Shown here: positions 1-64,000 of the stretch, one piece after another
How positions within the stretch are numbered: position 1 is the first letter of the stretch
Layout: every line of letters begins with the position of its first letter
NCBI GenBank assembly: GCA_041657385.1
Contig: JBBABZ010000001.1
Location: forward strand, 29,821 to 93,820
Length of the DNA: 64,000 nt
Source: Minisyncoccota bacterium
GTDB taxonomy: Bacteria > Patescibacteriota > Minisyncoccia > Minisyncoccales > JAQTVQ01
Reading direction: 5' to 3'
Notes under the pieces: model-generated
What the model was told of the DNA's origin: nothing
The model's input: the letters and a program-made list of their open reading frames with translations, nothing else
The model's database searches: none
Program-made: the position numbers and the translations under genes

Positions 1-14
1 TCAATGATATTGAG

Positions 15-1079
15 ATGCGCAAAGCTTTATCGCGCTTCGGAAACTCTTTGGACATCGTCCAGATCAAAAAGAAAATGAAGATCCATATCCATACCGATCT
101 GCCGGACGATGTGATCGCCGCCATAAAACAAAAAGGCCAAATTCTTACTTTGAGGACGGAAGATATGGCTAAAGAAATTGTCGGCGAGCCTTCGATAAAA
201 AAAGTTTCCATTGGATTGATCACCGATCCTCTCGCTAATTTAACCGATAAGATCATCGAACGCTACGATATAGAGATCGTCCAATACGTTTACGACTGGC
301 CGGAAGAAAATATGCTGCGAGGAGAAAATATCTATCAAAAAATGAGAGATGCCGCGAGCAAGGGAATAGCCAATCTGCCAAAAACTTCCCAGCCGAGCCC
401 CAAAGATTTTCTGGATGCTTTCAAGAAAAGGCTTAGCCAGGGATATAAAGAGGTCCTTTGTATTAATTTTTCTTCCAAGCTGTCCGGCGGATACAATTCC
501 GCCTGCCAGGCAAGGAACTTGCTCCCCGAAGAGCAAAAACAAAAAATCCATATATTCGACTCCCTTAATGCCGCCGCGGGCCAGGCTTTGATCGTTTTAA
601 AAGCCATTGAATTTATCCAAATGCAGAAAAATATAAAAGAAATTTTAATTGAGCTTAAAAAAGAATCCGATCGGGTCAAATTATACGGAATGCCCCAAGA
701 TCCGAAATGGCTGGAGTGGGGAGGCCGCATCAGCCACAGCCAAGCCCAATGGCTAAGGCGCCTTCAAAAGATCAGGGTTAACCCTTTGCTGGGGATCAAA
801 AATGGAAAAATAGAAAAGATAGGATTCAGCACCGGAACGAAAGAAATGTCCGAAGCCATTTTTAAAAAAATTCTTTCCGAAACTAAAAAACTTAGAAAAG
901 AGAACAAAAATATCCGAGTGGTCATCACTCATTGCGATAATCTGGAAGGAGCCCAAAAACTTAAAGAGATGCTAAGGCAGGAAAACTTCGAAGTTTCTTT
1001 CGTCAATTTGACCGACTCGATCATCGGAGTCCATGTGGGCCCGGGAGCATTGATAGCGGCATGGACGGAGATCGATTAA
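15..1079 (+). CDS. DegV family (FakB-like) fatty-acid-binding protein. The N-terminus runs to the window edge; the true start may be the internal ATG near position 75.
   Basis: C-terminal IIGVHVGPGALIAAWTEID and central LPKTSQPSP...FSSKLSGGYN blocks are typical of DegV. Paralogous to the ORF at 13873-14742. Confidence 0.7.
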   Translation: MRKALSRFGNSLDIVQIKKKMKIHIHTDLPDDVIAAIKQKGQILTLRTEDMAKEIVGEPSIKKVSIGLITDPLANLTDKIIERYDIEIVQYVYDWPEENMLRGENIYQKMRDAASKGIANLPKTSQPSPKDFLDAFKKRLSQGYKEVLCINFSSKLSGGYNSACQARNLLPEEQKQKIHIFDSLNAAAGQALIVLKAIEFIQMQKNIKEILIELKKESDRVKLYGMPQDPKWLEWGGRISHSQAQWLRRLQKIRVNPLLGIKNGKIEKIGFSTGTKEMSEAIFKKILSETKKLRKENKNIRVVITHCDNLEGAQKLKEMLRQENFEVSFVNLTDSIIGVHVGPGALIAAWTEID

Positions 1080-1113
1080 AAATCAAAAAATTGAAAATTA
1101 AAAATTCACACTT

Positions 1114-2235
1114 ATGTATATAAAAGGAGTAGGAATGACAAAATTCGATTACAGCCAAAAACCATGGTGGAAATTTGCCTATGAAGCGGCTTTGGAAGCG
1201 CTGGAAGATGCAAAGATGAGATCGTCCCAGCTTGATGCCATTGTTTTAAGCACTATTTCCAATGCAGGAGGCGGAGAGCATCAAACTCATAAAATTTCTT
1301 TGATCTCCGATCTATTCAAAACCCACGTCCCTATCATTGAAACTCCTTCCGTTTGCTCGGGCGGAGGAGTGGCCTTTTGGACGGCTAACCGGCTCGGCTT
1401 TAAAAACATTCTGGTTTTGAGCGGAGAAAAAGCGGTGGATAACCGCACTGAAATTACAACCGACCTGATCATGTCGGCCGCCGAACGCACAGTAGAACAA
1501 ACAGAGGGTATGATCTTTCCCGCGCAGAATGCCCTTATCTGGCAGAACTACATGAAAAAATACGGAGCCACAATGGACGATCTTTCCTTGATTGCTTACA
1601 AAAATCACCAAAATGCGGCCCTTAATCCCAAAGCTTATTACTATAAAAGAACGATGACCCTGGAAGATATTAAAAAATCTCCGGAAGTCGCTTCGCCCTT
1701 GCGCTTGATGGATTGCTCTATGTCGATCAACGGGGGAGCGGCCGTGGTCCTAACCCAGGAAAAAACCGAAGTGGAAGTGGCCGGCTCCGGTTTTGCCACC
1801 GATTATTTGCTTACTTTCGGCCGCGAAGAAACCGACCATTTTAAGGCTACGGAATTGGCAGCCAAGATCGCCTACGAACAAGCGGGCATTTCTCCAAAAG
1901 ATATTAATGTCGCCGAACTGCATGATGCTTTCACGCCGATAGAGCTTTTTTCCTACGAAGATCTGGGTTTCGCGCCAAGAGGCCATGGAGCCGAGCTTAT
2001 AAGATCCGGCAAGATAAATTTGGGAGGAGAGTTCCCGATCAATTCTTCCGGCGGATTAAAAGCCAAAGGCCATCCGATCTCGGTTACGGGCTTGGCGCAG
2101 ATCTACGAAATAACGAAACAGCTTCGAGGGCAGTGCGGCGAACGCCAAGCAAAAAACGCCAGCATCGGATTGTGCCAGAATATCGGCGGAGCGGGAGGAA
2201 GCATTACCGTGAATATTTTGAGAAAGGTTAAATAG
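1114..2235 (+). CDS. Thiolase-superfamily protein of SCP-x/archaeal type (acetyl-CoA C-acetyltransferase-like), the type that partners with DUF35 proteins
   Basis: Thiolase-like fold with a CSGGG nucleophile region, a C-terminal GHPISVTGL histidine motif and length near 370 aa. Lies next to a DUF35 gene. Confidence 0.7.
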   Translation: MYIKGVGMTKFDYSQKPWWKFAYEAALEALEDAKMRSSQLDAIVLSTISNAGGGEHQTHKISLISDLFKTHVPIIETPSVCSGGGVAFWTANRLGFKNILVLSGEKAVDNRTEITTDLIMSAAERTVEQTEGMIFPAQNALIWQNYMKKYGATMDDLSLIAYKNHQNAALNPKAYYYKRTMTLEDIKKSPEVASPLRLMDCSMSINGGAAVVLTQEKTEVEVAGSGFATDYLLTFGREETDHFKATELAAKIAYEQAGISPKDINVAELHDAFTPIELFSYEDLGFAPRGHGAELIRSGKINLGGEFPINSSGGLKAKGHPISVTGLAQIYEITKQLRGQCGERQAKNASIGLCQNIGGAGGSITVNILRKVK

Positions 2236-2740
2236 TTTTGAATCTAGAAAGAAGATCGTTGAAATATTTTTTGATCAAGGGGACGACCTCGATGACGCAA
2301 ACGCCTTTACCGGGCTGGCCGTAGACAACGGCCGTTCCTTCTTCGGATAAAAGCACGCAAGGAATGGCAAGCAAGTCTTCTTCCCCTTCAACAAAAACAT
2401 TTTTATTGAAAAAGACGGCTTCCTTGATAACCCCCCAAGCCTCTGACTGGATGGTTCCAGCCGGATTTTTTAGAAAAAGATCATAGCTTATATCTTCAGG
2501 TATCTTCATCCTCCGGGTCTTGCCGTCAAAAATTTTAACGTTGGAAGATAAATTCAAGGAGCAATAATCTCCGACCGTGATCACTTTCTTAAATTTTTTC
2601 CGCCAAGCAAGATGATTAAATTTTACCGCCACTTCTTTATCCGAACCGAAAACAGGCAAGCCAATAGGCTCTTGCAGCTCTCCCCTTAAAGAATCCGGCA
2701 AAATATATGTTTGAAAAAAAATAGGCATAGATATCGGCAA
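2228..2740 (-). CDS. DUF359/COG1909-like protein (resembles the archaeal GTP-dependent dephospho-CoA kinase family)
   Basis: Motifs VGDYCS, IFDGKTRR and VEGEEDLLAIPCVLLSEEGTAVVYGQPGKGV match the conserved blocks of DUF359. Length 170 aa. Confidence 0.5.
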   Translation of the reverse strand: MPISMPIFFQTYILPDSLRGELQEPIGLPVFGSDKEVAVKFNHLAWRKKFKKVITVGDYCSLNLSSNVKIFDGKTRRMKIPEDISYDLFLKNPAGTIQSEAWGVIKEAVFFNKNVFVEGEEDLLAIPCVLLSEEGTAVVYGQPGKGVCVIEVVPLIKKYFNDLLSRFKTI

Positions 2741-2791
2741 CAGATTAAAAATTACCCTGTTTAAAAAACAAAATCAATAGAAATTAAAAAT

Positions 2792-2809
2792 TGCCTGCCG
2801 GCAGGCAGG
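2792..2809. repeat. GC-rich palindrome TGCCTGCCGGCAGGCAGG (short copy of the CCTGCCTGCCGGCAGGCAGG family)
   Basis: Perfect inverted repeat read directly from the sequence, lying about 14 bp upstream of the ATG of the DUF35 gene. Confidence 0.8.
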
Positions 2810-2822
2810 AAAATTAAAGACT

Positions 2823-3854
2823 ATGTTTTATCAATGTCCGAAATGTAAAAAAACCTGGCAGCACCCGATCGAAAAATGTCCGGATTGTTTTGAGCTGTTG
2901 GAAAGGATGGCCAGCCAAAAAATCAAAGTCTCCGCTGTTTCCAAGATCAGCGTGCCTTCGCTGGCCCACCCGAAAATCCCTTATTTTACTTTGATCCTGG
3001 AAGACGAAGCGGGCAACAAATGGGCGCAAAAAAGCTTTAAAGAATATCAAGCAGGCCAAGAATTTTCTTATGCCTCTTCAAAAGACCCGAATGCCGTAGC
3101 GATCTGGCGGATTAAATACGACCTGCTGGAAGCCATTGAAAAGCTGGTTGATCTGCTTGGCGGGCTGGAGATAACACCCGAAACGAAAATATTGGTCCTT
3201 CCTGCTCTAAACGCTCCCAAACATTCTTATTTCGGCGAGAACACCACCCCGGAATTTTTAGAACAAACTATCCAATATTTAATAAGCCGCGGCGCTGGAA
3301 AAGAGAACATCCAGGTCGCCGGCCAAAGCTTCAACGATATTCCGATCGAAGCTTGCGCCCAAAAGTCCGGACTGCTCAAAGTCTGCTTGAAATACAATAT
3401 TGTTCCGCTTGATCTGGCAAAAAACGCTTTTACTAAAAAAAATGGCTTGGAAATCTCTGAAAATATTTTTTCAGCGGACTTGGCCATCAACCTTGCCGCG
3501 CTGAAGATCGGGCAGGCCTGCGCCTCCGAAAATCTGTTTAAGTTTTTGAAAAAAGAAAATTACCTGGGATTGAAATATCTTTACGGCCAAAAAGAAATTT
3601 TTGAAAAAATGGAAAGCGCCCTGCCTAAAATTCTGACCATAGCCGAGGCCGACCGGGTGCAAACTCCGGAAAAATTCATAAGCTTCCTGGGGCTAGCGCT
3701 GGCAGGGTCCAGCTCCCTTAATATAGATGCCGTTTTCAGCCAGCTCCGCCCGGCTAAAGCTTTGCCAGAAATCTTGTCGGATGTTAAAATCGGAGAGGTT
3801 ATAATTGTCGGACGCACAATTGAAGAAGCCCAATTTGATAACAAAAATATTTAA
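2823..3854 (+). CDS. DUF35 zinc-ribbon/OB-fold protein (thiolase/HMG-CoA-synthase scaffold family) fused to a C-terminal domain of about 230 aa with unknown function
   Basis: N-terminus [23 protein letters not shown] is a CxxC...CxxC zinc ribbon. It is followed by an OB-fold-like segment. The remaining 230 aa have no recognisable motif. Confidence 0.55.
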
Positions 3855-3870
3855 TGGTCAAACACAAATT

Positions 3871-4608
3871 ATGAAAAACAAAATTGTTTTGATAACCGGA
3901 GCGTCGCAGGGAATAGGCAAAGCGATCGCCCTGAAATTCGCAGCGCTTGGCGCGCAAATCGCGCTTAACGACATTCCCAGCCAGGAAGAAAATTTAAAGA
4001 CCGCCAAATCGGAAATAGAAAAGCTCGGAGCCAAAGCCGAATATTTTATGGCCGACGTTTCCAAATTCGATGAAGTGGAAAAAATGATGGCCGGCATTAA
4101 AGAAAAATTCGGAGGCCTGGATGTTCTGGTGAACAACGCCGGCATTGCCAAGGATAGGACATTAGCCAAAATGACCGTTGAAGAATGGCAAAAAGTGATT
4201 GATATTGATTTGACTAGCGTTTTTAATTGCTCCAAACTAGCTTTGCCAATGCTTGTCCCGAACCAAGGAAGCATAGTCAGTCTTTCTTCGGTAGTCGGGC
4301 AGGAAGGAAATTTCGGACAGACCAATTACTCCGCAGCCAAAGCTGGCATTATTGGATTCACTAAATCATTGGCCAAAGAAGTCGGAAGGTTCGGCGTCAG
4401 GGTCAATGCGGTTGCTCCCGGATTTATTGAAACAAAAATGGCTGAAGCCATTCCCGAACAATTGAAAGCTACCGTTAAGCAGCTGACCTCTTTAGGAAGG
4501 TTCGGCCGGCCCGAAGAAGTGGCCAGCGTAATTGCCTTTCTTGCTTCGCCGGATGCTAGCTTTGTGACTGGAGTGGTTCTGAACATTGATGGAGGGCTGG
4601 CGATTTAA
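3871..4608 (+). CDS. fabG: 3-oxoacyl-[ACP] reductase / short-chain dehydrogenase
   Basis: Contains the [12 protein letters not shown] Rossmann motif, NNAG, and the S...YSAAKAG catalytic triad region. Start taken at the ATG at 3871, just after the upstream stop. Confidence 0.85.
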
Positions 4609-4710
4609 GCGAAAAGCTAAAAGCGAAAAGTGTAAAATAAACGAACGAATATTTTACGCTTTGCACTTTTGTTTTGCACTTTTCGCTTTACCTGCCTGCC
4701 GGCAGGCAGG
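4609..4710. repeat. Intergenic palindromic element (GCGNAAAG-unit arms) ending in the 20-bp GC palindrome CCTGCCTGCCGGCAGGCAGG (4691-4710)
   Basis: Arms gcgaaaagctaaaagcgaaaagtgtaaaat / attttacgctttgcacttttgttttgcacttttcgcttta are inverted complements. The perfect GC palindrome is at 4691-4710. Confidence 0.8.
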
Positions 4711-4831
4711 CGCTTTCCAAAAATTTAAAGATTAAAATAATAAATAATAATTCCAAAAATCGAACAGCCAGTATCAAATAAATAAACAAAGGTTATTTGA
4801 CATTAGGATTTTGAAATTTGGATTTAAGCAA

Positions 4832-5812
4832 ATGTTAGTGATAAACCAAAAACAGGTCAAAAAACTTCTTCCTTTAAGCGATATTAAAATCGTAGTTAAA
4901 GCGGTAGAGAACGCTTTCGGCGATTATGGCCGCGAGCTGGTCCAGATGCCCTGCAAGCAATACCTTTATTTCACCGAAAATAACGGCGACTTAAGGGTCA
5001 TGCCTTCTTATTCTTCCGTCTTAAAAATGGCCGGAACAAAAATAGTCAATGTTCATCCAGACAATCCTAAAAAGGGCTTAGCCACTGTCATGGCCAGCAT
5101 TATTTTGAACGATCCGAAAAACGGCATGCCCGTAGCGATGATGGATGGAAGTTATATCACCGCCATGAGAACCGGCGCCGCCGGGGCTGTTGCGGCCAAA
5201 TACCTGGCCCGCGAAGACGCGGCCACTCTCGGAATAGTAGGAGCTGGCGTCCAAGCGATCTATCAAATAGCCGCCACTTCCAAAGTGCGCAAATTAAAAG
5301 ACATTGCTGTTTTCGATCCCAATAAAAAAGCTGCCGACAACCTGATCAAAATTTTAGCCAAAGAAGGGATAAAAGTCCGTGCCGCCGATAGCATCGAAGA
5401 AGCTTGCGGAATGGATATCGTCACCACAACCACTCCCGTTAGAAAACCGATCGTCAAAAAAGAATGGATCAAGCCGGGAGCCCACATCAACGCCATCGGA
5501 GCCGATGCCGAAGGCAAAGAAGAGATAGAAGCGGAAGCCTTGAAAGGAATGAAAATAATTATCGATGACTGGGCGCAGGCCAGCCACTCGGGAGAGATCA
5601 ATGTGCCTCTTAAACAAGGCGTTATAACCAAAGAAGATATTTGGGCCGGATTAGGAGATATAATTGCCGGGAAAAAACAAGGCAGAACCAACGCCGAAGA
5701 AATAACCATCTTTGATTCCACCGGTCTCGGGCTCCAAGATCTTTATACCGCCGTGGAAGTAATGAAGCTGGCCAAGAAAGAGGGAGTGGGAAAAGAAATA
5801 GAACTGATCTAA
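4832..5812 (+). CDS. Ornithine cyclodeaminase / mu-crystallin family NAD(P)-dependent enzyme
   Basis: Family-typical layout with a GIVGAGVQA Rossmann segment and overall similarity to the OCD/AlaDH(archaeal)/ketimine reductase family. The ATG at 4832 is preferred over the TTG at 4811. Confidence 0.6.
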   Translation: MLVINQKQVKKLLPLSDIKIVVKAVENAFGDYGRELVQMPCKQYLYFTENNGDLRVMPSYSSVLKMAGTKIVNVHPDNPKKGLATVMASIILNDPKNGMPVAMMDGSYITAMRTGAAGAVAAKYLAREDAATLGIVGAGVQAIYQIAATSKVRKLKDIAVFDPNKKAADNLIKILAKEGIKVRAADSIEEACGMDIVTTTTPVRKPIVKKEWIKPGAHINAIGADAEGKEEIEAEALKGMKIIIDDWAQASHSGEINVPLKQGVITKEDIWAGLGDIIAGKKQGRTNAEEITIFDSTGLGLQDLYTAVEVMKLAKKEGVGKEIELI

Positions 5813-5817
5813 TAACT

Positions 5818-5958
5818 GGCAAAACTAGGTAAAGTGAAAAAGCGTAAAGTGCAAAGCGAAAAGCGCAAAACAACAGTGCAAAATTTAAAATATTCGTTCG
5901 CTGTTTTTAGCTTTTCGCTGTTGCTTTACGCTTTGCGCTTTTAGCTTTACGCTTAATC
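5818..5958. repeat. Intergenic palindromic element of the GCGTAAAG/GCGAAAAG-unit family
   Basis: Left arm aaagcgtaaagtgcaaagcgaaaagcgcaaaacaacagtg, centre aaaatttaaaatattcgttcg, right arm ctgtttttagcttttcgctgttgctttacgctttgcgcttttagctttacgctt. The element ends 3 bp before the next ATG. Confidence 0.8.
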
Positions 5959-5961
5959 TCT

Positions 5962-7461
5962 ATGTTATATTCCAAAGACCAAATCAAAAATATCATTCCC
6001 TATGATGACCCCTTCCTTTGGGTCGATGAGATCGAGAAGATCGAAGGCGATACAATTTTCGGTTCCAAGCAAACTTCTCCCCAAGATCCGTATTTCAAGG
6101 GTCATTTCGTTGATTTTCCGATCATGCCGGGCGTTTTGGTCGTAGAAGGGCTTGCCCAAACTGGAACTCTTTTACTTCGCGAAAGGCTTGGCAGCAGCCA
6201 CCAGCAAAAACATATCCTAGCCTATCAAGTAAGAAGCGCTATATTCTATTCGCCGATACTGCCCGGAGACAAGATCAAATACAAGGTCCGATTGCTCGGT
6301 ATATACGGCTCCAAGATCGCCAACTTCGTGGGAGAAGCTTATGTGGCAGATACTTTAAAATGCGAGCTTAGATTTTCAGCGGCCATTCTCGACAAAAAAG
6401 AGATGCAGGAAAAATTCCTGGCCGACAGAACAAATTCCCAGCCGGAAAAGAAAAAACTGTTCGAGCTTCCAGCGCTAAAAGTAGGAAGATTTACCGCAAA
6501 ATTACCGATCATCCAAGGAGGAATGGCTGTCCGCGTTTCCCTTCATAAACTGGCTGGCAATGTCGCCAAAGAAGGCGGGGTAGGAATAATCGCCGTTTCG
6601 GGAATGAAGGATCCGCAGGAAGTAAAAGATGAGATCAGAAAAGCGCGCGCAATTGCCGGAGAAAACGGAGCGATCGGCATCAATATAATGGGAGTTGTCG
6701 GACAATTCAAACAGCTGGTAACCGCGGCGGTTGAAGAAAAAGTCGACCTGATAATCCAGGGAGCGGGATTCCGCACGGACATTTTCGAAATGACCAGGGA
6801 AAGCTCCATCCCCGTTTTCGCCATGGCTTCATCAGCGAAAGTAGCTAAAAGGGCGGAAGAAGCTGGCGCATCGGCCGTTGTTGTTGAGGGTTGCGATGCC
6901 GGCGGCCACCTTGGATTCCCTCATGGACATCCTTTCCGTAAAACCATAGACATCATAAAGGAGGTCGTTAAAGAAGTGCGCATCCCCGTTATCGCCGCTG
7001 GAGGCATTTTTGATGGAAAGGATATTGTAGAAATGTTAAGAGCCGGAGCGAAAGGCATTCAAATGGCGACCCGATTCGTTTCGACCGAAGAATGCGATGC
7101 TGACATAAAATTCAAAGAAGCGCACATCAACGCAAAAAAAGAAGACATCGTTATCATCCATTCGCCAGTGGGCCTGCCCGGCCGAGCGATCAAAACCCCT
7201 TTTGTTGAAAAACTTTTGAAAGGAACTGCGCCCAAGCCCGACCCGATCGAGTGCCAAGGCTGTATAGGACCAGTTTGCGACAAAAGCTATTGCATCCTGA
7301 AAGTACTGGAAAACGCCCGGAAAGGAGACTTGGAAAACGGCCTGGTCTTTGCCGGAGCCAACGTTTGGAGAGTAAACAAAATGACAACGGTCAAAGCTTT
7401 AATAAAAGAACTGGTAGATGAAGCGAATGAAATACTGGCTAAGGAGCCGTTAATATCATAA
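5962..7461 (+). CDS. Fusion protein: N-terminal FabZ-like 3-hydroxyacyl-ACP dehydratase hotdog domain plus C-terminal FabK-like (NMO/nitronate monooxygenase TIM-barrel) enoyl reductase
   Basis: N-terminus PFLWVDEIEKIEGDT...GHFVDFPIMPGVLVVEGLAQ matches the FabZ/FabA signature including the catalytic His. From about residue 175 onward, LPIIQGGMAVRVS...GAGF...VVEGCDAGGHLG is FabK/NPD-like. Confidence 0.7.
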   Translation: MLYSKDQIKNIIPYDDPFLWVDEIEKIEGDTIFGSKQTSPQDPYFKGHFVDFPIMPGVLVVEGLAQTGTLLLRERLGSSHQQKHILAYQVRSAIFYSPILPGDKIKYKVRLLGIYGSKIANFVGEAYVADTLKCELRFSAAILDKKEMQEKFLADRTNSQPEKKKLFELPALKVGRFTAKLPIIQGGMAVRVSLHKLAGNVAKEGGVGIIAVSGMKDPQEVKDEIRKARAIAGENGAIGINIMGVVGQFKQLVTAAVEEKVDLIIQGAGFRTDIFEMTRESSIPVFAMASSAKVAKRAEEAGASAVVVEGCDAGGHLGFPHGHPFRKTIDIIKEVVKEVRIPVIAAGGIFDGKDIVEMLRAGAKGIQMATRFVSTEECDADIKFKEAHINAKKEDIVIIHSPVGLPGRAIKTPFVEKLLKGTAPKPDPIECQGCIGPVCDKSYCILKVLENARKGDLENGLVFAGANVWRVNKMTTVKALIKELVDEANEILAKEPLIS

Positions 7462-7462
7462 A

Positions 7463-7562
7463 TAAAAAGCGTAAAGTGCAAAGCGAAAAGCGCAAAACAA
7501 CAGTGTAAAGCTAAAAGCAACGAACGGATATTTTACACTTTTCGCTTTACGCTTTGCACTTA
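7463..7562. repeat. Intergenic palindromic element of the GCGTAAAG-unit family
   Basis: aaagcgtaaagtgcaaagcgaaaagcgcaaaacaacagtg ... cgaacggatattttacacttttcgctttacgctttgcact is a near-identical left arm to the copy at 5818. Confidence 0.8.
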
Positions 7563-7571
7563 ATATCTCCT

Positions 7572-8510
7572 ATGTTTGAAACTAACAAACTGACACAACT
7601 TCTCGGCATTGAGTATCCCGTCATCCAAGGCGGTATGGCTGGCATTTCCGAATCAAAACTGGTTTCGGCTGTTTCCAATGCCGGAGGATTAGGCACCATT
7701 GGCGCAGGATTGATGCCGGCTTCTTGGGTGGAGCAGGAGATCCAAAAAACCCGCCAGCTGACTTCAAAACCTTTTGCCGTAAATCTTTTTATGCAAAACC
7801 AGAAGATTGAAGAAATAGTCAAAGCCATCATCAAAAATAAAGTTCCGATCGTCTTCATCGGAGGCGGCAATCCGATGCTGGTTATGCCTTATTTAAAAAG
7901 CGCGGGCATCAAAACGATCCCGGTCGTCCCTTCTCCCAGGCTTGCCAAAAAAATGGAAGAAAACGACGCCGACGCAATAGTTGTTGAAGGGGTAGAATCA
8001 GGAGGCCATCTTGGGCCCAACACCACTTTTTGCTTGATCCCGCAAACCGTAGAGCTGGTTAAAAAAATCCCGATTATTGCCGCCGGAGGCATTTTTGACG
8101 GACAAACCGCGGCGATGGCGATGGCTGCCGGAGCTGACGGCGTCCAAATAGGCACCCGCTTTTTGGCCACCCCTGAATGCATCATCTCCCAAAGCTATAA
8201 GCAAAAGATCGTCGACTCTTCAGCCGATGATATTGAAATTGTTCTGGCTTTTACCGGCCATCCCTTGCGCGTGATCAAAAACAAATGGGCCGAAGATATG
8301 AAAAAATTGGAAACAAAAAATGTTTTTCCCGAAGAGTTGAACGCGGGAAAGATCGCCGGATCCCTAGGAGGAGAAAATGTCGATAATATCCCTCTTTTAG
8401 CCGGGCTTTGCGCGGCCAGCATTAAAGATATAAAATCTTGCCAAGCGATCATTGAAGAGATCGCCAGCTCTTTAAAAAAATATGAACAAAGCCGTATCAA
8501 CGATCTGTAA
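7572..8510 (+). CDS. fabK: Enoyl-[ACP] reductase II / nitronate monooxygenase family
   Basis: YPVIQGGMAGISESKLVSAVSNAGGLGTIGAG and VEGVESGGHLG motifs. The first ATG is at 7572. Confidence 0.7.
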   Translation: MFETNKLTQLLGIEYPVIQGGMAGISESKLVSAVSNAGGLGTIGAGLMPASWVEQEIQKTRQLTSKPFAVNLFMQNQKIEEIVKAIIKNKVPIVFIGGGNPMLVMPYLKSAGIKTIPVVPSPRLAKKMEENDADAIVVEGVESGGHLGPNTTFCLIPQTVELVKKIPIIAAGGIFDGQTAAMAMAAGADGVQIGTRFLATPECIISQSYKQKIVDSSADDIEIVLAFTGHPLRVIKNKWAEDMKKLETKNVFPEELNAGKIAGSLGGENVDNIPLLAGLCAASIKDIKSCQAIIEEIASSLKKYEQSRINDL

Positions 8511-9135
8511 AGTATTGCTCAAACCCCTGATCGACCAATTGTTCATTAAAAAAGTGAATGGATTGGAAAATCTGCCAAAAAGTAATTTCATTTTAGCCGC
8601 AAATCACCAAAGCAATTTGGACCATGTGATCATCGGATCGTTTTGCGTGCCAAGAAGTTTCAAATTCATAGGCCAGGTGGATGGGCACAAGGGAATAAGT
8701 AAATTACTGGTTGATTTATTTTACGGTTTTTTCGGAGTTATTCCCTTAGACCGGGGCGACAGCGGATCTAAAAAATCGGCTATTAAAAAAGCTGTAGAAT
8801 CTTTAAAAAAAGGCTACATCATTGGAATTTATCCAGAAGGCACTCGTACTCGCAGCGGCGAATTGGGAGAAGCTAAGCCTGGCGTGGCTAAAATATTTTT
8901 GGGAAGCGGCGCGCCGATCGTTCCAATAGCGATCAAAGGAACTTTCGAATTATTCCCTCCTCACGGAAAATTGAAAATAAAACGCATAGTGGAAGTCGAG
9001 ATCGGCCGGCCTATTTATTTTAAAAAAGAATTCAAAGCCGCTCAAAATTTGTCTTACCAGTCAGAAAAATATAAAAAACTTTGCCAAGGGATATCCGATA
9101 AAGTAATGGTAAAAATTTCCGATCTGATAAAATAA
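8482..9135 (+). CDS. plsC: 1-acyl-sn-glycerol-3-phosphate acyltransferase
   Basis: HX4D motif (NHQSNLD) and the YPEGTRTRSG block are typical of LPLAT/PlsC. Overlaps the upstream gene by 29 nt. Confidence 0.7.
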   Translation: MNKAVSTICKVLLKPLIDQLFIKKVNGLENLPKSNFILAANHQSNLDHVIIGSFCVPRSFKFIGQVDGHKGISKLLVDLFYGFFGVIPLDRGDSGSKKSAIKKAVESLKKGYIIGIYPEGTRTRSGELGEAKPGVAKIFLGSGAPIVPIAIKGTFELFPPHGKLKIKRIVEVEIGRPIYFKKEFKAAQNLSYQSEKYKKLCQGISDKVMVKISDLIK

Positions 9136-9140
9136 TAGAT

Positions 9141-10676
9141 ATGCCAAAAATAAAAAAAATATTGATCGCCAACAGGGGAGAGGTGGCCCTGCGGGTCATC
9201 CGAACCTGCAAAGAGATGGGGATCAAAACGGTCGCCCTTTGCCCGATGCCGGGCCAGGAAAAATTCTTTTTGGAAACAAAATTAGCCGATGAATATCGAT
9301 TTTTAAATAAAGAAGGGGCTCAAGGCTATCTAGATGCCAAAAAAATCGTCGAAATAGCGAAAGAGGCAGAAGCCGACGCTATCCATCCGGGCTATGGCTT
9401 CCTTTCCGAAAATTGGAAATTCGCCGAACTTTGCCAAAAAAATAAGATCACCTTCATTGGGCCCAGTCCGGCAATTTTGAAAATTTTTGAGGATAAGATC
9501 AAGGCTAAAAAATTCGCCAAGCTTGCGGGCCTGCCCACCTTGCCGGCCAGCGCCGGGTCTGTCAAAACCCAAAAAGATCTTATGAAATGGGCGGAAAAGA
9601 TCGGCTCTCCTTTTGTTCTCAAAGCCCAGCGCGGCGGCGGGGGGATCGGCATAAGAATTATTGATGGAAAAATCACAGTGAACCAAATCTCCGAGATCTC
9701 TTCCGATATCCAAAGACAGATGTCGGTTTCTTTTGCTGACGCCGATTTCTTTTTGGAAAAATATCTGACCGAAGCCAAGCATATTGAATTTCAAATTCTA
9801 GGCGACGGAAAAAATTTCGTCCATCTGGGAGAAAGGGAATGCACCATCCAAAGAAGATTTCAAAAATTGCTGGAGGAAGCCCCGTCTTCTTTTCTTGATG
9901 AAAAATTAAGGAATAAAATGGGAAGCTTGGCGGTCGGCCTCGCCAAAAAATTAGGATATAAGGGCGCCGCCACGGTGGAATTTTTGATAGATAAAAACAA
10001 AAATTTTTATTTTATGGAGGTCAATCCGCGGCTTCAAGTAGAGCACCCGATCACCGAAGCCATTACCGGAGTTGATATCGTAGCCCAGCAGATAAAGATC
10101 AGCCAAGGCGAAGAGCTGGATTTCAAGCAAAAAGATATCCGCTTGAACGGCTGGGCTATAGAGGCCAGGATCAACGCCGAAGATCCCCAAAAAAAATTCC
10201 AGCCCGGGCCGGGCACGGTGCAAAAATACCTGCCGCCGGGAGGCCAGGGAATTTTTATGCATACCTTTTTGCAGCAAGGCCAGAAGATATATCCTCATTT
10301 TGACTCAATGCTGGCCAAGCTGATCGCCTGCGGCAAAACCCGCCAAGAGGCTATTTCCAGGCTCAACCGCGCCTTGGACGAATTGGTCATAGAAGGAGTA
10401 CCCACTACCGCTTCGTTCTTTAAAATCGTCCTCGCGGACAAATGTTTTCTAGGGGGAGATTTTTTTACTAATTTTATTGAACGGGAAGAGATCGTTCAAA
10501 AACTTGCCGAAGGGCCGGCCCAGATCATCTGCGATTCTTGCGACCTAGACGAAGAAGACATCGCCCAGATCATTTTTCAGGTTTATCAAAAAATGAAAAA
10601 AGAAAAAAAGACCGGATCACCGCAAAAAATTTCCAACTGGATCTTGTCCCAAAGGCTGAAAATGCTGGACAATTAG
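9141..10676 (+). CDS. accC: Biotin carboxylase subunit of acetyl-CoA carboxylase
   Basis: N-terminus KKILIANRGEVALRVIRTC, the ATP-grasp glycine loop QRGGGGIGIRI, and EVNPRLQVEHPITE. Confidence 0.9.
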   Translation: MPKIKKILIANRGEVALRVIRTCKEMGIKTVALCPMPGQEKFFLETKLADEYRFLNKEGAQGYLDAKKIVEIAKEAEADAIHPGYGFLSENWKFAELCQKNKITFIGPSPAILKIFEDKIKAKKFAKLAGLPTLPASAGSVKTQKDLMKWAEKIGSPFVLKAQRGGGGIGIRIIDGKITVNQISEISSDIQRQMSVSFADADFFLEKYLTEAKHIEFQILGDGKNFVHLGERECTIQRRFQKLLEEAPSSFLDEKLRNKMGSLAVGLAKKLGYKGAATVEFLIDKNKNFYFMEVNPRLQVEHPITEAITGVDIVAQQIKISQGEELDFKQKDIRLNGWAIEARINAEDPQKKFQPGPGTVQKYLPPGGQGIFMHTFLQQGQKIYPHFDSMLAKLIACGKTRQEAISRLNRALDELVIEGVPTTASFFKIVLADKCFLGGDFFTNFIEREEIVQKLAEGPAQIICDSCDLDEEDIAQIIFQVYQKMKKEKKTGSPQKISNWILSQRLKMLDN

Positions 10677-11120
10677 CTAAATCAAATGTCAAATCTCAAA
10701 AGTCAAAACCACAGCTTAAATCCTAAAAACGAACTAAAATTTCGCCGTTATCGCTTTTCCATTGATATTATCAATGCCAGCAAAGATTTCCCGAAAGAAC
10801 GGACATTTGATATTATCGCCAAACAGTTGCTAAGAAGTTCTACCAGTATAGGCGCGAATATTGTTGAGGTAAAATCTTCAAGCTCCCGCAGGGATTTTAT
10901 TAAATTTTATGAAATCGCTCTAAAATCCGCTAATGAAACAAAATATTGGCTTGGACTTTTAAGAGATGGTTTGAATTTTGACGGAGAAAAAATAAATATA
11001 TTCTTGGCTGAAGACGATGAGATATCAAAAATGATCGCCGCGAGCCTAATCACATTAAAAGGTAAAAGGCTTTAATCTATATGGTTTTGAGATTTGACTT
11101 TTGAGTTTTGAAATAAGCTT
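10676..11120. mobile_element. MITE-like element: inverted terminal repeats built from TCAAA(A/T)CTCAAAAGTCAAAACC subunits, carrying a four-helix-bundle gene
   Basis: Left arm tcaaatgtcaaatctcaaaagtcaaaaccaca (about 10683-10714) and right arm ggttttgagatttgacttttgagttttgaa (about 11081-11110) are inverted copies. An empty copy lies at 12185-12318. Confidence 0.5.
10686..11075 (+). CDS. Four-helix-bundle protein (23S rRNA intervening-sequence protein family, TIGR02436-like)
   Basis: Family blocks FPKERTFDIIAKQLLRSSTSIGANIVE and ALKSANETKYWLGLL. The ATG and first 17 or so codons lie inside the repeat arm. Confidence 0.55.
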   Translation: MSNLKSQNHSLNPKNELKFRRYRFSIDIINASKDFPKERTFDIIAKQLLRSSTSIGANIVEVKSSSSRRDFIKFYEIALKSANETKYWLGLLRDGLNFDGEKINIFLAEDDEISKMIAASLITLKGKRL

Positions 11121-11495
11121 ATGAAAATAAAGATCAAAGATAAAATTTACGATATTGAGATTTCCGAATCGCAAGAGGGGATCGTTATGATCAAGGTTAA
11201 TGATCAAAATTTTGTTTTCCAAGAAAAAAACACTGTTAAAAATATACCGATCAAAGGGTCTAATGAAAGCGCGAAAATAGCTAAAAAAGAAATTAGGGCG
11301 CCGATAACGGGAACTATTTCCAAAATTTTTACCAAAGAAGGAGAGATGATCGAACCGGGACAGAAAATTTTAAGCCTTTCGGCCATGAAAATGGAAAACG
11401 AAATAATTTCCGAAGGCAAAGGCAAGATTAAAAAAATCAATGTAAAGGAAGGGCAGCTGGTAAAGGCGAATGAGCTGCTGGCAGAACTTGAATAA
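11121..11495 (+). CDS. accB: Biotin carboxyl carrier protein (biotinyl/lipoyl domain)
   Basis: C-terminal EGEMIEPGQKILSLSAMKMENEI with the AMKM biotinylation motif. Confidence 0.75.
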   Translation: MKIKIKDKIYDIEISESQEGIVMIKVNDQNFVFQEKNTVKNIPIKGSNESAKIAKKEIRAPITGTISKIFTKEGEMIEPGQKILSLSAMKMENEIISEGKGKIKKINVKEGQLVKANELLAELE

Positions 11496-11529
11496 CTGCG
11501 TAAATTTTCAATTTACAATTCTCAATTTT

Positions 11530-11549
11530 CCTGCCTACCGGCAGGCAGG
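11530..11549. repeat. GC palindrome CCTGCCTACCGGCAGGCAGG (one mismatch), flanked by inverted AT-rich arms (aattttcaatttacaatt / gaaattgaaaattgtaaatt)
   Basis: Read directly from the sequence. The flanking arms at about 11497-11529 and 11606-11640 are inverted copies. Confidence 0.75.
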
Positions 11550-11652
11550 CAATGAATGTTTCAATTTTCAAAAATTCCGTTATCGTCATTGAAGCATTGG
11601 AACATTGTAATTTCATTGGAAATTGAAAATTGTAAATTAAAAATTCACGCTT

Positions 11653-12183
11653 ATGATCATAAAATCATTCTCTCAGCTAGATTCTACCAACACCAAGGCC
11701 AAAGAGCTCGCCCAAAACGGCGCCGCGCCTTGGACTGTTGTCATTGCCGATGAACAAACCAACGGTTATGGCAAAGACCAGCGCGGCTGGTTTTCTCCAA
11801 AAGGCGGCCTTTATTTTTCCATCATCCTTCCTGAAAGCAATATCGACGACCTTCAAACGCTAACCATTTTAGCGGCTTTTGCAGCGGCAAAAACAATAAT
11901 GGAAGAATTCAATTTGCAAACTTTTATCAAGCTGCCGAACGATGTCTGGACGAACAATAAAAAAATAGCGGGCATCCTGACCGAAAACATCATTTCCGGA
12001 AAAAAAATAAAACATTCGGTCATGGGCATAGGCCTCGATACCAATATTGAAAAATTCCCAAAAGAGTTGGCAAGTATCGCCACTTCGCTTAGAATAGAGC
12101 TAGGCAGGGAAGTGGACGATAAAGACCTAATGGAAAAGATAGTAGGAGAACTTAAAAAACAGTTAGAGACGATAAGCAGATAA
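11653..12183 (+). CDS. birA: Biotin-[acetyl-CoA-carboxylase] ligase, catalytic domain only
   Basis: GYGKDQRGWFSPKGGLYFS matches the BirA GRGRxGRxWxSPxGxLYxS signature. No HTH domain is present. Confidence 0.75.
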   Translation: MIIKSFSQLDSTNTKAKELAQNGAAPWTVVIADEQTNGYGKDQRGWFSPKGGLYFSIILPESNIDDLQTLTILAAFAAAKTIMEEFNLQTFIKLPNDVWTNNKKIAGILTENIISGKKIKHSVMGIGLDTNIEKFPKELASIATSLRIELGREVDDKDLMEKIVGELKKQLETISR

Positions 12184-12184
12184 A

Positions 12185-12318
12185 TGGCTCAAAAATCAAA
12201 TCTCAAAATTCAAAACCACAACTAAAAACCAAAAAGCTAAGCGTTATTTAATAAATTATAAAAAGTTAAAAAGTTTTAAATTATAGTTTTGAGCTTTGAC
12301 TTTTAAGTTTTGAATTAG
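12185..12318. repeat. Empty copy of the TCAAATCTCAAAA(G/T)TCAAAACC inverted-repeat (MITE-like) element
   Basis: Left arm tcaaatctcaaaattcaaaaccacaact, right arm agttttgagctttgacttttaagttttgaa, about 60 bp of AT-rich filler between them. Confidence 0.55.
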
Positions 12319-12324
12319 AATACT

Positions 12325-13863
12325 ATGTCTTTTGAAAAACAGATCAAAAAACTAAATGAGGAGATCGCGGCGCTCGACAGTCCGGAGATGGCTGCCAAAC
12401 AGCACCAAAAAGGAAAGCTGACGGCGCGGGAAAGGATCGGCATCCTCTTAGACAAAGATAGTTTCGTTGAACTTAATCCATTCGTCCAATCCCGCTTCAA
12501 TGATTATGGAATGGACCAAAAAAAATTTCCAGGAGACGCGGTGGTCTCCGGTTTTGGCAAGATCAACGGACGGCAAGTCTGCGTCTACAGCCAGGACTTT
12601 TCTAAAATCGGCGGTTCTTTGGGAGAAATGCACGGCCAAAAAATAATTAACGCCATAAAAATGGCCAGGCAAACCGGCTGCCCGACGATCGGGATCATCG
12701 ACAGCGGAGGCGCCCGCATCCAAGAAGGAATAGCCAGCCTTGACGGCTATGCCGGAATTTTCAGGGAGATGGTCAAGGCTTCCGGCATTATTCCTCAAAT
12801 TTCAATTATCCTGGGCCCTTCAGCCGGCGGAGCTTCTTACGCCCCCGGACTTTCCGACTTTATTTTTATGGTTGAAGGAATTTCTCAAATGTATATCACC
12901 GGGCCGGAAGTGATAAAATCCGTAACCGGGGAAAATATTTCTTTTAATGATCTTGGCGGAGCTTCAGTCCACTCTTTGCAAAGCGGATGCGCCCATTTCG
13001 TCTCCCAAAATGAAAACGAATGTTTGGAAGGCGTTAAAAAACTTTTGGGTTATCTGCCGCAAAATAATTTGGAAAATCCTCCGGCTAAAAACTCTTTCGG
13101 CACGGCCGATCTCTGTCCTAAACTCCTGGAAATAGTACCGGAAGAAGAAGGGAAGGGATACGACATGAAAGAAGTGGTTAAGGAAATTTTCGATCTTGAT
13201 TCTTTTTTTGAAGTCCAAGCCGGATTCGCCCCCAACTCTATTGCCGGCTTTGCCCGCTTAGGAGGGCAAACCGTCGGCATCGCGGCCAATCAGACCAAAT
13301 CAATGGCCGGAACCCTGGACGTCAATTCTTCGGATAAGATCGCTAGATTTGTCCGGCTTTGCGATGCTTTTAACATCCCCATCATCAATTTGATCGATAC
13401 CCCCGGATATCTTCCCGGCACCGACCAGGAGCACAAAGGCATTATCCGGCACGGCGCTAAAATCCTGTATGCTTATGCCGAAGCCAGCGTTCCCAAGATC
13501 AGTCTTATTTTAAGAAAAGCCTTCGGCGGAGCCTATATCGCCCTGGCTTCCAAAGAGCTGGGATATGACAAAGTCATTGCCTGGCCTTCCGCCCAGATCG
13601 GAGTGATGGGTCCGAAACAAGCGGTAAAAATAATTTTCCACAGAGAATTGGAAAACAGCCAGGACCCGGACAGGCTTGAAAAAGAAAAAATCCTCGAACT
13701 GTCCGAAACTTTTTTGAGCCCGTGGCAAGCGGCCCGGCTAGGAAAATTAGATTTGATCATCGATCCCCAAGAAACCCGGTCCGTATTATTCAAACTGCTG
13801 GAATCCCTGCTCAACAAACGCGAAAGCAAAGCCCCTAGAAAGCACGGTAATATTCCTCTATAA
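12325..13863 (+). CDS. Acyl-CoA carboxylase carboxyltransferase subunit (fused AccD/AccA-type, PccB-like)
   Basis: 512 aa. Family blocks DSGGARIQEG, the GPSAGGASY oxyanion region, and AFGGAYIAL in the second half. Confidence 0.85.
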   Translation: MSFEKQIKKLNEEIAALDSPEMAAKQHQKGKLTARERIGILLDKDSFVELNPFVQSRFNDYGMDQKKFPGDAVVSGFGKINGRQVCVYSQDFSKIGGSLGEMHGQKIINAIKMARQTGCPTIGIIDSGGARIQEGIASLDGYAGIFREMVKASGIIPQISIILGPSAGGASYAPGLSDFIFMVEGISQMYITGPEVIKSVTGENISFNDLGGASVHSLQSGCAHFVSQNENECLEGVKKLLGYLPQNNLENPPAKNSFGTADLCPKLLEIVPEEEGKGYDMKEVVKEIFDLDSFFEVQAGFAPNSIAGFARLGGQTVGIAANQTKSMAGTLDVNSSDKIARFVRLCDAFNIPIINLIDTPGYLPGTDQEHKGIIRHGAKILYAYAEASVPKISLILRKAFGGAYIALASKELGYDKVIAWPSAQIGVMGPKQAVKIIFHRELENSQDPDRLEKEKILELSETFLSPWQAARLGKLDLIIDPQETRSVLFKLLESLLNKRESKAPRKHGNIPL

Positions 13864-13872
13864 TATCAATAT

Positions 13873-14742
13873 ATGACAAAGATCAGCCTTATTGTCGGCC
13901 AAAGCGCTTCTCTGCCAAAACAAATAATGGAAAGATATTCTCTGACCATGATCCCTTTTATTGTTGATTGGAAAGCCGATAAGGATAACCTTGACCCGAA
14001 AAGCATTTTTCAAAAAATGGCCGATGCCGAAGCTGGCAATGCAAGCGATCTTCCTAAAACATCCCATCCCGCGCCATGGCTCTTCAAGAAATTTTTTGAA
14101 GAAAAAATTACAAATTCCGATTCGGTTCTTTTTATTTCTCTAAGCTCGAAGCTGTCAGCCACTTCCGAGGCCGCCTCATTTGGAAAAGAAATGCTGAAAC
14201 CGGGAGATAAAAAAAAGGTTTTTATTTTCGATTGCCAAAATGCCAGCGCCGGAGAAGGCTTGATCGCAATTAAAGTTGCGGAGCTGATCAGTCAAGGCAG
14301 GCCGGTTGAGGAGGCTGTTAAAGAGCTGGAAATATTCAGACAAAAAGTCTGCACCTTGGCCAGCCTTAAAGATTTGAAATGGCTGGAAAAAGGAGGAAGG
14401 ATAAGCCATTTAACCAAATCAATATTATCCACTTTCCAAAAACTAGGGATCAGCCTTCTTTTCGGGATTAAAAACGGCCGCGTTGAAGCTGTTAGCTTGG
14501 GTTTTAAACAAAAAACTCAAGCCGCGGTTATTTTCGATTTTTTCAAAAAAAACTGCAAAAAGGGGAAATTCCGAATTGCCATAGCTCACGCTCAAAACGA
14601 GCAGGCCGCAGACGAACTTAAAAATTTGATCCAAAAAAAATGTCCCTCATCTGAAATAATTTTCACCGGGCCGATCGATAATATTATTGGAATACATGTC
14701 GGACCAGGCGCCCTGATTTGCGCCTGGCATCCGCTAGACTAA
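13873..14742 (+). CDS. DegV family (FakB-like) fatty-acid-binding protein
   Basis: C-terminal IIGIHVGPGALICAW, internal DLPKTSHP and FISLSSKLSATS blocks. Paralog of the ORF at 15-1079. Confidence 0.8.
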   Translation: MTKISLIVGQSASLPKQIMERYSLTMIPFIVDWKADKDNLDPKSIFQKMADAEAGNASDLPKTSHPAPWLFKKFFEEKITNSDSVLFISLSSKLSATSEAASFGKEMLKPGDKKKVFIFDCQNASAGEGLIAIKVAELISQGRPVEEAVKELEIFRQKVCTLASLKDLKWLEKGGRISHLTKSILSTFQKLGISLLFGIKNGRVEAVSLGFKQKTQAAVIFDFFKKNCKKGKFRIAIAHAQNEQAADELKNLIQKKCPSSEIIFTGPIDNIIGIHVGPGALICAWHPLD

Positions 14743-14746
14743 TACA

Positions 14747-15427
14747 ATGCCCGCTTCTTATTTTTTAATATCCCTTTTCTCTTACCTGCTCGGTTCAATA
14801 CCGGCCGCTATTTTAATTGGAAAACTTTTCACCAAGAAAAATTTTCAAGAAGAGGGAAGCGGCAATCTTGGCGCCACCAACGCTTTAAGAATCGTCAGCA
14901 AAGAAAAAGGGAAATTCTGGGGAACCGCGGCCTTTCTTGCCGTTTTTCTTTTTGACGCCAGCAAAGCAGTGGCCGCTTGTTTGATCGCAACGAACTTTAT
15001 TCCCGATCGGACCGCAGCTTTAACTCTGGCCGCCTTTTTTACCGTTCTTGGCCATAATTATTCATTGTTTTTAAAATTCCGGGGAGGGAGGGGAGCTGCT
15101 TCCTTGCTTGGCGTCCTCTTATTTTTCGATTGGCGCGTCTTTTTAGCTTGGGTTGGAACTTTTTTGGCCGTAGCCGTTATCTTTGAGGCTGTTGAAAGCA
15201 AAAAAATCGACAAAAAAATAGTGGCCAGAGCCGCTAACCGCCAAATTATCGGCCGTCTTGTTGGAGAGGTCTTAGCCCTTATTCCCATCTACCTTCTCAA
15301 TCAAACTCTTTTTTGGCCAACCCTTTTCGCTACGCCATTGATCCTTATCAAACATAAAGAAAGGGTGAAAAGACAGTTGCAAGAGATAGCTGAAAGCGTA
15401 AAGCTAAAAGCGCAAAGCGTAAAGTAA
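14747..15427 (+). CDS. plsY: Glycerol-3-phosphate acyltransferase
   Basis: LLGSIPAAILIGK and GSGNLGATNALR motifs. Polytopic membrane protein. The C-terminal tail of about 25 aa reads into the repeat element. Confidence 0.8.
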   Translation: MPASYFLISLFSYLLGSIPAAILIGKLFTKKNFQEEGSGNLGATNALRIVSKEKGKFWGTAAFLAVFLFDASKAVAACLIATNFIPDRTAALTLAAFFTVLGHNYSLFLKFRGGRGAASLLGVLLFFDWRVFLAWVGTFLAVAVIFEAVESKKIDKKIVARAANRQIIGRLVGEVLALIPIYLLNQTLFWPTLFATPLILIKHKERVKRQLQEIAESVKLKAQSVK

Positions 15428-15552
15428 CAGCGCCTGCCTGCCGGTAGGCAGGTAAAGCTAAAAGCAACGAACGGATATTTTTAGCTTTACGCTTTTGTTT
15501 TGCGCTTTTCGCTTTGCACTTTACGCTTCCTTGCTTTACGCTTCCTTACGCT
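15405..15552. repeat. Intergenic palindromic element (GCGTAAAG-unit arms) with a central GC palindrome CCTGCCTGCCGGTAGGCAGG (15433-15452)
   Basis: gcgtaaagctaaaagcgcaaagcgtaaagtaacagcg - palindrome - taaagctaaaagcaacgaacggatatttttagctttacgcttttgttttgcgcttttcgctttgcactttacgc. Confidence 0.8.
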
Positions 15553-15599
15553 TTTTTGATTTTTTGACGGTTTTCTGATAAAATAACCCTAGAAATTTC

Positions 15600-15673
15600 G
15601 CCCTCGTGGTGTAATGGATAACATGTCTGCCTTCGAAGCAGAAGACTTGCAGGTTCGACTCCTGCCGAGGGCA
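15600..15673 (+). tRNA. tRNA-Arg (anticodon TCG)
   Basis: Manual cloverleaf. Acceptor GCCCTCG/CGAGGGC, D-arm GTGTAATGGATAACAT, anticodon stem TCTGC/GCAGA with loop CTTCGAA, T-arm GCAGG-TTCGACT-CCTGC. Confidence 0.8.
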
Positions 15674-15755
15674 CGTCCGGTCTTGACCGGACGCCCGGTC
15701 GGATGACCGGGCGGATACTGTTGCCGGCTATTAATTTTTAGGTAGCAACCAAACA

Positions 15756-16163
15756 ATGGTCTTGACTAAAAACAAAAAAAATTTCATTATCTTAGCGGGA
15801 GCCCTGTCTCTGTTTTTGTTTTCCGGAGGTGAAGCCTTAGCCGCTGGGATTGTTCCTTGCGGAGGAACGGATTGCACTCTTTGCGATCTCTTTAAAATGG
15901 TTGAGAACATCGTGAACCAGATATTTTATTATCTGGTTCCATCAATCGCCGTTTTGCTTGTTGTTTATGGCGGATTTTTATTAATTACAGCCAGGGGAGA
16001 TGGCAACTCTGAAAATGTGAAAAAAGCTAAAGCCGCTTTAACCGCTGTTGCCGTAGGGTTGCTTATAATTTACGGTTCATATATCGCTGTAAATGAAATA
16101 CTAAGAGCCGTGGGCGTAAAAACAGTCTGGCAGCAAGGGTGGTACCAAATTGATTGCCAGTAA
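15756..16163 (+). CDS. VirB2/TrbC-like pilin-domain protein (signal peptide, PCGG-C-x2-C motif, two-TM hairpin)
   Basis: Cleavable signal ending LAAG, a cysteine cluster, then TM1 LVPSIAVLLVVYGGFLLI, a basic loop and TM2 ALTAVAVGLLIIYGSY. Same architecture as the C-termini of the ORFs at 25162 and 28156. Confidence 0.45.
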   Translation: MVLTKNKKNFIILAGALSLFLFSGGEALAAGIVPCGGTDCTLCDLFKMVENIVNQIFYYLVPSIAVLLVVYGGFLLITARGDGNSENVKKAKAALTAVAVGLLIIYGSYIAVNEILRAVGVKTVWQQGWYQIDCQ

Positions 16164-16168
16164 AAGAA

Positions 16169-16241
16169 GCCCCTATAGCTCAATTGGTAGAGCAGTTGCC
16201 TCTTAAGCAATTGGTTACAGGTTCGAGTCCTGTTGGGGGCA
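16169..16241 (+). tRNA. tRNA-Lys (anticodon CTT)
   Basis: Manual cloverleaf. Acceptor GCCCCTA/TGGGGGC with a G-U pair, anticodon loop CTCTTAA, T-arm ACAGG-TTCGAGT-CCTGT. Confidence 0.8.
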
Positions 16242-16451
16242 CAAATTAGGAATTAGCTTGTATAAAATTATTGAATATTTAATAAAGGTCGACAATTGAA
16301 AAGATTAACTGGGGCATACGATCTGAAACCTGAAATGTTTAGCGATTGCCGCGATCAATGGCTAAAGATCTCAAGTTACAGATTGCGAGTTCCAGAGACC
16401 AAACATTATAGAAAAAGAGAAGATAATAAGAATTAAACAAATACACACAAT

Positions 16452-16712
16452 ATGTTCAAACCAGAAGAAAAAGCCAAGATCATTGGCGAATATAAAATTC
16501 ACGAAACCGATACCGGTTCCGTTGATGTCCAGATCGCCTTGCTGACCGAAGAGATCAAAAGGCTTTTGGAACATTTTAAAACCCACAAAAAAGACCTTCA
16601 TTCCAAGCGCGGCCTTTTAAAAATGGTTGCCAAAAGAAGAAAACTTTTAAAAGTTTTAGCTAAGGAAGACGAAAAAAGGCATAGCGCCCTTGTTAAAAAA
16701 TTAGGCTTATAA
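16452..16712 (+). CDS. rpsO: 30S ribosomal protein S15
   Basis: 86 aa with family-typical sequence (GSVDVQIALLTEEIKRLLEHFKTHKKDLHSKRGLLKMV). Confidence 0.9.
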   Translation: MFKPEEKAKIIGEYKIHETDTGSVDVQIALLTEEIKRLLEHFKTHKKDLHSKRGLLKMVAKRRKLLKVLAKEDEKRHSALVKKLGL

Positions 16713-16714
16713 AA

Positions 16715-17224
16715 TTGATGCCAAAACTTGGACAAAAAGAGCAGAGAGTGGCCGTATTGATCGATGTTCAGAACATGTATTATTCAGCCCGGAACTTATA
16801 CCAGGCGAAGGTTAATTTTACCGAATTGCTCAAAAATGCAGTCAATGGCCGGAAACTTATCCGCGCCATTGCTTATGTCGTCAAAAGCGAAGCCCAGGAT
16901 TCTGATCCGTTTTTCAAAGCTCTCGAACATATCGGCATTGAACTGAAGATGAAAGATTTGCAAATTTTCCCGGGCGGCCTGAAAAAAGGCGACTGGGATG
17001 TTGGTATTGCCATGGATGCAGTCAGGCTAAGCTCTTCAGTAGACTCGATCGTTCTGGTTTCCGGAGACGGAGACTTTTTGCCCTTGGTAGATTACATCAA
17101 AAATGCCACTCCCACCCGCTTAGAAGTAATGGGCTTTGGCCGGACCACTTCCGGAAAGCTGAAAGAAGCGGCTGACAATTATTTTGACTTGGAAGAAAAC
17201 AAACAAAAATATTTAATACCTTAA
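16715..17224 (+). CDS. NYN/LabA-like (DUF88) domain protein, a putative RNase
   Basis: VAVLIDVQNMYYSAR ... IVLVSGDGDF arrangement matches the PIN-like NYN domain. Confidence 0.65.
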   Translation: MMPKLGQKEQRVAVLIDVQNMYYSARNLYQAKVNFTELLKNAVNGRKLIRAIAYVVKSEAQDSDPFFKALEHIGIELKMKDLQIFPGGLKKGDWDVGIAMDAVRLSSSVDSIVLVSGDGDFLPLVDYIKNATPTRLEVMGFGRTTSGKLKEAADNYFDLEENKQKYLIP

Positions 17225-17228
17225 TTTT

Positions 17229-19337
17229 ATGGAAGACAAAATTTTTAAATTAGAGATCGGACCGAAAACGCTAGAGATCAATACGCGCAATTTCGCCAGA
17301 AACGCCAACGGTTCCGTTTTAGTCAAATATGGAGACACAACCGTTTTGGCTACCTGTGTAATGTCAAAAAAACCTTTGGAAAAAATGGATTTTTTCCCTT
17401 TGATGGTTGAATATTCCGAACGGTATTACGCCGCTGGAAAAATTTTAGGATCCAGGTTCATCCGCCGGGAGGGAAGGCCTACCGATGAAGCCATTTTAAT
17501 TTCCAGGATCATTGATCGCACCTTGCGGCCGCTTTTCCCAACAAGCCTCAACCGCGAAGTTCAAATAGTCATCACTTGCTTATCTTGGGACGGAGAAAAC
17601 GATCCTGCAACCTTGGGTCTTTTTGCCGCTTCGCTTGGCCTCTTGATCTCAGATATTCCTTGGAATGGGCCAACCGCCGCTGTCCGGCTTTCCAAAAACG
17701 AACAGATCAAGCTTTTCCCGAATTATCAAGAAAGGGAAGAAGGCATATATGACCTGATCGTAGCGGGAGTCGATTCCGAAAAAGGAATCCTTGTTAATAT
17801 GATCGAAGGGCAAGCAAAAGAAGCATCCGAGCAGGCTATTTTCGAAGCTTTCGATTTTGCCAAGCCGGAAATAAAAAAACTGCTGGATCTCCAAAAAACG
17901 ATCCAAAAAGAAATTGGCAAAGAAAAAATAAAAATAGCCGAAAGAACAATAGACAAAAATTTTAAAGACAGCGTCAAAGAATTTTTGGGCGGAAAGATAG
18001 AACAAGTTATGATGGCCTCGGCAAACAAAGACGGCGCCGCCGATTCCAACGAAATGTCTTTGTCCGATCTTAAAAACAATTTGAAAGAATTTTTGAAAGA
18101 TCAGGATCAAGACAAATTAAATTACGCTTCCGAAATATTTGAAAAAGAAGTGGAGAAAACCTTTGAAGGTAATATTTTAAAAAATGAAAGAAGGCCGGAC
18201 GGCAGAGGACTGGATCAAGTAAGAGAGCTTTCTTGCGAAGTCGCTTTGTTGCCTCGCATGCATGGTTGCGGACTGTTTTCCCGCGGAGAAACCAGCGCCT
18301 TGTCTGTTTTGACCTTAGGCGCCCCGGGCGACCAAAAATTAATGGACGGAATGGAAGTCAGAGGGAAAAAAAGATTTATGCACCATTATAATTTCCTGCC
18401 TTATTGCACCGGAGAAGTAAAACCGATGCGCGGAACCGGCCGCCGCGAGGTAGGGCATGGTATGCTTGGTGAAAAAGCTATTTTGCCAATGCTCCCGACC
18501 GTTGAAGAGTTTCCTTACACTATCCGAATCGTTTCCGAAGTCCTTTCCTCGAACGGATCATCTTCTATGGCTTCAACTTGCGCTGCAAGCTTAGCCTTAA
18601 TGGATGCCGGCGTGCCGATCAAGAGACCGGTAGCCGGAATCGCTATGGGATTGGTCACTGACGGAGAAAACTATAAAATCTTAACCGATATCCAAGGACC
18701 GGAAGACCACCACGGACATATGGACTTTAAAGTGGCTGGAACAAAAGATGGCGTAAATGCCATCCAGCTTGATGTAAAAACATTAGGACTGACCAAACAG
18801 ATATTGGAAGAAACCATGATCAAGGCGAAAAAAGCCCGCGAAACGATCCTGGCCAAAATGCAATCTATCATTGCAGAGCCCCGCAAAGAGCTTTCCAAAT
18901 ACGCCCCCAGGATCTTTATCTTTGTTATAAAGCCGGATAAGATTCGCGAAGTGATCGGTCCCGGAGGCAAAATAATCAATGAGATCATCGACCAATGCAA
19001 TGTTTCCATCGACATTGAAGACGACGGAAAGGTTTTCATTACCGGCGAAAATGAAGAATCGGCTAAAAAAGCTTTAGAATGGGTCAAAAACATCGTCCGC
19101 GAAGTGGAAGTGGGAGAAATTTTCCCAGAGGGGAAAGTAGTAAGAATTTTGGATTTCGGCGCTTTCGTCGAAATCTTGCCGGGACAAGATGGAATGGTGC
19201 ACATCTCCCAGCTGGCTGACCGCCGGGTGGAGAAGGTTACAGATGTGGTAAATATCGGCGATGTCATCCCTGTGAAAGTTATTTCTATTGACCAACAGGG
19301 CCGAATTAATTTATCATTAAAAGAAGCCAAGAGATAG
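17229..19337 (+). CDS. pnp: Polynucleotide phosphorylase
   Basis: 702 aa. Two RNase PH domains, then a KH domain (IREVIGPGGKIINEI) and an S1 domain (GKVVRILDFGAFVEI) at the C-terminus. Confidence 0.9.
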   Translation: MEDKIFKLEIGPKTLEINTRNFARNANGSVLVKYGDTTVLATCVMSKKPLEKMDFFPLMVEYSERYYAAGKILGSRFIRREGRPTDEAILISRIIDRTLRPLFPTSLNREVQIVITCLSWDGENDPATLGLFAASLGLLISDIPWNGPTAAVRLSKNEQIKLFPNYQEREEGIYDLIVAGVDSEKGILVNMIEGQAKEASEQAIFEAFDFAKPEIKKLLDLQKTIQKEIGKEKIKIAERTIDKNFKDSVKEFLGGKIEQVMMASANKDGAADSNEMSLSDLKNNLKEFLKDQDQDKLNYASEIFEKEVEKTFEGNILKNERRPDGRGLDQVRELSCEVALLPRMHGCGLFSRGETSALSVLTLGAPGDQKLMDGMEVRGKKRFMHHYNFLPYCTGEVKPMRGTGRREVGHGMLGEKAILPMLPTVEEFPYTIRIVSEVLSSNGSSSMASTCAASLALMDAGVPIKRPVAGIAMGLVTDGENYKILTDIQGPEDHHGHMDFKVAGTKDGVNAIQLDVKTLGLTKQILEETMIKAKKARETILAKMQSIIAEPRKELSKYAPRIFIFVIKPDKIREVIGPGGKIINEIIDQCNVSIDIEDDGKVFITGENEESAKKALEWVKNIVREVEVGEIFPEGKVVRILDFGAFVEILPGQDGMVHISQLADRRVEKVTDVVNIGDVIPVKVISIDQQGRINLSLKEAKR

Positions 19338-19391
19338 TTCTTGGAAAAAATTCTGCGGCTTAAAAAATAATTAAAAAATCGGCAAACCTCT

Positions 19392-21083
19392 ATGTCAGAA
19401 GAAATCAAAGATCTATTTCAAAGAGAAAATATTAGAACGATGAAAAAAGACTTGAGAGGTCTTGCCGAATTGGAAACTCAAGGCAAAAAAGAGCAGCTCT
19501 TGAATGCTCCGAAAAAAGAAAAAAACGCTGTTCCGATCCCGCCGCTAAACATAAAGATGCCAGTCCCCGGACAGGCAGAAGAAAAGTCTTCAGTATCTGA
19601 TGCCTCTCAACAGCTGGCAAACAGATTCTCTCAGATCAAAAAAGAGCAAGAAGAAAAAGCCAGAATTTTTGAAGAACGGCAGCAAAAAGAATCGGAAGGG
19701 CAAAAAACAGCCGAACAAAAAAAGAAAGAAGAAGAGCAAAAAGAAAAAGAAAGGCTTGAAAAAGCTCTCTCCGCCGCCCAAGAAAATATTATTAATACGG
19801 CAAAGGTCCCGCCCGCTTCTTCCAAAACAGCGCAAGCTCCAGCTGCCGCAACCTCCTCCTCGCCGATTTCCATTACCGTAAAAACTCCCGATCCGGCATC
19901 CCTTAAAAACAACCCTGGCAAAGATCAATATAAAGAAGCGGTAGAAACAGCTGGAAAACCAGAAGATCCTAAAATGTTTGCCAAAAAAGGAATGCCCTTT
20001 TTCAATATTTTCAGACCCCAACAAAAACCAAAAGACCAAGCCTCTCAATCTGCAGCCGTGAAGCAAGAAAACTCAAAAATTCCTTCCGAAGGATCTCCAA
20101 AGAAAAATCAAGAAGTCCAGCTTAAACCGGCAGACCCAATGCCCCAAAAATCAAACGAAAAAAAAGAAAATATTCCCGAAGGAAAGCCGGCGGCCCAGCC
20201 GATCCAAGCCAAGGCAATTAATCCCATTGATGAAAAAGAGATGATCAGATCATTGGACGAGAGGGAAAAAAATATAGATAAAGACCTTTCAAAGATCTCT
20301 CAAGAAAAAATACCGGTAAAGATCAGATCCGAAGAAATTTCCAAAGAAATAGAAAAAATGAGACAAATGCAGCTGCAAGGGATCTTGGCCAAAGAAGCGG
20401 AGGTGGAGTCGGCTATAAAACAGCTCGATCTTAAAGAAAAATCGGCTGCTTCAGCCGATGAAAAAAGAAAAACAGAAGCTGAAAGGCAAGAGATCGAACC
20501 GCGCCGAGAGAAAATAGAAGAGCAAAGATATCAAGTTGAAGACAGCATAAAAAGCCTGGAAGCCCAGCTTAATGAGTGCGAAAACAATTATTTGCGCATT
20601 TCAGAAAAAGAGAAAAAATTGCTTAAGGAAAAGGCTGATATAAAAAACCAAAAAGAAATAATCATCCTTTCCGGCAAAAAAAATGCCTTGGAGCGATCCT
20701 TGAAGGAGCTAAATGAAAAGACAGATTCTTTAAAAAACGGCCTGGCTGCCATTTTAAAAGAAAAAAACGAGCTGGAAGAAAAATTGGTTAGAACATCTAA
20801 GGAAGAGCAAGAAACTGAAGCTAAAATTGAGATACTGGAAAATCAAGAAGCCAGCACCAAAGAACCCATCCATCTTAGAGAGATCGAAGCTCAAAGAAAA
20901 ATATTGGCGGGGAAACGCAAAGAAACGGAAAAAACGAGGTGGGAGGCAGAAGACCAAAAAAAAGGGATAGGAACGAAAGAAAGCGAGATCAAAAAAGAGT
21001 ACCAATCGGCAGTAAAAAAAATAGAGGAAAGCTCAAAGGAATTAAAAACGATCGAAGATAGATTGGACCAATGCAATGGCTAA
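19392..21083 (+). CDS. K/E-rich low-complexity coiled-coil protein (hypothetical)
   Basis: Long ORF with strong codon periodicity, heptad-like KE repeats and P/A/S-rich linkers. No catalytic motif. Confidence 0.5.
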   Translation: MSEEIKDLFQRENIRTMKKDLRGLAELETQGKKEQLLNAPKKEKNAVPIPPLNIKMPVPGQAEEKSSVSDASQQLANRFSQIKKEQEEKARIFEERQQKESEGQKTAEQKKKEEEQKEKERLEKALSAAQENIINTAKVPPASSKTAQAPAAATSSSPISITVKTPDPASLKNNPGKDQYKEAVETAGKPEDPKMFAKKGMPFFNIFRPQQKPKDQASQSAAVKQENSKIPSEGSPKKNQEVQLKPADPMPQKSNEKKENIPEGKPAAQPIQAKAINPIDEKEMIRSLDEREKNIDKDLSKISQEKIPVKIRSEEISKEIEKMRQMQLQGILAKEAEVESAIKQLDLKEKSAASADEKRKTEAERQEIEPRREKIEEQRYQVEDSIKSLEAQLNECENNYLRISEKEKKLLKEKADIKNQKEIIILSGKKNALERSLKELNEKTDSLKNGLAAILKEKNELEEKLVRTSKEEQETEAKIEILENQEASTKEPIHLREIEAQRKILAGKRKETEKTRWEAEDQKKGIGTKESEIKKEYQSAVKKIEESSKELKTIEDRLDQCNG

Positions 21084-21207
21084 ACAATCATCTTTCGTAA
21101 AAATCTTAATCAGACTTTTAATTTTAATAATTTTAGGGGCAATAACAGCTGCGGCGGTATTTTTATTTAAAAAATAATCCAAGCTGGCATTTTGTTCCAA
21201 CTGTAAA

Positions 21208-21567
21208 ATGGCAAATAAGGAATTCTTAGAAAAAATAAAATCGGAACTTGAACAGAAAAAAGATGCTTTGAGAAAAGAACTAAGCGGTTTTGCCAATGAA
21301 AGCCCGGGGGACAAAAAAGATTGGAACGCCCGCTACCCGCAATTTGAGGGGAGCGGACTGGAAGACGAAGCCGACGAGGTGGAAGAATACGGAAGTCTTC
21401 TTTCGATCGAGAAGATCATGGAAAAAAAGCTCAAAGATATCGACGCCGCGCTGGAAAAGATCGAAAAAAATACTTACGGCATCTGCGAAAAATGCGGCGT
21501 GGAAATTTCCCAAGCCAGGCTGGAAGTCTGCCCGGAAGCCCGATGGTGCTCTAGCTGTATTCAATAA
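21208..21567 (+). CDS. DksA/TraR-family C4 zinc-finger protein
   Basis: CEKCGVEIS...CPEARWCSSC four-cysteine finger at the C-terminus with an acidic coiled-coil N-terminus. Confidence 0.6.
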   Translation: MANKEFLEKIKSELEQKKDALRKELSGFANESPGDKKDWNARYPQFEGSGLEDEADEVEEYGSLLSIEKIMEKKLKDIDAALEKIEKNTYGICEKCGVEISQARLEVCPEARWCSSCIQ

Positions 21568-21640
21568 ATTTTTATATCTAACCTTACCCGCAAAAAGGTT
21601 TGAAAATTAAAAATTGAAAATTAAAAATTTTTAGCGGAGG

Positions 21641-23176
21641 ATGCCTATTAAAATTTTCTCGGCTGCCCTGAACGGCCTTGATGCGCAGATCATAGAAGCG
21701 GAGATAGACGCTTCTTATGGTTTGCGCTGTTTTAATATTGTCGGACTGGCCGACAAAACCATCCAAGAATCAAAAGAAAGGATCAGCGCAGCTATTAAAA
21801 GCTCCCATTTAAAAAGCCCCTCATCTCAAGCGATCAAGCTTTTGGTCAGCCTCGCTCCGGCTGGCCTAAAAAAAGAAGGGTCCTTATACGACCTGCCCAT
21901 TGCTCTGGGCTATCTCTTAGCTTCAAAACAAGCTCTTTTTGCAACAACCGGCAAAATAATAATAGGGGAACTGTCCCTTGACGGCGCTCTGCGGCCGATC
22001 AGAGGCAGCCTCATCATCGCCGCCAAAGCCAAAGACGAAGGATTTAAAGAAATAATTTTGCCTCAAGCCAATTCCAAGGAAGCGGCTTTGATAGAGGGCA
22101 TAGAAGTGATCGGGGTTAAAACCCTTGCGGATGCTTTAGCTTATCTGGAAGGCCGGACAGAGATTATTCCGGCTGTTAGCGATCCGCAAAGCTGTGAAAG
22201 CTTATCTTTAGATAAAAATTCTTTTTTAGAAGATTTGGGCTGGATACAAGGCCAAGAACTAGCCAAAAGAGCCTTAGAGGTAGCCGCCGCCGGCGGGCAT
22301 AATCTTTTGATGGAGGGACCTCCCGGCACCGGCAAAACATTATTAGCCAAGGCTATGGCTTCCATTTTACCGCCTCTGTCTTTTGAGGAATCCCTAGAGG
22401 TCACTAAAATTTACAGCGCCAGCGGCCTTCTTCTTGAAAATAATTTTATTCTCAAAAACCGGCCTTTCCGCGCCCCGCACCACACTGCTTCAGGAGCTTC
22501 TTTGATCGGCGGCGGCAATCCTTTGATGCCGGGAGAAATAACTTTAGCCCACCGGGGAATTTTATTTTTAGATGAATTCCCGGAATTCCACCGCGATGTT
22601 TTGGAAAGCCTGCGCCAGCCGATGGAAGAGGGGGCTATTTCCATTTTACGCTCCAATAGCCGCGCCAAACTGCCTGCCCGCTTCACCTTAGTAGCCGCAG
22701 CCAATCCTTGCCCTTGCGGCAATTTCGGCGACCCCGAAAAAGAATGCTCCTGTGCCCCAGGGCAGGTCTTGAAATACCGCCGCAAGCTTTCCGGCCCGAT
22801 AATGGACCGGATCGACCTGTTTATCAAGGTTCCTCAAATAAAATTCGAAAAACTTACGGCCAAAGAAAACAAGAACCAAAGCGAAAAAATAAAAGAAAAG
22901 GTCAGTCAGGCCAGGATCATCCAAAAACAAAGGCTAGAAAAAATCCCCGGGATATTTACCAATAGCGAATTGGCCGTTCCTCAAATAGAAGAGTTTTGCC
23001 AAATAGACAGCGAGTCAAGGGAAATATTGAAAAAGGCGGTTGACTCCGGCAAGCTTTCAGCCCGCAGCTTTCATAAAGTTTTAAAAGTGGCCCGCACCAT
23101 AGCCGATCTGGAAAATTCAACGGGAATAAAAAACTCCCATATAATGGAAGCTTTGATGTATCGGCAAAAAATTTAA
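21641..23176 (+). CDS. Mg-chelatase-like AAA+ ATPase YifB/ComM
   Basis: N-terminal Lon-like domain, Walker A GPPGTGKT, LFLDEFPEF, and a C-terminal ComM tail. Confidence 0.85.
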   Translation: MPIKIFSAALNGLDAQIIEAEIDASYGLRCFNIVGLADKTIQESKERISAAIKSSHLKSPSSQAIKLLVSLAPAGLKKEGSLYDLPIALGYLLASKQALFATTGKIIIGELSLDGALRPIRGSLIIAAKAKDEGFKEIILPQANSKEAALIEGIEVIGVKTLADALAYLEGRTEIIPAVSDPQSCESLSLDKNSFLEDLGWIQGQELAKRALEVAAAGGHNLLMEGPPGTGKTLLAKAMASILPPLSFEESLEVTKIYSASGLLLENNFILKNRPFRAPHHTASGASLIGGGNPLMPGEITLAHRGILFLDEFPEFHRDVLESLRQPMEEGAISILRSNSRAKLPARFTLVAAANPCPCGNFGDPEKECSCAPGQVLKYRRKLSGPIMDRIDLFIKVPQIKFEKLTAKENKNQSEKIKEKVSQARIIQKQRLEKIPGIFTNSELAVPQIEEFCQIDSESREILKKAVDSGKLSARSFHKVLKVARTIADLENSTGIKNSHIMEALMYRQKI

Positions 23177-23180
23177 AAAC

Positions 23181-24164
23181 TTATTTCTTAAAAGACAGGT
23201 TAGAGCCGTATTTATATTTGGCGATGGGATTGGCAGTGCCGCGGACATCGAAATGCAAATGGCAGCCGGTTACGCCGACAACCTGGCCGGTATTGCCTAT
23301 ATATCCGATCAATTGGCCCTGAGAAACATTTTCTCCTGCCAACACCAAAATTTTGGAAAGGTGGGCATAGATAGTGACAACGCTATTCGGATGGATGATA
23401 TTGACATAATTGCCGAACGGCCATTGGTTGGTGGCTATTTGGATTTTCCCGCCGGCGGCGGCAAAAACAGGGGTGCCGCATTGATTGGCAATATCAACAG
23501 CATTAAAGAAATGAAGCGTTTGCGTGATCTTTCCGGTTGTCGGGAGAATAAAGAATCCATCCGGTAAAACATTCCCAACGTTTCGGGCTAGAACCGGAGC
23601 GATGGCGGCCGTAGGAGCCGAGATCTTTCCCTCAGGGACAACTATGATGTCTCCTACCGTTAATGCGGAGTTGGCATTAAGCTGATTAAAAGCGATGATT
23701 TGATCTTGGTCTGCTTTATAGAGCTTGGCTATTTGGGAAATCGTTTCTTTGTCGTTGATAATGTGCATTACGCCCGAAGTCGGCAAAACGACCAACTTCT
23801 GTCCAGCCTTAACGGCCGATCCTTTTTTTAAGTCGTTAGCCCAAAGAATCGTCTCCAAGCTGATCTTAAACTTCTCGGCAAGGCTGGCTAGAGTGTCTCC
23901 TTCTTTTACGGTATACTGGATAATATCGCGCTCTCCTTGCTCTGCCTGGCTTATTTCTTCGCTCAAATCAGCCATGGTCGCCAATGTTTGAGGCTTTACA
24001 AAAATAGGAGAGGGCACGCTTTTTAAGCTGGTGCCCTCTAATATAACTAAATTTTGAGCTGAATCTACAGTGTTTTGAGCGCTCAAAAGCGCGCAAGTAA
24101 GGGATTTTCCAGTTGTTTTTTTAGGGTCAACGCAACTGCTGCCATCGTTAACGGTTTTTGCCAA
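23181..24164 (-). CDS. LysM-domain M23 family peptidoglycan metalloendopeptidase
   Basis: LysM (YTVKEGDTLASLAEKF) plus M23 HxH region (GNTGQVVGVTGCHLHFDV). A hydrophobic signal-anchor is encoded in frame just upstream of the listed start, so the true start is probably non-ATG and further 5'. Confidence 0.8.
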   Translation of the reverse strand: MAKTVNDGSSCVDPKKTTGKSLTCALLSAQNTVDSAQNLVILEGTSLKSVPSPIFVKPQTLATMADLSEEISQAEQGERDIIQYTVKEGDTLASLAEKFKISLETILWANDLKKGSAVKAGQKLVVLPTSGVMHIINDKETISQIAKLYKADQDQIIAFNQLNANSALTVGDIIVVPEGKISAPTAAIAPVLARNVGNVLPDGFFILPTTGKITQTLHFFNAVDIANQCGTPVFAAAGGKIQIATNQWPFGNYVNIIHPNSVVTIYAHLSKILVLAGENVSQGQLIGYIGNTGQVVGVTGCHLHFDVRGTANPIAKYKYGSNLSFKK

Positions 24165-24318
24165 GCTGAAAAAGGCAAAAACAACGAAGACTCCTAAAAA
24201 GCAAAAAAGAAGGCCCTTTTTGTTTAAGCCGCCTTTCGTTCCTCTTAGATTCAGACCCTTAATTAAAGATTGGAAATAATTAGAAATACGTTATATAATT
24301 TAAAGGTTTTAAGCTTAA

Positions 24319-25158
24319 ATGTCAAGCCAATTGTCCACAATTAAACAGACTAAGGAGCTTTTGGAAAAATACGGCTTATCCCCTAGAAAAGGGCTGGGCC
24401 AGAACTTTTTGGTAAATAAAGGAGTGGTTGAAAAATTGATCAAGGCCGGGCAGATAGAAAAAACCGACCTTGTCTTGGAAGTCGGGCCGGGCATCGGCGT
24501 TTTAACCAAAGAGCTGGCCAAAGCATCCCGAAAAGTGATCGCCGTTGAGAAAGATCCTCAAATGGTTGAAATTTTATCCAAAGAGCTAGCCGAGCTTCAA
24601 ATTGATAATGTAGAGATCGTCCAAGATGATATTATGGAATTTTTAGAAAAAGGAGGATTGGCCGGCCAAGAGTATAAGGTTGCCGGAAACATTCCTTTTT
24701 ATTTGACCGCCCATTTGATCCGCCTTCTTTTGGAAATGCCCCAGCCGCCCAAAGATATGGTTTTTGTTTTGCAAAAAGAAGTCGGCCAGCGCATCGCAAG
24801 CCTGCCGCCGAAAATGACCCTGCTCTCCGCATCGGTCCAATTTTACGCCCAGCCCAAGCTGTCCGGCTATATTAAAAGGCATTCCTTCTGGCCGGTCCCG
24901 GCCGTGGACGCGGCAATCATCAGAATCACGCCAAAAAATCCGACGCCGGAGGTTGGCCGCGATCTTTTTTTCAAAATTTTGAAAGCCGGCTTTTCCCAGC
25001 CGCGCAAACAGCTTATTAACAACTTATCAAACTCGTTAAAAACTGATAAAATAGAAATCAATAATTGGCTTTTAAAAAATAACATCCAGCCCGCCCAAAG
25101 AGCGGAAACTTTATCGATAGGGGACTGGATAAATTTAACCCAAAGCTATCATTCTTAA
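24319..25158 (+). CDS. rsmA: 16S rRNA (adenine1518/1519-N6)-dimethyltransferase
   Basis: GQNFLVN, the LEVGPGIGVLT SAM motif, and the NIPFYLT/QKEV blocks of KsgA. Confidence 0.85.
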   Translation: MSSQLSTIKQTKELLEKYGLSPRKGLGQNFLVNKGVVEKLIKAGQIEKTDLVLEVGPGIGVLTKELAKASRKVIAVEKDPQMVEILSKELAELQIDNVEIVQDDIMEFLEKGGLAGQEYKVAGNIPFYLTAHLIRLLLEMPQPPKDMVFVLQKEVGQRIASLPPKMTLLSASVQFYAQPKLSGYIKRHSFWPVPAVDAAIIRITPKNPTPEVGRDLFFKILKAGFSQPRKQLINNLSNSLKTDKIEINNWLLKNNIQPAQRAETLSIGDWINLTQSYHS

Positions 25159-25161
25159 AAA

Positions 25162-27462
25162 ATGACCCGCCGTTCTATTTATTTCGCCGCGATAATAATC
25201 CTCTTTTTTTCTTTGGCCGGGCCATGCCTGGCTGCTTGCGGCAGCTCTTGGTACGGATGCGTAGGAGGCCACAGCAATTCCTGCTCGGACGATCTTTGGT
25301 TTTATACACAATCCTGCGGCGGATATAACGACAAAGGGCAGTGCTTGAGCTGCCTTACCAATCAAGTTTTATCACAGGACTGTTTTGAATGGGAACAATG
25401 CAGCAGCGGCGCGGCTAAATGCCAATGCTGCGGCGATTGCTTCGGCACTCCAAAAAATCCAAGATACTACGACAACCCCACTTATTCCGACCAGCCGGAC
25501 AAAAGCCAAAATTCTCAAAGCATCGATCTTCCCTTAAAGCTGGACTGGGATGACGTCCTCGGCTGGAAAGACGGCTGGACGCAAAACGGAAACAAACAAT
25601 CCTGCTCCAGAAACTGCGCGAATTCTTACCGTTTGACTATCTACGACACAAAGGCAAAAAAAGAAGTCATTAATAAAGTCTTAACAAAGTCAGAATACAA
25701 TATCCGCGAAGACAAAGGGCCCTGTTTTTTAGAATCCAGCCGCACTTATGAATGGCACGTCCAAGCCTGCTGCGATTCTAATGGAACCACTTGCGGCCCG
25801 GCCAGCAATTGGAGTTTTACCACTAGCCTAGCACCGGAATTGGATTCTCCTTACGATCCAGATTGGGCCGGCCCGGAAAAAATAGAGAATGTCGATCTTC
25901 CGGTTTCTTTGAAATGGTGCAAGATCAACGAAACCAATTCCCACGACATAAGATTCTTTCTTGTAAAAAACGGGGTGGAACAATGTCATCCAAGCCTTTT
26001 GAACGGAACCGAATGCACCACTTATCCTTTCAACTTAAAAACTCAAACCAATTCCGAAATAACGGTTTTCCAAGACACTGACCTGAATTTCTTTACTAAA
26101 AGCAGCGAATACCGCTGGGAAATTTCTTCCTGTAAAGGCTATGTAAATTCCGAATGCGAGCTTTTCGGCCAGAAATGGTCTTTTTCCACCAAGGACACCA
26201 ATTTGATTGCCGCTTCGGGCTATCTCCCTTCAAACGATCCGACAGGAGCAACCCCCATCGGCCTTCCGGTAGATTTCAGCTGGGTCAAAACACCCGGAGC
26301 CAACTCTTATATTTTTGAACTGAACCCCGTGAACATTAAAAAGACTCTCAACTCAACTGGCCTGCAAATCGACTCTCCTTCTTTACAGTTGACGTCCTCC
26401 TATAATTGGAGAGTAAAACCTTGCTGGGATTTTGAAGGAAAAGACTGCGAAGATTTCAGCCAAACTTATTATTTCACAACCACCGGCCTGCCGCCGGTTA
26501 ATATCAATGTCGACGCCGTATCGTTTCCGGTTGAGATCGATTGGGGTAATGTCAGCGGAGCGTCTTCTTACTATTATCAGCTAGCTTCGGATGCCGGCTT
26601 TCAAAATATCATTGAAGGAAAGGATGCCAGCCAAAACAAAATAAGTTTTGATTATACTAAGATCAAACAGGAAACCGATTATTGGTTCCGCTTAAAAACC
26701 TGCGCCCATCAAAACGGAGAGCTCTGCGGCGATTGGAGCCAGACAAAAAACTTTAAAACGATCAAACTGGCATCCCCCGCAAACATTAAACCTCAAAATG
26801 GCTCCGTTCTTTCGACGAGCCAAGCGCAAACCTTTTCCTGGAACCCGGTTCCGGCCGCGAAGTATTATAAATATTCTTTAAAATACGCCGAGATGGCTGC
26901 CGAAGAAACCAATGAAAAATGCCCAGCCCTGCTTAACCAACTCCAAGAAAAAATTACAGCCAACACAAATGCCATAGAGATCATGGACTGCAAAGGAAAA
27001 TACCAGCTTCAAGCTCAAGCCTGTATGGAAGCAGATTGCAAGGCCGAGACATCGGGCAGCTGGTCTGCGGTGCAAGAGTTTAGTATAAAATCAGGAGTCG
27101 CTTCAAAAGACCTCCAAGGCAAGGGATTCATCCCTTGCGGCTTGTCAGCCGATGATCCAACAACCCCTTGGGACGAAAGCCAAAGATGCGAGATAAAACA
27201 CTTGTTCATTCTATTGAATATGATCATAAATTTCTTGATGTGGACGCTCGTGCCGATCGTCCTTCTCTTCTTGATGCTGGCTTCCGGAGCGATCTTTTAT
27301 TTCTCGATGGGCAGGGAAGACCCCTTGCCGCGGATCAAGTCTTTATGGAAAGCCGCCGGCATCGGCCTTGGCATTATTTTCTTATCTTGGTTCATTATCA
27401 ATATCAGCTTGTCATTGGTCGGATTTAAATTCGGCGCCTTTGGCAAATGGTGGAATTTTTAA
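25162..27462 (+). CDS. Secreted cysteine-rich protein with about 5 Fn3-like repeats fused to a C-terminal VirB2/TrbC-like two-TM pilin hairpin
   Basis: Signal peptide ending CLAAC and many paired cysteines. Repeated modules each end in W-x-F-(S/T)-T (NWSFTT, KWSFST, TYYFTT, KNFKT, QEFSI). C-terminus IPCG...C then two TM helices, homologous to the ORF at 15756. Confidence 0.5.
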   Translation: MTRRSIYFAAIIILFFSLAGPCLAACGSSWYGCVGGHSNSCSDDLWFYTQSCGGYNDKGQCLSCLTNQVLSQDCFEWEQCSSGAAKCQCCGDCFGTPKNPRYYDNPTYSDQPDKSQNSQSIDLPLKLDWDDVLGWKDGWTQNGNKQSCSRNCANSYRLTIYDTKAKKEVINKVLTKSEYNIREDKGPCFLESSRTYEWHVQACCDSNGTTCGPASNWSFTTSLAPELDSPYDPDWAGPEKIENVDLPVSLKWCKINETNSHDIRFFLVKNGVEQCHPSLLNGTECTTYPFNLKTQTNSEITVFQDTDLNFFTKSSEYRWEISSCKGYVNSECELFGQKWSFSTKDTNLIAASGYLPSNDPTGATPIGLPVDFSWVKTPGANSYIFELNPVNIKKTLNSTGLQIDSPSLQLTSSYNWRVKPCWDFEGKDCEDFSQTYYFTTTGLPPVNINVDAVSFPVEIDWGNVSGASSYYYQLASDAGFQNIIEGKDASQNKISFDYTKIKQETDYWFRLKTCAHQNGELCGDWSQTKNFKTIKLASPANIKPQNGSVLSTSQAQTFSWNPVPAAKYYKYSLKYAEMAAEETNEKCPALLNQLQEKITANTNAIEIMDCKGKYQLQAQACMEADCKAETSGSWSAVQEFSIKSGVASKDLQGKGFIPCGLSADDPTTPWDESQRCEIKHLFILLNMIINFLMWTLVPIVLLFLMLASGAIFYFSMGREDPLPRIKSLWKAAGIGLGIIFLSWFIINISLSLVGFKFGAFGKWWNF

Positions 27463-27466
27463 AATT

Positions 27467-28135
27467 ATGCCTAAACTTAAAATAACATTTCTAATTTTTA
27501 TAGGCCTTATGGCTGTTCTTTTGGTTTCCAATTGGGCGTCAACGAGCTATCTGAAAAATCAAATAAAAAAAATCCAGCCGCAAAACGGCGAGGATCAAAC
27601 TTCTTCCGCAAGCAGCACGCCTCTTTCGATCGAAGAGATTATCAAAGAGAGCAGCTATAAAACCCTTAAAACAGCTGACCAAAAATTATCGATCAAGTGC
27701 CCGATCGATTGGGTTGAAATAGGGGAAGAAAAAATATTAAAATATTTCGACGCTGAAACGGTCAGCCGATATCAGATAAAAATTCCTTTGGCCGCTGTAA
27801 AAAAAGACGGGGCCCAGCTGATGGTCACGGAAATTTTTATGGACTCGACCAGCACTCTCAAAGACGCTCTGTCTGCAAACGAAGAAATATACAAAAAAAC
27901 AGGGCAAGATGTTAATATTTTGTTGCAAAGCGAAAAAGAAAAAGAGCTGTATTTTGAAGCCGAATATACCCAAAAAGAGGAAAAAATGACCAGCCAGGAA
28001 AAAATATTGGAAACTGCGGACGATCAAGAAAAAAAACATTTTTACATTGTTTCGGTTGTCGTTCCAAGCGATCTGTCAAAAAATTATCAAGAAACAGGAA
28101 GCGAGATGCTAAGCTCTATTCAAATTAATAATTAA
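27467..28135 (+). CDS. Membrane-anchored hypothetical protein (size and topology compatible with a VirB8-like T4SS component)
   Basis: Single N-terminal TM (ITFLIFIGLMAVLLV) followed by a soluble domain of about 190 aa. Start taken at the ATG at 27467, after the upstream gene's stop. Confidence 0.4.
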   Translation: MPKLKITFLIFIGLMAVLLVSNWASTSYLKNQIKKIQPQNGEDQTSSASSTPLSIEEIIKESSYKTLKTADQKLSIKCPIDWVEIGEEKILKYFDAETVSRYQIKIPLAAVKKDGAQLMVTEIFMDSTSTLKDALSANEEIYKKTGQDVNILLQSEKEKELYFEAEYTQKEEKMTSQEKILETADDQEKKHFYIVSVVVPSDLSKNYQETGSEMLSSIQINN

Positions 28136-28155
28136 TTTGTGGTATAATATCGGCA

Positions 28156-29142
28156 ATGAAAATAGCAAAAAAAATTATTTTTTCTTTAATGGTTTTGGGC
28201 CTACTGGCCCCTTTAAAAATTTTTGCGCTGGAAATAGATTGGCCGGCTTCTCCGGCTGGCACAAATCTGTCAGATCAAAGCACTCTCACAGAGCTGACCA
28301 AATACTCTTACGAATGGGCGATAACACTGGGCATCTTGGCTTTTTTTGTTTCAATAGTTATTAACGGAGTTAAGTATATGACCTCAACCGGTGATCCCGG
28401 CAAAACTGCGAATGTGCGCAAAAGAATACAATCCTCGGCCGCGGGACTGGGCTTACTTCTTGGCTCTTGGATCCTTTTAAACTTCTTGAACCCAAGATTA
28501 ACCACTCTTTTTATTCCTGATCCAAACCAAGATTTAGCCACGCAAATGATTGAATATGAAGACTTCAGCAAACTTAAAGAAAACTCCTGCGATCTTATAA
28601 TTATTTATCCTAAAAAAAATTACGAAGAAGATAGTAACTTTGATCCACCAAAAGAAGTTCTTTATAACAGCGCAAAATCTCCCATAGATTTCAAAGTAAG
28701 TTTTTTTCCTCATTCTTTAAAAGTGTTGAAACAAATTAAAGGAGACGAACAATTAGTCTTAATGGACCAAGCAAACAGGCTGATCAGGGAAGAAAATGAA
28801 AAAATCAGAAAAGCAAATGAAGAAATGGTAAGATCGGGAGTTCAGGGGCCACCACAAGTGGAAAAACCGGAAAAAACTTTAAACGAGGCCATAAAAGAAA
28901 AATACGGTTCTGACCCTTTTCCTTATAGTGGGGGGCTTTTTGTTGATGCCCCTCCTGGCTGTGTTGCATACTTCTACAGAAAAGACCCTAAATATTTGTC
29001 GACGAGCATCTTTGGAACAGAGGATGTTCTAGCTTTTCAAATGTATGGCAGTAATCCTGATTTTAATACTCTTTATTCTGAAAACGAACTGAATCAGATT
29101 AAAAAATTCAGAGTGGTTATCCCTGGTACTGTGAGTGAGTAA
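28156..29142 (+). CDS. VirB2/TrbC-like pilin-domain protein with a C-terminal extension of about 200 aa
   Basis: Signal peptide, then YEWAITLGILAFFVSIVINGV - basic loop - AAGLGLLLGSWILLNF two-TM hairpin. Paralog of the 15756 ORF and of the 25162 C-terminus. Confidence 0.45.
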   Translation: MKIAKKIIFSLMVLGLLAPLKIFALEIDWPASPAGTNLSDQSTLTELTKYSYEWAITLGILAFFVSIVINGVKYMTSTGDPGKTANVRKRIQSSAAGLGLLLGSWILLNFLNPRLTTLFIPDPNQDLATQMIEYEDFSKLKENSCDLIIIYPKKNYEEDSNFDPPKEVLYNSAKSPIDFKVSFFPHSLKVLKQIKGDEQLVLMDQANRLIREENEKIRKANEEMVRSGVQGPPQVEKPEKTLNEAIKEKYGSDPFPYSGGLFVDAPPGCVAYFYRKDPKYLSTSIFGTEDVLAFQMYGSNPDFNTLYSENELNQIKKFRVVIPGTVSE

Positions 29143-29186
29143 TTAATTAACTTCTTGCTTCTATTTTTTTTAGGACTAAAAATAAC

Positions 29187-31409
29187 ATGATCCCAAAAAA
29201 ATATTATTATTTTCTCGCAATTTTCATCGCTTTTTTTGGCTTGTTTTTTGTTGTAAAAACAGCTTCCGCCGGCGGGATACCTTTTATTTCAGAGCTTCCC
29301 TCCAGTGAAGGATTTTTAAGCTCAATCGAAGAAATAGCCGGCCCCATCCTGCAAGAAGCAATAGGTCTTTTTACTGCGATCATCAAAGCCTTTGTAATGG
29401 TTTTTGTATCCGCCCATCTCTTGGATTGGGCGATGACCCAGCCCATAGGCCTTGATGATAAACTCGTGACAACAGGCTGGGCCTTTACTTTAGCTCTGAC
29501 AAATTTGATCTTTATTTTTATCATCCTTTATATCGCCATAAAGCAGATCGTCAGCGACGAAGGAGATATGAACTCTATTAAAAAATACCTTCCCAGATTA
29601 ATAACCACTATTCTACTGGTAAATTTTGGCGTGGTTTTTATAAAAATGGCGATCGATATCGCCTTTATTTTGCAAAGGAGCATGGTTCCCTCTGATTCAA
29701 GCCTGGCTTTTAACAGCCTATCCGGATTGGAACAACAGATTAGCGGGATTTTAATAAGTTATGGACTCTACTTTGGCGCAGGGATTCTTGCTTCTTTCCT
29801 GCCGTCAGCCGCAGCTGTCTGGCAAGGATTAGCCTGGCCGACATATATTTTAATGGCGCCGGCAAGGATCAGCGCCGAGATCCAAATTTATGTTTGCAAC
29901 ACTTTGGCAGGCATTTATTTTCTTTATGCCTTATATTTTATAATAAGGATCTATGTAATTAAAATTTTAACCATAATTTTCCCTTTAGCTTTTGCCTGTT
30001 ACGCCATCCCAAGCGAAGGCGCCCAAAAATTATGGAAACAATGGTCTAACTTTTTTATCACTTGGGTCTTTTTCCCTATACCCTTGCTCTTTTTCCTGGT
30101 CCTCGGGCTTAAATTGCTTCAAGACATAATGCCGGCTGGAATGGCTGCAATGGCAACCCCCCTTGCTTTCTGGCAAATAGCTACAAATGGAAATTTGCTC
30201 AGCCCAGCTGTAAACTACTATATCGCCCTTATCGCTTACCTTGCCACTTTAGCTTATCTGAAAGTTAAATTTTCGCCAAGCCTCGATATTGGAGGAATAA
30301 AGGGAGGGGCACTGATAGACAAGGGGAAAAACTTTGTTCTTAACAGGGCTAAACAATCCTTCGCCGGGGCCGCTGTCAACCAGCGGGCAAGAGAAAAAAC
30401 CGTACAGGCAGAAGAAGCAAGCGGCAAAAAATCAGGATGGATGAAAAGAACGGGGATGATGGCCGGCTCTCTTGCTGCGGGAGTGGTAGAAAATGAATTT
30501 AGAAGCTCCGGAACTACTTCCAACATAGAGCTTGCCAAGGCTATTAAAGAAAAAAAAGAAGAATACAAAAAACAATTCGGAGAAGATATGGAAAGCGCCT
30601 CAAAATTTTTCAACGACCCTTCGTCAGCTCCGAAGACAGATCTCGAAAAAAGAGCTTTTTCTTCATACCTTGTTGATAATGCCAAAAGCGGCGAAGACTT
30701 AAAAAAGGCTTTGGACGGCGGCGGATTTTTAAAGAGATCTTTTAAGATAGAAAATCTCAAAGAAAGAAAAGCCAGAGTAACGATGAAAGTGGAGGACCTG
30801 CTCAAGGCCTCGGACGAAAAAACCGCAGATGCCTTAAAAAGGAGTATGATCGGCGAAACAGTTGTTGAATCAAAATTGTGGAATTTGACCGGCGGCAGCA
30901 AAGATATCAAGTCAAAATTCACACTCGCTGAAGAAGAGGTTAAAAAGGTCGTTGGAGGAGCCAAAAGCGAGGAAGACATGAAGCAGTTTATCCCAGGCTT
31001 TGAAAAAGACCCAGCCGCTCTTGAAAAAATAATGGAATTTGACGTTGAACAGCTTACGGCGCTAGCGAAAACCCATCGCTCCGCGCTTAAAGAATATGTC
31101 AAAAAGGTCAATGAAAAAGGCGTTGAAGATTTTGCAAAAGACCACGCCAGCCAGATGATGTTTATAGTTGGAACCGCCGGCCAAGCCGTCTTGCGGGATA
31201 AAGACAACAATGTCCTTGATAAAAAAGCGATTCAAGAAATGATAAGCGGAGTTAAAAAACACCAAGAGGACCCACCTATAGCTGGGTTTGCGCCAGAGAA
31301 AAAAGAGGCCTCGCCCGAACCTCCCAAAACGACAGAAGAAAAGGTAGAAGGGACGGGGGGCAGAAAATCTACAGCCGAAAGGATAAACGAAAAAAGAAAT
31401 AAGGGATAA
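29187..31409 (+). CDS. VirB6/TrbL-like polytopic membrane protein with a long K/E-rich C-terminal domain
   Basis: Signal peptide, 7 or more predicted TM helices over the first 360 aa or so, then a hydrophilic tail of about 380 aa. Confidence 0.5.
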   Translation: MIPKKYYYFLAIFIAFFGLFFVVKTASAGGIPFISELPSSEGFLSSIEEIAGPILQEAIGLFTAIIKAFVMVFVSAHLLDWAMTQPIGLDDKLVTTGWAFTLALTNLIFIFIILYIAIKQIVSDEGDMNSIKKYLPRLITTILLVNFGVVFIKMAIDIAFILQRSMVPSDSSLAFNSLSGLEQQISGILISYGLYFGAGILASFLPSAAAVWQGLAWPTYILMAPARISAEIQIYVCNTLAGIYFLYALYFIIRIYVIKILTIIFPLAFACYAIPSEGAQKLWKQWSNFFITWVFFPIPLLFFLVLGLKLLQDIMPAGMAAMATPLAFWQIATNGNLLSPAVNYYIALIAYLATLAYLKVKFSPSLDIGGIKGGALIDKGKNFVLNRAKQSFAGAAVNQRAREKTVQAEEASGKKSGWMKRTGMMAGSLAAGVVENEFRSSGTTSNIELAKAIKEKKEEYKKQFGEDMESASKFFNDPSSAPKTDLEKRAFSSYLVDNAKSGEDLKKALDGGGFLKRSFKIENLKERKARVTMKVEDLLKASDEKTADALKRSMIGETVVESKLWNLTGGSKDIKSKFTLAEEEVKKVVGGAKSEEDMKQFIPGFEKDPAALEKIMEFDVEQLTALAKTHRSALKEYVKKVNEKGVEDFAKDHASQMMFIVGTAGQAVLRDKDNNVLDKKAIQEMISGVKKHQEDPPIAGFAPEKKEASPEPPKTTEEKVEGTGGRKSTAERINEKRNKG

Positions 31410-31421
31410 AAACGTCAAAAC

Positions 31422-31452
31422 AAAAGAGGCCGATTAAATTGGCCTCTTTTTT
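31422..31452. terminator. Bidirectional intrinsic terminator hairpin
   Basis: aaaagaggccgattaaattggcctctttttt lies between convergent genes. Confidence 0.6.
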
Positions 31453-31460
31453 GTTGTTCT

Positions 31461-32540
31461 TTAACCCTTTCTTTTGTCTGGCTTTTTCGTCAAGCTCTTA
31501 GCAATTTCGGGGAAATTAGATCCTATCCCGCGTATATGCTCGCTCTTCAAATCCACCACTAAAGATGAGACTGTAAGCAACGCCGTCTGATAAATAGCCG
31601 CTCCTTCTTCCTTCCCAAACCTTTCTATCAACATCTTGATCATCGCCTCTTCTCCATCTTTATAGAGAAACGCTGCCGCCTTACTTCCCTCCGCTTTCAA
31701 GATAGCGGCTTTTTTTTCTCCTTCAGCCTTTTCGATTGCTGCCTCCTTTTCTTTGGTCGCGATATATTTCGCGGCAATGATCTTCTCCCAATCTGGCGGA
31801 GGCATGATATTCTGCACTTGAATATCGGAAAGTTCTATTCCATAATCAATCAACAATTCCTCAATAATGGACCTTTCGTTGGAATATCCGGCTCCTTTTT
31901 TCTTTTCTTCACTGTTGCCTTTAGAATCTTCGGGCAGTCTTTTTTCTCTTAACATCTTCATAAAAGTAGCACCCAAATCTCCCTTTTCTTTGACCATTGA
32001 TTCTAGCGTCTTCTCTCCGATAACGTCTCGGATAACCGGTCCGGTTTTGTTAACCAACATTTCCATCCAATTTTCACAGTCGAAAAGCGCTTTCTTGGGG
32101 TTAACCACTTTGGCCGTATAAATTATCCCCACTGAAGCTAGCCTGACCTGGTTAGAATCTAATGGCGCAAGAATATCCGCATAATACAAGTCACTTTTGA
32201 GGAAGACATAATCTATTATTCTCAAGTCATGGTGATCTTTTTCTCCTCTCTGATTGACCGACGTCCATTCCCAAGGATATTCATAAATATAATCCAGCGG
32301 ATTAATGCTGAAAAATCTTATTCCTCCTAAAAAATGGCCATGACTTTTCTCTCCAGGGGAGAGGGGAACTATATTCCATTCACGATCAAACTTATACCCG
32401 TCATAATTCAAAAGCCCTCCTCTGAATTCTCCATATCTTACAATAATTTTGCAATAACCATTCTCGATTTGCGTATAGAATCTCCGCTTTTTATAATCAG
32501 CTATTTTTTCCTTTGACTTTAGTGTTGCTTCTCCTTCCAT
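31461..32540 (-). CDS. SPFH/band-7 (stomatin/prohibitin-like) domain protein
   Basis: IDYGIELSDIQVQNIMPP and a downstream A/E/K-rich coiled coil are characteristic of the SPFH C-terminal region. Confidence 0.6.
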   Translation of the reverse strand: MEGEATLKSKEKIADYKKRRFYTQIENGYCKIIVRYGEFRGGLLNYDGYKFDREWNIVPLSPGEKSHGHFLGGIRFFSINPLDYIYEYPWEWTSVNQRGEKDHHDLRIIDYVFLKSDLYYADILAPLDSNQVRLASVGIIYTAKVVNPKKALFDCENWMEMLVNKTGPVIRDVIGEKTLESMVKEKGDLGATFMKMLREKRLPEDSKGNSEEKKKGAGYSNERSIIEELLIDYGIELSDIQVQNIMPPPDWEKIIAAKYIATKEKEAAIEKAEGEKKAAILKAEGSKAAAFLYKDGEEAMIKMLIERFGKEEGAAIYQTALLTVSSLVVDLKSEHIRGIGSNFPEIAKSLTKKPDKRKG

Positions 32541-32775
32541 ATTTCTTTCTTTAAAAGATCTTCTTCAGCCTTGGCGTTACCCTTGGCTGAAAAGATAACC
32601 CTTTAAAGGTTACGTTTATTATTTCAGCCTTGGTTTAAGCCAAGTTTAGATGATTATTTTATACAATATTTTAGTTATTCTGTCAAATATTTTTATAAAC
32701 TAAAAACCCTCCAAAAAACACGCTCAACTCTGCGAGTAAGTTGAAATTTTTACAGGATAGGGGAAAAATCTGCTT

Positions 32776-32805
32776 TTGACAAAAGCGGATTTATGTTAAA
32801 ATATT
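32776..32805 (+). promoter_or_regulatory. Sigma70-like promoter candidate (TTGACA, about 15 nt, TGtTAAAAT)
   Basis: ttgacaaaagcggatttatgttaaaat lies 8 bp upstream of the ATG at 32813. Confidence 0.4.
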
Positions 32806-32812
32806 TTTAAGC

Positions 32813-33313
32813 ATGCAAAAAGAAATTTCAGAACAACAATTTTGGGAGGCATACGATGCTATCCCCGCTGAATTGCAGGATGCGATTTTTTCCGAAAAAA
32901 CGGCAAAAGCCATTTTCAATGCTTGTGTCGAAAATGGCATAGAAGATGAAAGAATATCTAAGGTCGCTAAAAACGTCGGAGATGTCCTTTTGGGCCTTCT
33001 TTCTCCTGAACAATTACAGCCAACGCTGGAACTTGATCTAAATTTAGAGTCGCAAGCATCGGAAAATATCTGCCAAGCGATATATAATACTATCTTTGAA
33101 CCAGTCCGCTCGCAGCTCGCAGAGCTTTATCTCCATAATAATGAAGAGAGAAAAGAAACAAAAATAAAAATAGAGGTCGAACCAAAAATAGAGAAACCTT
33201 CATCTGAAGATGTACTAGGTAACAATCCTAAAAAAGAAGACAAAAAACCTATCCCTGCCAAATCGGCGACAGAAAAGTCTTCTTCTGTTTCCTACCGCGA
33301 GCCAATCGGCTAA
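32813..33313 (+). CDS. Hypothetical acidic protein
   Basis: ORF with good coding periodicity and no recognisable motifs. Lies in the T4SS-like cluster. Confidence 0.4.
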   Translation: MQKEISEQQFWEAYDAIPAELQDAIFSEKTAKAIFNACVENGIEDERISKVAKNVGDVLLGLLSPEQLQPTLELDLNLESQASENICQAIYNTIFEPVRSQLAELYLHNNEERKETKIKIEVEPKIEKPSSEDVLGNNPKKEDKKPIPAKSATEKSSSVSYREPIG

Positions 33314-33327
33314 CCTCAAATCAAACT

Positions 33328-33744
33328 ATGCAATTCCAAGTTCCTCAATTCATAGAACACGAAGCAAAAATTTTAGGACCCCTGACTTTCAGGCAGACTA
33401 TTTTTATGGGCATTGCCGCCATGGTCTGCTTTATGCTTTATTTTGCTTTTGGCAAAACTAATTTCTTTTTATTCATCTTGTCATCTATCTTGATCGTAGG
33501 AGGAACGGCAGCTCTGGCTTTTGTCAAAATTAGCGGGCAGACCTTATCTTTGATCGTAAAAAATTTTTTCATTTTCAGCCTAGCCCCGAAACTCTATCTT
33601 TGGAAAAGGAAGGAGACTGCGGTATATTTTGAAAAATCTCCAATTAAGCCCGTTGGAAAAGAAGAGCCGAAAAACTCTCCGCTTAAAATAGTGAAAGGCA
33701 GCAATATAAAAGATTTAAGTAAAAAATTGGATTTCGGCGGATAA
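33328..33744 (+). CDS. PrgI/VirB3-like small two-TM membrane protein
   Basis: 138 aa with two adjacent TM helices (FMGIAAMVCFMLYFAF, FFLFILSSILIVGGTAALAF). Lies immediately upstream of the VirB4-like gene, as in Gram-positive T4SS. Confidence 0.45.
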   Translation: MQFQVPQFIEHEAKILGPLTFRQTIFMGIAAMVCFMLYFAFGKTNFFLFILSSILIVGGTAALAFVKISGQTLSLIVKNFFIFSLAPKLYLWKRKETAVYFEKSPIKPVGKEEPKNSPLKIVKGSNIKDLSKKLDFGG

Positions 33745-33751
33745 ATTTATT

Positions 33752-34393
33752 ATGGCAAAGATCGCAACCCAACAATTTCTTCCCATCGACCAAATCAGAG
33801 AAGGAGTACTGCTCTTAAAAGACAGATCTATGAGGGGGGTCATTATGATCTCTTCTTTGAATTTCGCCTTGAAATCGGAAGATGAACAAACGGCCATCAT
33901 CTACCAATTCCAAAATTTCCTAAATTCTCTGGATTTTTCCTGCCAAATAATCGCTCAATCTCGAAAATTAAACATAACCGGATACCTCGAAAAGCTCAAA
34001 GAGATAGAAAAGGCCCAGCAAAACGAACTTCTCAAAACGCAGACGGCTGAATATCGCAAATTCATTGAACAAATAATAAGCGGGGGATCGATCATGTCAA
34101 AAAGTTTTTATACCGTTGTCCCTTATTATCCTTTAATAGATATTCCTGGAGCTCCTGGAGCAAAACAAAAAAAAGATGCCAGCAGGGCTAGTTTGACCGA
34201 AGAAAAATTCCAGCGCGGAAAATATCAGTTATGGCAAAGGATGGAATATGTTGTTTTGGGGTTAAGGCGCTGCGGCTTAAGAGGAAGCCCTCTCAACACC
34301 CCTGAACTGATCGAATTGCTTTGGGCCCATCATCATCCAAAAGAAGCAGAATCCGGATATTATCCTGAATTGCCCCCGGAAATGTTAATTTAA
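33752..34393 (+). CDS. VirB4/TrbE-like protein, N-terminal fragment (split gene or frameshift)
   Basis: Resembles the CagE/TrbE/VirB N-terminal domain (LPIDQIREGVLLLKDRSMRGVIMISS...). Ends 24 bp before the ATPase ORF, which is in a different frame. Confidence 0.45.
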   Translation: MAKIATQQFLPIDQIREGVLLLKDRSMRGVIMISSLNFALKSEDEQTAIIYQFQNFLNSLDFSCQIIAQSRKLNITGYLEKLKEIEKAQQNELLKTQTAEYRKFIEQIISGGSIMSKSFYTVVPYYPLIDIPGAPGAKQKKDASRASLTEEKFQRGKYQLWQRMEYVVLGLRRCGLRGSPLNTPELIELLWAHHHPKEAESGYYPELPPEMLI

Positions 34394-34416
34394 TATATTA
34401 AAAAGCCTTAATCTCA

Positions 34417-36186
34417 ATGAATTTTCTTAAAAAAGGTGAACGGGAGAAATTTTTTGAAGCGGAAAAGATGGACGCAAAAGACATCATCGCCCCCGCCTCG
34501 ATCGAGATCAAACAAAGCAATATAAAGTTAGGCGAAAAATTAGCTAAAACCTACTTTGTTTTTTCCTATCCAAGATACCTTACTACCGGCTGGCTTTCCC
34601 CGATCATTAATTTAGATATTCCCCTGGATATCTCTTTCTTTTTTCATCCAGTGGAAACCGGCGATGTCTTAAAAAAAATGCGTCGCAAAGTTACCGAAAT
34701 ACAGGCCGAACTTTTAGAGAGGGAAGAAAAAGGGTTGGTTCGCGATCCTTCGCTCGAAACCGCTTACAATGACTTGGAGAACCTGCGCGACAGCCTCCAA
34801 ACCGCGCAAGAAAAAATGTTTAAATTTGGATTATATATTACCGTCTACGCCGACACCGAAGCCCAGCTCACAGATGTTGAGACGACCCTAAGATCAGTGC
34901 TTGAATCGCGTTTGATCTATCTAAAGCCGGCTCTCTGCCAGCAAAAAGAAGGATTTATCTCTGTCTCGCCATACGCTATAGACCAATTGCAAGTCCACAC
35001 CAGCATCAATACCGGCCCATTGTCTTCTGTTTTTCCTTTTGTTTCTTTTGACCTTAGCTCTAATGAAGGAATTTTGTACGGCATGAATAAGCATAATAAT
35101 TCCCTGGTTCTGTTCGACCGCTTTACCCTGGAAAACGCCAATATGGTCATTTTCGCCAAATCCGGATCAGGAAAATCTTACGCGGTCAAACTAGAGGTAT
35201 TGCGATCTTTAATGATGGGAGTGGAAGGGATTATCGTTGACCCGGAAAACGAATATGAAATGCTTTCCGATTCGGTTGGAGGCTCCTTTTTTAAAATCTC
35301 TTTAAGCTCGGATGATCATATCAATCCTTTTGATCTGCCGATCCCCCGCGAAGATGAAAAAGCGGAAGATGTTTTAAGGTCAAACATCATCAACCTTGTT
35401 GGGCTTATCAGGATCATGCTTGGAGGGCTGAACCCGGAGGAGGATGCGATCATCGACCGCGCGCTGGCTGAAACTTATGCCGCCAAAGATATCACGCCGG
35501 ATTCCGACCAATCAAAATGGAAAGAGAATACCCCGATCTTATCGGATTTGGAATCAGTTTTGGAAACAATGCAAGGAGCGGAATCACTGGTCCAAAGAAT
35601 AAGAAAATTCACTCGCGGAACATTTTCTTCTTTCTTTAATCAGCAATCCAATATTTCTATGGATAAACAGTTGGTTGTTTTCGGGATCAGAGATATGGAA
35701 GACGAGTTAAGGCCGATGGCAATGTTTATTATTATGCGCTATATTTGGAACGAGATCCGATCCGAATTGAAAAAAAGGATATTAGTGATCGATGAGGCTT
35801 GGTGGCTGATGCAGTCCGAAGACGGAGCCTCTTTCTTATATGGCATGGCCAAGCGCGCCCGCAAATATTGGCTGGGAGTAACCACTATCACTCAAGATGT
35901 TTCCGATTTTATGAAATCTTCCTATGGCAAACCGATCATCACTAATTCCTCTCTCCAGCTTCTTCTCAAACAGAGCCCAGCTACTGTTGATATTCTTCAG
36001 CAAACTTTTAACCTGACCGACCAAGAAAAATTTTTACTGCTTGAAACGCCGATAGGAGAGGGAATTTTTTTCGCCGGACAAAAACATGTATCTATTAAAA
36101 TAGTCGCTTCTTATACAGAGGACCAGATTATAACCTCCAGTCCAGAGCAAATCTTAAAGATCAAAGAAGCTAAAAAAAATATCTGA
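34417..36186 (+). CDS. VirB4/TrbE-like T4SS ATPase (central and C-terminal part)
   Basis: Walker A in MVIFAKSGSGKSY and the RKYW...TQDVSDF C-terminal blocks typical of VirB4-family ATPases. Confidence 0.75.
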   Translation: MNFLKKGEREKFFEAEKMDAKDIIAPASIEIKQSNIKLGEKLAKTYFVFSYPRYLTTGWLSPIINLDIPLDISFFFHPVETGDVLKKMRRKVTEIQAELLEREEKGLVRDPSLETAYNDLENLRDSLQTAQEKMFKFGLYITVYADTEAQLTDVETTLRSVLESRLIYLKPALCQQKEGFISVSPYAIDQLQVHTSINTGPLSSVFPFVSFDLSSNEGILYGMNKHNNSLVLFDRFTLENANMVIFAKSGSGKSYAVKLEVLRSLMMGVEGIIVDPENEYEMLSDSVGGSFFKISLSSDDHINPFDLPIPREDEKAEDVLRSNIINLVGLIRIMLGGLNPEEDAIIDRALAETYAAKDITPDSDQSKWKENTPILSDLESVLETMQGAESLVQRIRKFTRGTFSSFFNQQSNISMDKQLVVFGIRDMEDELRPMAMFIIMRYIWNEIRSELKKRILVIDEAWWLMQSEDGASFLYGMAKRARKYWLGVTTITQDVSDFMKSSYGKPIITNSSLQLLLKQSPATVDILQQTFNLTDQEKFLLLETPIGEGIFFAGQKHVSIKIVASYTEDQIITSSPEQILKIKEAKKNI

Positions 36187-36189
36187 AAA

Positions 36190-36213
36190 CAAAAAAGCCC
36201 TTAAGGGCTTTTT
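36190..36213. terminator. Bidirectional intrinsic terminator hairpin
   Basis: aaaaaagcccttaagggctttttt lies between convergent genes. Confidence 0.65.
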
Positions 36214-36303
36214 TGTTTTCAGAATAAATTTTATAATTTCCATTTGGCTCTGCTGTCGGGAGGGGCAACTCGCTCCCCGAGGCGGAAGCCCGCCCCGATA
36301 AAA

Positions 36304-36747
36304 TTAAACTGGTCTGACCACGATTCTCCTCTCTGGATTTTCTCCCACGCTTTCTGTTTTTATATCGGTTCGGTTGGCCAGCTCCATATGGACTATGCGG
36401 CGGTCAAAAGCGGAAAGGGGAGGCATCAACTTTTCTCTCTTAGATGAAGCCACTTCATCCGCCGCGGTTCGAGCAATGTCTTTTAAATAATCTATTTTCC
36501 TTTTTTTGTAATCTTCTATATCTAAATTTAAAAATATTTCTTCTTTTAAGGCTTTTTTAATGATCTTGGCTAAAAGATGCTGAAGGTCGGCCAATGTTTG
36601 GCCGTTTTGCCCGATCAAGATCCTGGCTTCCTCCGATTTTAGGCCAATATTCAAAACTCCGTCTTTTAAAGAAACTTCCGCGGACACAAGGCAATCCATT
36701 TTTTCAAAAAAAGTTCTTACTATTTCTTCTGAAATTTTTATGTCCAT
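36304..36747 (-). CDS. jag: Jag/KhpB-like RNA-binding protein (KH plus R3H domains)
   Basis: KH-like segment and a C-terminal R3H segment (SAFDRRIVHMELANRTDIKTESVGE). Conserved position downstream of yidC. Confidence 0.75.
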   Translation of the reverse strand: MDIKISEEIVRTFFEKMDCLVSAEVSLKDGVLNIGLKSEEARILIGQNGQTLADLQHLLAKIIKKALKEEIFLNLDIEDYKKRKIDYLKDIARTAADEVASSKREKLMPPLSAFDRRIVHMELANRTDIKTESVGENPERRIVVRPV

Positions 36748-36748
36748 T

Positions 36749-37474
36749 TTATTGAACTGTTTTTTTATTAAAAACCAAATAATTTTGGCCGATGGAAAGA
36801 ACCGTGTTCACCAGCCAATAAAGCCCTAAGCCGGATGGAAGGGAGGCTAATATCATTATAGTCATAATGGGGAAGAAATAAAGGATATATTTTTGCATCA
36901 TAGAAGAGAACTGGCCCATTTGGTCGCCGCTAACCGGTTTTGGAGGATTGGCTGGCAGGCTGGTTTTAGTTTGAAAGTATTGCGCAATGCCGACTACAAC
37001 CGCAAGAAAAATATTAGCCTTGGAAAGATCCATGCCTAAGAACATCTGGTTTATCTCTTGAGGCCTCGGCACGAAAGAGTACAAAAGATCTAAATGGCTT
37101 TGGCCTATTCCAGTTTGGAATATTTGATAGAGCGCTATAAAAATCGGCAGTTGGATCAAAAGGGGTAAAAATCCGGCAAAGGGATTGAACTTTTTTTCTT
37201 TGTAAAGCTTCATCATCTCCTCTGCCTGTTTTTGCTTGTCATCCTTGTATTTTTTTTGGAGATCGTTTATCTTCGGCTGCAACTCATTCATTGTTTTCTG
37301 GGACTTTAAAGATTGCTGGGTGGAAGGGAAAAGGACTATTTTAAGCAATAAAGTGATCAAAATGATCGCGATTCCTAAATTTTGGCCGGGGATAAAAACA
37401 TAAAGAGCTATTAAAAGATTGACCAGCGGCTGATAGAAAAAAAGATGAAAAAAATTGCCGATAAACTGAAACAT
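36749..37474 (-). CDS. yidC: Membrane protein insertase YidC (short form)
   Basis: LLKIVLFPST, QPKINDLQKKYKDDKQK and NPFAGFLPLLIQLPIFIALY blocks. Lies in the rnpA-yidC-jag arrangement. Confidence 0.85.
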   Translation of the reverse strand: MFQFIGNFFHLFFYQPLVNLLIALYVFIPGQNLGIAIILITLLLKIVLFPSTQQSLKSQKTMNELQPKINDLQKKYKDDKQKQAEEMMKLYKEKKFNPFAGFLPLLIQLPIFIALYQIFQTGIGQSHLDLLYSFVPRPQEINQMFLGMDLSKANIFLAVVVGIAQYFQTKTSLPANPPKPVSGDQMGQFSSMMQKYILYFFPIMTIMILASLPSGLGLYWLVNTVLSIGQNYLVFNKKTVQ

Positions 37475-37477
37475 AGG

Positions 37478-37822
37478 TTATTTTTTTAAAAAACTGATTT
37501 TTTGAAGGCTGCTTTCTATGATAGAAAGCTTTTCTTGATACCCTTCGTTTTTTATAAGGGGCCAGGCTATAAAAACCAGATCATATCCCTTCTTTATTTT
37601 ATTAATGTTTTTCCAAATAATTTCTCTTATTTGGCGCTTGATCTTGTTGCGGTCAACCGCTTTTTTCGCCGTCTTCTTACTGACGATTATCCCAAAACGG
37701 CTCTGGGGAAGATTATTTTCAACGGTTTTTAAAAAAAGGGTTTTTTGTTTAAACCCTTTTCCTTGTTTCAAAACTTTTTCAAAGTCCCTCTTTTTTACTA
37801 GCCTGTTCTCTTTCGGCAGCAT
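37478..37822 (-). CDS. rnpA: Ribonuclease P protein component
   Basis: 114 aa, basic. FGIIVSKKTAKKAVDRNKIKRQIRE block. Position between rpmH and yidC. Confidence 0.8.
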   Translation of the reverse strand: MLPKENRLVKKRDFEKVLKQGKGFKQKTLFLKTVENNLPQSRFGIIVSKKTAKKAVDRNKIKRQIREIIWKNINKIKKGYDLVFIAWPLIKNEGYQEKLSIIESSLQKISFLKK

Positions 37823-37875
37823 ATTGAGTCTTTTTGGCTTTGACTAAAATTAAAACCGCCTTGATAAAAAAGATC

Positions 37876-38010
37876 CTAGACGGTTAATTGCCAGCGGCCC
37901 TTTTGTCTTCTTCTTGCTAAAGTCCTTTGGCCTCCTTTGGTGTTTTTTCTAGCCAAAAATCCATGGGTCCTTGCTCTTTTTTTCTTTTTGGGATTATAGG
38001 TTACGCTCAT
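37876..38010 (-). CDS. rpmH: 50S ribosomal protein L34
   Basis: Translated by hand from the minus strand as [44 protein letters not shown]. Not in the ORF track (44 aa). Confidence 0.8.
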
Positions 38011-38274
38011 GCACCTAAATATAGCAAAAATTGGGTTTTTGTCAATTTGTTTTTACCAGAGAAAAGATAATAACAGTTTTTCCACAGCTCTTGCACAGAA
38101 ATTTAAAAAACATAAAGAATGCCTCATTCTTTACTTATCCACAGCTTATGCTCTATAATAATTTCACCCGCTAAAAGTTTCATTTTTTGCTGAAATATCT
38201 TCTAAAAATCATCCCAGCGATTAGCCGATCCTAAAAATTAACAGGTAACTTCATTTAAGATTTAAGGCAAATCT
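38011..38274. promoter_or_regulatory. dnaA upstream region with DnaA boxes (ori-associated)
   Basis: TTATCCACA in cttacttatccacagctt (about 38137) and the near-box TTTTCCACA (about 38085). AT-rich context. Confidence 0.5.
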
Positions 38275-39639
38275 ATGACATACCAAGAACTCTGGCAAAC
38301 CGTATTGGCGCAAATCCAGCTTAATATTTCTCCTGCTAATTTCGCGACGTGGTTCGCAAGCACCAAGATCGCTTCCCAGGAAGAGGGGATGATAATCGTT
38401 TCTGTGCCAAACTCCTTTGCCAAAGAATGGCTGGAGCAAAAATACAACAAAGAGATCTTAAAAATATTAAGGGCCTTAGATTCAAGCATTAAAGAAATAA
38501 GCTATCAAATAGATTTTCCGGCGGTAAAAATAAAGGAGCTAGTAAAGCAGCCCGAGCCCCAAGAACTTCCAATGGAGCAGCTCGGGTTTGCCGAGCTGGA
38601 AACAGATAAAGAAACAAACCTTAATCCAAAATATAATTTTCAAAATTTTATAGTCGGACCCTTTAATGAATTGGCATATGCCGCAGCCAAAGCTATTGTT
38701 AAGGAGCCTGGAAAGGTTTATAACCCGCTGTTTATTTACGGCGGGGTAGGATTGGGAAAAACCCATTTATTACAAGCTGTCGGGAACGAGCTGTCTAAAA
38801 AAAATCCGCCGTGCAAGGTTAAATACGTCCCGTCCGACAAATTGATCTCCGCTATCGTTAGTTCTATCCGAAACAATAGCATTGAAGATTTAAAAGCCAG
38901 CTTAAGAAAGGTTGATGTTTTAATAGTAGATGATGTCCAATTTTTTGCCGGAAAAGAAAAAACCCAAGAAGAATTTTTCCACACGTTTAACGATCTCTAC
39001 CAAAGAGGAAAACAAATAATCCTTTCTTCCGACCGCCCTCCTAAAGCCATCCCGGCGATCACGGAAAGATTAAAATCAAGATTTGAGGGGGGGATGGTGG
39101 CCGATGTCAGCCTGCCGGATTACGAAACAAGGCTGGCTATTTTAAAGCAAAAAACAGTGGAAAAAAACGCTGAAGTCCCGGAAAAGGCCTTGGAATATAT
39201 CGCGGCTAATATCCAAAAAAACGTCAGAGAGATTGAAAGCGCTTTGAATAGGCTTTTGATTTTTCAAAAGATAAACAATAAGGTTCCCAGTTTTGAAGAA
39301 GCAAAAAAACTTTTAAGGAATATTATTGTTTCTCCGTCTAAATTCACCAATCCAACCCATATACTCCAAACCATAAGCGAATTTTACGACCTTGACGACA
39401 AAAATTTATTTTATTCTTCCCGCAAAAAAGAGTTTGTTAAACCTCGCCAACTGGCTATGTATTTATTGAGAAAAGAATTAAGCTTCTCTTTTCCGGCTAT
39501 CGGCCGAAAATTCGGAGGAAAAGACCACACAACTGTAATGCATGCCTGCCAATTAATAGACCGCGAAATACAAGAAAGTGAAAAATTTTCCCAGGAAGTT
39601 GATTTGATCCTGCAAAAAATTTACACGCTGGACGCATAG
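38275..39639 (+). CDS. dnaA: Chromosomal replication initiator protein DnaA
   Basis: Walker A GGVGLGKTHL, VLIVDDVQF, and a C-terminal DNA-binding domain (KDHTTVMHA). Confidence 0.95.
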   Translation: MTYQELWQTVLAQIQLNISPANFATWFASTKIASQEEGMIIVSVPNSFAKEWLEQKYNKEILKILRALDSSIKEISYQIDFPAVKIKELVKQPEPQELPMEQLGFAELETDKETNLNPKYNFQNFIVGPFNELAYAAAKAIVKEPGKVYNPLFIYGGVGLGKTHLLQAVGNELSKKNPPCKVKYVPSDKLISAIVSSIRNNSIEDLKASLRKVDVLIVDDVQFFAGKEKTQEEFFHTFNDLYQRGKQIILSSDRPPKAIPAITERLKSRFEGGMVADVSLPDYETRLAILKQKTVEKNAEVPEKALEYIAANIQKNVREIESALNRLLIFQKINNKVPSFEEAKKLLRNIIVSPSKFTNPTHILQTISEFYDLDDKNLFYSSRKKEFVKPRQLAMYLLRKELSFSFPAIGRKFGGKDHTTVMHACQLIDREIQESEKFSQEVDLILQKIYTLDA

Positions 39640-39912
39640 TTATTTTTAAAAAACTGTGGATTATTTGTTAAGAAAACATTCATAACTCATTGTGAGAAAT
39701 AGGGGATAAAAAGGGCTTATTTTTTTTCTAAATTATCACCTCGATTTCTATCCATTAATTCAACACGGCTTCCCACTTATTTTTCCACCATCTATCCATA
39801 AATATTTTTTACCATAAGGCTTTCAAAGATTGGATTTCCAGATATTATCCACAGAAAAAAAGCTCAATATAATAACAATAAATAAAATAAATTTTTAATA
39901 AATTATTATATT
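39640..39912. promoter_or_regulatory. Probable oriC: DnaA-box cluster plus an AT-rich unwinding element between dnaA and dnaN
   Basis: Boxes tgtggatta (reverse orientation), ttatccaca at about 39845, and near-boxes ctatccat/tttccacc/ctatccata. These are followed by aataaataaaataaatttttaataaattattatatt. Confidence 0.6.
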
Positions 39913-41058
39913 ATGAAAATTACTTTATTAACCAAGACTCTGAAAAAAGGGCTGGCCGTGGTCGAAAAAATTGCCGGCAGGGTTTCGACCTTGCCCATCT
40001 TAAATAACGTTTTAATTGAGGTGTCTCCGAATTTTATAAAATTATCCACAACTGATTTGGAGTTGGGAGCTCAATGGTGGGGTCTTTGCAAGACCGAAAA
40101 AGACGGAAAAATAACCATTCCGGCCAAGTTTTTTTCACAACTGGTAAACTCCTTAAGCGATGAGAAAATAGAGATTGAAGAGAAAAATAAAACAATTTTT
40201 ATTGAAAGCAAAAATTATAAAACCCAAATTAAGGGTTTTTCCGCCGACGACTTTCCAATTATCCCCTCTTTTTCCAAAGATACCTTTATTGAAATAAATA
40301 GTAAAAAACTAAAAGACGGATTATCTGAAGTTATTGATTTTACCAGCCTGTCCCAAGTTAGGCCGGAAATTTCCGGAGTCTATTTTTTATTCAACAATGA
40401 TGGATTAAAACTAGTGACTACCGACAGTTTTCGTTTAGCTGAAAAAACAATAACCTTTTCGGAAAAAAAAGAAGAATATAAAAATCTTTTTGAGAAAGAA
40501 ATAAACTTTATACTTCCGCAAAAAACAGCAAAAGAATTAATTGCTATTCTGGGCGATACCGTAAAAAACACTAGAATTTATTTATCCGAATCGCAGGTTA
40601 TGTTTGAAACGTTATTGCAAGAAACAGACCACCCGGAAGTTAATCTGGTTTCCCGCCTAATAGAAGGGGAATACCCGACCTATCAAGAGATCATCCCAAA
40701 AGAAAGCCAGACAAAAATAACGATCAATAAAGATGAATTTATCAAACAGTTGAAAATAGCCAGCTTATTTGGAGGGAAAATAAATGAAATAAAAATAAAA
40801 GCCGATGCCGAAACGAAAGAATTTGAAATTTTAAGCCAAGACCCCGACCTGGGAGAAAGCAAGTCTAATATTGCCGCCAAAATAGAAGGGGAAAAAGCGG
40901 ATATTTCTTTTAATTGGAGATTTGTTTTAGACGGTCTGGCCCATATTAAAAGCTCGGAAGTATTTTTCGGCCTGCATGATAATAAGGGCCCGGCGATATT
41001 AAAGCCGATCGGCGACGCAAGCTATCTTTACGTGGTAATGCCGATCAATCCTGACTAA
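39913..41058 (+). CDS. dnaN: DNA polymerase III beta sliding clamp
   Basis: 381 aa with three-domain organisation. Conserved position after dnaA. Confidence 0.9.
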   Translation: MKITLLTKTLKKGLAVVEKIAGRVSTLPILNNVLIEVSPNFIKLSTTDLELGAQWWGLCKTEKDGKITIPAKFFSQLVNSLSDEKIEIEEKNKTIFIESKNYKTQIKGFSADDFPIIPSFSKDTFIEINSKKLKDGLSEVIDFTSLSQVRPEISGVYFLFNNDGLKLVTTDSFRLAEKTITFSEKKEEYKNLFEKEINFILPQKTAKELIAILGDTVKNTRIYLSESQVMFETLLQETDHPEVNLVSRLIEGEYPTYQEIIPKESQTKITINKDEFIKQLKIASLFGGKINEIKIKADAETKEFEILSQDPDLGESKSNIAAKIEGEKADISFNWRFVLDGLAHIKSSEVFFGLHDNKGPAILKPIGDASYLYVVMPINPD

Positions 41059-41107
41059 TCGCGATTAGAATTTTTAATTCCGCCGAATGGCGGATCAATT
41101 TTCAAAC

Positions 41108-41135
41108 AAAAAAATCCGCTATAGCGGATTTTTTT
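41108..41135. terminator. Bidirectional intrinsic terminator hairpin
   Basis: aaaaaaatccgctatagcggattttttt lies between convergent dnaN and PBP genes. Confidence 0.65.
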
Positions 41136-41141
41136 ACTTTT

Positions 41142-43175
41142 TTAGAGTTTTTCTCCAGTTGTAGTATTGTAAAGGGCTTTGACCGGGGCGGTTATGGGCG
41201 TTCCGGTTGTTGTTGTGGCTGTTGTAGAGGAGTTATTCTCTATTGGCAGGTTTATCATCGGCTCTCCTAGCTTAGGCAGCGCCTGGAGCATAAATGCTCG
41301 CCAGATCGGGCCGGCCATGGCCTCGCTGATCTTTTGCATTGGGGCGCGGTTATTGTTCCCAGTCCAAACTCCGACAGCTAAACGGGGGGTGAATCCGATG
41401 GTCCAGCCGTCTTTATTCTCTTGGGTGGTTCCGGTCTTAACTGAAACCTTATAGTTTTCAAAATAAAGATTTGAATGGTACCCGAATATCGGAGCCCGGG
41501 CATTATTATCCGACAAAATATCGGTCATAAGGTCGCAGACATTTTTTTCCAAAACTTTTTTTGGAGTGGGATTGTTCTCGTAAAGAACATTTTTGTCGGC
41601 GTCTTCTATTTTTAATATGGCCGAGGCGGGAATGCGGTATCCGCCATTGGCAAAAACACTGTAGCCGGAAACCATATCGATCAATTTAACGTCTCCTGCG
41701 CCGAGCACTAATGGCAAGCCATAAAAAGAAGACGGCTCATTGAGGGTCGAAATACCCATTGATTTTGCCAGGGCGATGCTATCATCTAGTCCAGCCATAT
41801 CCCGTAAGACCTTTAAGGCTGGAATATTTAATGATTGGGCTAGCGCGTTTCTTAAAGTGATGGGGCCGCGAAACCTGCCATCGTAATTTGAAGGGATATA
41901 ATGTTTGCCTCCGAAAACTCCAAAATCTGTCTGCTCGTCAACAACAATACTGTTGCCGGTGAAGCCTTTGCGAAAAGCTTCAGCGTAAACAAAAGGTTTA
42001 AAAGATGAACCAGGCTGGCGGTTTCCTTGGGTGGCAACATTAAAGTCGGGGACGAATTTACAGGTGGTTGCCGGATCGCATCCTTCAGGGTAAGGACTTC
42101 CTTCTGGATCGGCCGAGCCAACCATGGCGAGCACTTCTCCGGTTTTTGGATCAATTGCAACTAGGGCGCCGTTATATGCGCCATAAGCTTTGTTCTTTTC
42201 TGTTCCTTCTTTAACTTCTTTTTCCGCGGCGCGCTGCAGATCCCAATCAAGGGTGGTATAGATCTTTAATCCTTTGGTTTCTAAAAAGGATTGGCCGTAT
42301 TTATTTTCCAGCTGCTGTTTAACGTAATTAACAAAATGAGGGGAAAGGGTTTTGGGAAGTTTGTCAAAAGTTAAAACTTCTTTTTTAGCCGTTTCAGCTT
42401 CATCTTTTGTTATATAGTTTTCTTGGGCCATTCTGTCTAAAACATAATCTTTCCTTATTAAAAGACCGTCCAAGTGGCTGCCATAAGGATTGTAATAGCT
42501 AGGGATTTGAATAACCGCAGCTAAAAGGGCGGCTTGGGCCAGGCTTATTTCAGAAACAGGCTTATTAAAATAAGATAAAGAAGCTTCTTGAGCGCCGTAA
42601 ATATTTACGCCAAACGGCACTTGGTTTAAATACCATTCTAATATTTGCGTTTTGGAATATTTACTGTCCAGCTCAATCGACAAGACAGCCTCTTTAATTT
42701 TTCTGTCGATACTTTTTGTATTAGTTAATAGAGAAGACCTGATCAGCTGTTGGGTAATAGTGGAAGCTCCTTGCTTAGCTTCTTTGGTCTCGATGTCTAC
42801 TTTTATCGCCCTGGCTAATCCTTGAAAATCAATGCCGTGATGCTGGTAAAATCTGGCATCTTCAACAGCCACTACCGCTTCTTGTAAATTTTTAGGAAGT
42901 TTATCAATGGTCAAATATGTCCTTTTCTCTTCTCCGTAAATGCTGGATAAAACAATTGCTCCAGTCCGGTCGTAAATTTTTGTCGCTTGATTGATTATGT
43001 TTTCGTTGAAATTTTCAGGCCTAGGCAAGTCTTTTGTGTAAATAAAAAATAAAGTTGCGGTCAAGAGGCCCCCAAGCACGATCGCGCCAAGGGTGATCTT
43101 TAAAATAAAAAACAGGCCTTTTCCGAGACCGTTTATCGTTTTATAAACTATTAAAGATCTTTTTCTCTGAACCAT
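41142..43175 (-). CDS. Class A penicillin-binding protein (glycosyltransferase plus transpeptidase), PBP1A-like
   Basis: GT51 motifs EDARFYQHHGID and TITQQL, transpeptidase STFK-equivalent SSFKP, and KTGTT. Confidence 0.85.
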   Translation of the reverse strand: MVQRKRSLIVYKTINGLGKGLFFILKITLGAIVLGGLLTATLFFIYTKDLPRPENFNENIINQATKIYDRTGAIVLSSIYGEEKRTYLTIDKLPKNLQEAVVAVEDARFYQHHGIDFQGLARAIKVDIETKEAKQGASTITQQLIRSSLLTNTKSIDRKIKEAVLSIELDSKYSKTQILEWYLNQVPFGVNIYGAQEASLSYFNKPVSEISLAQAALLAAVIQIPSYYNPYGSHLDGLLIRKDYVLDRMAQENYITKDEAETAKKEVLTFDKLPKTLSPHFVNYVKQQLENKYGQSFLETKGLKIYTTLDWDLQRAAEKEVKEGTEKNKAYGAYNGALVAIDPKTGEVLAMVGSADPEGSPYPEGCDPATTCKFVPDFNVATQGNRQPGSSFKPFVYAEAFRKGFTGNSIVVDEQTDFGVFGGKHYIPSNYDGRFRGPITLRNALAQSLNIPALKVLRDMAGLDDSIALAKSMGISTLNEPSSFYGLPLVLGAGDVKLIDMVSGYSVFANGGYRIPASAILKIEDADKNVLYENNPTPKKVLEKNVCDLMTDILSDNNARAPIFGYHSNLYFENYKVSVKTGTTQENKDGWTIGFTPRLAVGVWTGNNNRAPMQKISEAMAGPIWRAFMLQALPKLGEPMINLPIENNSSTTATTTTGTPITAPVKALYNTTTGEKL

Positions 43176-43396
43176 ATTTTAGGCCTTTTAACTTTGTTTG
43201 TTGGGGCAAGCATTCGAGGCTTGCACCAAGAGGATTCCAAAGGGGCGGTTTCCTTTGGCCGCAAGATCGGGGCTAAGACCCCGATCGAGGAATCCGTGGA
43301 AATTATAAGATTTATTTTATCACTATAAGCCAAAACATCAACCGGAAAATTTTTACAAAAACTATTTTTTAAGATAAGCTGGAAAAGTAAAATTAT

Positions 43397-44614
43397 ATGA
43401 AAAACAACATTTCTAAACAAGAAAAAATAGAAGAGATATTAACCAGGGGAGTAGAGCAGGTTTTTGATCTTGAGCATTTGAAAAAAGCGCTGGCTGGCGA
43501 AAAATTGAATATTAAGCATGGCGTGGACCCGACCGGGCCGAAGATCCATCTAGGCAGAGCTTCTGCTCTTTTGAAATTAAAGGATCTGCAAGACCTCGGA
43601 CATCAGATCATTTTGATCATCGGCGACTTTACCGCCCAGATTGGCGATGCTTCCGATAAAACAGCTATGCGGAAAGATCTTTCAGAAGAAGAAATAAAGA
43701 AAAATATGGCCGATTATTTGCCTCAAATCGGAAGAGTTTTGGACATGGAAAAGACGAAGGTCTATTATAATGGAGAATGGTTAAGCCGTCTTGCCATCAA
43801 AAACCTATTTTTGATCGCGCAGAATTTTACCGCCCAGCAAATGATCCAGCGCAGGAATTTTAAAGAGCGTTGGGACCAAGATAAGCCGATCGGGCTGCAC
43901 GAACTCTTATATCCTCTTTTCCAAGGGTATGATTCAGTGGCGATCAGGGCTGACTTGGAAGTGGGCGGGTATGACCAGCTATTTAATATTCAAACGGGCC
44001 GCGAGGTTCAAAAGTTTTTCGGCCAAAAACAGCAAGATATAATGTCTTTAAAAATGCTTATCGGGCCGGATGGGCGCAAAATGTCAACGAGTTGGGGGAA
44101 TGTTATTAATATTATTGATGCTCCCCAGCAAATATACGGGATGATCATGTCTATGAGAGACGAGCTGATGTTTGATTATTTTGAGATATGCACCCGCGTC
44201 CCAATGTCCAGAGTCGCTGAATTAAAAAAGGAAATGAAAGAAGAAAAGATCAACCCTCGCGACATTAAAAAAGAGCTGGCCAGGGAGATCGTAAATATCT
44301 TCCACGGGCCAGAGGCAGCGGCTTTAGCCGAGCAGGAATTTGAGAATGTTTTTAAAGACAAAAAGCTCCCTTCGGAAATTACTCAAATAGGAATAAGCGG
44401 TAAAGAAGATATTGGCATTTCAGATTTGCTTGTGGCTTTAGGTTTGGCGCCGTCAAAAGCCGAAGCCAAGCGCTTAATAGGGCAAAAAGGAGTAAAAATG
44501 GGAGAAGGAGAAAACCTTATAGTTAAAGAAGATTGGCAGGAGAAAATAAAGATCGAGGATGGGATGATCATCCAGGTGGGAAAAAGGAAATTTGCTAAAA
44601 TTAAAAAAGTTTAG
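43397..44614 (+). CDS. tyrS: Tyrosyl-tRNA synthetase
   Basis: GVDPTGPKIHLG (HIGH region), KMSTS (KMSKS) and a C-terminal S4 domain. Confidence 0.9.
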   Translation: MKNNISKQEKIEEILTRGVEQVFDLEHLKKALAGEKLNIKHGVDPTGPKIHLGRASALLKLKDLQDLGHQIILIIGDFTAQIGDASDKTAMRKDLSEEEIKKNMADYLPQIGRVLDMEKTKVYYNGEWLSRLAIKNLFLIAQNFTAQQMIQRRNFKERWDQDKPIGLHELLYPLFQGYDSVAIRADLEVGGYDQLFNIQTGREVQKFFGQKQQDIMSLKMLIGPDGRKMSTSWGNVINIIDAPQQIYGMIMSMRDELMFDYFEICTRVPMSRVAELKKEMKEEKINPRDIKKELAREIVNIFHGPEAAALAEQEFENVFKDKKLPSEITQIGISGKEDIGISDLLVALGLAPSKAEAKRLIGQKGVKMGEGENLIVKEDWQEKIKIEDGMIIQVGKRKFAKIKKV

Positions 44615-45111
44615 CGTTTTATAATTTTCAAGGCATCAGATCCGCAAATCGCAGCTGCTAGAGCGTCCGCCGCATCGTCGGGCTTTGGCAGCTCTTTTAA
44701 ATTTAAAAGAAGCTGGACCATTTTTTGGACTTGCATTTTTTCCGCCCGTCCGTATCCGCAAACACTGCTTTTTATTTGCAAAGGAGTGAACTCGTAGATA
44801 TCAACTCCTTTTTTAGCTATTTCCAATAAAATAACCCCGCGCGCTTGGCTGACGGGCAGAGCTGTTTTTAAGTTTTTGAAAAAAAAGAGGCTTTCAACAA
44901 CTACGGCTTGCGGCTTGTATCTTTCCAGCAGTTTTATCAGATCAGAGCTGATCTGCATCAGTCTTTTTGCCGTTTCTATCTTCGGACTGGTTTTAATGAC
45001 GCCATAGCCGATACAGGCCAAAGTTTTTTCTTTTTTATTTTTTGGGATCTTGCTTTCAATGATCCCATAGCCGGTAGTGGCTGTGCCCGGATCGATTCCC
45101 AGAATGATCAT
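44611..45111 (-). CDS. ruvC: Holliday junction resolvase RuvC
   Basis: MIILGIDPGTATTGYGIIE N-terminus. The internal ATG at 45111 is preferred over the upstream ATG at 45141. Confidence 0.85.
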   Translation of the reverse strand: MIILGIDPGTATTGYGIIESKIPKNKKEKTLACIGYGVIKTSPKIETAKRLMQISSDLIKLLERYKPQAVVVESLFFFKNLKTALPVSQARGVILLEIAKKGVDIYEFTPLQIKSSVCGYGRAEKMQVQKMVQLLLNLKELPKPDDAADALAAAICGSDALKIIKR

Positions 45112-45160
45112 TTTTGGGCCAATTAGCAATTTGTCCCGCATAGCGGGACAAACAATTTAT

Positions 45161-45892
45161 TTAGAATTTTAAATTTGAGAAAGCCCTTGAGATATCATCT
45201 CCGCCCTCTAGCTCCTCCAGAAGTTTTTGATTGGCAGCCATAATTTTTTCATCAGCGGCAACTTCTTCTTTTGGAAACCAGCCAAGAGAAACTTCTTCGG
45301 TCTTTATTCCTTTTGCTTCAATAGTTTTTTTAATCTGTCCCAGTTCTTCTGATTTTGTGTAAATTTCCAAGATGTCTTCATCCCAGCTGGTATTTTCCGC
45401 TCCAGCCTCAATAGCCACCATTTCAAGATCTTCTTTCGATTGGTTCTCGGGGGATTGATTTTTAGCATCGATAACTATATATCCTTTGTTGTCAAACATC
45501 CAGCGGATAGCTCCTTCATTTACAATCTTGCCATTATTTTTATTAAGAACCATCCTTGCTTCGCCCAAGGATCTGTTTTTGTTGTCGGTGATGCCTTCTG
45601 CTATTATCGCTATCCCTCCGGGGCCATAGGCTTCCACGGAAAATTCTTCAAGGGCCGCTCCCGGCAGTTTGCCGGCTCCTCTTAAAATTGCGCGTTCAAT
45701 ATTTTCGCGAGGCATATTAAAGCCATGAGCTTTATCAATGACCGCTTTTAGCTTGTAGTTAGTCTCCGGGTTTTCGCCGGATTTAGCTTCAACTGAAATT
45801 TCCCTAGCTAATTTGGAAAAAACAGAACTGCGCTGCGCATCGGCTAACCCTTTTTTATGTTTTATTCCTGCCCAATGAGAATGACCGCTCAT
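45161..45892 (-). CDS. YebC/PmpR family DNA-binding regulator
   Basis: MSGHSHWAGIKHKKG N-terminus and the family-typical three-domain length (243 aa). Confidence 0.85.
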   Translation of the reverse strand: MSGHSHWAGIKHKKGLADAQRSSVFSKLAREISVEAKSGENPETNYKLKAVIDKAHGFNMPRENIERAILRGAGKLPGAALEEFSVEAYGPGGIAIIAEGITDNKNRSLGEARMVLNKNNGKIVNEGAIRWMFDNKGYIVIDAKNQSPENQSKEDLEMVAIEAGAENTSWDEDILEIYTKSEELGQIKKTIEAKGIKTEEVSLGWFPKEEVAADEKIMAANQKLLEELEGGDDISRAFSNLKF

Positions 45893-45953
45893 AAGTTCTT
45901 CGCCTCGCCGTAGTCCTGAGTTTATCGAAGGACGAAGGCGGGTTTTTAATTAT

Positions 45954-46709
45954 TTAATTAATTTTTTGTTTTAAACTCCTTTTTAAAACTATAATAATTA
46001 TTCCGTTGAAAATTGCAAGGATAAACGCCCAAACTTTTGTTTTCAAACTGATCATTTGGAAATTCTTGGCACTATTATCCATACTGGCATTAAGATCGGC
46101 AGAGTTAATCGTTTCGATTTTTTCCAGTTTTGCTGATCCAAGCTTAGCTTTTTGGACAACCAAGCTGTTTTGAAATTTAGGCGTGCCCCCGAGGGGAATG
46201 CTCGTTTGCCAGTTGCTGGCGGAGGATCCATCTTTTTCAGGGCTGATCCTTTCCATGGTTTGTTTGGAGACATTGTCGCCGCCAAACCAACCTTGGGAGC
46301 AATCGATTTCGTCAACAAGAATTCCTGCCTTATTATAGAGACCGATTTTTTGCCCCTTATTAACTAAAGAGCCCTTAAAGATCATATCAGCTGGGATATT
46401 TGGTAAAGTTTGGTCGTCAGATCTTTCTAAAAGGTAAAAACCCTTAGCGGGAATCATCCCTTTTAAATTAACCTGAAAAGAGTCTTGGACCATTAAGCTC
46501 CAGCCGTTTAAGTTTATACCATAATTAGCGTTATTGTAAAGCTCCAGCCACTCGTCGCTGGCTGTTTTTTCGGTTCCCATCCAGGACACTTCATTAATTG
46601 CGATTTCTTTATTTTCCGCGGCAGAACATTGAGAAGCCAGGGAAAAAACCCAAGAAGAGAAAACAAAAACCAAGATTAGATCAAGTAAAACTGTTGGTCT
46701 TGCTGCCAT
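45954..46709 (-). CDS. Secreted lamin-tail-domain (LTD) protein
   Basis: Signal peptide, then AINEVSWMGTEKTASDEWLELYN...GWSL...LYNKAGILVDE, characteristic of LTD. Confidence 0.55.
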   Translation of the reverse strand: MAARPTVLLDLILVFVFSSWVFSLASQCSAAENKEIAINEVSWMGTEKTASDEWLELYNNANYGINLNGWSLMVQDSFQVNLKGMIPAKGFYLLERSDDQTLPNIPADMIFKGSLVNKGQKIGLYNKAGILVDEIDCSQGWFGGDNVSKQTMERISPEKDGSSASNWQTSIPLGGTPKFQNSLVVQKAKLGSAKLEKIETINSADLNASMDNSAKNFQMISLKTKVWAFILAIFNGIIIIVLKRSLKQKIN

Positions 46710-47692
46710 TTTATTTTTAGATGGTCATATGCCAGCTTAGTGGCGACGCGGCCCTGGGTTGTCCTTTCGACCAGCCCTAATTGCATTAAATAAGGCTCGT
46801 AGAGATTTAAAATAGTATCTTCTTCTTCTGCCGAGGCCGCGGCCAATGATTTTATCCCTACCGGCCCCCCTTGGAATTTATTGATCAGAATTTCTAAAAG
46901 CCTTCGATCGGACGGTCCCAACCCGATCTCGTCGATCTCTAAAAATCCCAGAGAGCTTTTGACGATTTCTTTAGTGACGATCCCTTGTCCTTCCACTTCG
47001 GCAAAATCGCGGACGCGTTTTAACAAGTTATTGGCTATGCGGGGAGTGAAACGGGAACTGCGGGCTAAAATATACAAAGCGTCAGATTCGATCTTTACCT
47101 TGAGAATGTCGGCTGATCTTTGTAATATTTTTTCCAGCTCCGTCTGCCCGTAAAAATTCAATTGATAAACTCCGCCAAAGCGGCTGCGAAGAGGAGGGGA
47201 GATGAGCCCCACTCTGGTGGTGGCTCCGATCAAGGTGAATTTCGGCAAATTAAGCTCAAGCGTTTTAGCCATCGGGCCCTTGCCAAGAACGATGTTCATT
47301 CTAAAATCTTCAATGGCCGGGTAGAGATATTCTTCAACGGTTTTGCAGATGCGGTGGATCTCATCAATAAATAAAACATCCCCTTCGGAAAGGTTGGTTA
47401 AAAGGGCGGCCAAGTCTCCGATTTTTTCGATGGCTGGACCGGAGGTTGTCTTTATGTTAGAATCTAGCTCCTTAGCAATAAGATAAGCTAGGCTGGTTTT
47501 TCCTAAGCCCGCATTGCCGTAAAAAAGCAGGTGGTCGGGCGGTTCTTTTCGTTTCTTCGCCGCGTCGATCATCACCTTAACATTCTTTTTTATTTTCTCC
47601 TGGCCAATATAATCATTCCAAGCTTGAGGCCTTAAAGTTGAATCTATTTTTTCGTCCACTTCTTCGATTGAGAGTTTTTTCTTGACAGACAT
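46676..47692 (-). CDS. ruvB: Holliday junction branch-migration ATPase RuvB
   Basis: LLFYGNAGLGKTSLA Walker A, DEIHR, and a C-terminal winged helix. Confidence 0.9.
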   Translation of the reverse strand: MSVKKKLSIEEVDEKIDSTLRPQAWNDYIGQEKIKKNVKVMIDAAKKRKEPPDHLLFYGNAGLGKTSLAYLIAKELDSNIKTTSGPAIEKIGDLAALLTNLSEGDVLFIDEIHRICKTVEEYLYPAIEDFRMNIVLGKGPMAKTLELNLPKFTLIGATTRVGLISPPLRSRFGGVYQLNFYGQTELEKILQRSADILKVKIESDALYILARSSRFTPRIANNLLKRVRDFAEVEGQGIVTKEIVKSSLGFLEIDEIGLGPSDRRLLEILINKFQGGPVGIKSLAAASAEEEDTILNLYEPYLMQLGLVERTTQGRVATKLAYDHLKIKWQQDQQFYLI

Positions 47693-47724
47693 TTTGAATT
47701 GTGTTATATTGGGAAAACAAAAAC

Positions 47725-47850
47725 AACTTCTAGACTGGGGGTAGGGATTTCTTCTGATTTGGACAATCTGGATTCGTCTGGGCTGCTCCTCAAAGAAATT
47801 CTGCGCCTTAGTAAGCCTATACTAAAGTCCCCCAGTCCAGGGGTTGTTTT
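47725..47850 (+). ncRNA. Candidate structured small RNA of unknown family
   Basis: In a 170-bp intergenic gap, GACTGGGGG (47732-47740) pairs with CCCCCAGTC (47830-47838) to enclose about 90 nt with internal hairpins. It is followed by CAGGGGTTGTTTTTTT (47839-47854). Confidence 0.3.
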
Positions 47851-47862
47851 TTTATATAAAAA

Positions 47863-49158
47863 CTAACCGACCGCTTTTTCTATCTCTTCGATAGTGGTTG
47901 ATCCTTCTAAGACCTTTAAAAATCCGTCTGTTTTCATCGGGATCATCCCTTTTTCTTTAGCTTTTTTGGCTAGCTCAGAGATAGTGGGGTTAATGGCTAT
48001 GAAGTTTTCCAGCTCGCTATCCATTTTAATAGCTTCGTATATGCCGATCCGGCCCTTGTATCCGGTAGAATTACAGTATTCGCAGCCCTTTGGTTCATAA
48101 ACAACAAGGTCTTCTGTTTTTGGATAGTTTTTAAGGACCTCTGCTGGAGCGTCTTTCAGAAATTCTTCCACCTTTTTAATTTCTTCCGGAGCGGCCGGCC
48201 GAGGCTCTGCGCATTTTTTGCAAATTTTTCTAACCAGTCTTTGGGCAATGATCAAATTGATAGCCGGCCCAATGTTGTAAGCCTTTACTTCCATGCTGGT
48301 CAAACGGGAGATAGTGCCGGCGGCATTGTTCGTGTGTAGAGTGCTGAAAACCAAATGTCCGGTCAAGGAAGCTTGAAGGGATATCTCGGCAGTCTCCAAA
48401 TCTCTTATTTCTCCGACCAGTATGACGTCGGGGTCCTGCCTCACGATCGATTTCAGGCCGGAAGCGAAGTCATAGCCTTTTTCCGGAGCTACCTGCGTTT
48501 GGGAAATATCGTCTAAATGGTATTCGATCGGATCTTCAATGGTAATGATCTTAATTTCAGGATCCCTTATCTTTTTTAAAAAGGCGTAAAGGGTGGTTGT
48601 TTTTCCTGATCCTGTCGGTCCGGTAACGATGATCATTCCGTTGGGTTTTTTGATCTCTTTAGTAAATATCTCATAAAGATCGTTTCTTAACCCAAGGTCT
48701 TCCAAACTGATCAAACTTTTCGGATTTAAAATTCTTAAGACAGCCGTTTCGCCGTATTGAGTGGGGAGGGTTGAGGATCTTATCTCTATCTCAAGGTCGG
48801 GCAGAGAGATCGAGAACCGTCCATCTTGAGGTTTGTCTTCAATGTTGAGCTTGAGCCCGGATAAGAGCTTGATCCTTGAAGTCAATAAAGCCTGTTTTTC
48901 AGGTTCGAAAATTATAACATCATGCAGGCAGCCGTCTAATCTGACCCTTAATTTGGCTTGTTTCTCTTGGGCTTCCAAATGCAAGTCGGAGCAGCCGAGA
49001 GAGATGGCCCCGGCTAAAATAGTTTTCAGGATAGAAGAAGTATCTTTTTCCAGCGATGCGTTAATAGATCCTTGGAAATCAGTTAAATTTTTGACTTCAA
49101 TGTCCACTTGGTCCAAGAGGTCTTTTTCGATTTGAATTTTTCCGCTGATTTGCTGCAT
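47863..49158 (-). CDS. Type II/IV secretion-system ATPase (PilB/GspE family), short form lacking the N-terminal domain
   Basis: Walker A TGPTGSGKTT, the VGEIRD Asp box, and a C-terminal zinc-binding CEYC...C. Confidence 0.8.
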   Translation of the reverse strand: MQQISGKIQIEKDLLDQVDIEVKNLTDFQGSINASLEKDTSSILKTILAGAISLGCSDLHLEAQEKQAKLRVRLDGCLHDVIIFEPEKQALLTSRIKLLSGLKLNIEDKPQDGRFSISLPDLEIEIRSSTLPTQYGETAVLRILNPKSLISLEDLGLRNDLYEIFTKEIKKPNGMIIVTGPTGSGKTTTLYAFLKKIRDPEIKIITIEDPIEYHLDDISQTQVAPEKGYDFASGLKSIVRQDPDVILVGEIRDLETAEISLQASLTGHLVFSTLHTNNAAGTISRLTSMEVKAYNIGPAINLIIAQRLVRKICKKCAEPRPAAPEEIKKVEEFLKDAPAEVLKNYPKTEDLVVYEPKGCEYCNSTGYKGRIGIYEAIKMDSELENFIAINPTISELAKKAKEKGMIPMKTDGFLKVLEGSTTIEEIEKAVG

Positions 49159-49195
49159 GTGATTAATTTACCACAGATGAAGCCGGCGGCCTAGC

Positions 49196-50323
49196 TTATT
49201 GGCGGCCGATAGCGTTCAGCGCTTCTTTTTTAGCTGACGCCAGATCTGATTGCCGGGACAAAAAGACAAGGCCCGTTCCCTTTTTCCTCCCTTCGAAATA
49301 TTGATTCATTTTTTCAACGTATTCCTCTTTGTCCGAGTAAAAAATACCCATGATCTTATTTGATCCGTTTTTAGCTTCCGCTTTCCATAGGAGCAGAAAA
49401 GACGGGAGGAAAAGCCGTGTCTTGATCTTGGAGATAACAAACCCAAGATCTTTTGGCGACGCTCCGGCCGATTCAAAATCTTTTTCAGCCAAAGCGGAAC
49501 AGTAAAAACCGGCATCGCCGCAAAATTCTATTTTTTTAAAAGTTTCAGCTAAAAGGTTTTGCTTGGGAGCCTCTTTTTCCTCGTCCGCCCACAAAGAAAA
49601 ATCTGCTCCATTTTTTGCGAGCCAGCTTAAAAACAATATCGATCCTTGCCGGCTGGCTTGTTTTGAGCCCTTTAAGAAAGATGCAAATCCATATAAAAGT
49701 GCATTAGAAACATCTTTATCGACGAGGCTGCTGCCGAAATTTTTTAAAAAATGGGCGCAAGACTGAGAGAGGGTGGAGTTTTTTTCCACCAAGTTAAAAT
49801 CAGCGTATTTTTGGTTAAGGTCGCGGTTGTCGATGTTGATAATTTTTATTTGAGGAAGATATTGATCCGGATTTTTTTCGATCGTTTTTTCAATAGTCTG
49901 AAAATTTTCTATGCCCAGAGAGATTAAAAGGTCAGCCGGTTTTTTTTCTTGGTTTATTTCTGAAAAGCCATCGATATCGCGGCTGGTGATGGCCCCGAAA
50001 GAGAAGTCTTCCAGCTTGATACTTTCTTTTTTTGATTTTATATACAGCTTAACTTCGCCGTCTTTTTTTTCATAATAAATTTCGGAAACATTTTTTTTTA
50101 ACGATATCAAAAAAGTTTTTTGCTCTTCTTTCCTTGCGAGAAGGGCGATCGGTTCGGGAATATTTCGCAGAGAGGGGATGTTTACAATTTTATTAATATT
50201 TTTTAAACTAAAAAAAAGAGCCAAGGCGGCGCCGGCGGCGTCCTGGCTAGGATCATCATGAGTAAGGATGGCTATTCTATTGGCGCCATAAATGGCCTCT
50301 TTTATCTTTTTAAAATCATCCAT
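49196..50323 (-). CDS. Hypothetical protein, possibly a degenerate DHH/NrnA-like phosphoesterase
   Basis: Only weak resemblance (IAILTHDDPSQDAAGAALAL) to DHH motif I/II. No DHH triad was found. Confidence 0.3.
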   Translation of the reverse strand: MDDFKKIKEAIYGANRIAILTHDDPSQDAAGAALALFFSLKNINKIVNIPSLRNIPEPIALLARKEEQKTFLISLKKNVSEIYYEKKDGEVKLYIKSKKESIKLEDFSFGAITSRDIDGFSEINQEKKPADLLISLGIENFQTIEKTIEKNPDQYLPQIKIINIDNRDLNQKYADFNLVEKNSTLSQSCAHFLKNFGSSLVDKDVSNALLYGFASFLKGSKQASRQGSILFLSWLAKNGADFSLWADEEKEAPKQNLLAETFKKIEFCGDAGFYCSALAEKDFESAGASPKDLGFVISKIKTRLFLPSFLLLWKAEAKNGSNKIMGIFYSDKEEYVEKMNQYFEGRKKGTGLVFLSRQSDLASAKKEALNAIGRQ

Positions 50324-50364
50324 AAACTTAATCCAAACTACTTCATTCCTGCTTAAAAGTCAAT

Positions 50365-50892
50365 TTGGGAAATGAGTCTGACTCTGCAGAAAAATTGATG
50401 GAAATACAAACGACCGGGTATAAAAAAACTCAAGAACTTGGCAATATTTTTGCCCAGGAAATTTTAAGGAAGGGGCCGCAGGAAAAAGCGGTCGTTCTAG
50501 CATTATCTGGCGACCTGGGAGGAGGGAAAACCACTTTTTCCCAGGGTTTTGCGAAGGGGCTGGGAGTCAAAAATAGAATAACAAGCCCCACCTTTACGAT
50601 TTTTAAAAGGTTTAAGATCAGTTTGGTCCGCGGCAGGGTTCCTCAAAAAATAGATTTTGAAAGTTTTTATCATTTCGATTGTTATCGGCTTTTGGGGCCG
50701 AAAGATATTTTAGAGTTGGGATTTAAGGAGATTGTTTCATCCCCTAAAAATATTATTTTACTGGAATGGGCGGAAAGAGTTAAGAAGGTATTGCCGAAAG
50801 AAACCATCTGGCTGAATTTTGACTTTGTGAGCCCGAACAAAAGGAAGATCGTGTTAAGCGAAAAGCGCAAAGCGAAAAGCGCAAAACAATAG
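50365..50892 (+). CDS. tsaE: tRNA threonylcarbamoyladenosine biosynthesis protein TsaE
   Basis: LSGDLGGGKTTFSQG P-loop, SPTFTI, and HFDCYRL. Confidence 0.75.
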   Translation: MGNESDSAEKLMEIQTTGYKKTQELGNIFAQEILRKGPQEKAVVLALSGDLGGGKTTFSQGFAKGLGVKNRITSPTFTIFKRFKISLVRGRVPQKIDFESFYHFDCYRLLGPKDILELGFKEIVSSPKNIILLEWAERVKKVLPKETIWLNFDFVSPNKRKIVLSEKRKAKSAKQ

Positions 50893-50975
50893 CGCCTGCC
50901 TGCCGGTAGGCAGGTAAAGTTTAAAATATCCGTTTGTTGCTTTACGCTTTTCGCTTTTAGCTTTACGCTTAACAA
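50857..50975. repeat. Intergenic palindromic element (GCGAAAAG-unit arms) with a central GC palindrome CCTGCCTGCCGGTAGGCAGG (50895-50914)
   Basis: gcgaaaagcgcaaagcgaaaagcgcaaaacaatagcg - palindrome - taaagtttaaaatatccgtttgttgctttacgcttttcgcttttagctttacgctt. The left arm encodes the C-terminal tail of TsaE. Confidence 0.8.
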
Positions 50976-50978
50976 GTT

Positions 50979-51938
50979 ATGATTGCCGATAAAAAAACAT
51001 TAGTCATTTTTGACAGCAACGCTATCATCCATCGCGCCTATCACGCCTTGCCTCCGCTGACAAATAAATCGGGGGAGCAGACGGGAGCGGCTTATGGATT
51101 TTTGCTTGCTTTTTTCAAAACCCTTAACGATTTCAACCCAAGTTATCTGGCTGCTTGTTTCGATTTTCCCGCGCCTAGCTTTAGGAGGGAAATATCAAAA
51201 GACTATAAGGCCAACCGGCCAAAGGCCGATCCGGAGCTTTACGCGCAGATACCCCTTGTTAAAAAAATATTAACCGCTCTTGGGGTAAAAGTTTTTGAAA
51301 AACAAGGGTTCGAGGCTGATGATCTGATCGGCACGATCGCTCGCGCTTCTTCAGCCGGATCCGGCTCCCATATTGAAAGTATTATTTTGAGCGGAGATCA
51401 TGATGTTTTGCAATTAATTGACAGCCATACGTCGGTTTGCCTATTGAGAAAAGGGGTTAAAGACACAGCGCTTTTTGATGCTAAGGCTGTTATAGAGAAA
51501 TACGGGATAGAGCCTATTCAGCTTATTGACTATAAGGCCTTGAGAGGTGATCCGACAGATAATATTTCCGGGATAAAAGGCATCGGCCCAAAAACCGCCA
51601 CAGAACTATTGCAAAAATTTCAAAATTTGGACCGGGTCTACCAGGAAATCGAGGAAGGATTGAAGGGGGGAAAGATAAGCCTAAAAATGAGAGAGATGCT
51701 TTTATCCCAAAAAGGGGAGTGTTTGACAAGCCGCGTTCTCGGGAAGATCGTGACCGATGTCCCGATCGGTTTTGATCTTGAAGATTGCCAATGGCATGAT
51801 TTAGATAAGGAAAAAATAGCAAAAACATTAGAAAATTTTGAATTTTTCAGTTTGGCCAAGAGGATCAGGGTCGGGGACAAAATTGAAAAGCCGAAAGACC
51901 CGCCCCCTAGTTTTAAAAAAAATTTGAAATTGTGGTAA
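50979..51938 (+). CDS. 5'-3' exonuclease (FEN-like, PolA N-terminal domain homologue)
   Basis: LVIFDSNAIIHRAYHAL, FDFPAPSFRRE, ILSGDHDVLQL and the H3TH GIKGIGPKTA. Confidence 0.8.
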   Translation: MIADKKTLVIFDSNAIIHRAYHALPPLTNKSGEQTGAAYGFLLAFFKTLNDFNPSYLAACFDFPAPSFRREISKDYKANRPKADPELYAQIPLVKKILTALGVKVFEKQGFEADDLIGTIARASSAGSGSHIESIILSGDHDVLQLIDSHTSVCLLRKGVKDTALFDAKAVIEKYGIEPIQLIDYKALRGDPTDNISGIKGIGPKTATELLQKFQNLDRVYQEIEEGLKGGKISLKMREMLLSQKGECLTSRVLGKIVTDVPIGFDLEDCQWHDLDKEKIAKTLENFEFFSLAKRIRVGDKIEKPKDPPPSFKKNLKLW

Positions 51939-52044
51939 GATAAAATAACCATGCCGTATGGCTAGTCCTTGCCGTCCGCTAATCGGCGAAAATCGGGATA
52001 TTTTGGCAAGCTAATAAAATTTATTTTAAGTCCATATTTTAAAA

Positions 52045-53058
52045 ATGAAATTCGGATATCTGCGTTTTAAAATAATCGGAGGGATCGTCTTTCTTTGCTC
52101 TTTGATCTTTTTCCTGGTCTTTTATCTGATAATTTTTTATCAAAAAGAGACTTTTTTTGATTTGGAAAAAATACAAGCTTACTCTTCTTCCGAGCATTTG
52201 CAATCCGTTTTTACCCAGCCGAAAGATTTCACTGACAAAACAAGGGTGCAGGAAATTATTTACAGTTTAAAATCTTCTTATCCCGATCTAGCCAAAGCTG
52301 ATATTAATTTGATGCAAAACGGCAAGATAATAACCGTTTCCTCTCTGGAATTCGGATCGATCGGCAAAGAAGCGACCCCTGAGAACTATGAGGTTTTCCG
52401 ATCTGGCACATCGGAAGAAATGGAATCTGCCGCACCTGTTTTTAGCGGCTCAAAGAGTTTTTTTAAAATTATCACTCCTATTATGTTTTCTGGCGTCAGC
52501 TACGGCACCTATGAGATATCTATATCTCTCGGGTCTTTTCAGAAGTCTTTTAACATTGTCCAGGAAAAAACATTGCAAATCATGACATTGGGGCTGGTTC
52601 TTCTGGCATTGCTTCTATTTCTTCTTTTGGAGTATCTAGTTTTGAGGCCGATAAAAAAGTTGGAAAAAGGGATAGGCTTTTTTTCCAAAGGGAAATTCGA
52701 TTATAAGATCGAAGAAAAAGGATCAGATGAATTCGGCCGGCTGGCGAAGGGGCTCAATGAAATGTCAAAAGAGCTTTATAGGTCTTATGATTCTTTAGAG
52801 GACGCCATTGAACAAAGGACCAAAGAATTAGAGGAGGCTCGCACAGTATTAGAGATCAAAGTGGGAGCCAGGACCAGACAGCTTCAAGAGGTCAACGAAA
52901 CCTTGGAAAAACAAGTTAAGGAAAAAACAGTTGAGCTCCAGGGCAAGATCAAAGACCTGGAAAGATTCAATAAATTGATGATCGATCGCGAGTTAAGAAT
53001 GATCGAGTTGAAAAATGAGATTAAAAAATTAACGGAAAAAGAGAGCAAAAAGAAATAA
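52045..53058 (+). CDS. Membrane sensor protein with two TM helices, a HAMP domain and a C-terminal coiled-coil signalling helix, and no kinase domain
   Basis: TM1 near the N-terminus, a periplasmic-like segment of about 150 aa, TM2, HAMP (LRPIKKLEKGIGFFSKGKFDY...FGRLAKGLNEM), then ERTKEL...RELRMIELKNEIKKL. Confidence 0.55.
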   Translation: MKFGYLRFKIIGGIVFLCSLIFFLVFYLIIFYQKETFFDLEKIQAYSSSEHLQSVFTQPKDFTDKTRVQEIIYSLKSSYPDLAKADINLMQNGKIITVSSLEFGSIGKEATPENYEVFRSGTSEEMESAAPVFSGSKSFFKIITPIMFSGVSYGTYEISISLGSFQKSFNIVQEKTLQIMTLGLVLLALLLFLLLEYLVLRPIKKLEKGIGFFSKGKFDYKIEEKGSDEFGRLAKGLNEMSKELYRSYDSLEDAIEQRTKELEEARTVLEIKVGARTRQLQEVNETLEKQVKEKTVELQGKIKDLERFNKLMIDRELRMIELKNEIKKLTEKESKKK

Positions 53059-53091
53059 AAACAACCAACAACGATAAATAGATAAAAATTC

Positions 53092-53133
53092 ATTTATTTT
53101 ACGCTTTTAGCTTTACGCTTTTAGCTTAAATGA
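53092..53133. repeat. Short copy of the CTTTACGC/GCGTAAAG repeat family
   Basis: ttacgcttttagctttacgcttttagctt lies immediately upstream of the HK gene. Confidence 0.6.
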
Positions 53134-53136
53134 GCT

Positions 53137-54333
53137 ATGGCCCTGGAGGAAGAGAAAAAAGAAATCAACCTTGGCGGAGAATCTTATCAGGAAACGGAAA
53201 ATGATTTGAGGGTGGCCCGCAGCGCCCTTTTGAATATTCTGGACGATACAGAAATGGCCAGAAGGATCGCCGTTGAGGAAAAAAATAAAACTTTGGCCAT
53301 CGTCCAGAATTTTTCCGATGCTATTTTGGTTTTTGATGAAGATAATATTCTTGAGCTGGTGAACCCCTTAGCGGAGGATTACCTCGATGAAAAAAAAGAG
53401 AACCTTATAGGCCAGAGAACGGACGAACTTTTAATCTTGCCGAAAACAAAAGGACTGATGGCTCTTTTGGAAATTTTAGAAGGGTCGCCGATCAAGCAGG
53501 TCTTTAGAAAGGAATTTATAGCCAGGCCTAATTTTTATTTAGAGGTCACATCTGTCATACTGATAATAGATTCCAAACCAAAAGGAACGCTATTGGTTCT
53601 CCACGATATTACTCGAGAGAAAAATATTGAGAAAATGAAAACTGAGTTTGTTTCGATCTCCGCCCATCAGCTCCGCACGCCGCTTTCGGCGATAAAATGG
53701 ACATTAAGGATGGTTCTCGATCAAGACGTAGGATCTATCACATTGGAACAGAGAGAGATCTTGGAAAAAAGCTATACCAGCAACGAAAGAATGATCAATT
53801 TAGTGAACGATCTTTTAAATGTTACTCGCATTGAAGAGGGCCGTTTTTTGCAGAAGCCCGAGCTGGCCCAGATAGAAGAATTGATCCAAGTAACCGTTGA
53901 CAACCTGCAAGAGGAGGCAGAAAGAAGAAAAATATCTTTAAGTTTCACTAGCGCCGGCAAGCCATTATTACCCATGGTTAAGCTTGATAAAGAAAAAATG
54001 AAAATGGCTTTAGACAATCTGATTACCAATGCCTTGAAATACAACAACAATAAAGATGGGAAAGTAGAAGTCTCCATTGGAGAGAACGAAAAAAGAGAGG
54101 CGCAAGTTGAGGTGAAAGACAATGGGTTGGGGATACCGATAAGCCAGCAATCCAGAATCTTTACCAAGTTTTTTAGAGGGGAAAACGTTGTCAGGCTGGA
54201 AGTTGACGGATCCGGCTTAGGACTTTATACGGTTAAAAATATTGTTGAGGCGCATGGAGGAAAAATTTGGTTTAAATCCGAAGAGGGAAAGGGAACCACA
54301 TTTTATCTTGTCTTGCCTCTCCCGCAGGCCTAA
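53137..54333 (+). CDS. Cytoplasmic sensor histidine kinase (coiled coil, PAS, HisKA, HATPase_c)
   Basis: H-box SISAHQLRTPLSAI, N-box NLITNALKY, and G-boxes DNGLGIP / GSGLGLYTVKNIVEAHGGKIW. No TM segment. Confidence 0.8.
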   Translation: MALEEEKKEINLGGESYQETENDLRVARSALLNILDDTEMARRIAVEEKNKTLAIVQNFSDAILVFDEDNILELVNPLAEDYLDEKKENLIGQRTDELLILPKTKGLMALLEILEGSPIKQVFRKEFIARPNFYLEVTSVILIIDSKPKGTLLVLHDITREKNIEKMKTEFVSISAHQLRTPLSAIKWTLRMVLDQDVGSITLEQREILEKSYTSNERMINLVNDLLNVTRIEEGRFLQKPELAQIEELIQVTVDNLQEEAERRKISLSFTSAGKPLLPMVKLDKEKMKMALDNLITNALKYNNNKDGKVEVSIGENEKREAQVEVKDNGLGIPISQQSRIFTKFFRGENVVRLEVDGSGLGLYTVKNIVEAHGGKIWFKSEEGKGTTFYLVLPLPQA

Positions 54334-54401
54334 GTATGTGGACAAACTATTTACTTCCAGCGAAAAAATAAGTAAAATATATTATATCTTAGTGAAATTT
54401 T

Positions 54402-54773
54402 ATGGCTAAAAAGATTTTGATCATCGAAGACGAGGAAATAATGCTGAATTTGCTTGAGAAAAAACTTAAGACAGCTGGTTACGACGTCGTAACGGCGGAA
54501 AACGGCCAAGAGGGTTTAGATATATTAAAAAGCCAATCTTTTGATTTGGTTTTATCGGATATCATAATGCCGAGATTGGGAGGGCTTGAAGTAATGGAAA
54601 AAATGAGCCAAGATCCGGAGCTTAAAAAAATTCCCATAATTGTTATCTCTAATTCCGGCCAGCCGGTAGAAATAGACCAAGCTAAAAGATTTGGAGCCAA
54701 AGATTGGCTGGTTAAGACCGAATTCGACCCTCAAGAGGTCATAGCCAAAGTCAAAAAATTGTTTGGAGAATAA
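54402..54773 (+). CDS. Single-domain response regulator (receiver only)
   Basis: ILIIEDEE ... DLVLSDIIMP ... the Lys region (KDWLVK). 123 aa with no output domain. Confidence 0.8.
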   Translation: MAKKILIIEDEEIMLNLLEKKLKTAGYDVVTAENGQEGLDILKSQSFDLVLSDIIMPRLGGLEVMEKMSQDPELKKIPIIVISNSGQPVEIDQAKRFGAKDWLVKTEFDPQEVIAKVKKLFGE

Positions 54774-54826
54774 ATCTTGGCGGGGGGCCGGACCGAAGCC
54801 ATAATTAATTTAGCTAAAAATAAAGT

Positions 54827-55195
54827 ATGTCTCATAAAATTTTGTTAGTAGAAGACGACCGTTTTTTGAGAGAGCTAATGAGCCAGAAGATTTTAAAAAT
54901 GGGCAATGATTTGGTTGTTGCTGTTGATGGAGAAGAAGGAGTGAGCAAAACAAAAGAAGAAAAACCGGAGATAGTTTTATTAGACTTAATGTTGCCGGGC
55001 ATTGATGGTTTTGGCGTTCTAAGCCAGATCAAAGCCGACCCGGAAACAGCCGGAATACCGGTAATAATCCTCTCCAACCTTGGACAAAAAGAAGATATAG
55101 ATAGGGCTCTTAAGCTTGGCGCAGTCGATTTTCTGGTTAAGGCTCACTTCACACCGCAAGAGATCATCGACAAGATAGAACAATATTTAAAATAG
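54827..55195 (+). CDS. Single-domain response regulator (receiver only)
   Basis: ILLVEDDRFLREL ... IVLLDLMLPGIDG ... VDFLVKAHF. 122 aa. Confidence 0.8.
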   Translation: MSHKILLVEDDRFLRELMSQKILKMGNDLVVAVDGEEGVSKTKEEKPEIVLLDLMLPGIDGFGVLSQIKADPETAGIPVIILSNLGQKEDIDRALKLGAVDFLVKAHFTPQEIIDKIEQYLK

Positions 55196-55197
55196 CA

Positions 55198-56073
55198 ATG
55201 CCCGAGCTTCCTGAAGTGGAAACAATAGTCAAGGGTTTGAGATCAAAGGTCCTTCAAAGGACCTTTATTGATCTTTGGACGGACGCGGAAAAATTAATAA
55301 AATTTCCTAAAGATTTTAGTAAATTTAAAAAATCGGCTATCGGGCTGAAGATCGAAAATGTCAGCCGCCGCGGAAAGAATATTATTTTTGATCTATCGGA
55401 AGGAAAAATTCTTTTGATCCATCAAAAAATGACAGGACATTTATTATTGGGAAAATGGGAAAAAGCGGGATTAGGCTGGAGGGCTGCGGTTTTTGGGCCG
55501 ATAGCCGATGATCCGATGAACAGATTTTTGCATTTGATCTTTATGCTGGACAACGGCCAGATGCTTGCCTTGTCCGATGTGCGTAAATTTGCCAAAGTAG
55601 AATTGCGCGAGGCTAAAGATTTTTACTCTTCGAAATATTTTAATGACCTTGGCCCGGAGCCGCTGGACCGAAAATTTTCTTTGGAAATTTTCAAAATCAG
55701 GATTCAAGGGAAGACAGGGAAGATCAAGCAGATCCTTATGGATCAAAGCGTGATAGCGGGAATAGGCAATATCTATGCCGATGAGATCCTGTGGCAGGCA
55801 AAGATAAGTCCTTTCAGGCCCGCGAACAAGATTTCCGATCAAGAGATGGAATTAATTTATTCAGCGATGAAAGAAATTTTAAAAAAAGCCATTAAAGCCA
55901 AGGGGTCCAGCATGTCCGATTACCGAACGCTTTCAGGGGAAAAAGGAAAATTCCAATTGATGAGAAAGGTTTATCGCCGTACCGGAGAGGAATGCCCGGC
56001 GTGCAAAGGGAAAATAAAAAGAGAAGTAATAGGAGGCCGGTCAGCTCATTTCTGTCCTGTATGCCAGAAGTAA
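55198..56073 (+). CDS. mutM: Formamidopyrimidine-DNA glycosylase
   Basis: MPELPEVETI N-terminus, H2TH region, and a C-terminal zinc finger CPACKGKI...C. Confidence 0.85.
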   Translation: MPELPEVETIVKGLRSKVLQRTFIDLWTDAEKLIKFPKDFSKFKKSAIGLKIENVSRRGKNIIFDLSEGKILLIHQKMTGHLLLGKWEKAGLGWRAAVFGPIADDPMNRFLHLIFMLDNGQMLALSDVRKFAKVELREAKDFYSSKYFNDLGPEPLDRKFSLEIFKIRIQGKTGKIKQILMDQSVIAGIGNIYADEILWQAKISPFRPANKISDQEMELIYSAMKEILKKAIKAKGSSMSDYRTLSGEKGKFQLMRKVYRRTGEECPACKGKIKREVIGGRSAHFCPVCQK

Positions 56074-56173
56074 GGAGTTAGGAGCCAGGAATTAGGAATT
56101 AGCTTGTAGGCGTTTCATTTCGCGAAAGGAAAAATACGAAGGCAAGCCCCTACAAGCTACAAGCTCGCAAATT

Positions 56174-57127
56174 ATGATCATTTTTTTATACGGTCCGGAT
56201 ACTTATCGCAGCCGGAAAAAACTTGGCGAAATTATTGAAAGCTATAAAAAAGCCCATAAAAACGGCTTGAGTTTGAGCATTTTTGAGGGGCAGAATCTTT
56301 CTTTTCAGGAATTGAAGAGTCAAATGCAATCGATGTCGATGTTTAGAGAAAAGAAATTAGCGATCGTTAAAAACGCCCTGGCTAACAAAAAATTTAAAGA
56401 AGATTTTTTGAACGACAAAGAAGTTTTTCTAAAAACAGAGGACATCGTTGTTTTTTTTGAAGAAGGGAAGCTGCCAGCCAAAGACGCTTTAGCTTCTTTC
56501 TTAGAGGAAAAGGCTTCAAAAAGCCAAGAGTTCGAATTTTTATCCGGAGCCCGGCTTAAGAATTGGATAAAAAAGGAGTTGGACGGATATCAATCCGAAG
56601 CCGATTCCCAGGTTGTTGAAAAATTAGTCCAGGATGTCGGCGGAGACCTTTGGCAAATGTCTAACGAGATCAAAAAATTGGCCAGTTTCAGATATAAGGA
56701 AAAAATTACAGTCAAAGATGTCGATCTGCTAGTAAGGCCCAAAATTGAAACAGATATTTTTAAAACCATCGACTATATCGGCCAAAAGGATAAAAGAAAC
56801 GCCTTTCTTTTGATAAAGAAGCATCTAGAAAAAGGAGAATCCCCTTTCTACATTTTTTCAATGATCAATTTCCAGTTTAGAAATTTAATTATGGCCAAAG
56901 CCAAATGCCAGGAAGGGGATCCGGATGCTCCCGGCCAATTCAATATTTGGGCCAAAGAGCTCGGAATGCATCCTTTTGTTTTCAGAAAGGCTTTTTACCA
57001 ATCCCAGCATTTTAAAACGGAAGAGCTTAAAAAGATATATCAAAATATTTTTAAAATAGATCTGGCAACAAAAACCGGAGAATTAACCCCGGAAATTGCT
57101 TTAGATATTTTTGTGGCCCAGATCTAG
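56174..57127 (+). CDS. holA: DNA polymerase III delta subunit
   Basis: N-terminus MIIFLYGPDTY, size and three-domain layout typical of HolA. Confidence 0.6.
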   Translation: MIIFLYGPDTYRSRKKLGEIIESYKKAHKNGLSLSIFEGQNLSFQELKSQMQSMSMFREKKLAIVKNALANKKFKEDFLNDKEVFLKTEDIVVFFEEGKLPAKDALASFLEEKASKSQEFEFLSGARLKNWIKKELDGYQSEADSQVVEKLVQDVGGDLWQMSNEIKKLASFRYKEKITVKDVDLLVRPKIETDIFKTIDYIGQKDKRNAFLLIKKHLEKGESPFYIFSMINFQFRNLIMAKAKCQEGDPDAPGQFNIWAKELGMHPFVFRKAFYQSQHFKTEELKKIYQNIFKIDLATKTGELTPEIALDIFVAQI

Positions 57128-57132
57128 TTTTT

Positions 57133-57399
57133 TTACTTGCCGACTTTAGCGGCGAATATTGAGATCCTTGATTTTCTGCGGCTGGCGTTGTTTTTTTTGA
57201 TGACGCCGGCTTTAGCGGCTTTATCAAGAGCTTTGTAGACTTGAGGTAATATTTTCTGTAATTCCTCGCCCTTTTTAGCAGCAGCCAAAACCCTAACCTG
57301 TTTCAAAACTTCTTTGATCTCTTTCTTATATTGCAGGTTTCCGAGTTTTCTCTTTACGGATTGGCGCTGTGCTTTTTTGGCTGATTTTGTTATGGCCAT
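57133..57399 (-). CDS. rpsT: 30S ribosomal protein S20
   Basis: MAITKSAKKAQRQSVKRKLGN N-terminus. 88 aa, basic. Confidence 0.85.
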   Translation of the reverse strand: MAITKSAKKAQRQSVKRKLGNLQYKKEIKEVLKQVRVLAAAKKGEELQKILPQVYKALDKAAKAGVIKKNNASRRKSRISIFAAKVGK

Positions 57400-57445
57400 A
57401 TTCTTTTGCGGAATTTAAGTAATTTAACGATTAACAAAAAAATCA

Positions 57446-57598
57446 TAGCATAAATGCGTGAAAGCGTAAAGTGAAAAGCGAAAAGCGTAAAACAAAAGCG
57501 TAAAATTTAAAATATTCGCTTCTTCGTCATTCGTTGCTTTTAGCTTTACGCTGTTATTTTACGCTTTGCTTTTTTAGCTTTACGCTTTTAGGGAAGAT
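57446..57598. repeat. Intergenic palindromic element of the GCGTAAAG-unit family
   Basis: gcgtgaaagcgtaaagtgaaaagcgaaaagcgtaaaacaaaagcgtaaaatttaaaatattcg ... gcttttagctttacgctgttattttacgctttgcttttttagctttacgcttttag. Confidence 0.8.
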
Positions 57599-57632
57599 GG
57601 CAAGGTCTCCGCGATAATGTATAATGTAAATA

Positions 57633-58199
57633 ATGTTCAACTATATTTCCGGCACCATCACAGATAAAGACAGCAGGAAAGCGGTTTTAGAAAACCAAGG
57701 GATCGGGTTTGAGATTTTTTGTTCGGCTAAGACCTTGGAGAAATTGATTGTCGGGCAAAAAGCGAAGATATATGCTTTTTTAAATGTAAGCGACCGGGCT
57801 TTAGATCTTTATGGTTTTTTAACTAAAGAAGAACAAGAATCTTTTCACCTCTTAAATAATGTTTCCGGTATCGGCCCAAAGACAGCTTTGGGTTTGGCAG
57901 CCATCGGCCCGATGGACAAGATCAAAGACGATCTGGAGAATGGAAGGATCCCGGCCGATGTTAAGGGCTTGGGCCAAAAAAGACTGCAAAAAATTCTTTT
58001 AGAGCTGACCGGCAAAATTCAGGAAATTTCCAAGCAAAAAAGCGGCAAGTCCGCAGTTCAGGACGACGCCTTGGAAGCGTTGGTGGTTTTAGGATTCGCC
58101 AGACAGGAAGCTAAAGAGGCTTTGGCAGGTTTGCCGACGGACGTGCAAGAAACAGGGTCCAGAGTAAAAGAAGCGTTAAAAATATTAGGGAGAAAATAA
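57633..58199 (+). CDS. ruvA: Holliday junction DNA helicase subunit RuvA
   Basis: MFNYISGTI N-terminus (OB fold) and the HhH pair GIGPKTALGLAA / GLGQKRLQKILLEL. Confidence 0.85.
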   Translation: MFNYISGTITDKDSRKAVLENQGIGFEIFCSAKTLEKLIVGQKAKIYAFLNVSDRALDLYGFLTKEEQESFHLLNNVSGIGPKTALGLAAIGPMDKIKDDLENGRIPADVKGLGQKRLQKILLELTGKIQEISKQKSGKSAVQDDALEALVVLGFARQEAKEALAGLPTDVQETGSRVKEALKILGRK

Positions 58200-58200
58200 A

Positions 58201-59238
58201 ATGGACATTTCTCAAACCAGAGGGTTCATAATGTTTATTTGTGCGGCTATCGACCTGTTTTTTGCTTTGATCGTTTGGAGCAAAAGCAAAGAAAACAGAT
58301 TAGCCTTTCATTTAGGATTTCTTGCTTTCTTTGCCGCGCTGTTTTCTTTTACTTATGGCTTTTTTTTCTTTTTCGATTGGCAAAGACTTTTTTGGGTCCG
58401 CTGCACTTGGACGGGGGTTTTAGTGGTCGCTTCTTACGTGAGCTTTGTTTATGTTTTTACGGGTAATTTAAAGAATTTCAGATTTAAATCCGCTGCTTGG
58501 TATTCTTTAGCTATTGCCATAATTGCAACAGCCATTTTTACTCCTTATATCGTGAGAAATATTTCCAACCAGTATCCTTATGTCGGTGTCGAATCCGGCG
58601 GGGATTATGGTCCATTGGCTTTTTTGGGAAGGATCTACATAGTGGCGGGATTGTTTTTCAGCTTATTTTGTCTGTGGAAACATTATTTAAAAATTGAAGA
58701 TCCGGTAAAACGAAGACAATTGCAATATTTTATTGCTGGATTGGTCTTTTATACTTTTGTGGGGGTTTTGGCGGGAGGGGTTATTCCTATATTCAATCCA
58801 AACTTTGACCTTGTGGATATTTCTGCTCTTTTTTCCGTCCCTTGGGTCGGATTGACTGTCTATGCCATATTTAGAAACAAGCTGTTTGATATAAAATTCT
58901 TTTTAACCGAAGTGCTGGTCTATTTTTTTGGCTTATTATTGCTCGCCCAATTATTTTTTAAAGGCCCTTCTTGGAACATTTTTGTTCAATGGGCCAGCTT
59001 TATTTTATTCTGTTTTATCGGTTACCTTTTGATCAAGGCCAATCGAAAAGAGATCCAAAAAAGCGAGGTCTTGGAAGAAAAAGTCGCCGAGAGAACCAAA
59101 GAGCTGCAGGCTTCCAACCAGGGGTTGAAAGAGAGAGAAGAAGAGCTGACCAAGTTTTACAATTTGACTGTGGGGAGGGAAGTTAGAATGGCGGAGCTAA
59201 AGGAAAAAATAAAAAGCCTTGAAGAGAAAAATAAATGA
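58201..59238 (+). CDS. Polytopic (7-8 TM) membrane protein ending in the same coiled-coil signalling helix as the ORF at 52045
   Basis: Seven or more hydrophobic helices, then AERTKELQASNQGL...FYNLTVGREVRMAELKEKIKSL. No enzymatic domain. Confidence 0.45.
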   Translation: MDISQTRGFIMFICAAIDLFFALIVWSKSKENRLAFHLGFLAFFAALFSFTYGFFFFFDWQRLFWVRCTWTGVLVVASYVSFVYVFTGNLKNFRFKSAAWYSLAIAIIATAIFTPYIVRNISNQYPYVGVESGGDYGPLAFLGRIYIVAGLFFSLFCLWKHYLKIEDPVKRRQLQYFIAGLVFYTFVGVLAGGVIPIFNPNFDLVDISALFSVPWVGLTVYAIFRNKLFDIKFFLTEVLVYFFGLLLLAQLFFKGPSWNIFVQWASFILFCFIGYLLIKANRKEIQKSEVLEEKVAERTKELQASNQGLKEREEELTKFYNLTVGREVRMAELKEKIKSLEEKNK

Positions 59239-60509
59239 CAGTTAAAAATTTTGTTAAAAAATTTGCTCCTAAGTCTTTGATCAGTTTGTACCATTTCAAA
59301 CTGGCCTTTTTAGGCGCTTTGAGATACGGTTTTCCTGCGCGCCGGCTGGAGGTTATCGGTGTAACCGGCACCAGCGGCAAGTCCACGACCGTCAATTTGA
59401 TCTCAAATATCCTTGAAGAAGCGGGGGGGATGGTTGCATCGACCTCGTCTATCAGGTTTAGAATAAATGGAAAGGAACAGCCCAACCTTTTAAAAATGAC
59501 CATGCCTGGCCGCTGGCGCATCCAGAAGTTTTTAAAAGAAGCGGCTGACAGCGGTTGTAAAACGGCAATTGTGGAAGTAACATCCGAAGGCATTGTCCAG
59601 CACCGCCACCGGTTTATAAATTTTAAAATGGCTTTATTCAATAATCTGGCCTTGGAGCATATCGAATCCCACGGCAGTTTTGAGAATTACCGCAAAGCCA
59701 AAGAAAAGCTTTTTCAAGCTGTAAAAGGGATCCATATCCTTAATCTTGACGATGATAATGTTGAGCATTTTTTGAAATACCCAGCCGAAAAAAAGTACGG
59801 TTATACTATTAAAGGAAAAGCTATAGAAAGAGTGGAAATTATCTCTGCCAAAAATATTAAAAGTGTTGCAGGAGGATCTGAATTTGAGATCAATGGAATG
59901 AAAATTTATTTACCGCTCCAAGGAGATTTTAATGTCTGCAATGCTTTGGCCGCTATTTGCGTGGGCGCGGCCAAAGGAATTAGCTTGCCGATAATGAAGA
60001 AAGCTTTAGAAAAAACAGCGACAGTCCCGGGCCATATGGAAGAAATAATTTTAGAGCCATTCTCCGTTTTTGTTGATTACGCTTTTATTCCGAGCACTTT
60101 GGAAAAAGTCCAAGGAACTTTGAAAGCCAAGGCAGCGGCCAGGGGAGGCAGGCTGATCGGCGTCTTGGGATCGTGCGGCGGCGGCCGCGATAAATGGAAG
60201 AGGCCGATTTTGGGCGAGATCGCCAAAAAATATTGCGATGAGATCATTATTACCAATGAAGATCCTTATGACGAGGATCCGCAAGAGATCATTGATCAAG
60301 TGGCCAAGGGCGCGGGAGAGAAGGCTAGGAAAATATTAGACAGGCGCGAAGCGATCGGCCAAGCCTTGAAGCTGGCCAAGCCAGGGGATGTGGTCATTTT
60401 AACCGGCAAGGGTTGCGAGCCTTGGATCTGCGTGGCTGACGGCAAAAAAGTTGCTTGGGACGAAAAAAAAGTTACGCTGGAAGAATATCAAAAATTATTT
60501 TCTAAATAA
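59235..60509 (+). CDS. Mur ligase family protein (MurE-like UDP-MurNAc-tripeptide synthetase)
   Basis: P-loop IGVTGTSGKSTT, a central Mur ligase domain and a C-terminal domain. 424 aa, shorter than canonical MurE. Confidence 0.55.
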   Translation: MTVKNFVKKFAPKSLISLYHFKLAFLGALRYGFPARRLEVIGVTGTSGKSTTVNLISNILEEAGGMVASTSSIRFRINGKEQPNLLKMTMPGRWRIQKFLKEAADSGCKTAIVEVTSEGIVQHRHRFINFKMALFNNLALEHIESHGSFENYRKAKEKLFQAVKGIHILNLDDDNVEHFLKYPAEKKYGYTIKGKAIERVEIISAKNIKSVAGGSEFEINGMKIYLPLQGDFNVCNALAAICVGAAKGISLPIMKKALEKTATVPGHMEEIILEPFSVFVDYAFIPSTLEKVQGTLKAKAAARGGRLIGVLGSCGGGRDKWKRPILGEIAKKYCDEIIITNEDPYDEDPQEIIDQVAKGAGEKARKILDRREAIGQALKLAKPGDVVILTGKGCEPWICVADGKKVAWDEKKVTLEEYQKLFSK

Positions 60510-60545
60510 TCTTTAACTTGCGGGAAGGCTTAACTTCTTTGTTTT

Positions 60546-61625
60546 ATGTATGAAAGGATAGTTGCGCTTCAGGAGGTTCTGCGCGAAGAAAAATTGGAGT
60601 CAATATTGGTCACAGATCCGGCCAATGTTTTTTATTTGACTGGCTTGTGGGATCAAGTAGGAAAGGGGTTCTGGGTTTTTGTCTGCCAGAATAATTTTTG
60701 GGTGATAACTTCTGTTTTTTATAAAAATATAATCGAGGAGAAGGTTTCGGCAAGCCATTTAATAATGTGCTCGGCAGAAGCTTCTCGTTCTCAAAAACTT
60801 TTAGGCTTGGCGGGAGAAATAAATAAAATCGCTTTTGAAAAAGAGAGCTTGTCTTACGCTGAATATGAATTTTTTGAAAAAGTTTTAAGCAGCAAAGAGC
60901 TTGTGCCTTGCGCTGGGCTGGTTGAAAAGATCAGGAAAATAAAAGACCAAAAAGAAATTCAGAAAATAAAAAAAGCGGTTAAAATAACCGATCAAGCGTT
61001 TGAAAGCGCTTTAAAGATTATTAAGCCAGGAGTAAGTGAAATTTTTATTGGCCGCAAAATCAGGGAAATAATGGAAGACATGGGAGCGGAGGGCACCGCC
61101 TTCGACTCGATTGTTGCCAGCGGAAAGAACGGAGCGGACATCCACCACACTTGCTCCCAGAAAAAGATTAAAACAGGAGAAATGGTTATTATCGATATTG
61201 GCGCTAAATACAAAGAATACTGTGCGGATTTTACCAGAACAATTTTTATCGGCAAGGCCACCCCGAAATTTAAGAATATTTATCAAATTGTTTTGGAAGT
61301 TCAAAAAAATTCGATTAGCCGATGCAATGCCGGCTCTTCAATTGGTGGAAGTTTTTCAGCAGTTGTGGATGATTTTAAAAAATATGGAGAGAGTGAAAAT
61401 TTTATTCATGCTTTGGGCCATGGGGTAGGGGTCGAGATTCATGAATTGCCTCATATCGGCAGATACGATAATCAAGGTAGCTTTGAAGATGGAATGGTTG
61501 TGGCAATAGAACCAGGGCTTTACTATAAAGATTTTGGAGGTGTTAGAATCGAAGATTTGTGTTTGATTGCCGGCAAGTGCAAGCCAATGAGCAAAGTCTC
61601 GAAAGAACTAATAGAAATATTATAG
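60546..61625 (+). CDS. M24 family Xaa-Pro aminopeptidase
   Basis: Metal-binding blocks DIGAKYKEYCADFTRT, HALGHGVGVEIHELP and IEPGLY. Confidence 0.8.
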   Translation: MYERIVALQEVLREEKLESILVTDPANVFYLTGLWDQVGKGFWVFVCQNNFWVITSVFYKNIIEEKVSASHLIMCSAEASRSQKLLGLAGEINKIAFEKESLSYAEYEFFEKVLSSKELVPCAGLVEKIRKIKDQKEIQKIKKAVKITDQAFESALKIIKPGVSEIFIGRKIREIMEDMGAEGTAFDSIVASGKNGADIHHTCSQKKIKTGEMVIIDIGAKYKEYCADFTRTIFIGKATPKFKNIYQIVLEVQKNSISRCNAGSSIGGSFSAVVDDFKKYGESENFIHALGHGVGVEIHELPHIGRYDNQGSFEDGMVVAIEPGLYYKDFGGVRIEDLCLIAGKCKPMSKVSKELIEIL

Positions 61626-61762
61626 CCCACAGGTTATCCACAGGATTTACACAAGCATTCCTCGTGTCGCTATTGGCTACAAGTTTGACTTTTACTGTTT
61701 TAAGCTCTAAAGTTGAGGAATTCGGGAACAATGGCATTATTAATAATTTTTTATTGAACATT

Positions 61763-61948
61763 ATGGAATTTTTAAAACTCAATTTACCTAAAAGTTTAAG
61801 CAAGCATGTCCGTACCGAGAAAAACCGCATCCGCAAGCTGATCGGCAGCACGGACGAAAAGAAGAAACTCGTCGATGAACTTTACAAAAAAGTTTTAAAA
61901 ATAAAAAAATCGGCTGCTGAGAAGAAAGAGAAGCCGGCCAAAAAATAA
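61763..61948 (+). CDS. Possible small lysine-rich protein (hypothetical)
   Basis: A 61-aa ORF starting from the ATG at 61763 with a K-rich C-terminus. Weak support only. Confidence 0.2.
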   Translation: MEFLKLNLPKSLSKHVRTEKNRIRKLIGSTDEKKKLVDELYKKVLKIKKSAAEKKEKPAKK

Positions 61949-62012
61949 ATTCAACAATGTTTTTACAAGGCTGTGTCCATTAAATGGGCGCAGCTTTTTT
62001 GTTTTTTGGAAG

Positions 62013-63614
62013 CTACAGGTTTTTGACCATATAAAGCTCTTTGAGCTTGAAGCCGGATCTTTTGAAATATTCTCTGGCTCCGACGGACGAGATGGCCGCT
62101 AGCTTTTTCAAGCAGAATTCTTTTTGGGCTATTTTTTCAGCGGCTTTTATCAACTTATCTCCCAGGCCCTTGTGCTGGGCGGAAACTTTTTTGTTACTGG
62201 AAATAGGAGTAAGTATGCCGTAAGTGTGCATTTCCCTGATTATTCCGGTATTTTCAAGAACCTTGAAAATCTGTTTTTGACCTTTGTTGTAATTGGACGA
62301 GGGGATCCGTAATCTTAACAAGCTGAATATCTTTTCCCTGCTTTTGTTCTCAAAACTTAAGAATATCTCCTGCCCGCCGGAAGCAGGGTAGTCGTGGCGG
62401 AAAAGAAAAACTTTTTCTTTGGGGTCGTATTCTGATTTTATTTCCCGGCAGCGGATGCATTGGCATTTAAAGTTTTCAGACTTGAGCTTCTTTTCAATAA
62501 CTTGTCTTAAATTGGAGATCTTAGCCGGCCCCTCCACTATGGTTTTGGAAGAGATATCGCGGATGACCCTTTCGATCCTTACATAGGGCGGCACTATTTT
62601 TTTGATCTTCACGATGGTCTCGATCAGATCTTCGGCGCTGCATGGCTGGTATTTTTTATCAAGATACCATTGGTAAAGCGGCGCTTCTTTGACCAAAGCA
62701 CAAGGATAAATTTTTAAGCTGTCCGGCTGGAAATCAGGATTAGAGAAAAGCTCTTTGAACATCTCCGCATCTCTTTCCGGATTAGAGCCGGGAAGGTCCA
62801 ACATCATCTGGTAGGAAATTTTAAAACCAGCATCTTTTAACAAGCGGGTGGCTTTTACGGTTGAGTCTATTAAATGTCCTCTTCTACTTAACTGTAAAAC
62901 ATCGTCATAAAGGGACTGGACTCCAAGCTCGACCTTGGTAACGCCATAATTTCTTAGTCTTTTTATCTCTTTTTCATTTATGAAATCCGGCCTGGTTTCA
63001 ACAGAAAGCCGCGAAATGCGATGTTTGGCTTTTTCGTTTTTCTTTTGAGAAGCTTCTAGATTTTTAGAAGCGATTTTTTTTCTGTTTTCTGCATCATTAC
63101 AGGCATCAAAGCATTTTTTGATAAAACTTTCCTGATAGGTTTTAGGATAAAAACTCCAAGTGCCGCCGATGATTCTTAGCTCTATTTTTTCAGTAGTATG
63201 GCCTTCGGCTTCCAGCATTTCCAACCTTTGCCGTACTTGCAAATAAGGATCATACTTCAGCTTTCTGGCGCGCTCCACTGCCGGTTCTCCCGAAAGGTAG
63301 CTCTTGGGGATGCCGGTTTCGTTTGGGCAGTAAAGGCAATTTCCGGGGCAGGGATAAGGCTTGGCCAAAACCGAAACATTGACTATGCCGGAAAGAGAGC
63401 GGACCGGCCGGGTTTTTAAAATAAGCTCCAGTATTTTTGAAGGCTTGATGCTTTTGCTCAGCAATAATTCGTGATAAGCTTTGAGCAAATCCATATTGCT
63501 CGGGCAGGCGGTCTTACAAAGCTTGGAATATTTTCTTTTGGCGCGCGCCAAATCGTTCAAGGTCTTGGCCCTGTCTTTCAATAAATTTTTGATTATAAAC
63601 TGGTTATTGTCCAT
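62013..63614 (-). CDS. Elp3-family radical-SAM/GNAT protein (tRNA carboxymethyluridine synthase homologue)
   Basis: Radical-SAM cysteine cluster PYPCPGNCLYCP, a TIM-barrel-like core (ELRIIGGTWSFYP), and a C-terminal GNAT fold (QHKGLGDKLIKAAEKIA). 533 aa. Confidence 0.7.
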   Translation of the reverse strand: MDNNQFIIKNLLKDRAKTLNDLARAKRKYSKLCKTACPSNMDLLKAYHELLLSKSIKPSKILELILKTRPVRSLSGIVNVSVLAKPYPCPGNCLYCPNETGIPKSYLSGEPAVERARKLKYDPYLQVRQRLEMLEAEGHTTEKIELRIIGGTWSFYPKTYQESFIKKCFDACNDAENRKKIASKNLEASQKKNEKAKHRISRLSVETRPDFINEKEIKRLRNYGVTKVELGVQSLYDDVLQLSRRGHLIDSTVKATRLLKDAGFKISYQMMLDLPGSNPERDAEMFKELFSNPDFQPDSLKIYPCALVKEAPLYQWYLDKKYQPCSAEDLIETIVKIKKIVPPYVRIERVIRDISSKTIVEGPAKISNLRQVIEKKLKSENFKCQCIRCREIKSEYDPKEKVFLFRHDYPASGGQEIFLSFENKSREKIFSLLRLRIPSSNYNKGQKQIFKVLENTGIIREMHTYGILTPISSNKKVSAQHKGLGDKLIKAAEKIAQKEFCLKKLAAISSVGAREYFKRSGFKLKELYMVKNL

Positions 63615-63624
63615 ATTTTTTTAA

Positions 63625-64000
63625 ATGGAAAAATATTTTGCCGAGTATCTGCTTAAAGAAGGAGCGAAAAATTACGATATCATCGCTTCTGATTATGCTC
63701 GCACGCGCCGTTACAATTCGCAAGACCTGATCGACTTGGCCGTTTTAGCCAAACCGGGCGAAAAAGTTTTGGATCTGGGCTGCGCCAACGGCAGGATGAT
63801 AGAACTGTTTGATCCGAAAAATATAGAATATCACGGAGTTGATATTTCAGGGAAGCTGATTGAGATCGCCAAGAAGCTTTATCCGGCCGGCCATTTCCAG
63901 ATTGGAGATGCCTTGAACATTCCTTTTCCCGATAATGCTTTTGATAAGGTCTATTCTATTTCAGTTTTACATCATATTCCTTCCGAAGAATTCCGGCAAA
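63625..64000 (+). CDS. Class I SAM-dependent methyltransferase, Trm9/Methyltransf_11-like. The 3' end is truncated by the window.
   Basis: VLDLGCANG (motif I), HGVDISGKLIEIAK, and LNIPFPDNAFDKVYSISVLHHIPS, which closely resembles the Trm9 LPFRDxSFDAxISIxVIHH block. Confidence 0.65.
   Translation, partial: MEKYFAEYLLKEGAKNYDIIASDYARTRRYNSQDLIDLAVLAKPGEKVLDLGCANGRMIELFDPKNIEYHGVDISGKLIEIAKKLYPAGHFQIGDALNIPFPDNAFDKVYSISVLHHIPSEEFRQ

Follow-up and report, generated by a model that had tools for sequence, protein, structure and literature searches.

The insert of ~445 bp between accC and accB is likely to be an intervening-sequence (IVS) type cassette residing in an operon spacer, co-transcribed with its host genes and probably processed by RNase III, and the ~130-bp copy 1.1 kb away, which lacks the gene, is likely to be its deleted derivative. 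As the 23S IVS of Coxiella is laid out in the same way and is a substrate of RNase III, this is the best reading of the insert found in the window, by which is meant the whole 64-kb stretch of DNA that was analysed. An initial annotation had described a gene for a four-helix-bundle (4HB) protein of 129 aa between inverted arms after accC, in an element of ~445 bp and with the ATG inside the left arm, and all of these features were confirmed (Table 1).

Table 1. Genes, arms and hairpin elements, in coordinates of the 64-kb window
Feature	Position	Strand	Remarks
Half-arm remnant, GAAAATT flavour	1075-1115	.	Ends ...AAAAATTCACACTT directly before a start codon
Gene-less AAAGCGN hairpin	4602-4690	.	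SDR/OCD gene spacer; GC palindrome next to it at 4691-4710
Gene-less AAAGCGN hairpin	5837-5957	.	-50 kcal/mol; loop inverted in orientation
Gene-less AAAGCGN hairpin	7464-7565	.	Left end matches copy 5834-5869 at 33/36 nt (92%)
accC	9141-10676	+	Pfam
Filled element, outer limits	~10673-11121
Filled element, left (5') arm	10679-10711	+	~4.5 imperfect TCAAA(A/T)N heptamers; holds the 4HB ATG (10686)
4HB gene	10686-11075	+	PF05635/TIGR02436, S23p family; 129 aa; between accC and accB
Filled element, right (3') arm	11082-11115	+	T-rich, complementary to the left arm; its end lies 6 nt from the start codon of accB
accB	11121-11495	+	Pfam
Third hairpin element	11498-11650	+	accB-birA spacer; unrelated; AATTTTC/GAAAATT flavour; arms 31 nt, 90% complementary
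GC palindrome, 20 nt	11530-11549		Nested in the third hairpin element
BPL/birA-like gene	11653-12183	+	Pfam
Empty copy	12187-12316		~130 bp; spacer of birA and the carboxyltransferase gene
Empty copy, arms	12189-12229 and 12273-12313		41 nt, 76% complementary
Empty copy, 5' part	12189-12240	+	Left arm and remnant of first ~15 4HB codons; 43/52 identical to 10682-10733
Empty copy, 3' part	12258-12317	+	Remnant of last ~8 codons and right arm; 51/60 identical to 11054-11115; ends 7 nt ahead of the carboxyltransferase start
Carboxyltransferase gene	12325-13863	+	Pfam
Gene-less AAAGCGN hairpin	15384-15530	.	-72 kcal/mol; nested GC palindrome 15433-15452
Half-arm remnants	21595-21634 and 53098-53130		Similar to 1075-1115
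Gene-less AAAGCGN hairpin	50850-50975	.	Nested GC palindrome; 70 nt 86% identical to 15384-15530
Hairpin of another flavour	56063-56170	.	AGGAATT/CTTGTAG units
Gene-less AAAGCGN hairpin	57458-57590	.	58 nt 91% identical to copy 5839-5896

The 4HB protein belongs to the S23p family, with matches to PF05635 (Pfam; E 8.6e-23, 81 bits, cut-off 33.8) and TIGR02436 (NCBIfam; 88.5 bits, cut-off 24). The Pfam match and the Coxiella-like layout bear out the earlier link to rRNA-IVS four-helix-bundle genes. PDB entry 2RLD is detected at E 3e-17 by sequence and at 3.7e-42 by profile, and 2GSC at 1.8e-15 by profile. The AF2 model (pLDDT 88.7) is an up-down four-helix bundle like those of 2RLD and 2GSC, with helices at residues 13-32, 39-64, 68-95 and 100-125, and its Foldseek TM-scores are 0.79/0.90 to 2RLD, 0.75/0.83 to 2GSC and 0.70/0.81 to Avd 4DWL; the protein is thus modelled as having an Avd-like fold. 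Residues 1-11, which are encoded by the arm, are predicted to be disordered. The conserved motif of the family, GxxRxxxSxxxNxxE (PMC3936711), is found in QLLRSSTSIGANIVE as R50-S54-N58-E61, with Q47 instead of G at position one; Q47, S54 and N58 do not vary across alignment A1. PDB entries 2RLD and 2GSC contain five chains each, and the 4HB protein is probably a pentamer as well; that it binds the RNA or DNA of its own arms is a guess.

The arms of the filled element consist of four to five copies of the heptamer TCAAA(A/T)N. The left arm reads TCAAATG TCAAATC TCAAAAG TCAAAAC, with the 4HB ATG within it, and the two arms are 80-91% complementary, depending on register. The 22-mer of the initial annotation is found at 10689 (+, 0 mismatches), 12196 (+, 1) and 11090 (-, 3), three matches in the window where 0.00 are expected from 100 shuffles. 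However, the unit of repetition is the heptamer and not the 22-mer. Across the 64-kb window, lag-7 self-identity reaches a threshold of 16/21 at 123 positions, and any other lag between 3 and 12 does so at 5 positions at most, a predominance of lag 7 that identifies STRR-like tandem 7-nt units in intergenic DNA. When the element is folded as a 451-nt RNA, the arms close the fold (-101.6 kcal/mol, z -3.0) and are paired in both the MFE and centroid structures. Inverted repeats therefore form a closing stem around an S23p ORF on the same strand as accC and accB, with tandem heptamers in the 5' stem beside the start codon, as in Coxiella. An Rfam scan of the 64-kb window detected only two tRNAs, and the cassette lies between accC and accB, not inside an rRNA.

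The co-orientation and tight spacing of the genes suggest that the cassette lacks its own promoter and is read as part of the host operon transcript; no promoter-like site was found ahead of 10686. Folding predicts that the A-rich 5' and U-rich 3' arms of this transcript pair in a stem of ~30 bp, which would close the whole cassette. In the Coxiella 23S IVS, tandem GACAGAT heptamers lie just 5' of the S23p start, within an inverted-repeat stem, and RNase III cleavage at the first heptamer repeat has been shown experimentally (PMC4990558). By analogy with this IVS only, RNase III would cut the closing stem in the window, which would free a 4HB mRNA with a short leader and disconnect the host cistron upstream from the one downstream. 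A gene motif for RNase III was not detected in the 64-kb window, which is only part of the genome.

The empty copy aligns with the filled element with a score of 138.5, against 62 +/- 6 for shuffled sequences, and the earlier view of one filled and one empty copy of a single element family is upheld. Because both arms and the ends of the ORF are kept, the empty copy looks like a decaying derivative of the filled family that arose by internal deletion, much as a MITE derives from its parent, and the retained ORF ends indicate that this hairpin would be derived from the cassette, not the reverse. As RNA its stem is weak (-16.3 kcal/mol, z -0.7) and no stabler than shuffled sequence, and so the copy may be inert. 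These are the only two copies of TCAAAAN flavour in the 64 kb.

A third hairpin, between accB and birA, and a dense population of heptamer-arm hairpins throughout the window, to which the cassette and its empty copy probably belong, had been passed over by the initial annotation. Counting the third hairpin, at least 11 hairpins besides the two copies have 7-nt-periodic arms of other sequence flavours, at least 10 of them elsewhere in the window, and they include an AAAGCGN family of 6-8 copies. The 64 kb hold one 4HB gene and about 12 gene-less hairpins. The hairpins occupy their spacers exactly, ending 6-10 nt before start codons, and the left arm of hairpin 15384-15530 supplies the last codons of plsY. 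Within this hairpin and hairpin 50850-50975, the stretches 15394-15463 and 50856-50925 are 86% identical, nested palindrome included; since the GC palindrome has the same internal place in both, the composite appears to have been copied as a unit. The third hairpin in the acc cluster has a homologue (114/130) in the relative L007, where it occupies a spacer that is not orthologous.

Comparison with genomes lacking the insertion, a check put forward together with the initial annotation, was possible with L007, L008 and L009/L014 (AccC identity 92%, 83% and 65%, respectively), in all of which the cassette is absent from the spacer between accC and accB. Syntenic spacers of the window, L007 and L008 contain hairpins of different flavours, or none; units of the CCCAATG type are present in L007. 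Also in L007, positions 7544-7759 duplicate positions 8759-8950 (168/192), including 62 nt of the 3' end of birA. At population level, contigs of the same strain in six assemblies share 99.96-100% identity over the region and show neither current movement nor slippage of heptamers. The comparisons with relatives and between hairpin copies support the view that the cassette is not a native part of the operon, that hairpins of its architecture exist in several copies and have changed place, and that heptamer-arm hairpins in operon spacers of this Paceibacterota lineage are quickly gained, copied and replaced. The duplicated flanks, the nested copies and the lack of target-site duplications (vide infra) suggest that new copies would arise by DNA-level copying or replacement at hairpin-bearing spacers, not by cut-and-paste transposition.

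At least five phyla share this architecture, in which heptamer arrays complementary to each other flank a 4HB gene that lies in an operon spacer, in sense with the host genes. The loci surveyed include 71 from metagenomes, six from plasmids of four phyla and eight from CPR genomes. Heptamer-periodic inverted arms are present at all eight CPR genes examined, each with its own flavour, and at all six plasmid genes (Cyanobacteriota, Bacteroidota, Chloroflexota and Spirochaetota); a CCCCAAT-type unit flanks the Planktothrix gene. At the metagenome loci, 52 upstream and 55 downstream flanks (73-77%) have a lag-7 score of at least 15/21, a value reached by 24 of 1208 control windows (2%), and no other lag is seen in more than 10 flanks. 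The two flanks of one element are mutually complementary at z >= 4 in 55 of these 71 loci, with a mean score of 18.6 for an element's own arms versus 9.5 for cross-element pairings. Element arms have a median length of 35 nt and 81% identity, and their inner end lies a median of 5 nt from the 4HB start codon, overlapping it in 32 of 77 cases. The upstream stop codon precedes the 4HB start by a median of 35 nt. Neighbouring genes are on the 4HB strand in 54/65 cases upstream and 56/64 downstream, which is only modest evidence of co-transcription, since bacterial genes often lie on the strand of their neighbours in any case. Arm sequences change far more quickly than the 4HB gene, yet they keep their complementarity and their 7-nt period. 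No published description of heptamer arms as a general companion of 4HB genes was found.

The initial annotation favoured a MITE-like element, which in its classical form would be non-autonomous, with terminal inverted repeats (TIRs) recognised by a transposase in trans, one copy having captured the 4HB gene as a passenger. The inverted arms, small size, AT-richness, intergenic location and filled/empty pair are all consistent with this, as are the multi-copy hairpin families of the window, and further support comes from the absence of the element from the same spacer in relatives and from hairpins of this architecture that are multi-copy and have moved. However, no target-site duplication was seen at the filled or empty copy or in 77 related elements, in which the longest flank repeat is 3.91 nt, compared to 3.66 nt in controls; fuzzy arm ends could hide duplications of 2-3 nt. 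No transposase genes occur in the 4HB neighbourhoods examined, the filled element encodes only the 4HB protein, and searches found neither a transposase-bearing parent nor a recombinase, transposase or reverse transcriptase linked to the element. Without duplication or transposase, "MITE" is only loosely apt. The cargo role that had been proposed is not supported either, nor are fixed terminal repeats: the arms are fast-evolving tandem heptamer arrays that vary between elements, and the enclosed gene family is the constant core across phyla. A TIR that stays fixed while its cargo varies would give the reverse picture, and the 4HB gene is not cargo. Moreover, the copying event in L007 took along 62 nt of flanking coding sequence, which TIR-defined transposition would not do, and a classical MITE is highly unlikely. 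It is also quite unlikely that the hairpins are native regulatory features (terminators, attenuators, or sites of mRNA stabilisation or processing) and the 4HB protein a genuine accessory factor or regulator of acetyl-CoA carboxylase. Their exact placement ahead of start codons would suit such a role, the acc cluster has three spacers, all of them occupied in the window and L007 and partly so in L008, and the Xanthomonas 4HB prototype XCC0516 also adjoins a BCCP gene. In the distant relatives L009/L014, however, the same operon is compact, with gaps of 9-50 nt and no hairpins, and genomes that share 83-92% identity in the flanking proteins differ wholly in what a given spacer contains. None of the relatives compared has the 4HB gene, and among about 90 other 4HB loci none has acc genes nearby; their contexts include T4SS, type IV pilus, DISARM, restriction-modification and ribosomal operons.

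Given the ratio of one 4HB gene to about 12 gene-less hairpins, the hairpins could be independent, formed in place by replication slippage, with selfish 4HB genes landing or being retained in their loops. Heptamer inverted pairs do occur without any 4HB gene, in high-GC viral contigs and at 70-75 Xanthomonas sites, and arm similarity is lost far faster than 4HB protein similarity. This separation is nevertheless unlikely, as 4HB genes that are at least 75% identical share their arm flavour across different contigs (19.1 versus a background of ~8.5), and the TCAAAAN arm lies within conserved N-terminal coding sequence in many genomes of the window's subfamily. The empty copy keeps its ORF ends, and in-place slippage cannot make gene-less families that are multi-copy, with shared loops and nested inserts. 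CPR genomes are rich in diversity-generating retroelements (DGRs), and the 4HB gene could be imagined to be the accessory variability determinant (Avd) of such an element, given the fold resemblance. PF05635 is also the Pfam family matched by Avd-like proteins (PMC10053308). At this locus that identity is effectively refuted: the flanking genes are accC and accB, the 64 kb contain no template/variable repeat pair, and a search by sequence profile fails to detect Avd 4DWL at E <= 1.

A broader proposal, possible but doubtful, is that 4HB genes with heptamer arms are the autonomous members of a phylum-spanning palindromic class, with the 4HB protein as a factor acting on the arms in trans. The gene-less members of this class might then include, on an equally tentative footing, the CPR spacer hairpins, cyanobacterial STRR, the convergent GGGAATC pairs of Xanthomonas and rRNA IVSs. 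It is no less speculative that the protein would recognise, maintain or propagate heptamer arms, perhaps with a polymerase that it recruits in the way in which Avd recruits the DGR reverse transcriptase. If true, this would constitute a mechanism of mobility or maintenance without a transposase. The shared architecture connects three puzzles so far treated apart, namely rRNA IVSs with S23p ORFs, the abundance of heptamer repeats in some bacteria, and the role of thousands of 4HB genes, and makes them testable in culturable hosts (Xanthomonas XCC0516, Bacteroides BT_0352 and Nostoc). 4HB genes also occur in cas, DISARM, restriction-modification, T4SS and DGR loci and have been interpreted there as functional partners, but guilt by association would be a poor guide to these genes if they are passengers of operon spacers. 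In CPR, a strongly reduced genome still has dense, fast-turning-over small elements in essential operons.

Tandem, intergenic 7-nt units, often near start codons, are shared with the cyanobacterial STRR heptamer repeats, reportedly described by Mazel et al. in 1990, and with the repeats of Xanthomonas and Beggiatoaceae. In Xanthomonas, a (GGGAATC)4 array overlaps the start codon of XCC0516, the gene of 2GSC (PMC4692102 supplement), and the 70-75 GGGAATC sites are convergent, hairpin-forming pairs in operons, such as groES-groEL and atpA-atpG (PMC4692102). The Beggiatoaceae unit is TAACTGA (PMC4679880), and both papers (PMC4692102, PMC4679880) take a G-quadruplex or regulatory view and make no connection to PF05635. 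Unlike these three, each array in the window is a short run of 4-6 imperfect units and always forms one of two inverted arms.

Correia elements (Neisseria), ERIC and REP/BIME are small intergenic inverted repeats that are co-transcribed, form RNA hairpins, and are multi-copy, strain-variable and prone to nesting. Correia elements are RNase III substrates with fixed 26-bp TIRs and TA duplications, and REPINs depend for their movement on a RAYT transposase that has REPs of its own on either side. The window elements resemble all of these, REPINs included, as small inverted-repeat spacer units that are multi-copy, variable and nested and that would be co-transcribed and fold as RNA hairpins. In contrast to Correia elements and REPINs, their arms are heptamer arrays and no duplication is seen. 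REPINs are the subject of PMC3116915; unlike in Correia elements and REPINs, the gene enclosed by arms in the window encodes a small helical bundle without a known catalytic motif. Avd (PDB 4DWL, 8UB8), which acts on nucleic acid together with a polymerase, has the four-helix-bundle fold that is modelled for the 4HB protein, and the solved 4HB relatives are pentameric; unlike Avd, the window gene has no reverse transcriptase or template/variable repeats nearby, and sequence similarity to Avd is below detection.

The closest parallels are with 23S IVSs, for which ORF-bearing examples are cited also from Leptospira, Brucella and Xanthomonas (PMC4990558). These share with the window cassette an S23p/PF05635 ORF that occupies the loop and has the sense of the host transcript, an inverted-repeat closing stem, a length of ~430-450 nt, a sporadic distribution and suspected selfishness, and the Coxiella IVS also shares the tandem heptamers directly 5' of the start codon. 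RNase III excision is demonstrated for the IVS, and the window cassette is likened to it by its layout. The IVSs lie in helix 45 or 25 of 23S rRNA, whereas the cassette lies in the spacer of a protein operon, with a gene-less derivative close by and many arm flavours in one genome.

The insert in the acetyl-CoA carboxylase (acc) operon is a cassette of the intervening-sequence (IVS) type, encoding a four-helix-bundle (4HB) protein and situated outside rRNA, and it is accompanied by its own deletion derivative. The initial annotation of a two-copy element, with a filled copy of about 445 bp between accC and accB and an empty copy of about 130 bp between birA and the carboxyltransferase gene, holds, including the arms, the ORF and the placement of the ATG (10686) within the left arm. 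The 22-mer formerly named as the arm subunit does occur three times against an expectation of zero, but the actual unit is an imperfect heptamer (TCAAATG, TCAAATC, TCAAAAG, TCAAAAC), not 22 nt. In the filled copy, these variants follow an identical order in the left and the right arm, a possible oddity on which no more than four units bear.

No ORF lies between the arms of the empty copy, and no second 4HB gene was found in the window. Similarity between the two copies extends past the arms (10682-10733 to 12189-12240, 43/52; 11054-11115 to 12258-12317, 51/60 identical), and when they are aligned globally, with internal gaps left unpenalized, the score is 138.5, compared with 62 +/- 6 (maximum 79) for shuffled sequence. 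The first ~15 and last ~8 codons of a 4HB ORF are preserved in the empty copy, which is an internal-deletion derivative. The filled-copy arms are predicted to close the entire 451-nt RNA, in the MFE structure as well as in the centroid (-101.6 kcal/mol, z -3.0). The empty copy folds no better than its shuffles (-16.3 kcal/mol, z -0.7), its stem having decayed. Right arms in this region also hold sigma-70-like hexamer pairs aimed at the downstream gene (12296-12324, TTGACT-17-AATACT; 11630-11665, TTGTAA-16-TATGAT), with CTTTGAC-type heptamers generating the -35-like boxes.

Coordinates of the acc-operon genes, element arms and other repeat features in the window and two related loci
Feature	Coordinates	Strand	Remarks
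accC	9141-10676	+	fatty-acid/biotin cluster
4HB gene	10686-11075	+	129-aa ORF
accB	11121-11495	+	
BPL/birA-like ligase gene	11653-12183	+	
Carboxyltransferase gene	12325-13863	+	
Filled-copy arms	10679-10711 / 11082-11115		80-91% complementary, by register
Empty-copy arms	12189-12229 / 12273-12313		41 nt, 76% complementary
Unrelated hairpin, AATTTTC	11498-11650		150 bp; accB/birA spacer
AAAGCGN hairpins	4602, 5837, 7464, 15384, 50850, 57458		six to eight copies; half-copy at 53098
GAAAATT-flavored remnants	1075, 21595		
AGGAATT/CTTGTAG element	56063		
Palindrome CCTGCCTRCCGGYAGGCAGG	4691-4710, 11530-11549, 15433-15452, 50895-50914		
Palindrome CCTGCCTRCCGGYAGGCAGG, relatives	L007 1327, 2715, 7715; L008 8651		
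Loop motif AACGAACG	4641-4656, 7518-7533, 15465-15480		forward
Loop motif AACGAACG	5885-5900, 50922-50937		reverse
Loop motif AACGAACG, L007	7664-7676, 8213-8225, 8880-8892		arms unrelated

The 129-aa protein matches PF05635 (23S_rRNA_IVP; 8.6e-23) and TIGR02436 ("four helix bundle protein"; 88.5 bits), in each case far above the curated cut-off. Its AF2 model (30 homologues, pLDDT 88.7) contains predicted helices at residues 13-32, 39-64, 68-95 and 100-125, and the arm-encoded N-terminal tail is modeled as disordered. The protein has the motif RxxxSxxxNxxE, and an alignment of 13 sequences, drawn from CPR bacteria and four further phyla, shows no variation at Q47, S54, N58 and E84. No sign of a nuclease or a recombinase was seen in the protein sequence. 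Foldseek matches include 2RLD (TM 0.79/0.90), 2GSC (0.75/0.83) and Avd, the accessory protein of diversity-generating retroelements (DGRs), both alone and within the DGR ribonucleoprotein (0.70/0.81). Sequence profiles reach 2RLD and 2GSC and do not reach Avd, and a role of the protein as a DGR Avd is excluded for this locus.

More than 2000 homologues were detected at E <= 0.001, mostly from CPR bacteria among the matches listed with a source name. The contigs of three homologues contain further 4HB genes, all co-oriented with their neighbors: in one CPR contig (L087, 5063-10411), four such cassettes alternate with T4SS genes over 5.4 kb, and in another (L089, 6710-10387) two are interleaved with type IV pilus genes. 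All eight CPR 4HB genes examined are bracketed by heptamer-periodic inverted arms, each gene having its own unit (TTCTAAT, AAAAATN, AAATTTG, CGAGTTA or TCAAAAN). In the subfamily to which the window protein belongs, the TCAAAAN arm encodes a conserved N-terminal tail, S-K/N-L-K-x-Q-N-H. Gene-less heptamer hairpins are also seen in CPR contigs at S12/S7, at EF-G/EF-Tu and just downstream of S10 (L090 13486-19008 is among these regions).

The architecture extends to plasmids, in which tblastn detected 34 records, mostly from Nostocales but also from Bacteroidota, Chloroflexota and Treponema. Six plasmid loci (L161-L166, from Dolichospermum, Nostoc, Bernardetia, Planktothrix, Chlorohelix and Treponema) all have inverted tandem heptamers on both sides of the 4HB gene, which is co-oriented with its downstream neighbor in 6/6 and with its upstream neighbor in 5/6. 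The arrays include (TAATTCG)4 ... (CGAATTA)4 in Dolichospermum and Nostoc, (ATTAGTG)12 in Bernardetia, (CCCCAAT)6(CGTAAAT)4 in Planktothrix and (CTCTCCG)n in Treponema, and the contexts include the defense-type operons drmD/4HB/MmeI (DISARM), helicase/4HB/...methyltransferase and DUF1156/4HB/HEPN.

An alignment-seeded metagenome scan, used as an unselected sample, added 80 loci (35-58% identity to the window protein, host GC 28-64%), 71 of which had enough flank to be analyzed. A lag-7 self-identity of at least 15/21 is reached by 52 of 71 upstream flanks, 55 of 71 downstream flanks and at least one flank in 65 of 71 loci, with at most 10 flanks reaching this score at any other lag from 4 to 11. 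Of the 150-nt control windows taken from these loci at a distance of at least 400 nt, 24 of 1208 (2%) do so at lag 7. The two flanks are mutually complementary (z >= 4) in 55 of the 71 loci. The mean complementarity score is 18.6 for an element's own arms and 9.5 for cross-element pairings, and own arms outscore all 20 random cross pairings in 44 of 70 elements. The median ungapped arm is 35 nt long at 81% identity; the inner end of the 5' arm lies a median of 5 nt from the start codon, which is overlapped in 32 of 77 cases. Neighbors generally share the strand of the 4HB gene (54/65 upstream, 56/64 downstream), with a median of 35 nt from the upstream stop to the 4HB start. The purine-rich arm comes first in the overwhelming majority of the palindromes (5' arms 52/60, 3' arms 56/65), an arrangement that reads alike on both strands. 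Arm similarity tracks protein identity only above ~75% identity (19.1, against a background of ~8.5), so that arm sequence diverges far more quickly than the ORF does, all while remaining self-complementary and 7-periodic.

Relatives were drawn from an AccC scan with one genome per species, giving syntenic clusters from related Patescibacteria. The cassette is absent from the accC/accB spacer in each of four relatives, and none of the syntenic clusters has a 4HB gene there. In L007 (AccC 92% identical) this spacer holds a gene-less hairpin, in L008 (83%) it comprises ~90 nt with no heptamer hairpin, and in L009 and L014 (~65%) the operon is compact, with gaps of 9-50 nt and zero lag-7 signal. 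The cassette is thus not a native part of the acc operon. Six same-strain contigs, recovered from different samples, agree at 99.96-100% over this region, indicating that the population is fixed for the insertion; neither slippage nor copy-number variation of the heptamers was found among them.

When the window, L007 and L008 are compared spacer by spacer, the occupied spacers tend to coincide and the heptamer flavors differ, a picture of fast turnover within this lineage. The FabA-NMO/NMO2 spacer contains AAAGCGN in the window, CCCAATG in L007 and AATTTTC in L008; the birA/carboxyltransferase spacer contains TCAAAAN (the empty copy), CCCAATG and CAAAATG, respectively. The OCD/FabA spacer of L007 has an AAAGCGN arm remnant adjoining a newer AATTTTC element, and upstream of accB L007 retains TTTTTGATTTTTAAATTAAGCTT, which looks like a relic of the TCAAAAN right arm. 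Hairpins have been copied within the lineage: L007 7544-7759 duplicates L007 8759-8950 (168/192 identical), carrying the adjacent hairpin and ~62 nt of the birA 3' coding end (7544-7605 from 8759-8820), now just downstream of accC, and the AATTTTC element of the window (11491-11645) is homologous (114/130) to an element in a non-orthologous L007 spacer. Comparison of L007 10498-10865 with window 13858-15760 indicates that degV and plsY (window 13873-15427), whose place would be after the carboxyltransferase gene and before the tRNA/pilin genes, are missing from L007. The junction is occupied by a CCCAATG hairpin, a sign that hairpins may mark or mediate changes in gene content.

Across the whole window, 123 positions have a lag-7 self-identity of 16/21, compared with 5 or fewer for every other lag from 3 to 12. 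The signal resolves into at least 13 intergenic sites, including the two copies in the acc operon, and 12 of 13 lie between co-directional genes. RNA folds of the AAAGCGN hairpins are highly stable (-35 to -72 kcal/mol), and no known RNA family was assigned to any of the window's hairpins by Rfam at gathering thresholds. Two copies (15394-15463 and 50856-50925) are 86% identical over 70 nt, with a nested 20-nt GC palindrome at the matching internal place. This GC-rich palindrome, CCTGCCTRCCGGYAGGCAGG, acts like a mini-insertion in its own right: hairpin copies that are homologous in all else differ by exactly these 20 nt, its internal position differs between homologous elements of the window and L007, and it is absent in the more distant relatives L009-L015. 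At 15384-15427, 50850-50892 and 4602-4608, the left arm of a gene-less hairpin enters the 3' end of a host ORF and contributes the final codons of plsY, those of the gene at 50365-50892, or the SDR stop codon, respectively; the arm-encoded plsY tail is not conserved in L008.

A loop motif, AACGAACG(A/G)(ATATTTT), is common to hairpins of unlike arm flavors in either orientation. It looks like AAAAACGAAC (codons 13-16 of the 4HB ORF), and no derivation from it could be established; a search for remnants of 4HB ORF ends in the AAAGCGN loops (AACGAACGRATATTTT) likewise established none. A metagenomic 4HB cassette (L187 786-1397, Ga0233423_10031979; 41% GC, alignment z 5-16) shares the AAAGCGN arms of the window's gene-less hairpins, and a gene-bearing counterpart of this family therefore exists. 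Inverted (AAAGCGG)4-5 arms also occur in the high-GC viral contigs L128, L135, L137 (IMGVR_UViG_3300037067_016065), L144, L134 and L127, with loops that are short or ~130 nt, stabilities of up to -120 kcal/mol and no 4HB gene nearby; one such contig shares a metagenome with the window's organism. Scans of viral contigs with arm patterns returned 69 loci, none with a 4HB gene.

The cassette is probably transcribed from the host operon, given its tight spacing, its co-orientation and the lack of a promoter-like site ahead of 10686. By analogy with rRNA IVSs, RNase III may process the cassette stem; no RNase III signature motif was found in the window, which is uninformative, as these 64 kb alone were examined. 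Spread may proceed via recombinational copying or replacement at hairpin-bearing spacers, as suggested by the nested copies, by the L007 flank that was copied along with its hairpin, and by the absence of target-site duplications (TSDs). Shine-Dalgarno-like motifs are nearly absent before all ~60 gene starts in the window, and their lack before the 4HB gene is consequently uninformative; this sparing use may also be why start codons directly against an arm are tolerated. Several window genes begin 5-10 nt past a T-rich hairpin arm, and a ...AAAAATTCACRCTT-ATG junction recurs at 1100-1116 and 11639-11655, as well as at L090 17219-17236.

The reading of the insert as a mobile element was right in spirit, in that the two copies form a selfish, non-autonomous-looking pair, but neither the classical MITE nor the notion of the gene as its cargo is sustained. 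A transposase-driven MITE is disfavored: no transposase lies in the neighborhoods examined, the proposed check for TSDs was negative here and none is detectable in related elements (flank repeat 3.91 vs 3.66 nt, n = 77), flanking sequence is co-copied, and the arms vary around a constant gene, which makes the 4HB gene the core. It is less likely, though conceivable, that the hairpins and the 4HB genes are independent things. Gene-less hairpins do far outnumber 4HB genes and exist without any such gene nearby; however, close 4HB relatives share flavors, N-termini are arm-encoded, and the empty copy contains ORF remnants.

Similarly disfavored is a native regulatory function connected with acetyl-CoA carboxylase, given that related operons are compact and that flavors are replaced between relatives. 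A functional link between the 4HB gene and the acc genes was rejected, as acc genes are near none of the ~90 other 4HB loci. The 4HB gene XCC0516 of Xanthomonas campestris ATCC 33913, the crystallized family prototype (PDB 2GSC), does adjoin the BCCP gene bccP (XCC0517) and has the same neighborhood as the window's gene in an unrelated phylum. Because none of the ~90 other loci repeats it, this curious adjacency is probably a coincidence.

A known system of this kind is the 23S IVS of Coxiella burnetii, which is 428 nt long and forms a stem from inverted repeats; ahead of its S23p ORF stand two or three GACAGAT heptamers in tandem, their number varying by strain. RNase III excises this IVS, cleaving where the first repeat begins, and an older idea on record is that the IVS ORF might serve mobility (PMC4990558). 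Some 16S and 23S insertions of CPR bacteria are reported to contain 23S_rRNA_IVP ORFs (PMC11270868). In Xanthomonas, a (GGGAATC)4 array (repeat 15, 622956-622983; PMC4692102, S2 Table A) overlaps the XCC0516 start codon by 17 nt, at a distance of 6 nt from bccP (PMC4692102 supplement), and convergent heptamer pairs occur in groES/groEL, atpA/atpG, atpD/atpC and gltD/gltB, in a study that makes no mention of the 4HB family (PMC4692102). The general architecture of a 4HB gene with heptamer arms was described in no paper found by full-text search, which is not proof of novelty. Elsewhere, 23S_rRNA_IVP genes in cas operons have been interpreted as functional partners (PMC3936711) and PF05635 as an Avd-like DGR component (PMC10053308). 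Studies tying PF05635 to defense, cas or DGR systems may be counting operon-spacer passengers. The broader pattern exposed by this locus is of more interest than the locus itself.

Follow-up and report, generated by a model that had tools for sequence, protein, structure and literature searches.

A chromosomal type IV secretion gene cluster of the Patescibacteria clade beside dnaA in a Paceibacteria genome

Genes of the cluster

The window, a 64-kb stretch of a Paceibacterota chromosome analysed here at its full length, carries a genuine type IV secretion system (T4SS) gene cluster at positions 25162-36186, between rsmA and jag-yidC-rnpA-dnaA-dnaN (Table 1). The first-pass annotation had described a T4SS-like membrane apparatus encoded by co-oriented genes with one opposing SPFH gene, and this was borne out: VirB2-like, PrgI/VirB3, VirB6-like and VirB4 parts are present, and all listed ORFs of the cluster are intact at their coordinates and lie on the + strand, the SPFH gene excepted. 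There are two transcription units, rsmA-766-222-328-740 and 166-PrgI-TrsD-VirB4 (numbers are protein lengths in residues), each ended by a strong hairpin and separated from one another by the SPFH gene.

Table 1. Coordinates of the cluster genes, nearby genes and terminator-like hairpins in the window
Feature	Position	Strand	Basis
VirB2-like pilin, 135 aa, outside the 25162-36186 interval	15756..16163	+	T4SS_pilin, TrbC/VirB2
LysM + M23 peptidoglycan endopeptidase, upstream of rsmA	23181..24164	-	Peptidase_M23, LysM
Secreted protein, 766 aa, C-terminal VirB2-like hairpin	25162..27462	+	Pfam, phmmer, motifs, TM
Membrane-anchored PsbP/Mog1-fold protein, 222 aa	27467..28135	+	AF2, Foldseek, Pfam of family
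VirB2-like T4SS pilin-domain protein, 328 aa	28156..29142	+	PF18895
Polytopic TrbL/VirB6-family protein, 740 aa	29187..31409	+	Family-level evidence
Intrinsic-terminator-like hairpin, 13-bp stem, closing the rsmA-to-VirB6-like unit	31422..31450	+	
SPFH/Band 7 protein, 359 aa	31461..32540	-	Band_7 E = 2.5e-14
Soluble protein, 166 aa, first gene of the PrgI-TrsD-VirB4 unit	32813..33313	+	Synteny, conserved tail
PrgI/VirB3-like protein, 138 aa, two TM helices	33328..33744	+	PF12666
TrsD-like protein, 213 aa, VirB4 N-terminal domain as separate ORF	33752..34393	+	NCBIfam, PF26593
VirB4-type ATPase, 589 aa, MPF_FATA / CD1110 family	34417..36186	+	NCBIfam, Pfam, motifs
Bidirectional terminator-like hairpin, 19-bp stem, between convergent VirB4 and jag	36182..36223	.	

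The 589-aa ATPase scored above the cut-off of the NCBIfam model conju_CD1110 (E = 1.2e-110; 370.9 bits against 325), matched P-loop_TraG (1.6e-24) and AAA_10 in Pfam, and aligned with residues 222-772 of pCF10 PrgJ at 24% identity (E = 7e-41). Its Walker A (AKSGSGKS) and Walker B (LVIDEAW) motifs, read from the translation, are intact. The first-pass annotation had correctly called this protein VirB4 but had missed that the motor is made of two polypeptides, the ATPase and a TrsD-like N-domain protein. In VirB4 models the latter aligns with the N-terminal region alone (VirB4_plasma, 1.6e-10, profile positions 104-215; CD1110, 2.8e-5, profile positions 2-107; TrsD, 0.0037; all NCBIfam); it has a precomputed PF26593 TraC-like assignment and is encoded in a different frame from the ATPase across a 23-nt spacer. 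Among 80 related loci described below, the TrsD-like protein is a separate ORF in 78, and PrgI lies directly upstream of it in 73. The PrgI/VirB3-like call for the 138-aa protein was likewise upheld (PF12666, E = 1.4e-9; 38.8 bits, cut-off 27).

Two VirB2-like pilins had been proposed, and both assignments stood. In the 328-aa protein a signal peptide is followed by a pilin domain (residues 41-111) and a hydrophilic C-terminal stretch of ~210 residues. Its matches are T4SS_pilin PF18895 (E = 4e-9; 36.9 bits, cut-off 26.6) and the NCBIfam family Mbov_0395 pilin-like conjugal transfer protein (3.3e-6). Of the 80 related loci, 48 encode a homologue, 290-1516 aa in length. The 766-aa protein begins with a signal or TM segment (residues 8-26) and a Cys-rich head with 13 Cys in residues 22-93, followed by about five Ig/FN3-like modules, each closing with C-x7-C...W/Y-x-F-x-T (Ig_Rha78A_N, E = 4.9e-6, residues 468-534), and ends in a two-helix pilin hairpin (TM 688-706 and 734-752). 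The hairpin gave a T4SS_pilin match of E = 0.083 over residues 684-747, and phmmer matched this C-terminus to the 135-aa pilin at 2e-5 to 1e-7. Homologues occupy the equivalent position in related loci L035, L045 and L083-L087. From these sequence features we read the 766-aa protein as a pilin-adhesin fusion; with extensions of 200-650 residues, such pilin-domain proteins could also be plain membrane-anchored surface proteins instead of pilus subunits. The third pilin of the window, the 135-aa protein (T4SS_pilin, 6.3e-6; TrbC/VirB2, 1.4e-4), is encoded between tRNA-Arg and tRNA-Lys genes (15600-15674 and 16169-16242).

The gene between the two pilin-domain genes starts best at the ATG at 27467, 4 nt past the upstream stop. 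Its 222-aa product had been described as an anchored protein of VirB8 size; the anchor was confirmed as a single TM (residues 6-24), with the folded domain extracytoplasmic, whereas the likeness to VirB8 was not. The AF2 model (pLDDT 90.9) has a PsbP/Mog1 fold, with PsbP (7.5e-7), Mog1, MTC28, LpqN and DcrB as top Foldseek matches, and Pfam PsbP and PsbP_2 were matched in 11 and 8 of 53 representative homologues, respectively. No VirB8 or NTF2 structure occurred in the Foldseek top 50, the VirB8/NTF2 assignment was rejected, and neither Pfam analysis of this family nor that top 50 yielded a VirB8-like scaffold. Wherever flanking DNA is available, homologues of the 222-aa protein lie between genes like those for the 766-aa and 328-aa proteins. 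Annotation of the ORFs supports relations to VirB2, VirB3, VirB4 and, at family level, VirB6, but not to VirB8.

Assignment of the 740-aa protein to the TrbL/VirB6 family, also proposed earlier, rests on family-level evidence and is made at that level only. By itself the protein has no Pfam match, and its AF2 model was poor (pLDDT 53.5), a fold search of it giving no informative match. Residues 9-310 contain about 7-8 hydrophobic segments, and the C-terminal half of ~380 residues is hydrophilic and Lys/Glu-rich. TrbL was matched by 5 of 45 syntenic homologues (best 6e-6) and TrbL_4 by 3, and the positional homologue in L087 matches PF04610 TrbL weakly. Searched against the PDB, the family profile gave one match below E = 1, to TrwI, the VirB6 of R388 (7o3v_F, E = 0.018), in an alignment spanning the conserved motif R..LSPLAF..P...W; against pCF10 PrgH it gave a non-significant hhalign probability of 2.8%.

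No TM is predicted in the SPFH protein; 22-35 of the related loci have an SPFH homologue at the equivalent site, facing the same way. The 166-aa protein has no Pfam, PDB or PrgF match; its homologues (clusters g166 and c16), found between the VirB6-like gene and PrgI in ~56 of the 80 loci, share a C-terminal tail, D-x-Y-[RK]-E-P-[IL]-E (the YREP tail), with Y161 and E163 invariant. Outside the cluster, the LysM-M23 protein (Peptidase_M23, 8.5e-26; LysM, 7e-21) has DipM, ActS and MepM as its best NCBIfam matches, all far below their cut-offs. Its gene is present in 30 loci that also have rsmA, and L087 has a LysM+CHAP enzyme in its place. The enzyme is a candidate for a VirB1-type wall-opening function but could equally well be a cell-division hydrolase.

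Conservation of the locus in Paceibacteria

Across the 80 retrieved GTDB Paceibacteria species, the order M23(-)-rsmA-...-VirB6-like-(SPFH-)-166-PrgI-TrsD-VirB4-...-jag-yidC-rnpA-dnaA-dnaN is found again, VirB4 identities being 66-88%. rsmA is present in 33 of the 80 loci and dnaA in 54, these being the loci whose sequence reaches dnaA, as many contigs end before it; in all 54 the T4SS locus adjoins dnaA. Conserved neighbours further upstream are pnp, a gene for a dksA/traR zinc-finger protein, and comM/yifB. Among thousands of scored VirB4 homologues, the best 120 are 572-595 aa long and 77-100% identical, and those with a named source all come from Patescibacteria-type metagenome bins.

The conserved gene order and VirB4 identity point to a vertically inherited core system rather than a mobile element. 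Base composition runs across the window without a break, and neither an integrase nor a repeat-bounded island was found in it. Vertical descent is also indicated by a published tree in which, for 99.3% of VirB4 proteins, the closest homologue belongs to their own class.

Proposed role and direction of transport

No ORF in the 64-kb window resembles VirD4/TcpA or another coupling protein (T4CP), a relaxase or VirB11, as the first-pass annotation had held; the sole T2SSE-family ATPase of the window is GspE/PilB-like. Most Patescibacteria genomes encode T4CP homologues (in 2,918 genomes, 5,713 were counted, just 148 of them near virB4), and relaxases are rare (109 in 103 of 3,035 genomes; PMC12102498). 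A T4CP or relaxase may lie farther away in the present genome. Most likely, the T4SS works without a coupling protein. In Saccharibacteria the T4SS is needed for epibiotic growth (Wang et al., 2023); in Ca. Southlakia epibionticum, such growth strictly requires the T4SS genes, among them those for TrsD, PrgI, VirB6 and the pilin array, whereas the T4CP homologue is dispensable. We consider, with a probability of about 0.8, that the cluster is a chromosomal, vertically inherited Patescibacteria-clade T4SS of class Paceibacteria with a non-conjugative, host-interaction role, a figure that does not extend to the direction of transport. The likely role is that of a host-contact pilus and translocon; the non-conjugative function suggested earlier for this DNA agrees with the literature (PMC12102498; PMC12857230).

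In the mechanism we propose, VirB4/TrsD would dock via PrgI onto the VirB6-like channel in a single membrane, and pilin hairpins would be extracted from that membrane in an ATP-driven manner and polymerised to give a tube or fibre outside the cell. There the fused Ig-like domains would be exposed and bind the host cell, and the neighbouring LysM-M23 hydrolase may open the wall. Such a machine would serve an epibiotic lifestyle by contact-dependent trafficking with the host cell, not conjugation.

As to direction, uptake of host material (nucleic acids) falls somewhat short of an even bet. It is possible, and held tentatively, that the machine is a dedicated importer like H. pylori ComB or Sulfolobales Ced, bringing host RNA or DNA into the parasite and feeding the syntenic PNPase and recombination or competence genes. 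T4CP, relaxase and VirB11 are all missing from the window, a situation resembling that of ComB and Ced, which have no T4CP, and the window VirB4 has a weak similarity to CedB (53 bits); this score is, however, set against a cut-off of 700 and is far weaker than the conjugative CD1110 match. The conserved pnp, dksA/traR and comM/yifB genes fit an importer but may merely mirror conserved origin-proximal gene order, and the cluster has no ComEC/ComEA-type partner. The literature proposes nucleotide acquisition via the T4SS, and, for one cultivated representative of the phylum, a 2026 preprint describes uptake of host RNA together with tube-like structures 'that may be T4SS pili'; direct evidence of import through any Patescibacteria T4SS was not found in the literature examined.

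Export of effectors, in which injected proteins would make the host cell release nutrients, is rather doubtful. A role in delivering effectors into the host has been put forward for the Saccharibacteria T4SS, a protein-exporting Gram-positive T4SS is described (FEMS review), and pilin arrays and adhesin-like fusions suit host targeting. Protein exporters normally need a T4CP for substrate recruitment, however, and none is encoded in the window; the dispensable T4CP homologue of S. epibionticum also argues against this reading, and no candidate effector/immunity pairs were seen in the cluster.

An unlikely alternative is a device for adhesion or pilus display only, in which VirB4, VirB3 and VirB6 would build a pilin-adhesin fibre tethering the cell to its host without substrate transfer. 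Consistent with this, two of the three pilin-domain genes in the window encode large extracytoplasmic domains (five Ig-like modules; a ~210-aa C-terminal domain), pilin-domain proteins in related loci reach 1,516 aa, and no substrate-recruiting ATPase is present. Patescibacteria, however, already attach by type IV pili, and the window encodes a PilB/GspE-like ATPase; that VirB4 is so highly conserved, and is essential elsewhere, suggests more than adhesion.

Conjugation, by an intact or decayed integrated element with relaxase and coupling protein outside the window, is very improbable: the conjugal-transfer CD1110 match, the VirB6-VirB3-VirB4 order collinear with pCF10 prgH-prgI-prgJ and the presence of relaxases in a minority of Patescibacteria would allow it, but the fixed site beside dnaA, the missing integrase, island boundaries and compositional break, the intact ORFs with their active-site motifs and the vertical descent of VirB4 all stand against it.

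Comparison with known systems

The diderm MPF_T systems (R388 Trw, Agrobacterium VirB) share the VirB2/TrbC-type pilin fold family and a TrbL/VirB6-type protein with the window, which in contrast has no VirB5, VirB7, VirB8, VirB9, VirB10, VirB11 or VirD4, VirB7/9/10 being the outer-membrane core; its VirB4 belongs to another clade (TIGR00929 VirB4_CagE, 126 bits; cut-off 643). ComB and Ced are T4SS-derived, work without relaxase or coupling protein and offer a possible precedent for import; the similarity to CedB is remote, and ComB-type VirB7-10 components are absent from the window.

The pCF10 Prg/Pcf system of Enterococcus faecalis, the MPF_FATA prototype, has collinear prgH (VirB6), prgI (VirB3) and prgJ (VirB4). 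Its PrgJ is a one-piece protein of 796 aa, whereas the window VirB4 is split in two ORFs. pCF10 has the PrgK hydrolase, VirB8-like PrgL, the T4CP PcfC, the relaxase PcfG and LPXTG adhesins but no VirB2 pilins; the window has pilins and no PrgL-, PcfC- or PcfG-like genes. The pGO1/pSK41-type Trs systems (TrsC-TrsD-TrsE) of staphylococcal plasmids form an MPF_FATA subclass in which TrsD adjoins the VirB4-type ATPase. Unlike the window cluster, pGO1 is a conjugative plasmid, and it has a relaxase and a T4CP. The separate TrsD of these systems is related to the VirB4 N-terminus, the window ORF matching TrsD weakly, and pGO1 is without the VirB2-like pilins and VirB6 homologue that the window has (PMC12102498).

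From the Patescibacteria-clade T4SS, including those of Ca. Southlakia epibionticum ML1 and Nanosynbacter lyticus TM7x (Wang et al., 2023; PMC12102498), the window differs in nothing essential. Both have an MPF_FATA-type VirB4 with an adjacent TrsD-like ORF, PrgI/VirB3, VirB6 and VirB2-like pilins, no nearby relaxase or T4CP, and a site near dnaA, dnaN, rnpA and ksgA; the Saccharibacteria loci differ in their short-pilin arrays and downstream peptidase/lysozyme genes. The first-pass annotation had missed that this is a phylum-wide, relaxase-free chromosomal system, already published (2023-2025) and typical of ultrasmall Patescibacteria. Quinonero-Coronel et al. (2025; PMC12102498) describe the TrsD split, with TrsD as the commonest VirB4 partner, PrgI, VirB6 and VirB2-like pilin arrays, the absent relaxase and, for Paceibacteria, the location near dnaA, dnaN, rnpA and ksgA. 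The Patescibacteria VirB4 clade is nested in MPF_FATA in their work, and the system originates from monoderm MPF_FATA conjugation machinery. Adhesins such as PrgB were not detected in Patescibacteria T4SSs by these authors, whereas the window has Ig-repeat pilin fusions; their main text contains neither these fusions nor a PsbP-fold protein between pilin-domain genes, the YREP-tail protein or the SPFH gene. To the published system our analysis adds a conserved module in which an Ig-repeat pilin fusion, a PsbP-fold protein and an extended pilin occur together, as well as a conserved YREP-tail protein and an SPFH gene of conserved position; these are small additions.

Composition of the T4SS-like cluster

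Nine real ORFs were confirmed within 25162-36186, eight on the + strand and one on the - strand, and the T4SS-like identity proposed for this interval in the first-pass annotation proved right. For the 222-aa ORF we chose the ATG at 27467, 4 nt past the upstream stop, so that the N-terminal TM helix is retained; alternative starts are a TTG at 27368 (mechanical ORF) and position 27509 (public gene call). Because intergenic gaps are short (3-44 nt) within two blocks of genes, the layout suggests two transcription units. The first would run from rsmA (ksgA), which ends 3 nt upstream of the 766-aa gene, through the 766-, 222-, 328- and 740-aa genes to a hairpin with a 13-bp stem, and the second would comprise the 166-aa, PrgI, 213-aa and 589-aa genes and end at a 19-bp bidirectional hairpin. 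The SPFH gene, transcribed in the opposite direction, separates both units. Rfam and tRNA scans returned nothing within the cluster.

Features of the T4SS-like cluster and of its surroundings in the window
Feature	Coordinates	Strand	Description
Four-helix-bundle gene	10686-11075		'23S rRNA intervening sequence' type
tRNA-Arg(tcg)	15600-15674		
135-aa protein	15756-16163		Free-standing pilin
tRNA-Lys(ctt)	16169-16242		
PNPase	17229-19337		
DksA/TraR-type protein	21208-21567		Zinc finger
ComM/YifB	21641-23176		
LysM-M23 endopeptidase	23181-24164	-	
766-aa protein	25162-27462	+	Ig-repeat protein ending in pilin hairpin
222-aa protein	27467-28135	+	Membrane-anchored, PsbP/Mog1 fold
328-aa protein	28156-29142	+	Signal peptide, T4SS_pilin, C-terminal extension
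740-aa protein	29187-31409	+	VirB6-like
Hairpin, 13-bp stem	31422-31450		Suggested end of first unit
359-aa protein	31461-32540	-	SPFH, Band_7 E=2.5e-14, no TM segment
166-aa protein	32813-33313	+	Soluble, YREP tail
138-aa protein	33328-33744	+	PrgI/VirB3
213-aa protein	33752-34393	+	TrsD-like
589-aa protein	34417-36186	+	VirB4 ATPase
Hairpin, 19 bp, bidirectional	36182-36223		Suggested end of second unit
Lamin-tail-domain protein	45954-46709	-	C-terminal TM anchor
T2SSE-family ATPase, 431 aa	47863-49158	-	Type IV pilus/T2SS type by model scores

The 589-aa protein matched the NCBIfam model for the CD1110-family VirB4-like conjugal transfer ATPase with 370.9 bits (cut-off 325, E=1e-110), as well as Pfam P-loop_TraG and AAA_10, and aligned with residues 222-772 of pCF10 PrgJ (24% identity, E=7e-41). 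Its Walker A (AKSGSGKS) and Walker B (LVIDEAW) motifs, read in the translation, are intact. The best 120 database matches all scored at least 1048 bits, were 77-100% identical and had lengths of 572-595 aa; the source-named entries among them were all Patescibacteria-type metagenome bins, two of which the source labels Pacearchaeota. An identical VirB4 occurs in metagenome bins at NCBI and JGI that bear the name Candidatus Paceibacterota, and the best 80 of 590 tblastn-confirmed VirB4 stretches from GTDB genomes carry Patescibacteria-type or unclassified-MAG titles. Judged by these matches, the protein would be an MPF_FATA-lineage VirB4 closest to those of Patescibacteria.

The adjoining 213-aa ORF was called TrsD-like from profile matches: to VirB4_plasma over profile positions 104-215 only (E=1.6e-10), to positions 2-107 of the CD1110 model, to TrsD (E=0.0037) and to PF26593 TraC-like, its precomputed Pfam family. 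BLASTP gave no significant match between this ORF and the N-terminus of PrgJ. Because the ORF matches only the N-terminal part of the VirB4 model and occupies its own reading frame, different from that of the ATPase and set off by a 23-nt spacer, VirB4 is encoded in two pieces, with the TrsD-like ORF directly beside virB4. The first-pass annotation had recognized VirB4 but missed this split into a TrsD-like ORF and an ATPase ORF. A frameshift artefact was ruled out by the lengths of the ATPase homologues among the best 120 and by the presence of a separate TrsD-like ORF ahead of VirB4 in 78 of 80 related loci. The proposed PrgI/VirB3-like protein near virB4 also held: the 138-aa product, with two TM helices, scored 38.8 bits against PF12666 PrgI (cut-off 27).

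In the 740-aa protein, residues 1-310 contain ~7-8 hydrophobic segments and a Lys/Glu-rich tail follows; the protein alone gave no Pfam match. A word-indexed homologue search yielded no more than 3 proteins and, repeated, 4, a shortfall probably due to low-complexity words in the TM segments; ORFs from syntenic loci were used instead. Among these homologues, 5 of 45 matched TrbL/VirB6 (best 6e-6) and 3 of 45 TrbL_4; the positional homologue in a distant locus, L087, matched PF04610. When the family profile was compared with the PDB, the best and only match below E=1 was TrwI, the VirB6 of plasmid R388 (E=0.018), in an alignment that spans the most conserved family motif, R..L..LSPLAF....P......W. 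Structure prediction for the N-terminal 400 residues (AF2, 8-sequence alignment) reached a pLDDT of 53.5, and Foldseek against the PDB with this low-confidence model gave only uninformative helical matches (E >0.25). Comparison of the family with single-sequence pCF10 PrgH by hhalign gave a probability of 2.8%, over the R...PL(A/F) motif region alone, and was given no weight. We accept the 740-aa protein, described earlier as VirB6-like, as VirB6-family at family level. Its C-terminal half (residues ~360-740, ~380 aa) is hydrophilic, Lys/Glu/Ala-rich and poorly conserved, with homologues ranging from 236 to 1,236 aa, and recalls the 'extended VirB6' proteins of a 2025 FEMS review.

Pilins and accessory proteins

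Both VirB2-like pilins previously claimed for the cluster were borne out. The 328-aa protein carries a signal peptide, a T4SS_pilin domain (PF18895, E=4e-9) and a C-terminal extension of ~210 aa, and matched the NCBIfam Mbov_0395 pilin-like family at 3.3e-6. The C-terminal two-helix hairpin of the 766-aa protein matched T4SS_pilin weakly (E=0.083), and phmmer related it to a 135-aa pilin (1e-7 to 2e-5) that itself matches T4SS_pilin (6e-6) and TrbC/VirB2 (1.4e-4). Genes for predicted VirB2-like pilins thus lie near virB4. The 135-aa pilin is a third one, encoded outside the cluster interval, 9 kb upstream, exactly between tRNA-Arg(tcg) and tRNA-Lys(ctt). The region of the 766-aa protein that precedes the hairpin opens with a signal peptide and a Cys-rich head, followed by about five modules with a C-x7-C...W/Y-x-F-x-T signature. 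This modular reading is based on the recurring Cys/aromatic motifs and on one module that matches an Ig-like Pfam family (4.9e-6); BLAST self-comparison of the protein gave no significant internal repeats.

The 222-aa protein had been put forward as a VirB8-sized component, an assignment that was rejected. An exhaustive HMMER search collected 53 representative homologues of 195-265 aa, of which 11 matched Pfam PsbP and 8 PsbP_2, and an AF2 model from the 53-homologue alignment reached a pLDDT of 90.9. Foldseek searches of the PDB with this model returned PsbP/CyanoP (7.5e-7, target-normalised TM-score up to 0.70), Mog1, MTC28, LpqN and DcrB, with Eag/SciW T6SS chaperones lower down the list; VirB8, TraM, PrgL and TcpC were absent from the top 50 matches. 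An N-terminal TM helix is present, but the domain is a PsbP/Mog1-type sandwich and not NTF2-like. As this protein was the single candidate, no VirB8-like NTF2-fold scaffold of the PrgL/TraM type was found in the window.

A homologue of the 222-aa protein was detected in only one of the 80 related loci (L035, 1e-27). In the window, in L035 and in L083-L087, the loci for which flanking DNA was available, the gene always lies between the 766-aa and 328-aa homologues. Given this restricted occurrence and these constant neighbours, the 222-aa protein is not a general component of the system; it is part of a pilin module of three genes that is lineage-restricted. Across loci the PsbP-fold proteins share just 24-34% identity, but their neighbours are kept. 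Eag/SciW chaperones shield hydrophobic helices of T6SS effectors. Because the fold is common with these chaperones, the PsbP-fold protein could, by analogy, serve as an extracytoplasmic chaperone or assembly factor for the pilin-adhesin fusions, replacing the missing VirB8.

The 166-aa protein belongs to a family of soluble proteins of ~130-200 aa with an invariant C-terminal D-x-Y-[RK]-E-P-[IL]-E, which we term the YREP tail and which, by its sequence, looks like a docking peptide. A YREP-tail gene lies between the VirB6-like gene and PrgI in ~56 of 80 loci (35 with the 166-aa family, the others with a related cluster, c16). Searches of Pfam and the PDB gave no match to the protein, and a PrgF identity was ruled out (hhalign probability 0.08%). 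The opposing SPFH protein reported earlier was verified by its Band_7 match. This protein and the YREP-tail protein may be cytoplasmic or membrane-scaffold accessories of the VirB4/TrsD motor. Taken jointly, the reading that the three-gene module is an unrecognised T4SS sub-system and that the YREP-tail and SPFH proteins are new motor accessories seems to us quite unlikely.

A LysM-M23 endopeptidase gene lies two genes upstream of the cluster on the opposite strand, in a conserved position: LysM+M23 occurs upstream of rsmA in the window and in 30 related loci, while L087 has LysM+CHAP at the same site (1488-2513, - strand). The catalytic domain of this hydrolase appears, from the domain matches, to have been replaced at a conserved position (M23 versus CHAP). 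The best curated matches of the LysM-M23 enzyme were cell-division endopeptidases, all below cut-offs; a role as wall-opening partner of the T4SS is plausible, and it could equally be a division hydrolase.

Genomic setting and absent components

The window is a stretch of Paceibacterota (Patescibacteria/CPR) chromosome. The cluster lies at the replication origin, flanked by rsmA (ksgA) and jag-yidC-rnpA-dnaA-dnaN, which is the dnaA/dnaN/rnpA/ksgA neighbourhood typical of Paceibacteria. A scan of one genome per GTDB species found 590 relatives, and the best 80, retrieved from Paceibacteria species with VirB4 66-88% identical, were analysed. Their recurring gene order is comM, LysM/M23(-), rsmA, variable pilin-domain genes, VirB6-like, in some a small YREP-tail protein, SPFH(-), YREP-tail protein, PrgI, TrsD, VirB4, then a small TM protein with large pilin-domain proteins, and jag, yidC, rnpA, dnaA and dnaN. 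Counted by tblastn over the 80 loci, many of which end at contig ends, TrsD was found in 78, PrgI in 73, the VirB6-like protein in 51, the 166-aa family in 35, SPFH in 22 and the 766-aa protein in 2. Base composition showed no island-like break at the cluster. From this pattern the locus is a vertically inherited core that combines a conserved motor/channel part with a fast-evolving pilin/adhesin part. That the cluster is a mobile element was ruled out by synteny, by composition and by the lack of an integrase in the window.

In 45 of the 80 loci (among L003-L081), VirB4 is followed, before jag, by the gene for a small membrane protein of ~130 aa (cluster c8) and by one to four genes for large pilin-domain proteins of 300-1,516 aa. 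Only 117 nt, with no gene in them, separate VirB4 from jag in the window, where the pilin-domain genes are found ahead of the VirB6-like gene; the variable module has changed place. Small selfish-looking genes are repeatedly found between PrgI, TrsD and VirB4 in relatives (e.g. L024, L039, L051, L068, L087), encoding four-helix-bundle '23S rRNA intervening sequence' proteins, GxxExxY proteins and IS200-like transposases. None interrupts these genes in the window, which carries one '23S rRNA intervening sequence'-type gene elsewhere. The upstream neighbours include PNPase, a 563-aa coiled-coil protein, the DksA/TraR-type protein and ComM/YifB; in several of the related loci, too, pnp, dksA/traR and comM are found ahead of the T4SS genes.

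To survey absent components, all ORFs of 120 aa or more across the 64-kb window were inspected and doubtful ones were domain-scanned. Those outside the cluster were all housekeeping genes: fatty-acid and biotin enzymes, PNPase, ComM/YifB, RsmA, Jag, YidC, RnpA, DnaA, DnaN, PBP1A, TyrRS, RuvABC, YebC, two-component proteins, Fpg, HolA, a Mur ligase and others. No VirD4/TcpA-type coupling protein (T4CP), relaxase or integrase was present among the window ORFs, and the first-pass annotation was correct that VirD4, relaxase and VirB11 are missing there; within the window, no relaxase accompanies the cluster and no T4CP adjoins it. The sole T2SSE-family ATPase scored 441 bits with GspE, 430 with PilB and 54 with VirB11 (cut-off 250). 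A VirB11 identity was thereby ruled out, and the scores place this ATPase, by homology, with the type IV pilus/T2SS type. The lamin-tail-domain protein is encoded near it, and the two probably serve type IV pilus or competence functions apart from the T4SS.

Working model, direction of transport and comparison with known systems

In characterized systems, VirB4, VirB3 and VirB6 form an inner-membrane complex, and VirB4 extracts VirB2 pilin from the membrane (summarised in PMC12857230 and PMC12102498). Set against such established knowledge, the parts list, predicted topologies, operon layout and conservation pattern of the window lead us to infer a working model in which the TrsD/VirB4 ATPase would dock onto the VirB6-like channel via PrgI and polymerise the pilin hairpins into an extracellular tube or fibre. 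If both proteins adopt the usual VirB2 topology, the N-terminal Ig repeats of the 766-aa protein and the C-terminal extension of the 328-aa protein would be exposed on the outside of the cell, as possible host-binding modules along the fibre or at its tip, and the upstream LysM-M23 enzyme would be a plausible wall opener.

Cargo candidates under discussion for Patescibacteria T4SS are effectors, nucleic acids, or none. Tn-seq of the saccharibacterium Ca. Southlakia epibionticum is reported to show that its T4SS genes, among them TrsD, PrgI, VirB6 and the pilin array, are essential for epibiotic growth and that its T4CP homologue is dispensable (Wang et al. 2023). A June 2026 preprint describes RNA taken up from the host, and tubular structures 'that may be T4SS pili', in a cultivated representative of the phylum, reports monophyly of PNPase and VirB4 and ties both to host-RNA feeding. 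We place most weight on import through the T4SS, with a probability of roughly 0.4, because no T4CP lies nearby, that of S. epibionticum is dispensable, the phylum lacks nucleotide biosynthesis, and pnp and comM are conserved neighbours. Export of effectors is doubtful, and a purely adhesive apparatus is unlikely. Conjugation, at the bottom of the scale, is very improbable.

Conjugative MPF_FATA systems of the pCF10/pGO1 type differ from the window in having a relaxase and a VirD4/TcpA coupling protein, which link DNA processing to the channel and are missing from the 64 kb, and a VirB8-like scaffold. Their operons also carry a dedicated peptidoglycan hydrolase (PrgK/TrsG type), for which the opposite-strand LysM-M23 enzyme is at most a candidate counterpart. 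DNA-import systems of the Ced/ComB type are also distant: the cluster scored 53 bits for CedB (cut-off 700) and 23 bits for CedD, and Pfam/NCBIfam domain searches detected no CedA- or ComB-like partners in it. The closest counterpart is the T4SS of the Patescibacteria, a vast, mostly uncultivated radiation in which few other machines are known to be essential to epibiotic or parasitic life. VirB4 occurs in 2,417 of 3,035 Patescibacteria genomes, and nearly all of these proteins group in a single clade inside MPF_FATA (Quinonero-Coronel et al. 2025, PMC12102498). The same survey reports TrsD as the most abundant VirB4-associated component, PrgI/VirB3, VirB6 and VirB2-like pilin arrays near virB4, VirB8 homologues almost limited to class ABY1, relaxases in 103 genomes only, T4CP homologues that are common and rarely near virB4, and a position near dnaA, dnaN, rnpA and ksgA in Paceibacteria. 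Its authors concluded that the T4SS was co-opted for non-conjugation functions, and the 2025 FEMS review lists them as a new type of T4SS, one that may make pili of the conjugative type in a monoderm.

Four details outside the main text of PMC12102498 are leads to possible novelty: the three-gene module in which an anchored PsbP-fold protein stands between an Ig-repeat pilin fusion and an extended pilin (the survey detected no adhesins), the YREP-tail family, of no known domain, encoded before PrgI in the majority of loci, the SPFH gene with its conserved position and opposite orientation, and the free-standing pilin gene between two tRNA genes. The value of the window lies in a well-resolved reference locus and a shortlist of accessory genes (PsbP-fold, YREP-tail, SPFH and Ig-repeat pilin fusions) that are conserved, undiscussed in the published survey and testable in a cultivable relative. 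The cluster itself shows all seven of the Patescibacteria-clade features compared (PMC12102498); because that system has already been published, its recognition in the first-pass annotation was a correct rediscovery, and the locus stands as a clean Paceibacteria example that leaves the published picture unchanged.

Follow-up and report, generated by a model that had tools for sequence, protein, structure and literature searches.

VirB2-like pilins of the Pfam family T4SS_pilin (PF18895) are already known from Patescibacteria. The described members are small proteins in which a signal peptide is followed by a two-helix hairpin. They are encoded in monoderm-type, origin-proximal clusters with VirB4, PrgI and TrsD, which hold several divergent pilin paralogues per locus. 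Epibiotic growth of a Saccharibacterium, the sole Patescibacterium tested genetically, requires T4SS and pilin genes, and the pilin array is essential in Southlakia epibionticum (PMC10633639). A census of 3,035 Patescibacteria genomes found no adhesin and no PrgB homologues (PMC12102498).

In other T4SSs, the canonical VirB2/TrbC pilins (PF04956) include A. tumefaciens VirB2 and R388 TrwL, and contact with the target cell is ascribed to separate proteins, the VirB5/CagL pilus-tip adhesins and the PrgB-type surface adhesins. VirB5 is a helical bundle and PrgB is LPXTG-anchored; neither is fused to a pilin. Two-domain pilus adhesins are known from unrelated machines, namely FimH of chaperone-usher pili and the type IV minor pilins CofB and R64 PilV, which have bulky extra domains. 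These proteins combine a pilin module for incorporation with a receptor-binding module, show variability in the binding part, and have a pilin module of Ig-like or type-IV-pilin fold rather than a VirB2-like hairpin.

We analyzed a pilin gene in a 64,000-nucleotide stretch of DNA from an ultra-small Minisyncoccota (CPR/Paceibacteria) bacterium (the window). As in the T4SS_pilin family, its product begins with a signal peptide and ends in a two-helix hairpin. Unlike the small pilins described so far, it adds about 630 residues, predicted to be extracellular, comprising a Cys-rich head and five Fn3-like domains. No description of this cargo-bearing form turned up in the literature searched. The gene and its parts are as follows:

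25162..27462 including stop, + strand: whole gene of the cargo-bearing T4SS pilin (ORF call, ATG start, 766 aa)
25162..25236, + strand: signal peptide, aa 1-25 (MTRR, a hydrophobic core and PCLAA before C; from the hydrophobic segment and sequence reading)
25237..25449, + strand: distal Cys-rich head, aa 26-96 (fastest-diverging region, no detectable relatives)
25450..25512, + strand: conserved linker, aa 97-117 (P-x-NPRYYDNPTYSDQPDK; from conservation among homologues)
25513..25833, + strand: Fn3-like module 1, aa 118-224 (profile-profile comparison, AF2, Foldseek)
25879..26199, + strand: Fn3-like module 2, aa 240-346, more variable than the other four (profile-profile, AF2)
26239..26487, + strand: Fn3-like module 3, aa 360-442 (profile-profile, AF2)
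26509..26769, + strand: Fn3-like module 4, aa 450-536 (profile-profile, AF2, Pfam Ig_Rha78A_N near cut-off)
26779..27099, + strand: Fn3-like module 5, aa 540-646 (profile-profile, AF2)
27124..27462, + strand: pilin body, aa 655-766 (BLASTP, HMM, AF2, hhalign, shuffle tests)

The order is thus signal peptide, Cys-rich head, linker, five Fn3-like modules and C-terminal hairpin, with the insertion of about 630 aa placed between signal peptide and pilin body. The protein contains 34 Cys (4.4%) and three hydrophobic segments (residues 4-30, 678-718 and 728-757), and its AF2 model has a mean pLDDT of 82.5. An identical protein is recorded in public data as 'MAG: pilin [Candidatus Paceibacterota bacterium]' and is found on 3 contigs of differing source. 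The same fusion is carried by about 70 homologues of full length in independent assemblies, which dispels the doubt, raised in an earlier note on this DNA, that the ORF might be an assembly chimera, and rules out an erroneous gene fusion. Synonymous sites are saturated, since even the closest homologue shares just 69% identity. The gene has no tandem or dispersed DNA repeats, ruling out a recent DNA-level repeat expansion; together with the lack of a reverse transcriptase among the large window ORFs scanned, this also rules out a diversity-generating retroelement acting on it. An NCBIfam scan gave no match for the protein, and a PDB sequence search with its whole length returned nothing useful.

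The earlier note had proposed that the C-terminus is homologous to a stand-alone pilin of the window, and had suggested aligning it with a further ORF as well:

15756..16163, + strand: small stand-alone pilin of 135 aa and candidate for the major pilin (T4SS_pilin score exactly at the cut-off of 26.6 bits)
28156..29142, + strand: second extended pilin, 328 aa (T4SS_pilin at aa 41-111, E 4e-9), with a C-terminal extension of about 215 aa

For the first of these, the proposal was confirmed. The last ~112 aa matched the 15756 pilin in BLASTP (40.8 bits, E 2e-10) with the (I/V)PCG...C motif aligned, and the HMM of the pilin-body family matched it at E 1.4e-11. The match to the pilin at 28156 is weaker (BLASTP E 0.002, HMM 3e-4). 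We considered whether the similarity could be a compositional resemblance between hairpins, or a chimera, in an otherwise unrelated Fn3 surface protein; the direct Pfam search, in which T4SS_pilin reached 13.4 bits (E 0.083, aa 684-747; cut-off 26.6), and fold searches with the hairpin, which return generic hairpins, would fit such a reading. However, the Smith-Waterman score against 15756 was 97, compared with 26.7 +/- 4.6 for simple shuffles and 30.7 +/- 6.5 when shuffling was done in blocks so as to preserve the hydrophobic segments, and none of 2000 shuffles of either kind reached it; in the profile comparison below, likewise, none of 60 block shuffles reached the score observed there. The soluble PCG...C head is part of the alignment, a scan of 515 window ORFs with the family HMM brought up no further membrane protein, and the independent homologues and three contigs noted above carry the same fusion. 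These results effectively refute a compositional or chimeric origin, which we regard as very improbable.

The pilin body comprises a head motif (GFIPCG-x15-C-xxx-H), two AF2 helices (678-714 and 722-752), a loop (GREDPLPRIKS) and an aromatic tail (FGKWWNF). It is 38-46% identical to the complete stand-alone pilins P0134, P0164, P0167 and P0201, each consisting of a signal peptide, a GLVPCG...C..KH head and a hairpin. Membership in PF18895 is supported transitively rather than directly, because relatives with the same domain (42-52% identical) pass the cut-off (P0083, 27.3 bits; P0089, 26.7; P0110, 27.5) and the matched pilin at 15756 scores 26.6. The relationship to canonical VirB2/TrbC appears remote. 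Direct sequence and Foldseek comparisons gave no significant match, PF04956 did not match the 766-aa protein (the small pilin at 15756, with 22.4 bits, stayed below the cut-off of 27.9), a PDB profile search with the pilin body found no pilin, and a PDB sequence search with the small pilin returned nothing useful. An hhalign comparison with 8 annotated VirB2/TrbC proteins was weak, with the whole hairpin in register over 59 columns (score 28.4, P 2.7e-4, probability 42%); the reversed control scored 9.0 and 60 block-column shuffles 12.6 +/- 2.2 (maximum 19.5). Judged by sequence, the last ~112 residues make up an entire pilin body of the T4SS_pilin type of Patescibacteria, remotely VirB2/TrbC-like. 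It differs from canonical VirB2/TrbC in coming from a monoderm organism, in its Cys-bridged head motif and in its large folded N-terminal extension; to our knowledge, no characterized VirB2-family pilin shows the latter features.

The N-terminus, MTRRSIYFAAIIILFFSLAGPCLAAC, is a Sec-type signal, in agreement with the secretion proposed for this ORF, and would be cleaved after PCLAA, before the Cys. LAAC also fits a lipobox, but the motif is not kept in homologues and is absent even from the 69%-identical one, making lipoprotein anchoring unlikely. Thirteen of the 34 Cys lie within residues 22-93, with Cys22 in the signal peptide and the other 12 in the head. Among homologues, the head has a mean identity of 34% and ranges from 14 to 102 aa in length; in four of five close pairs it is the region of lowest identity, and in the remaining one it is the most conserved. 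It is modeled as beta strands (pLDDT 76-91), and no relatives of aa 26-117 were found in PDB, Pfam or NCBIfam. The linker is better conserved, at 52% mean identity and 81-90% in close pairs.

The five repeats are homologous to one another: all 10 pairs matched in profile-profile comparison (probability 96-99.5%, E 7e-9 to 4.5e-23), and the control profiles, the Cys-rich head and the pilin part, did not match them. Each is modeled as a beta-sandwich (pLDDT about 85-95), and Foldseek against PDB retrieved gp130, fibronectin, contactins and GhpA, all of them arrays of Fn3 domains in tandem, with E as low as 2e-16. One conserved Cys pair is kept in every module (C203/204-C211, C324-C332, C421-C429, C514-C522 and C621-C626, in order), probably forming disulfides within the modules. 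No Pfam fn3 or related HMM exceeded its cut-off for this protein, the best match being Ig_Rha78A_N in module 4 (27.2 bits vs. 27.4); for homologues, PF00041 is on record in P0030 and PF25788 in several. The reading of at least five tandem Fn3-like modules with paired cysteines therefore holds, and structure prediction agrees with it. The W-x-F-(S/T)-T ending attributed to every module is found in modules 1 and 2 (NWSFTT, KWSFST) and not in the others (YYFTTT, KNFKT, QEFSI). Variability among relatives, which the earlier note had suggested testing in the repeats, is greatest in the head, not in a module.

The basic residues R718, R724, K726 and K730 in the loop of the hairpin place the insertion outside the cell by the positive-inside rule, so that the hairpin is predicted to be N-out and the N-terminal ~630 aa extracellular. 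The proposed architecture, a pilin with a large extracellular insertion, is thus supported more strongly than could be known from the window alone. The same topology, with two strong transmembrane helices, would suit a static surface fibril in which the hairpin is an anchor or a dock at the T4SS base and the Fn3 rod spans the wall or S-layer without ever entering a filament. The rod of five modules, roughly 20 nm by the AF2 model, would about match the thickness of the envelope, monoderm T4SSs normally use surface adhesins, not pili (PMC12102498), and no T4SS pilus has been observed in any Patescibacterium by experiment or image, these organisms being credited merely with the 'potential to elaborate conjugative pili' (PMC12857230). 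However, conservation along the protein peaks in the pilin head (61% mean identity) and the helices (51%), ahead of every Fn3 module, and their invariant residues are common to cargo-free and cargo-bearing relatives, suggesting that the pilin body is more than a membrane anchor. A plain anchor would not be expected to keep an extracellular head motif and the invariant helix residues of stand-alone pilins; moreover, stand-alone versions of exactly this domain exist, and in every case it forms the very end of the protein and has a conserved aromatic tail. We therefore consider a static fibril rather unlikely.

The pilin body has relatives in 1,300 representative clusters (E <= 1e-3), and proteins ranging from 129 to 1668 aa end in this domain. 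Of the 150 closest relatives, more are extended than short. Peptidase_M23 cargo is present in 5 of 35 relatives, and further cargo includes ConA-like lectin, PKD, beta-helix, InlB B-repeat and C39-like peptidase domains. Within the literature searchable, we found no description of pilin-Fn3 fusions in CPR. The census mentioned above required an i-Evalue < 0.001 and > 50% profile coverage (PMC12102498), and would have missed the 766-aa pilin, which scores below these thresholds.

The pilin gene lies in a T4SS cluster whose other members, besides the extended pilin at 28156, are as follows:

23181..24164, - strand: LysM and M23 peptidase, candidate VirB1-like cell-wall hydrolase (conserved neighbor)
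24319..25158, + strand: ksgA/rsmA (ORF call, conserved neighbor)
27467..28135, + strand: 222-aa membrane-anchored protein, no assigned function (ORF call; true ATG 5 nt past the pilin stop)
29187..31409, + strand: polytopic membrane protein (7 hydrophobic segments and a hydrophilic tail of about 400 aa)
33328..33744, + strand: PrgI (VirB3-like)
33752..34393, + strand: TrsD/TraC-like protein, before VirB4 (PF26593 on 60-67%-identical homologues)
34417..36186, + strand: VirB4-type ATPase (TraG P-loop E 1.6e-24; CagE_TrbE_VirB)

PrgI and VirB4 are encoded 6-7 kb downstream of the pilin gene on the same strand. With its stop 3 nt short of the pilin start, ksgA is probably co-transcribed with the pilin gene. 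A gene of similar size (216-226 aa) to that of the 222-aa protein follows the pilin in loci L001-L003. The polytopic protein, which has no Pfam match, is VirB6-like by position and topology only. Each of the nine independent CPR contigs of sufficient length has the order M23/LysM (on the minus strand), ksgA, pilin gene, extended pilin, polytopic protein, PrgI, TrsD-like and VirB4, with identities of 31-42% and with ksgA present in 7 of the 9 loci; the pilin gene is the conserved first gene of this T4SS cluster. M23/LysM VirB1 homologues are associated with virB4 in Paceibacteria, and the cluster adjoins jag/yidC and dnaA/dnaN, consistent with the origin-proximal placement reported for Patescibacteria (PMC12102498). 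No relaxase or VirD4-type coupling protein was found among the window ORFs scanned, which argues against conjugative DNA transfer as the role of the system and agrees with PMC12102498.

The first position in the operon, the universal conservation in these clusters and the excess of extended forms among the closest relatives could also mean that this protein is the major pilin, with an Fn3 array on every subunit, so that the filament or sheath would resemble a thick bottle brush. In F- and T-pili, each subunit takes up a surface about as large as the cross-section of one Fn3 domain, which might still allow radial display. However, we know of no precedent for an Fn3 array on every subunit of a pilus, and 766 aa with 34 Cys per subunit would be costly for a reduced genome. 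The cargo-free pilin at 15756, whose position upstream of rpsO is conserved, better suits a major subunit in size and location. A major-pilin role thus seems improbable.

We favor, with some caution, a Patescibacteria-type T4SS pilin with an outward Fn3 stalk and head, that is, a subunit of the pilin pathway that would hold a head for contact some 20 nm away from the membrane. Sec would export the N-terminus and the signal peptide would be removed; the hairpin would insert N-out/C-out, leaving the basic loop on the cytoplasmic side, and the modules would fold outside the cell, stapled by disulfides, into a rod of five units of roughly 4 nm. The adjacent machine of VirB4, PrgI, TrsD and the polytopic protein would handle the pilin body like the cargo-free pilins, and the protein would become a minority component, alongside the small pilin, of a pilus or stalk. 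The head, held off the cell, could then recognize a structure on the host or target surface and bring the T4SS into contact. Of the T4SS pilin proposed earlier, the pilin body, the insertion, outward by prediction, and the cluster membership (synteny in 9 of 9 contigs) stand; incorporation, polymerization and minor-subunit status are inferred. Co-polymerization with the small pilin is not self-evident, because its head is shorter and different and it is only 26% identical. Adhesion may be a function of this protein, judging from its domain type, its fast-evolving distal head and analogy. The Fn3 stalk, the head as the part most variable in length and sequence, and the contact or attack cargo of relatives point toward a contact role; Fn3 arrays are also generic spacers, and the head has no recognizable binding fold, which points against it. 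The proposed role resembles that of VirB5/CagL and PrgB, to which the protein has no homology, and its layout resembles, by analogy across unrelated folds and machines, that of FimH, CofB and R64 PilV.

Overall, the protein is the best candidate for the T4SS part that touches the host cell. As a conserved pilin that leads its operon and combines a rigid Fn3 stalk with a Cys-rich head that evolves fast, it is a tangible candidate for recognizing the host in Paceibacteria, and makes testable the questions of decorated filaments in monoderm CPR T4SSs, of host-range determinants and of cell-wall hydrolases delivered on pilins. It also shows that surveys relying on HMM thresholds count too few of the pilins in this phylum. 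More tentatively, Patescibacteria may have turned a VirB2-type pilin into a modular display scaffold with swappable N-terminal cargo, making the T4SS filament or stalk an organelle for host recognition and wall breaching. If so, it would be the first case of large folded extracellular domains on a VirB2-family pilin and would provide the adhesin reported missing from Patescibacteria T4SSs.

We analyzed the 766-amino acid protein encoded by ORF 25162-27462 (+), hereafter the large pilin. Its N-terminus (MTRR, a hydrophobic core and PCLAAC) is a Sec-type signal, and the protein contains 34 cysteines, 13 of them within residues 22-93, and three hydrophobic segments (4-30, 678-718 and 728-757). 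From an alignment of 22 homologues, we excised the five putative modules that follow the Cys-rich head (aa 26-96) and ran profile-profile comparisons among them. Homology was recovered for all ten pairs (probability 96-99.5%, E 7e-9 to 4.5e-23), and neither control, the Cys-rich head or the C-terminal portion, matched anything. A Cys pair close to the end of each module is kept throughout the family; the W-x-F-(S/T)-T ending that the earlier note ascribed to every module holds for modules 1 and 2, the literal motif being absent from the rest. The AF2 model built from the same alignment (mean pLDDT 82.5) confidently predicted a series of beta-sandwich modules and, after them, two long helices, and Foldseek matched this model to tandem Fn3 arrays (gp130, fibronectin, contactins and the GhpA grappling hook; best E 2e-16). 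Two inter-domain linkers, aa 97-117 (window 25450-25512, P-x-NPRYYDNPTYSDQPDK, 52% mean identity) and aa 225-239 (window 25834-25878, APE(L/P)xSPYDPDW, 63%), are more conserved than the domains on either side. This pattern points to a dedicated function; the linkers could be sites of processing, serve as rigid joints or touch the wall or S-layer.

BLASTP of the last 116 residues against the stand-alone 135-amino acid small pilin (15756-16163, +) gave 40.8 bits (E 2e-10), and the alignment covers the (I/V)PCG...C head in addition to the helices. The Smith-Waterman score of 97 was reached by 0 of 2000 shuffles (26.7 ± 4.6), and by 0 of 2000 block shuffles that kept the hydrophobic segments in place (30.7 ± 6.5). 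Among 515 window ORFs, an HMM of the family C-terminus matched the small pilin (E 1.4e-11) and ORF 28156 (E 3e-4) and no other membrane protein. These results confirmed the earlier observation as to ORF, signal, cysteines, homologous modules and pilin-like C-terminus. On the Pfam T4SS_pilin model, ORF 28156 is a clear member, the small pilin scores exactly at the cut-off (also touching TrbC/VirB2), and the large pilin reaches only 13.4 bits.

An exhaustive search with the 116-residue C-terminus retrieved 1,300 representative proteins at E <= 1e-3, of which 337 also reached E <= 1e-10. The match lay at the extreme C-terminus in all of the 150 best relatives, which range from 129 to 1,668 amino acids and include complete stand-alone pilins (142-158 amino acids, 38-46% identical) made up of a signal peptide, a GLVPCG..NE..C..KH head and the hairpin. 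For several relatives, the T4SS_pilin score clears the cut-off. Solved pilins were matched neither by sequence (PDB) nor by Foldseek. When the pilin-body family was compared with eight annotated VirB2/TrbC proteins, hhalign scored 28.4 (P 2.7e-4), in register across the whole hairpin, vs. 9.0 for the reversed alignment and 12.6 ± 2.2 (maximum 19.5) for 60 block-column shuffles, pointing to a weak but not negligible link to canonical VirB2/TrbC.

Pfam scans of 45 relatives (10 + 35) showed that this pilin body is also joined to cargo of other kinds. Rha78A-like Ig/Fn3 domains occur in one to several copies, and 5 of the 35 contain Peptidase_M23. The scans also detected an ALK-type glycine-rich domain, PKD domains, an InlB B-repeat, a ConA-like lectin and a beta-helix with DUF5123. 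Two homologues of the large pilin carry a C39-like peptidase domain. In the alignment of relatives, P0182 and P0091 (1032 amino acids each) and three others have Peptidase_M23 near the N-terminus and the pilin body at the C-terminus; by their domain content, they are predicted cell-wall hydrolases (peptidoglycan endopeptidases) tethered to a T4SS pilin.

The large-pilin gene begins 3 nt after ksgA and ends 5 nt before the next gene, within the following cluster:

Upstream: LysM/M23 peptidase
25162-27462, +: large pilin
Downstream, same strand: 222-aa anchored protein
28156-29142, +, downstream: second pilin with a 215-aa C-terminal extension
Downstream, same strand: polytopic membrane protein, VirB6-like by topology and position only
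Opposite strand, between the polytopic protein and the 166-aa ORF: SPFH gene
Downstream, same strand: 166-aa ORF
Downstream, same strand: PrgI (VirB3-like)
Downstream, same strand: TrsD/TraC-like protein
Downstream, same strand: VirB4

This gene order is shared by all nine independent CPR contigs long enough to reveal it, including Parcubacteria DG_74_1 and DG_74_3, Nealsonbacteria and Paceibacterota MAGs; ksgA was undetected in two. The second pilin, with its T4SS_pilin domain at the N-terminus (aa 41-111), mirrors the layout of the large pilin in the same operon and is conserved across the syntenic loci (homologues of 248-363 amino acids). In the window ORFs that were scanned, we saw neither a relaxase nor a coupling protein. 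The cluster adjoins jag and yidC (minus strand), then dnaA and dnaN (36304-41058), and so lies directly beside the presumed replication origin, in agreement with the origin-proximal location of T4SSs described for Patescibacteria (PMC12102498).

Elsewhere in the window, one family of long imperfect intergenic palindromes occurs at 4606-4689, 5839-5954, 7466-7548, 15393-15528, 50855-50970 and 57461-57587, one copy separating plsY from the small pilin gene. Their units are AAAGCG/AAAGYG-like, with the left arm being the reverse complement of the right. Three copies form hairpins of 120-140 nt (z-scores -4.6 to -6.8 vs. shuffles), and the family may represent REP-like or terminator-like elements. 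A lipid-metabolism run (15-1079 and 5962-15427) encodes a FabZ-FabK-like fusion, a second FabK-like protein, biotin carboxylase, carboxyltransferase, PlsY and two DegV proteins, of which that encoded at 15-1079 has FakA-like segments; the run stands out, since Patescibacteria are usually said to lack fatty-acid synthesis (PMC10633639). A T2SSE-family (PilB/PilT-like) ATPase (47863-49158, -) adjoins an unannotated 375-amino acid ORF (49196-50323) and is flanked by ruvB, ruvC, yebC and a lamin-tail-domain protein; the scanned window ORFs yielded no further recognisable type IV pilus genes.

VirB2-like pilins of Patescibacteria T4SSs are known and held remarkable for monoderms (PMC10633639, PMC12102498, PMC12857230). 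The large pilin is of this kind; its Fn3 modules and pilin hairpin are ordinary, and their combination is unusual. Within the searchable literature, we found no published description of cargo-bearing T4SS pilins. The Patescibacteria T4SS census detected no adhesins, and it would have missed this protein because of its thresholds (i-Evalue below 0.001, profile coverage more than 50%) (PMC12102498).

An identical protein is titled 'MAG: pilin [Candidatus Paceibacterota bacterium]' in public data. About 70 full-length homologues (30-69% identity) from independent metagenome assemblies rule out an assembly chimera, and every homologue aligned keeps the fusion. Mean pairwise identity is highest in the pilin head (61%) and helices (51%) and lowest in the N-terminal Cys-rich head (34%; length 14-102 amino acids) and module 2 (33%); when five closely related pairs were compared, the Cys-rich head was the lowest-identity region of the mature protein in four. 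The gene showed no DNA-level repeats and no sign of a diversity-generating retroelement acting on it.

By the positive-inside rule, the hairpin loop (R718, R724, K726 and K730) would be cytoplasmic and both termini outside, as in VirB2, so that the 630-amino acid extension would be extracellular. In the main rival explanation, the protein does not polymerise and forms a membrane-anchored fibril that docks at the T4SS. The stronger conservation of pilin hairpin and head than of the Fn3 modules, together with invariant residues common to cargo-free pilins, speaks for specific protein contacts of the pilin body, with other subunits or the machine, beyond mere anchoring. Such contacts, combined with an extracellular extension, favour a minority pilin subunit. 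The interpretation in the earlier note is partly supported: the architecture and the protein's place in a T4SS are established, and we infer that it polymerises, is a minor subunit, forms disulfides and has a binding function. The large pilin would enter the T4SS pilin pathway as a minority subunit, with the small pilin next to rpsO as the bulk subunit. It is plausible that the protein acts as an adhesin and is displayed on a pilus: a fast-evolving head, held out by a rod about 20 nm long and stapled by disulfides, would make contact with the target cell.
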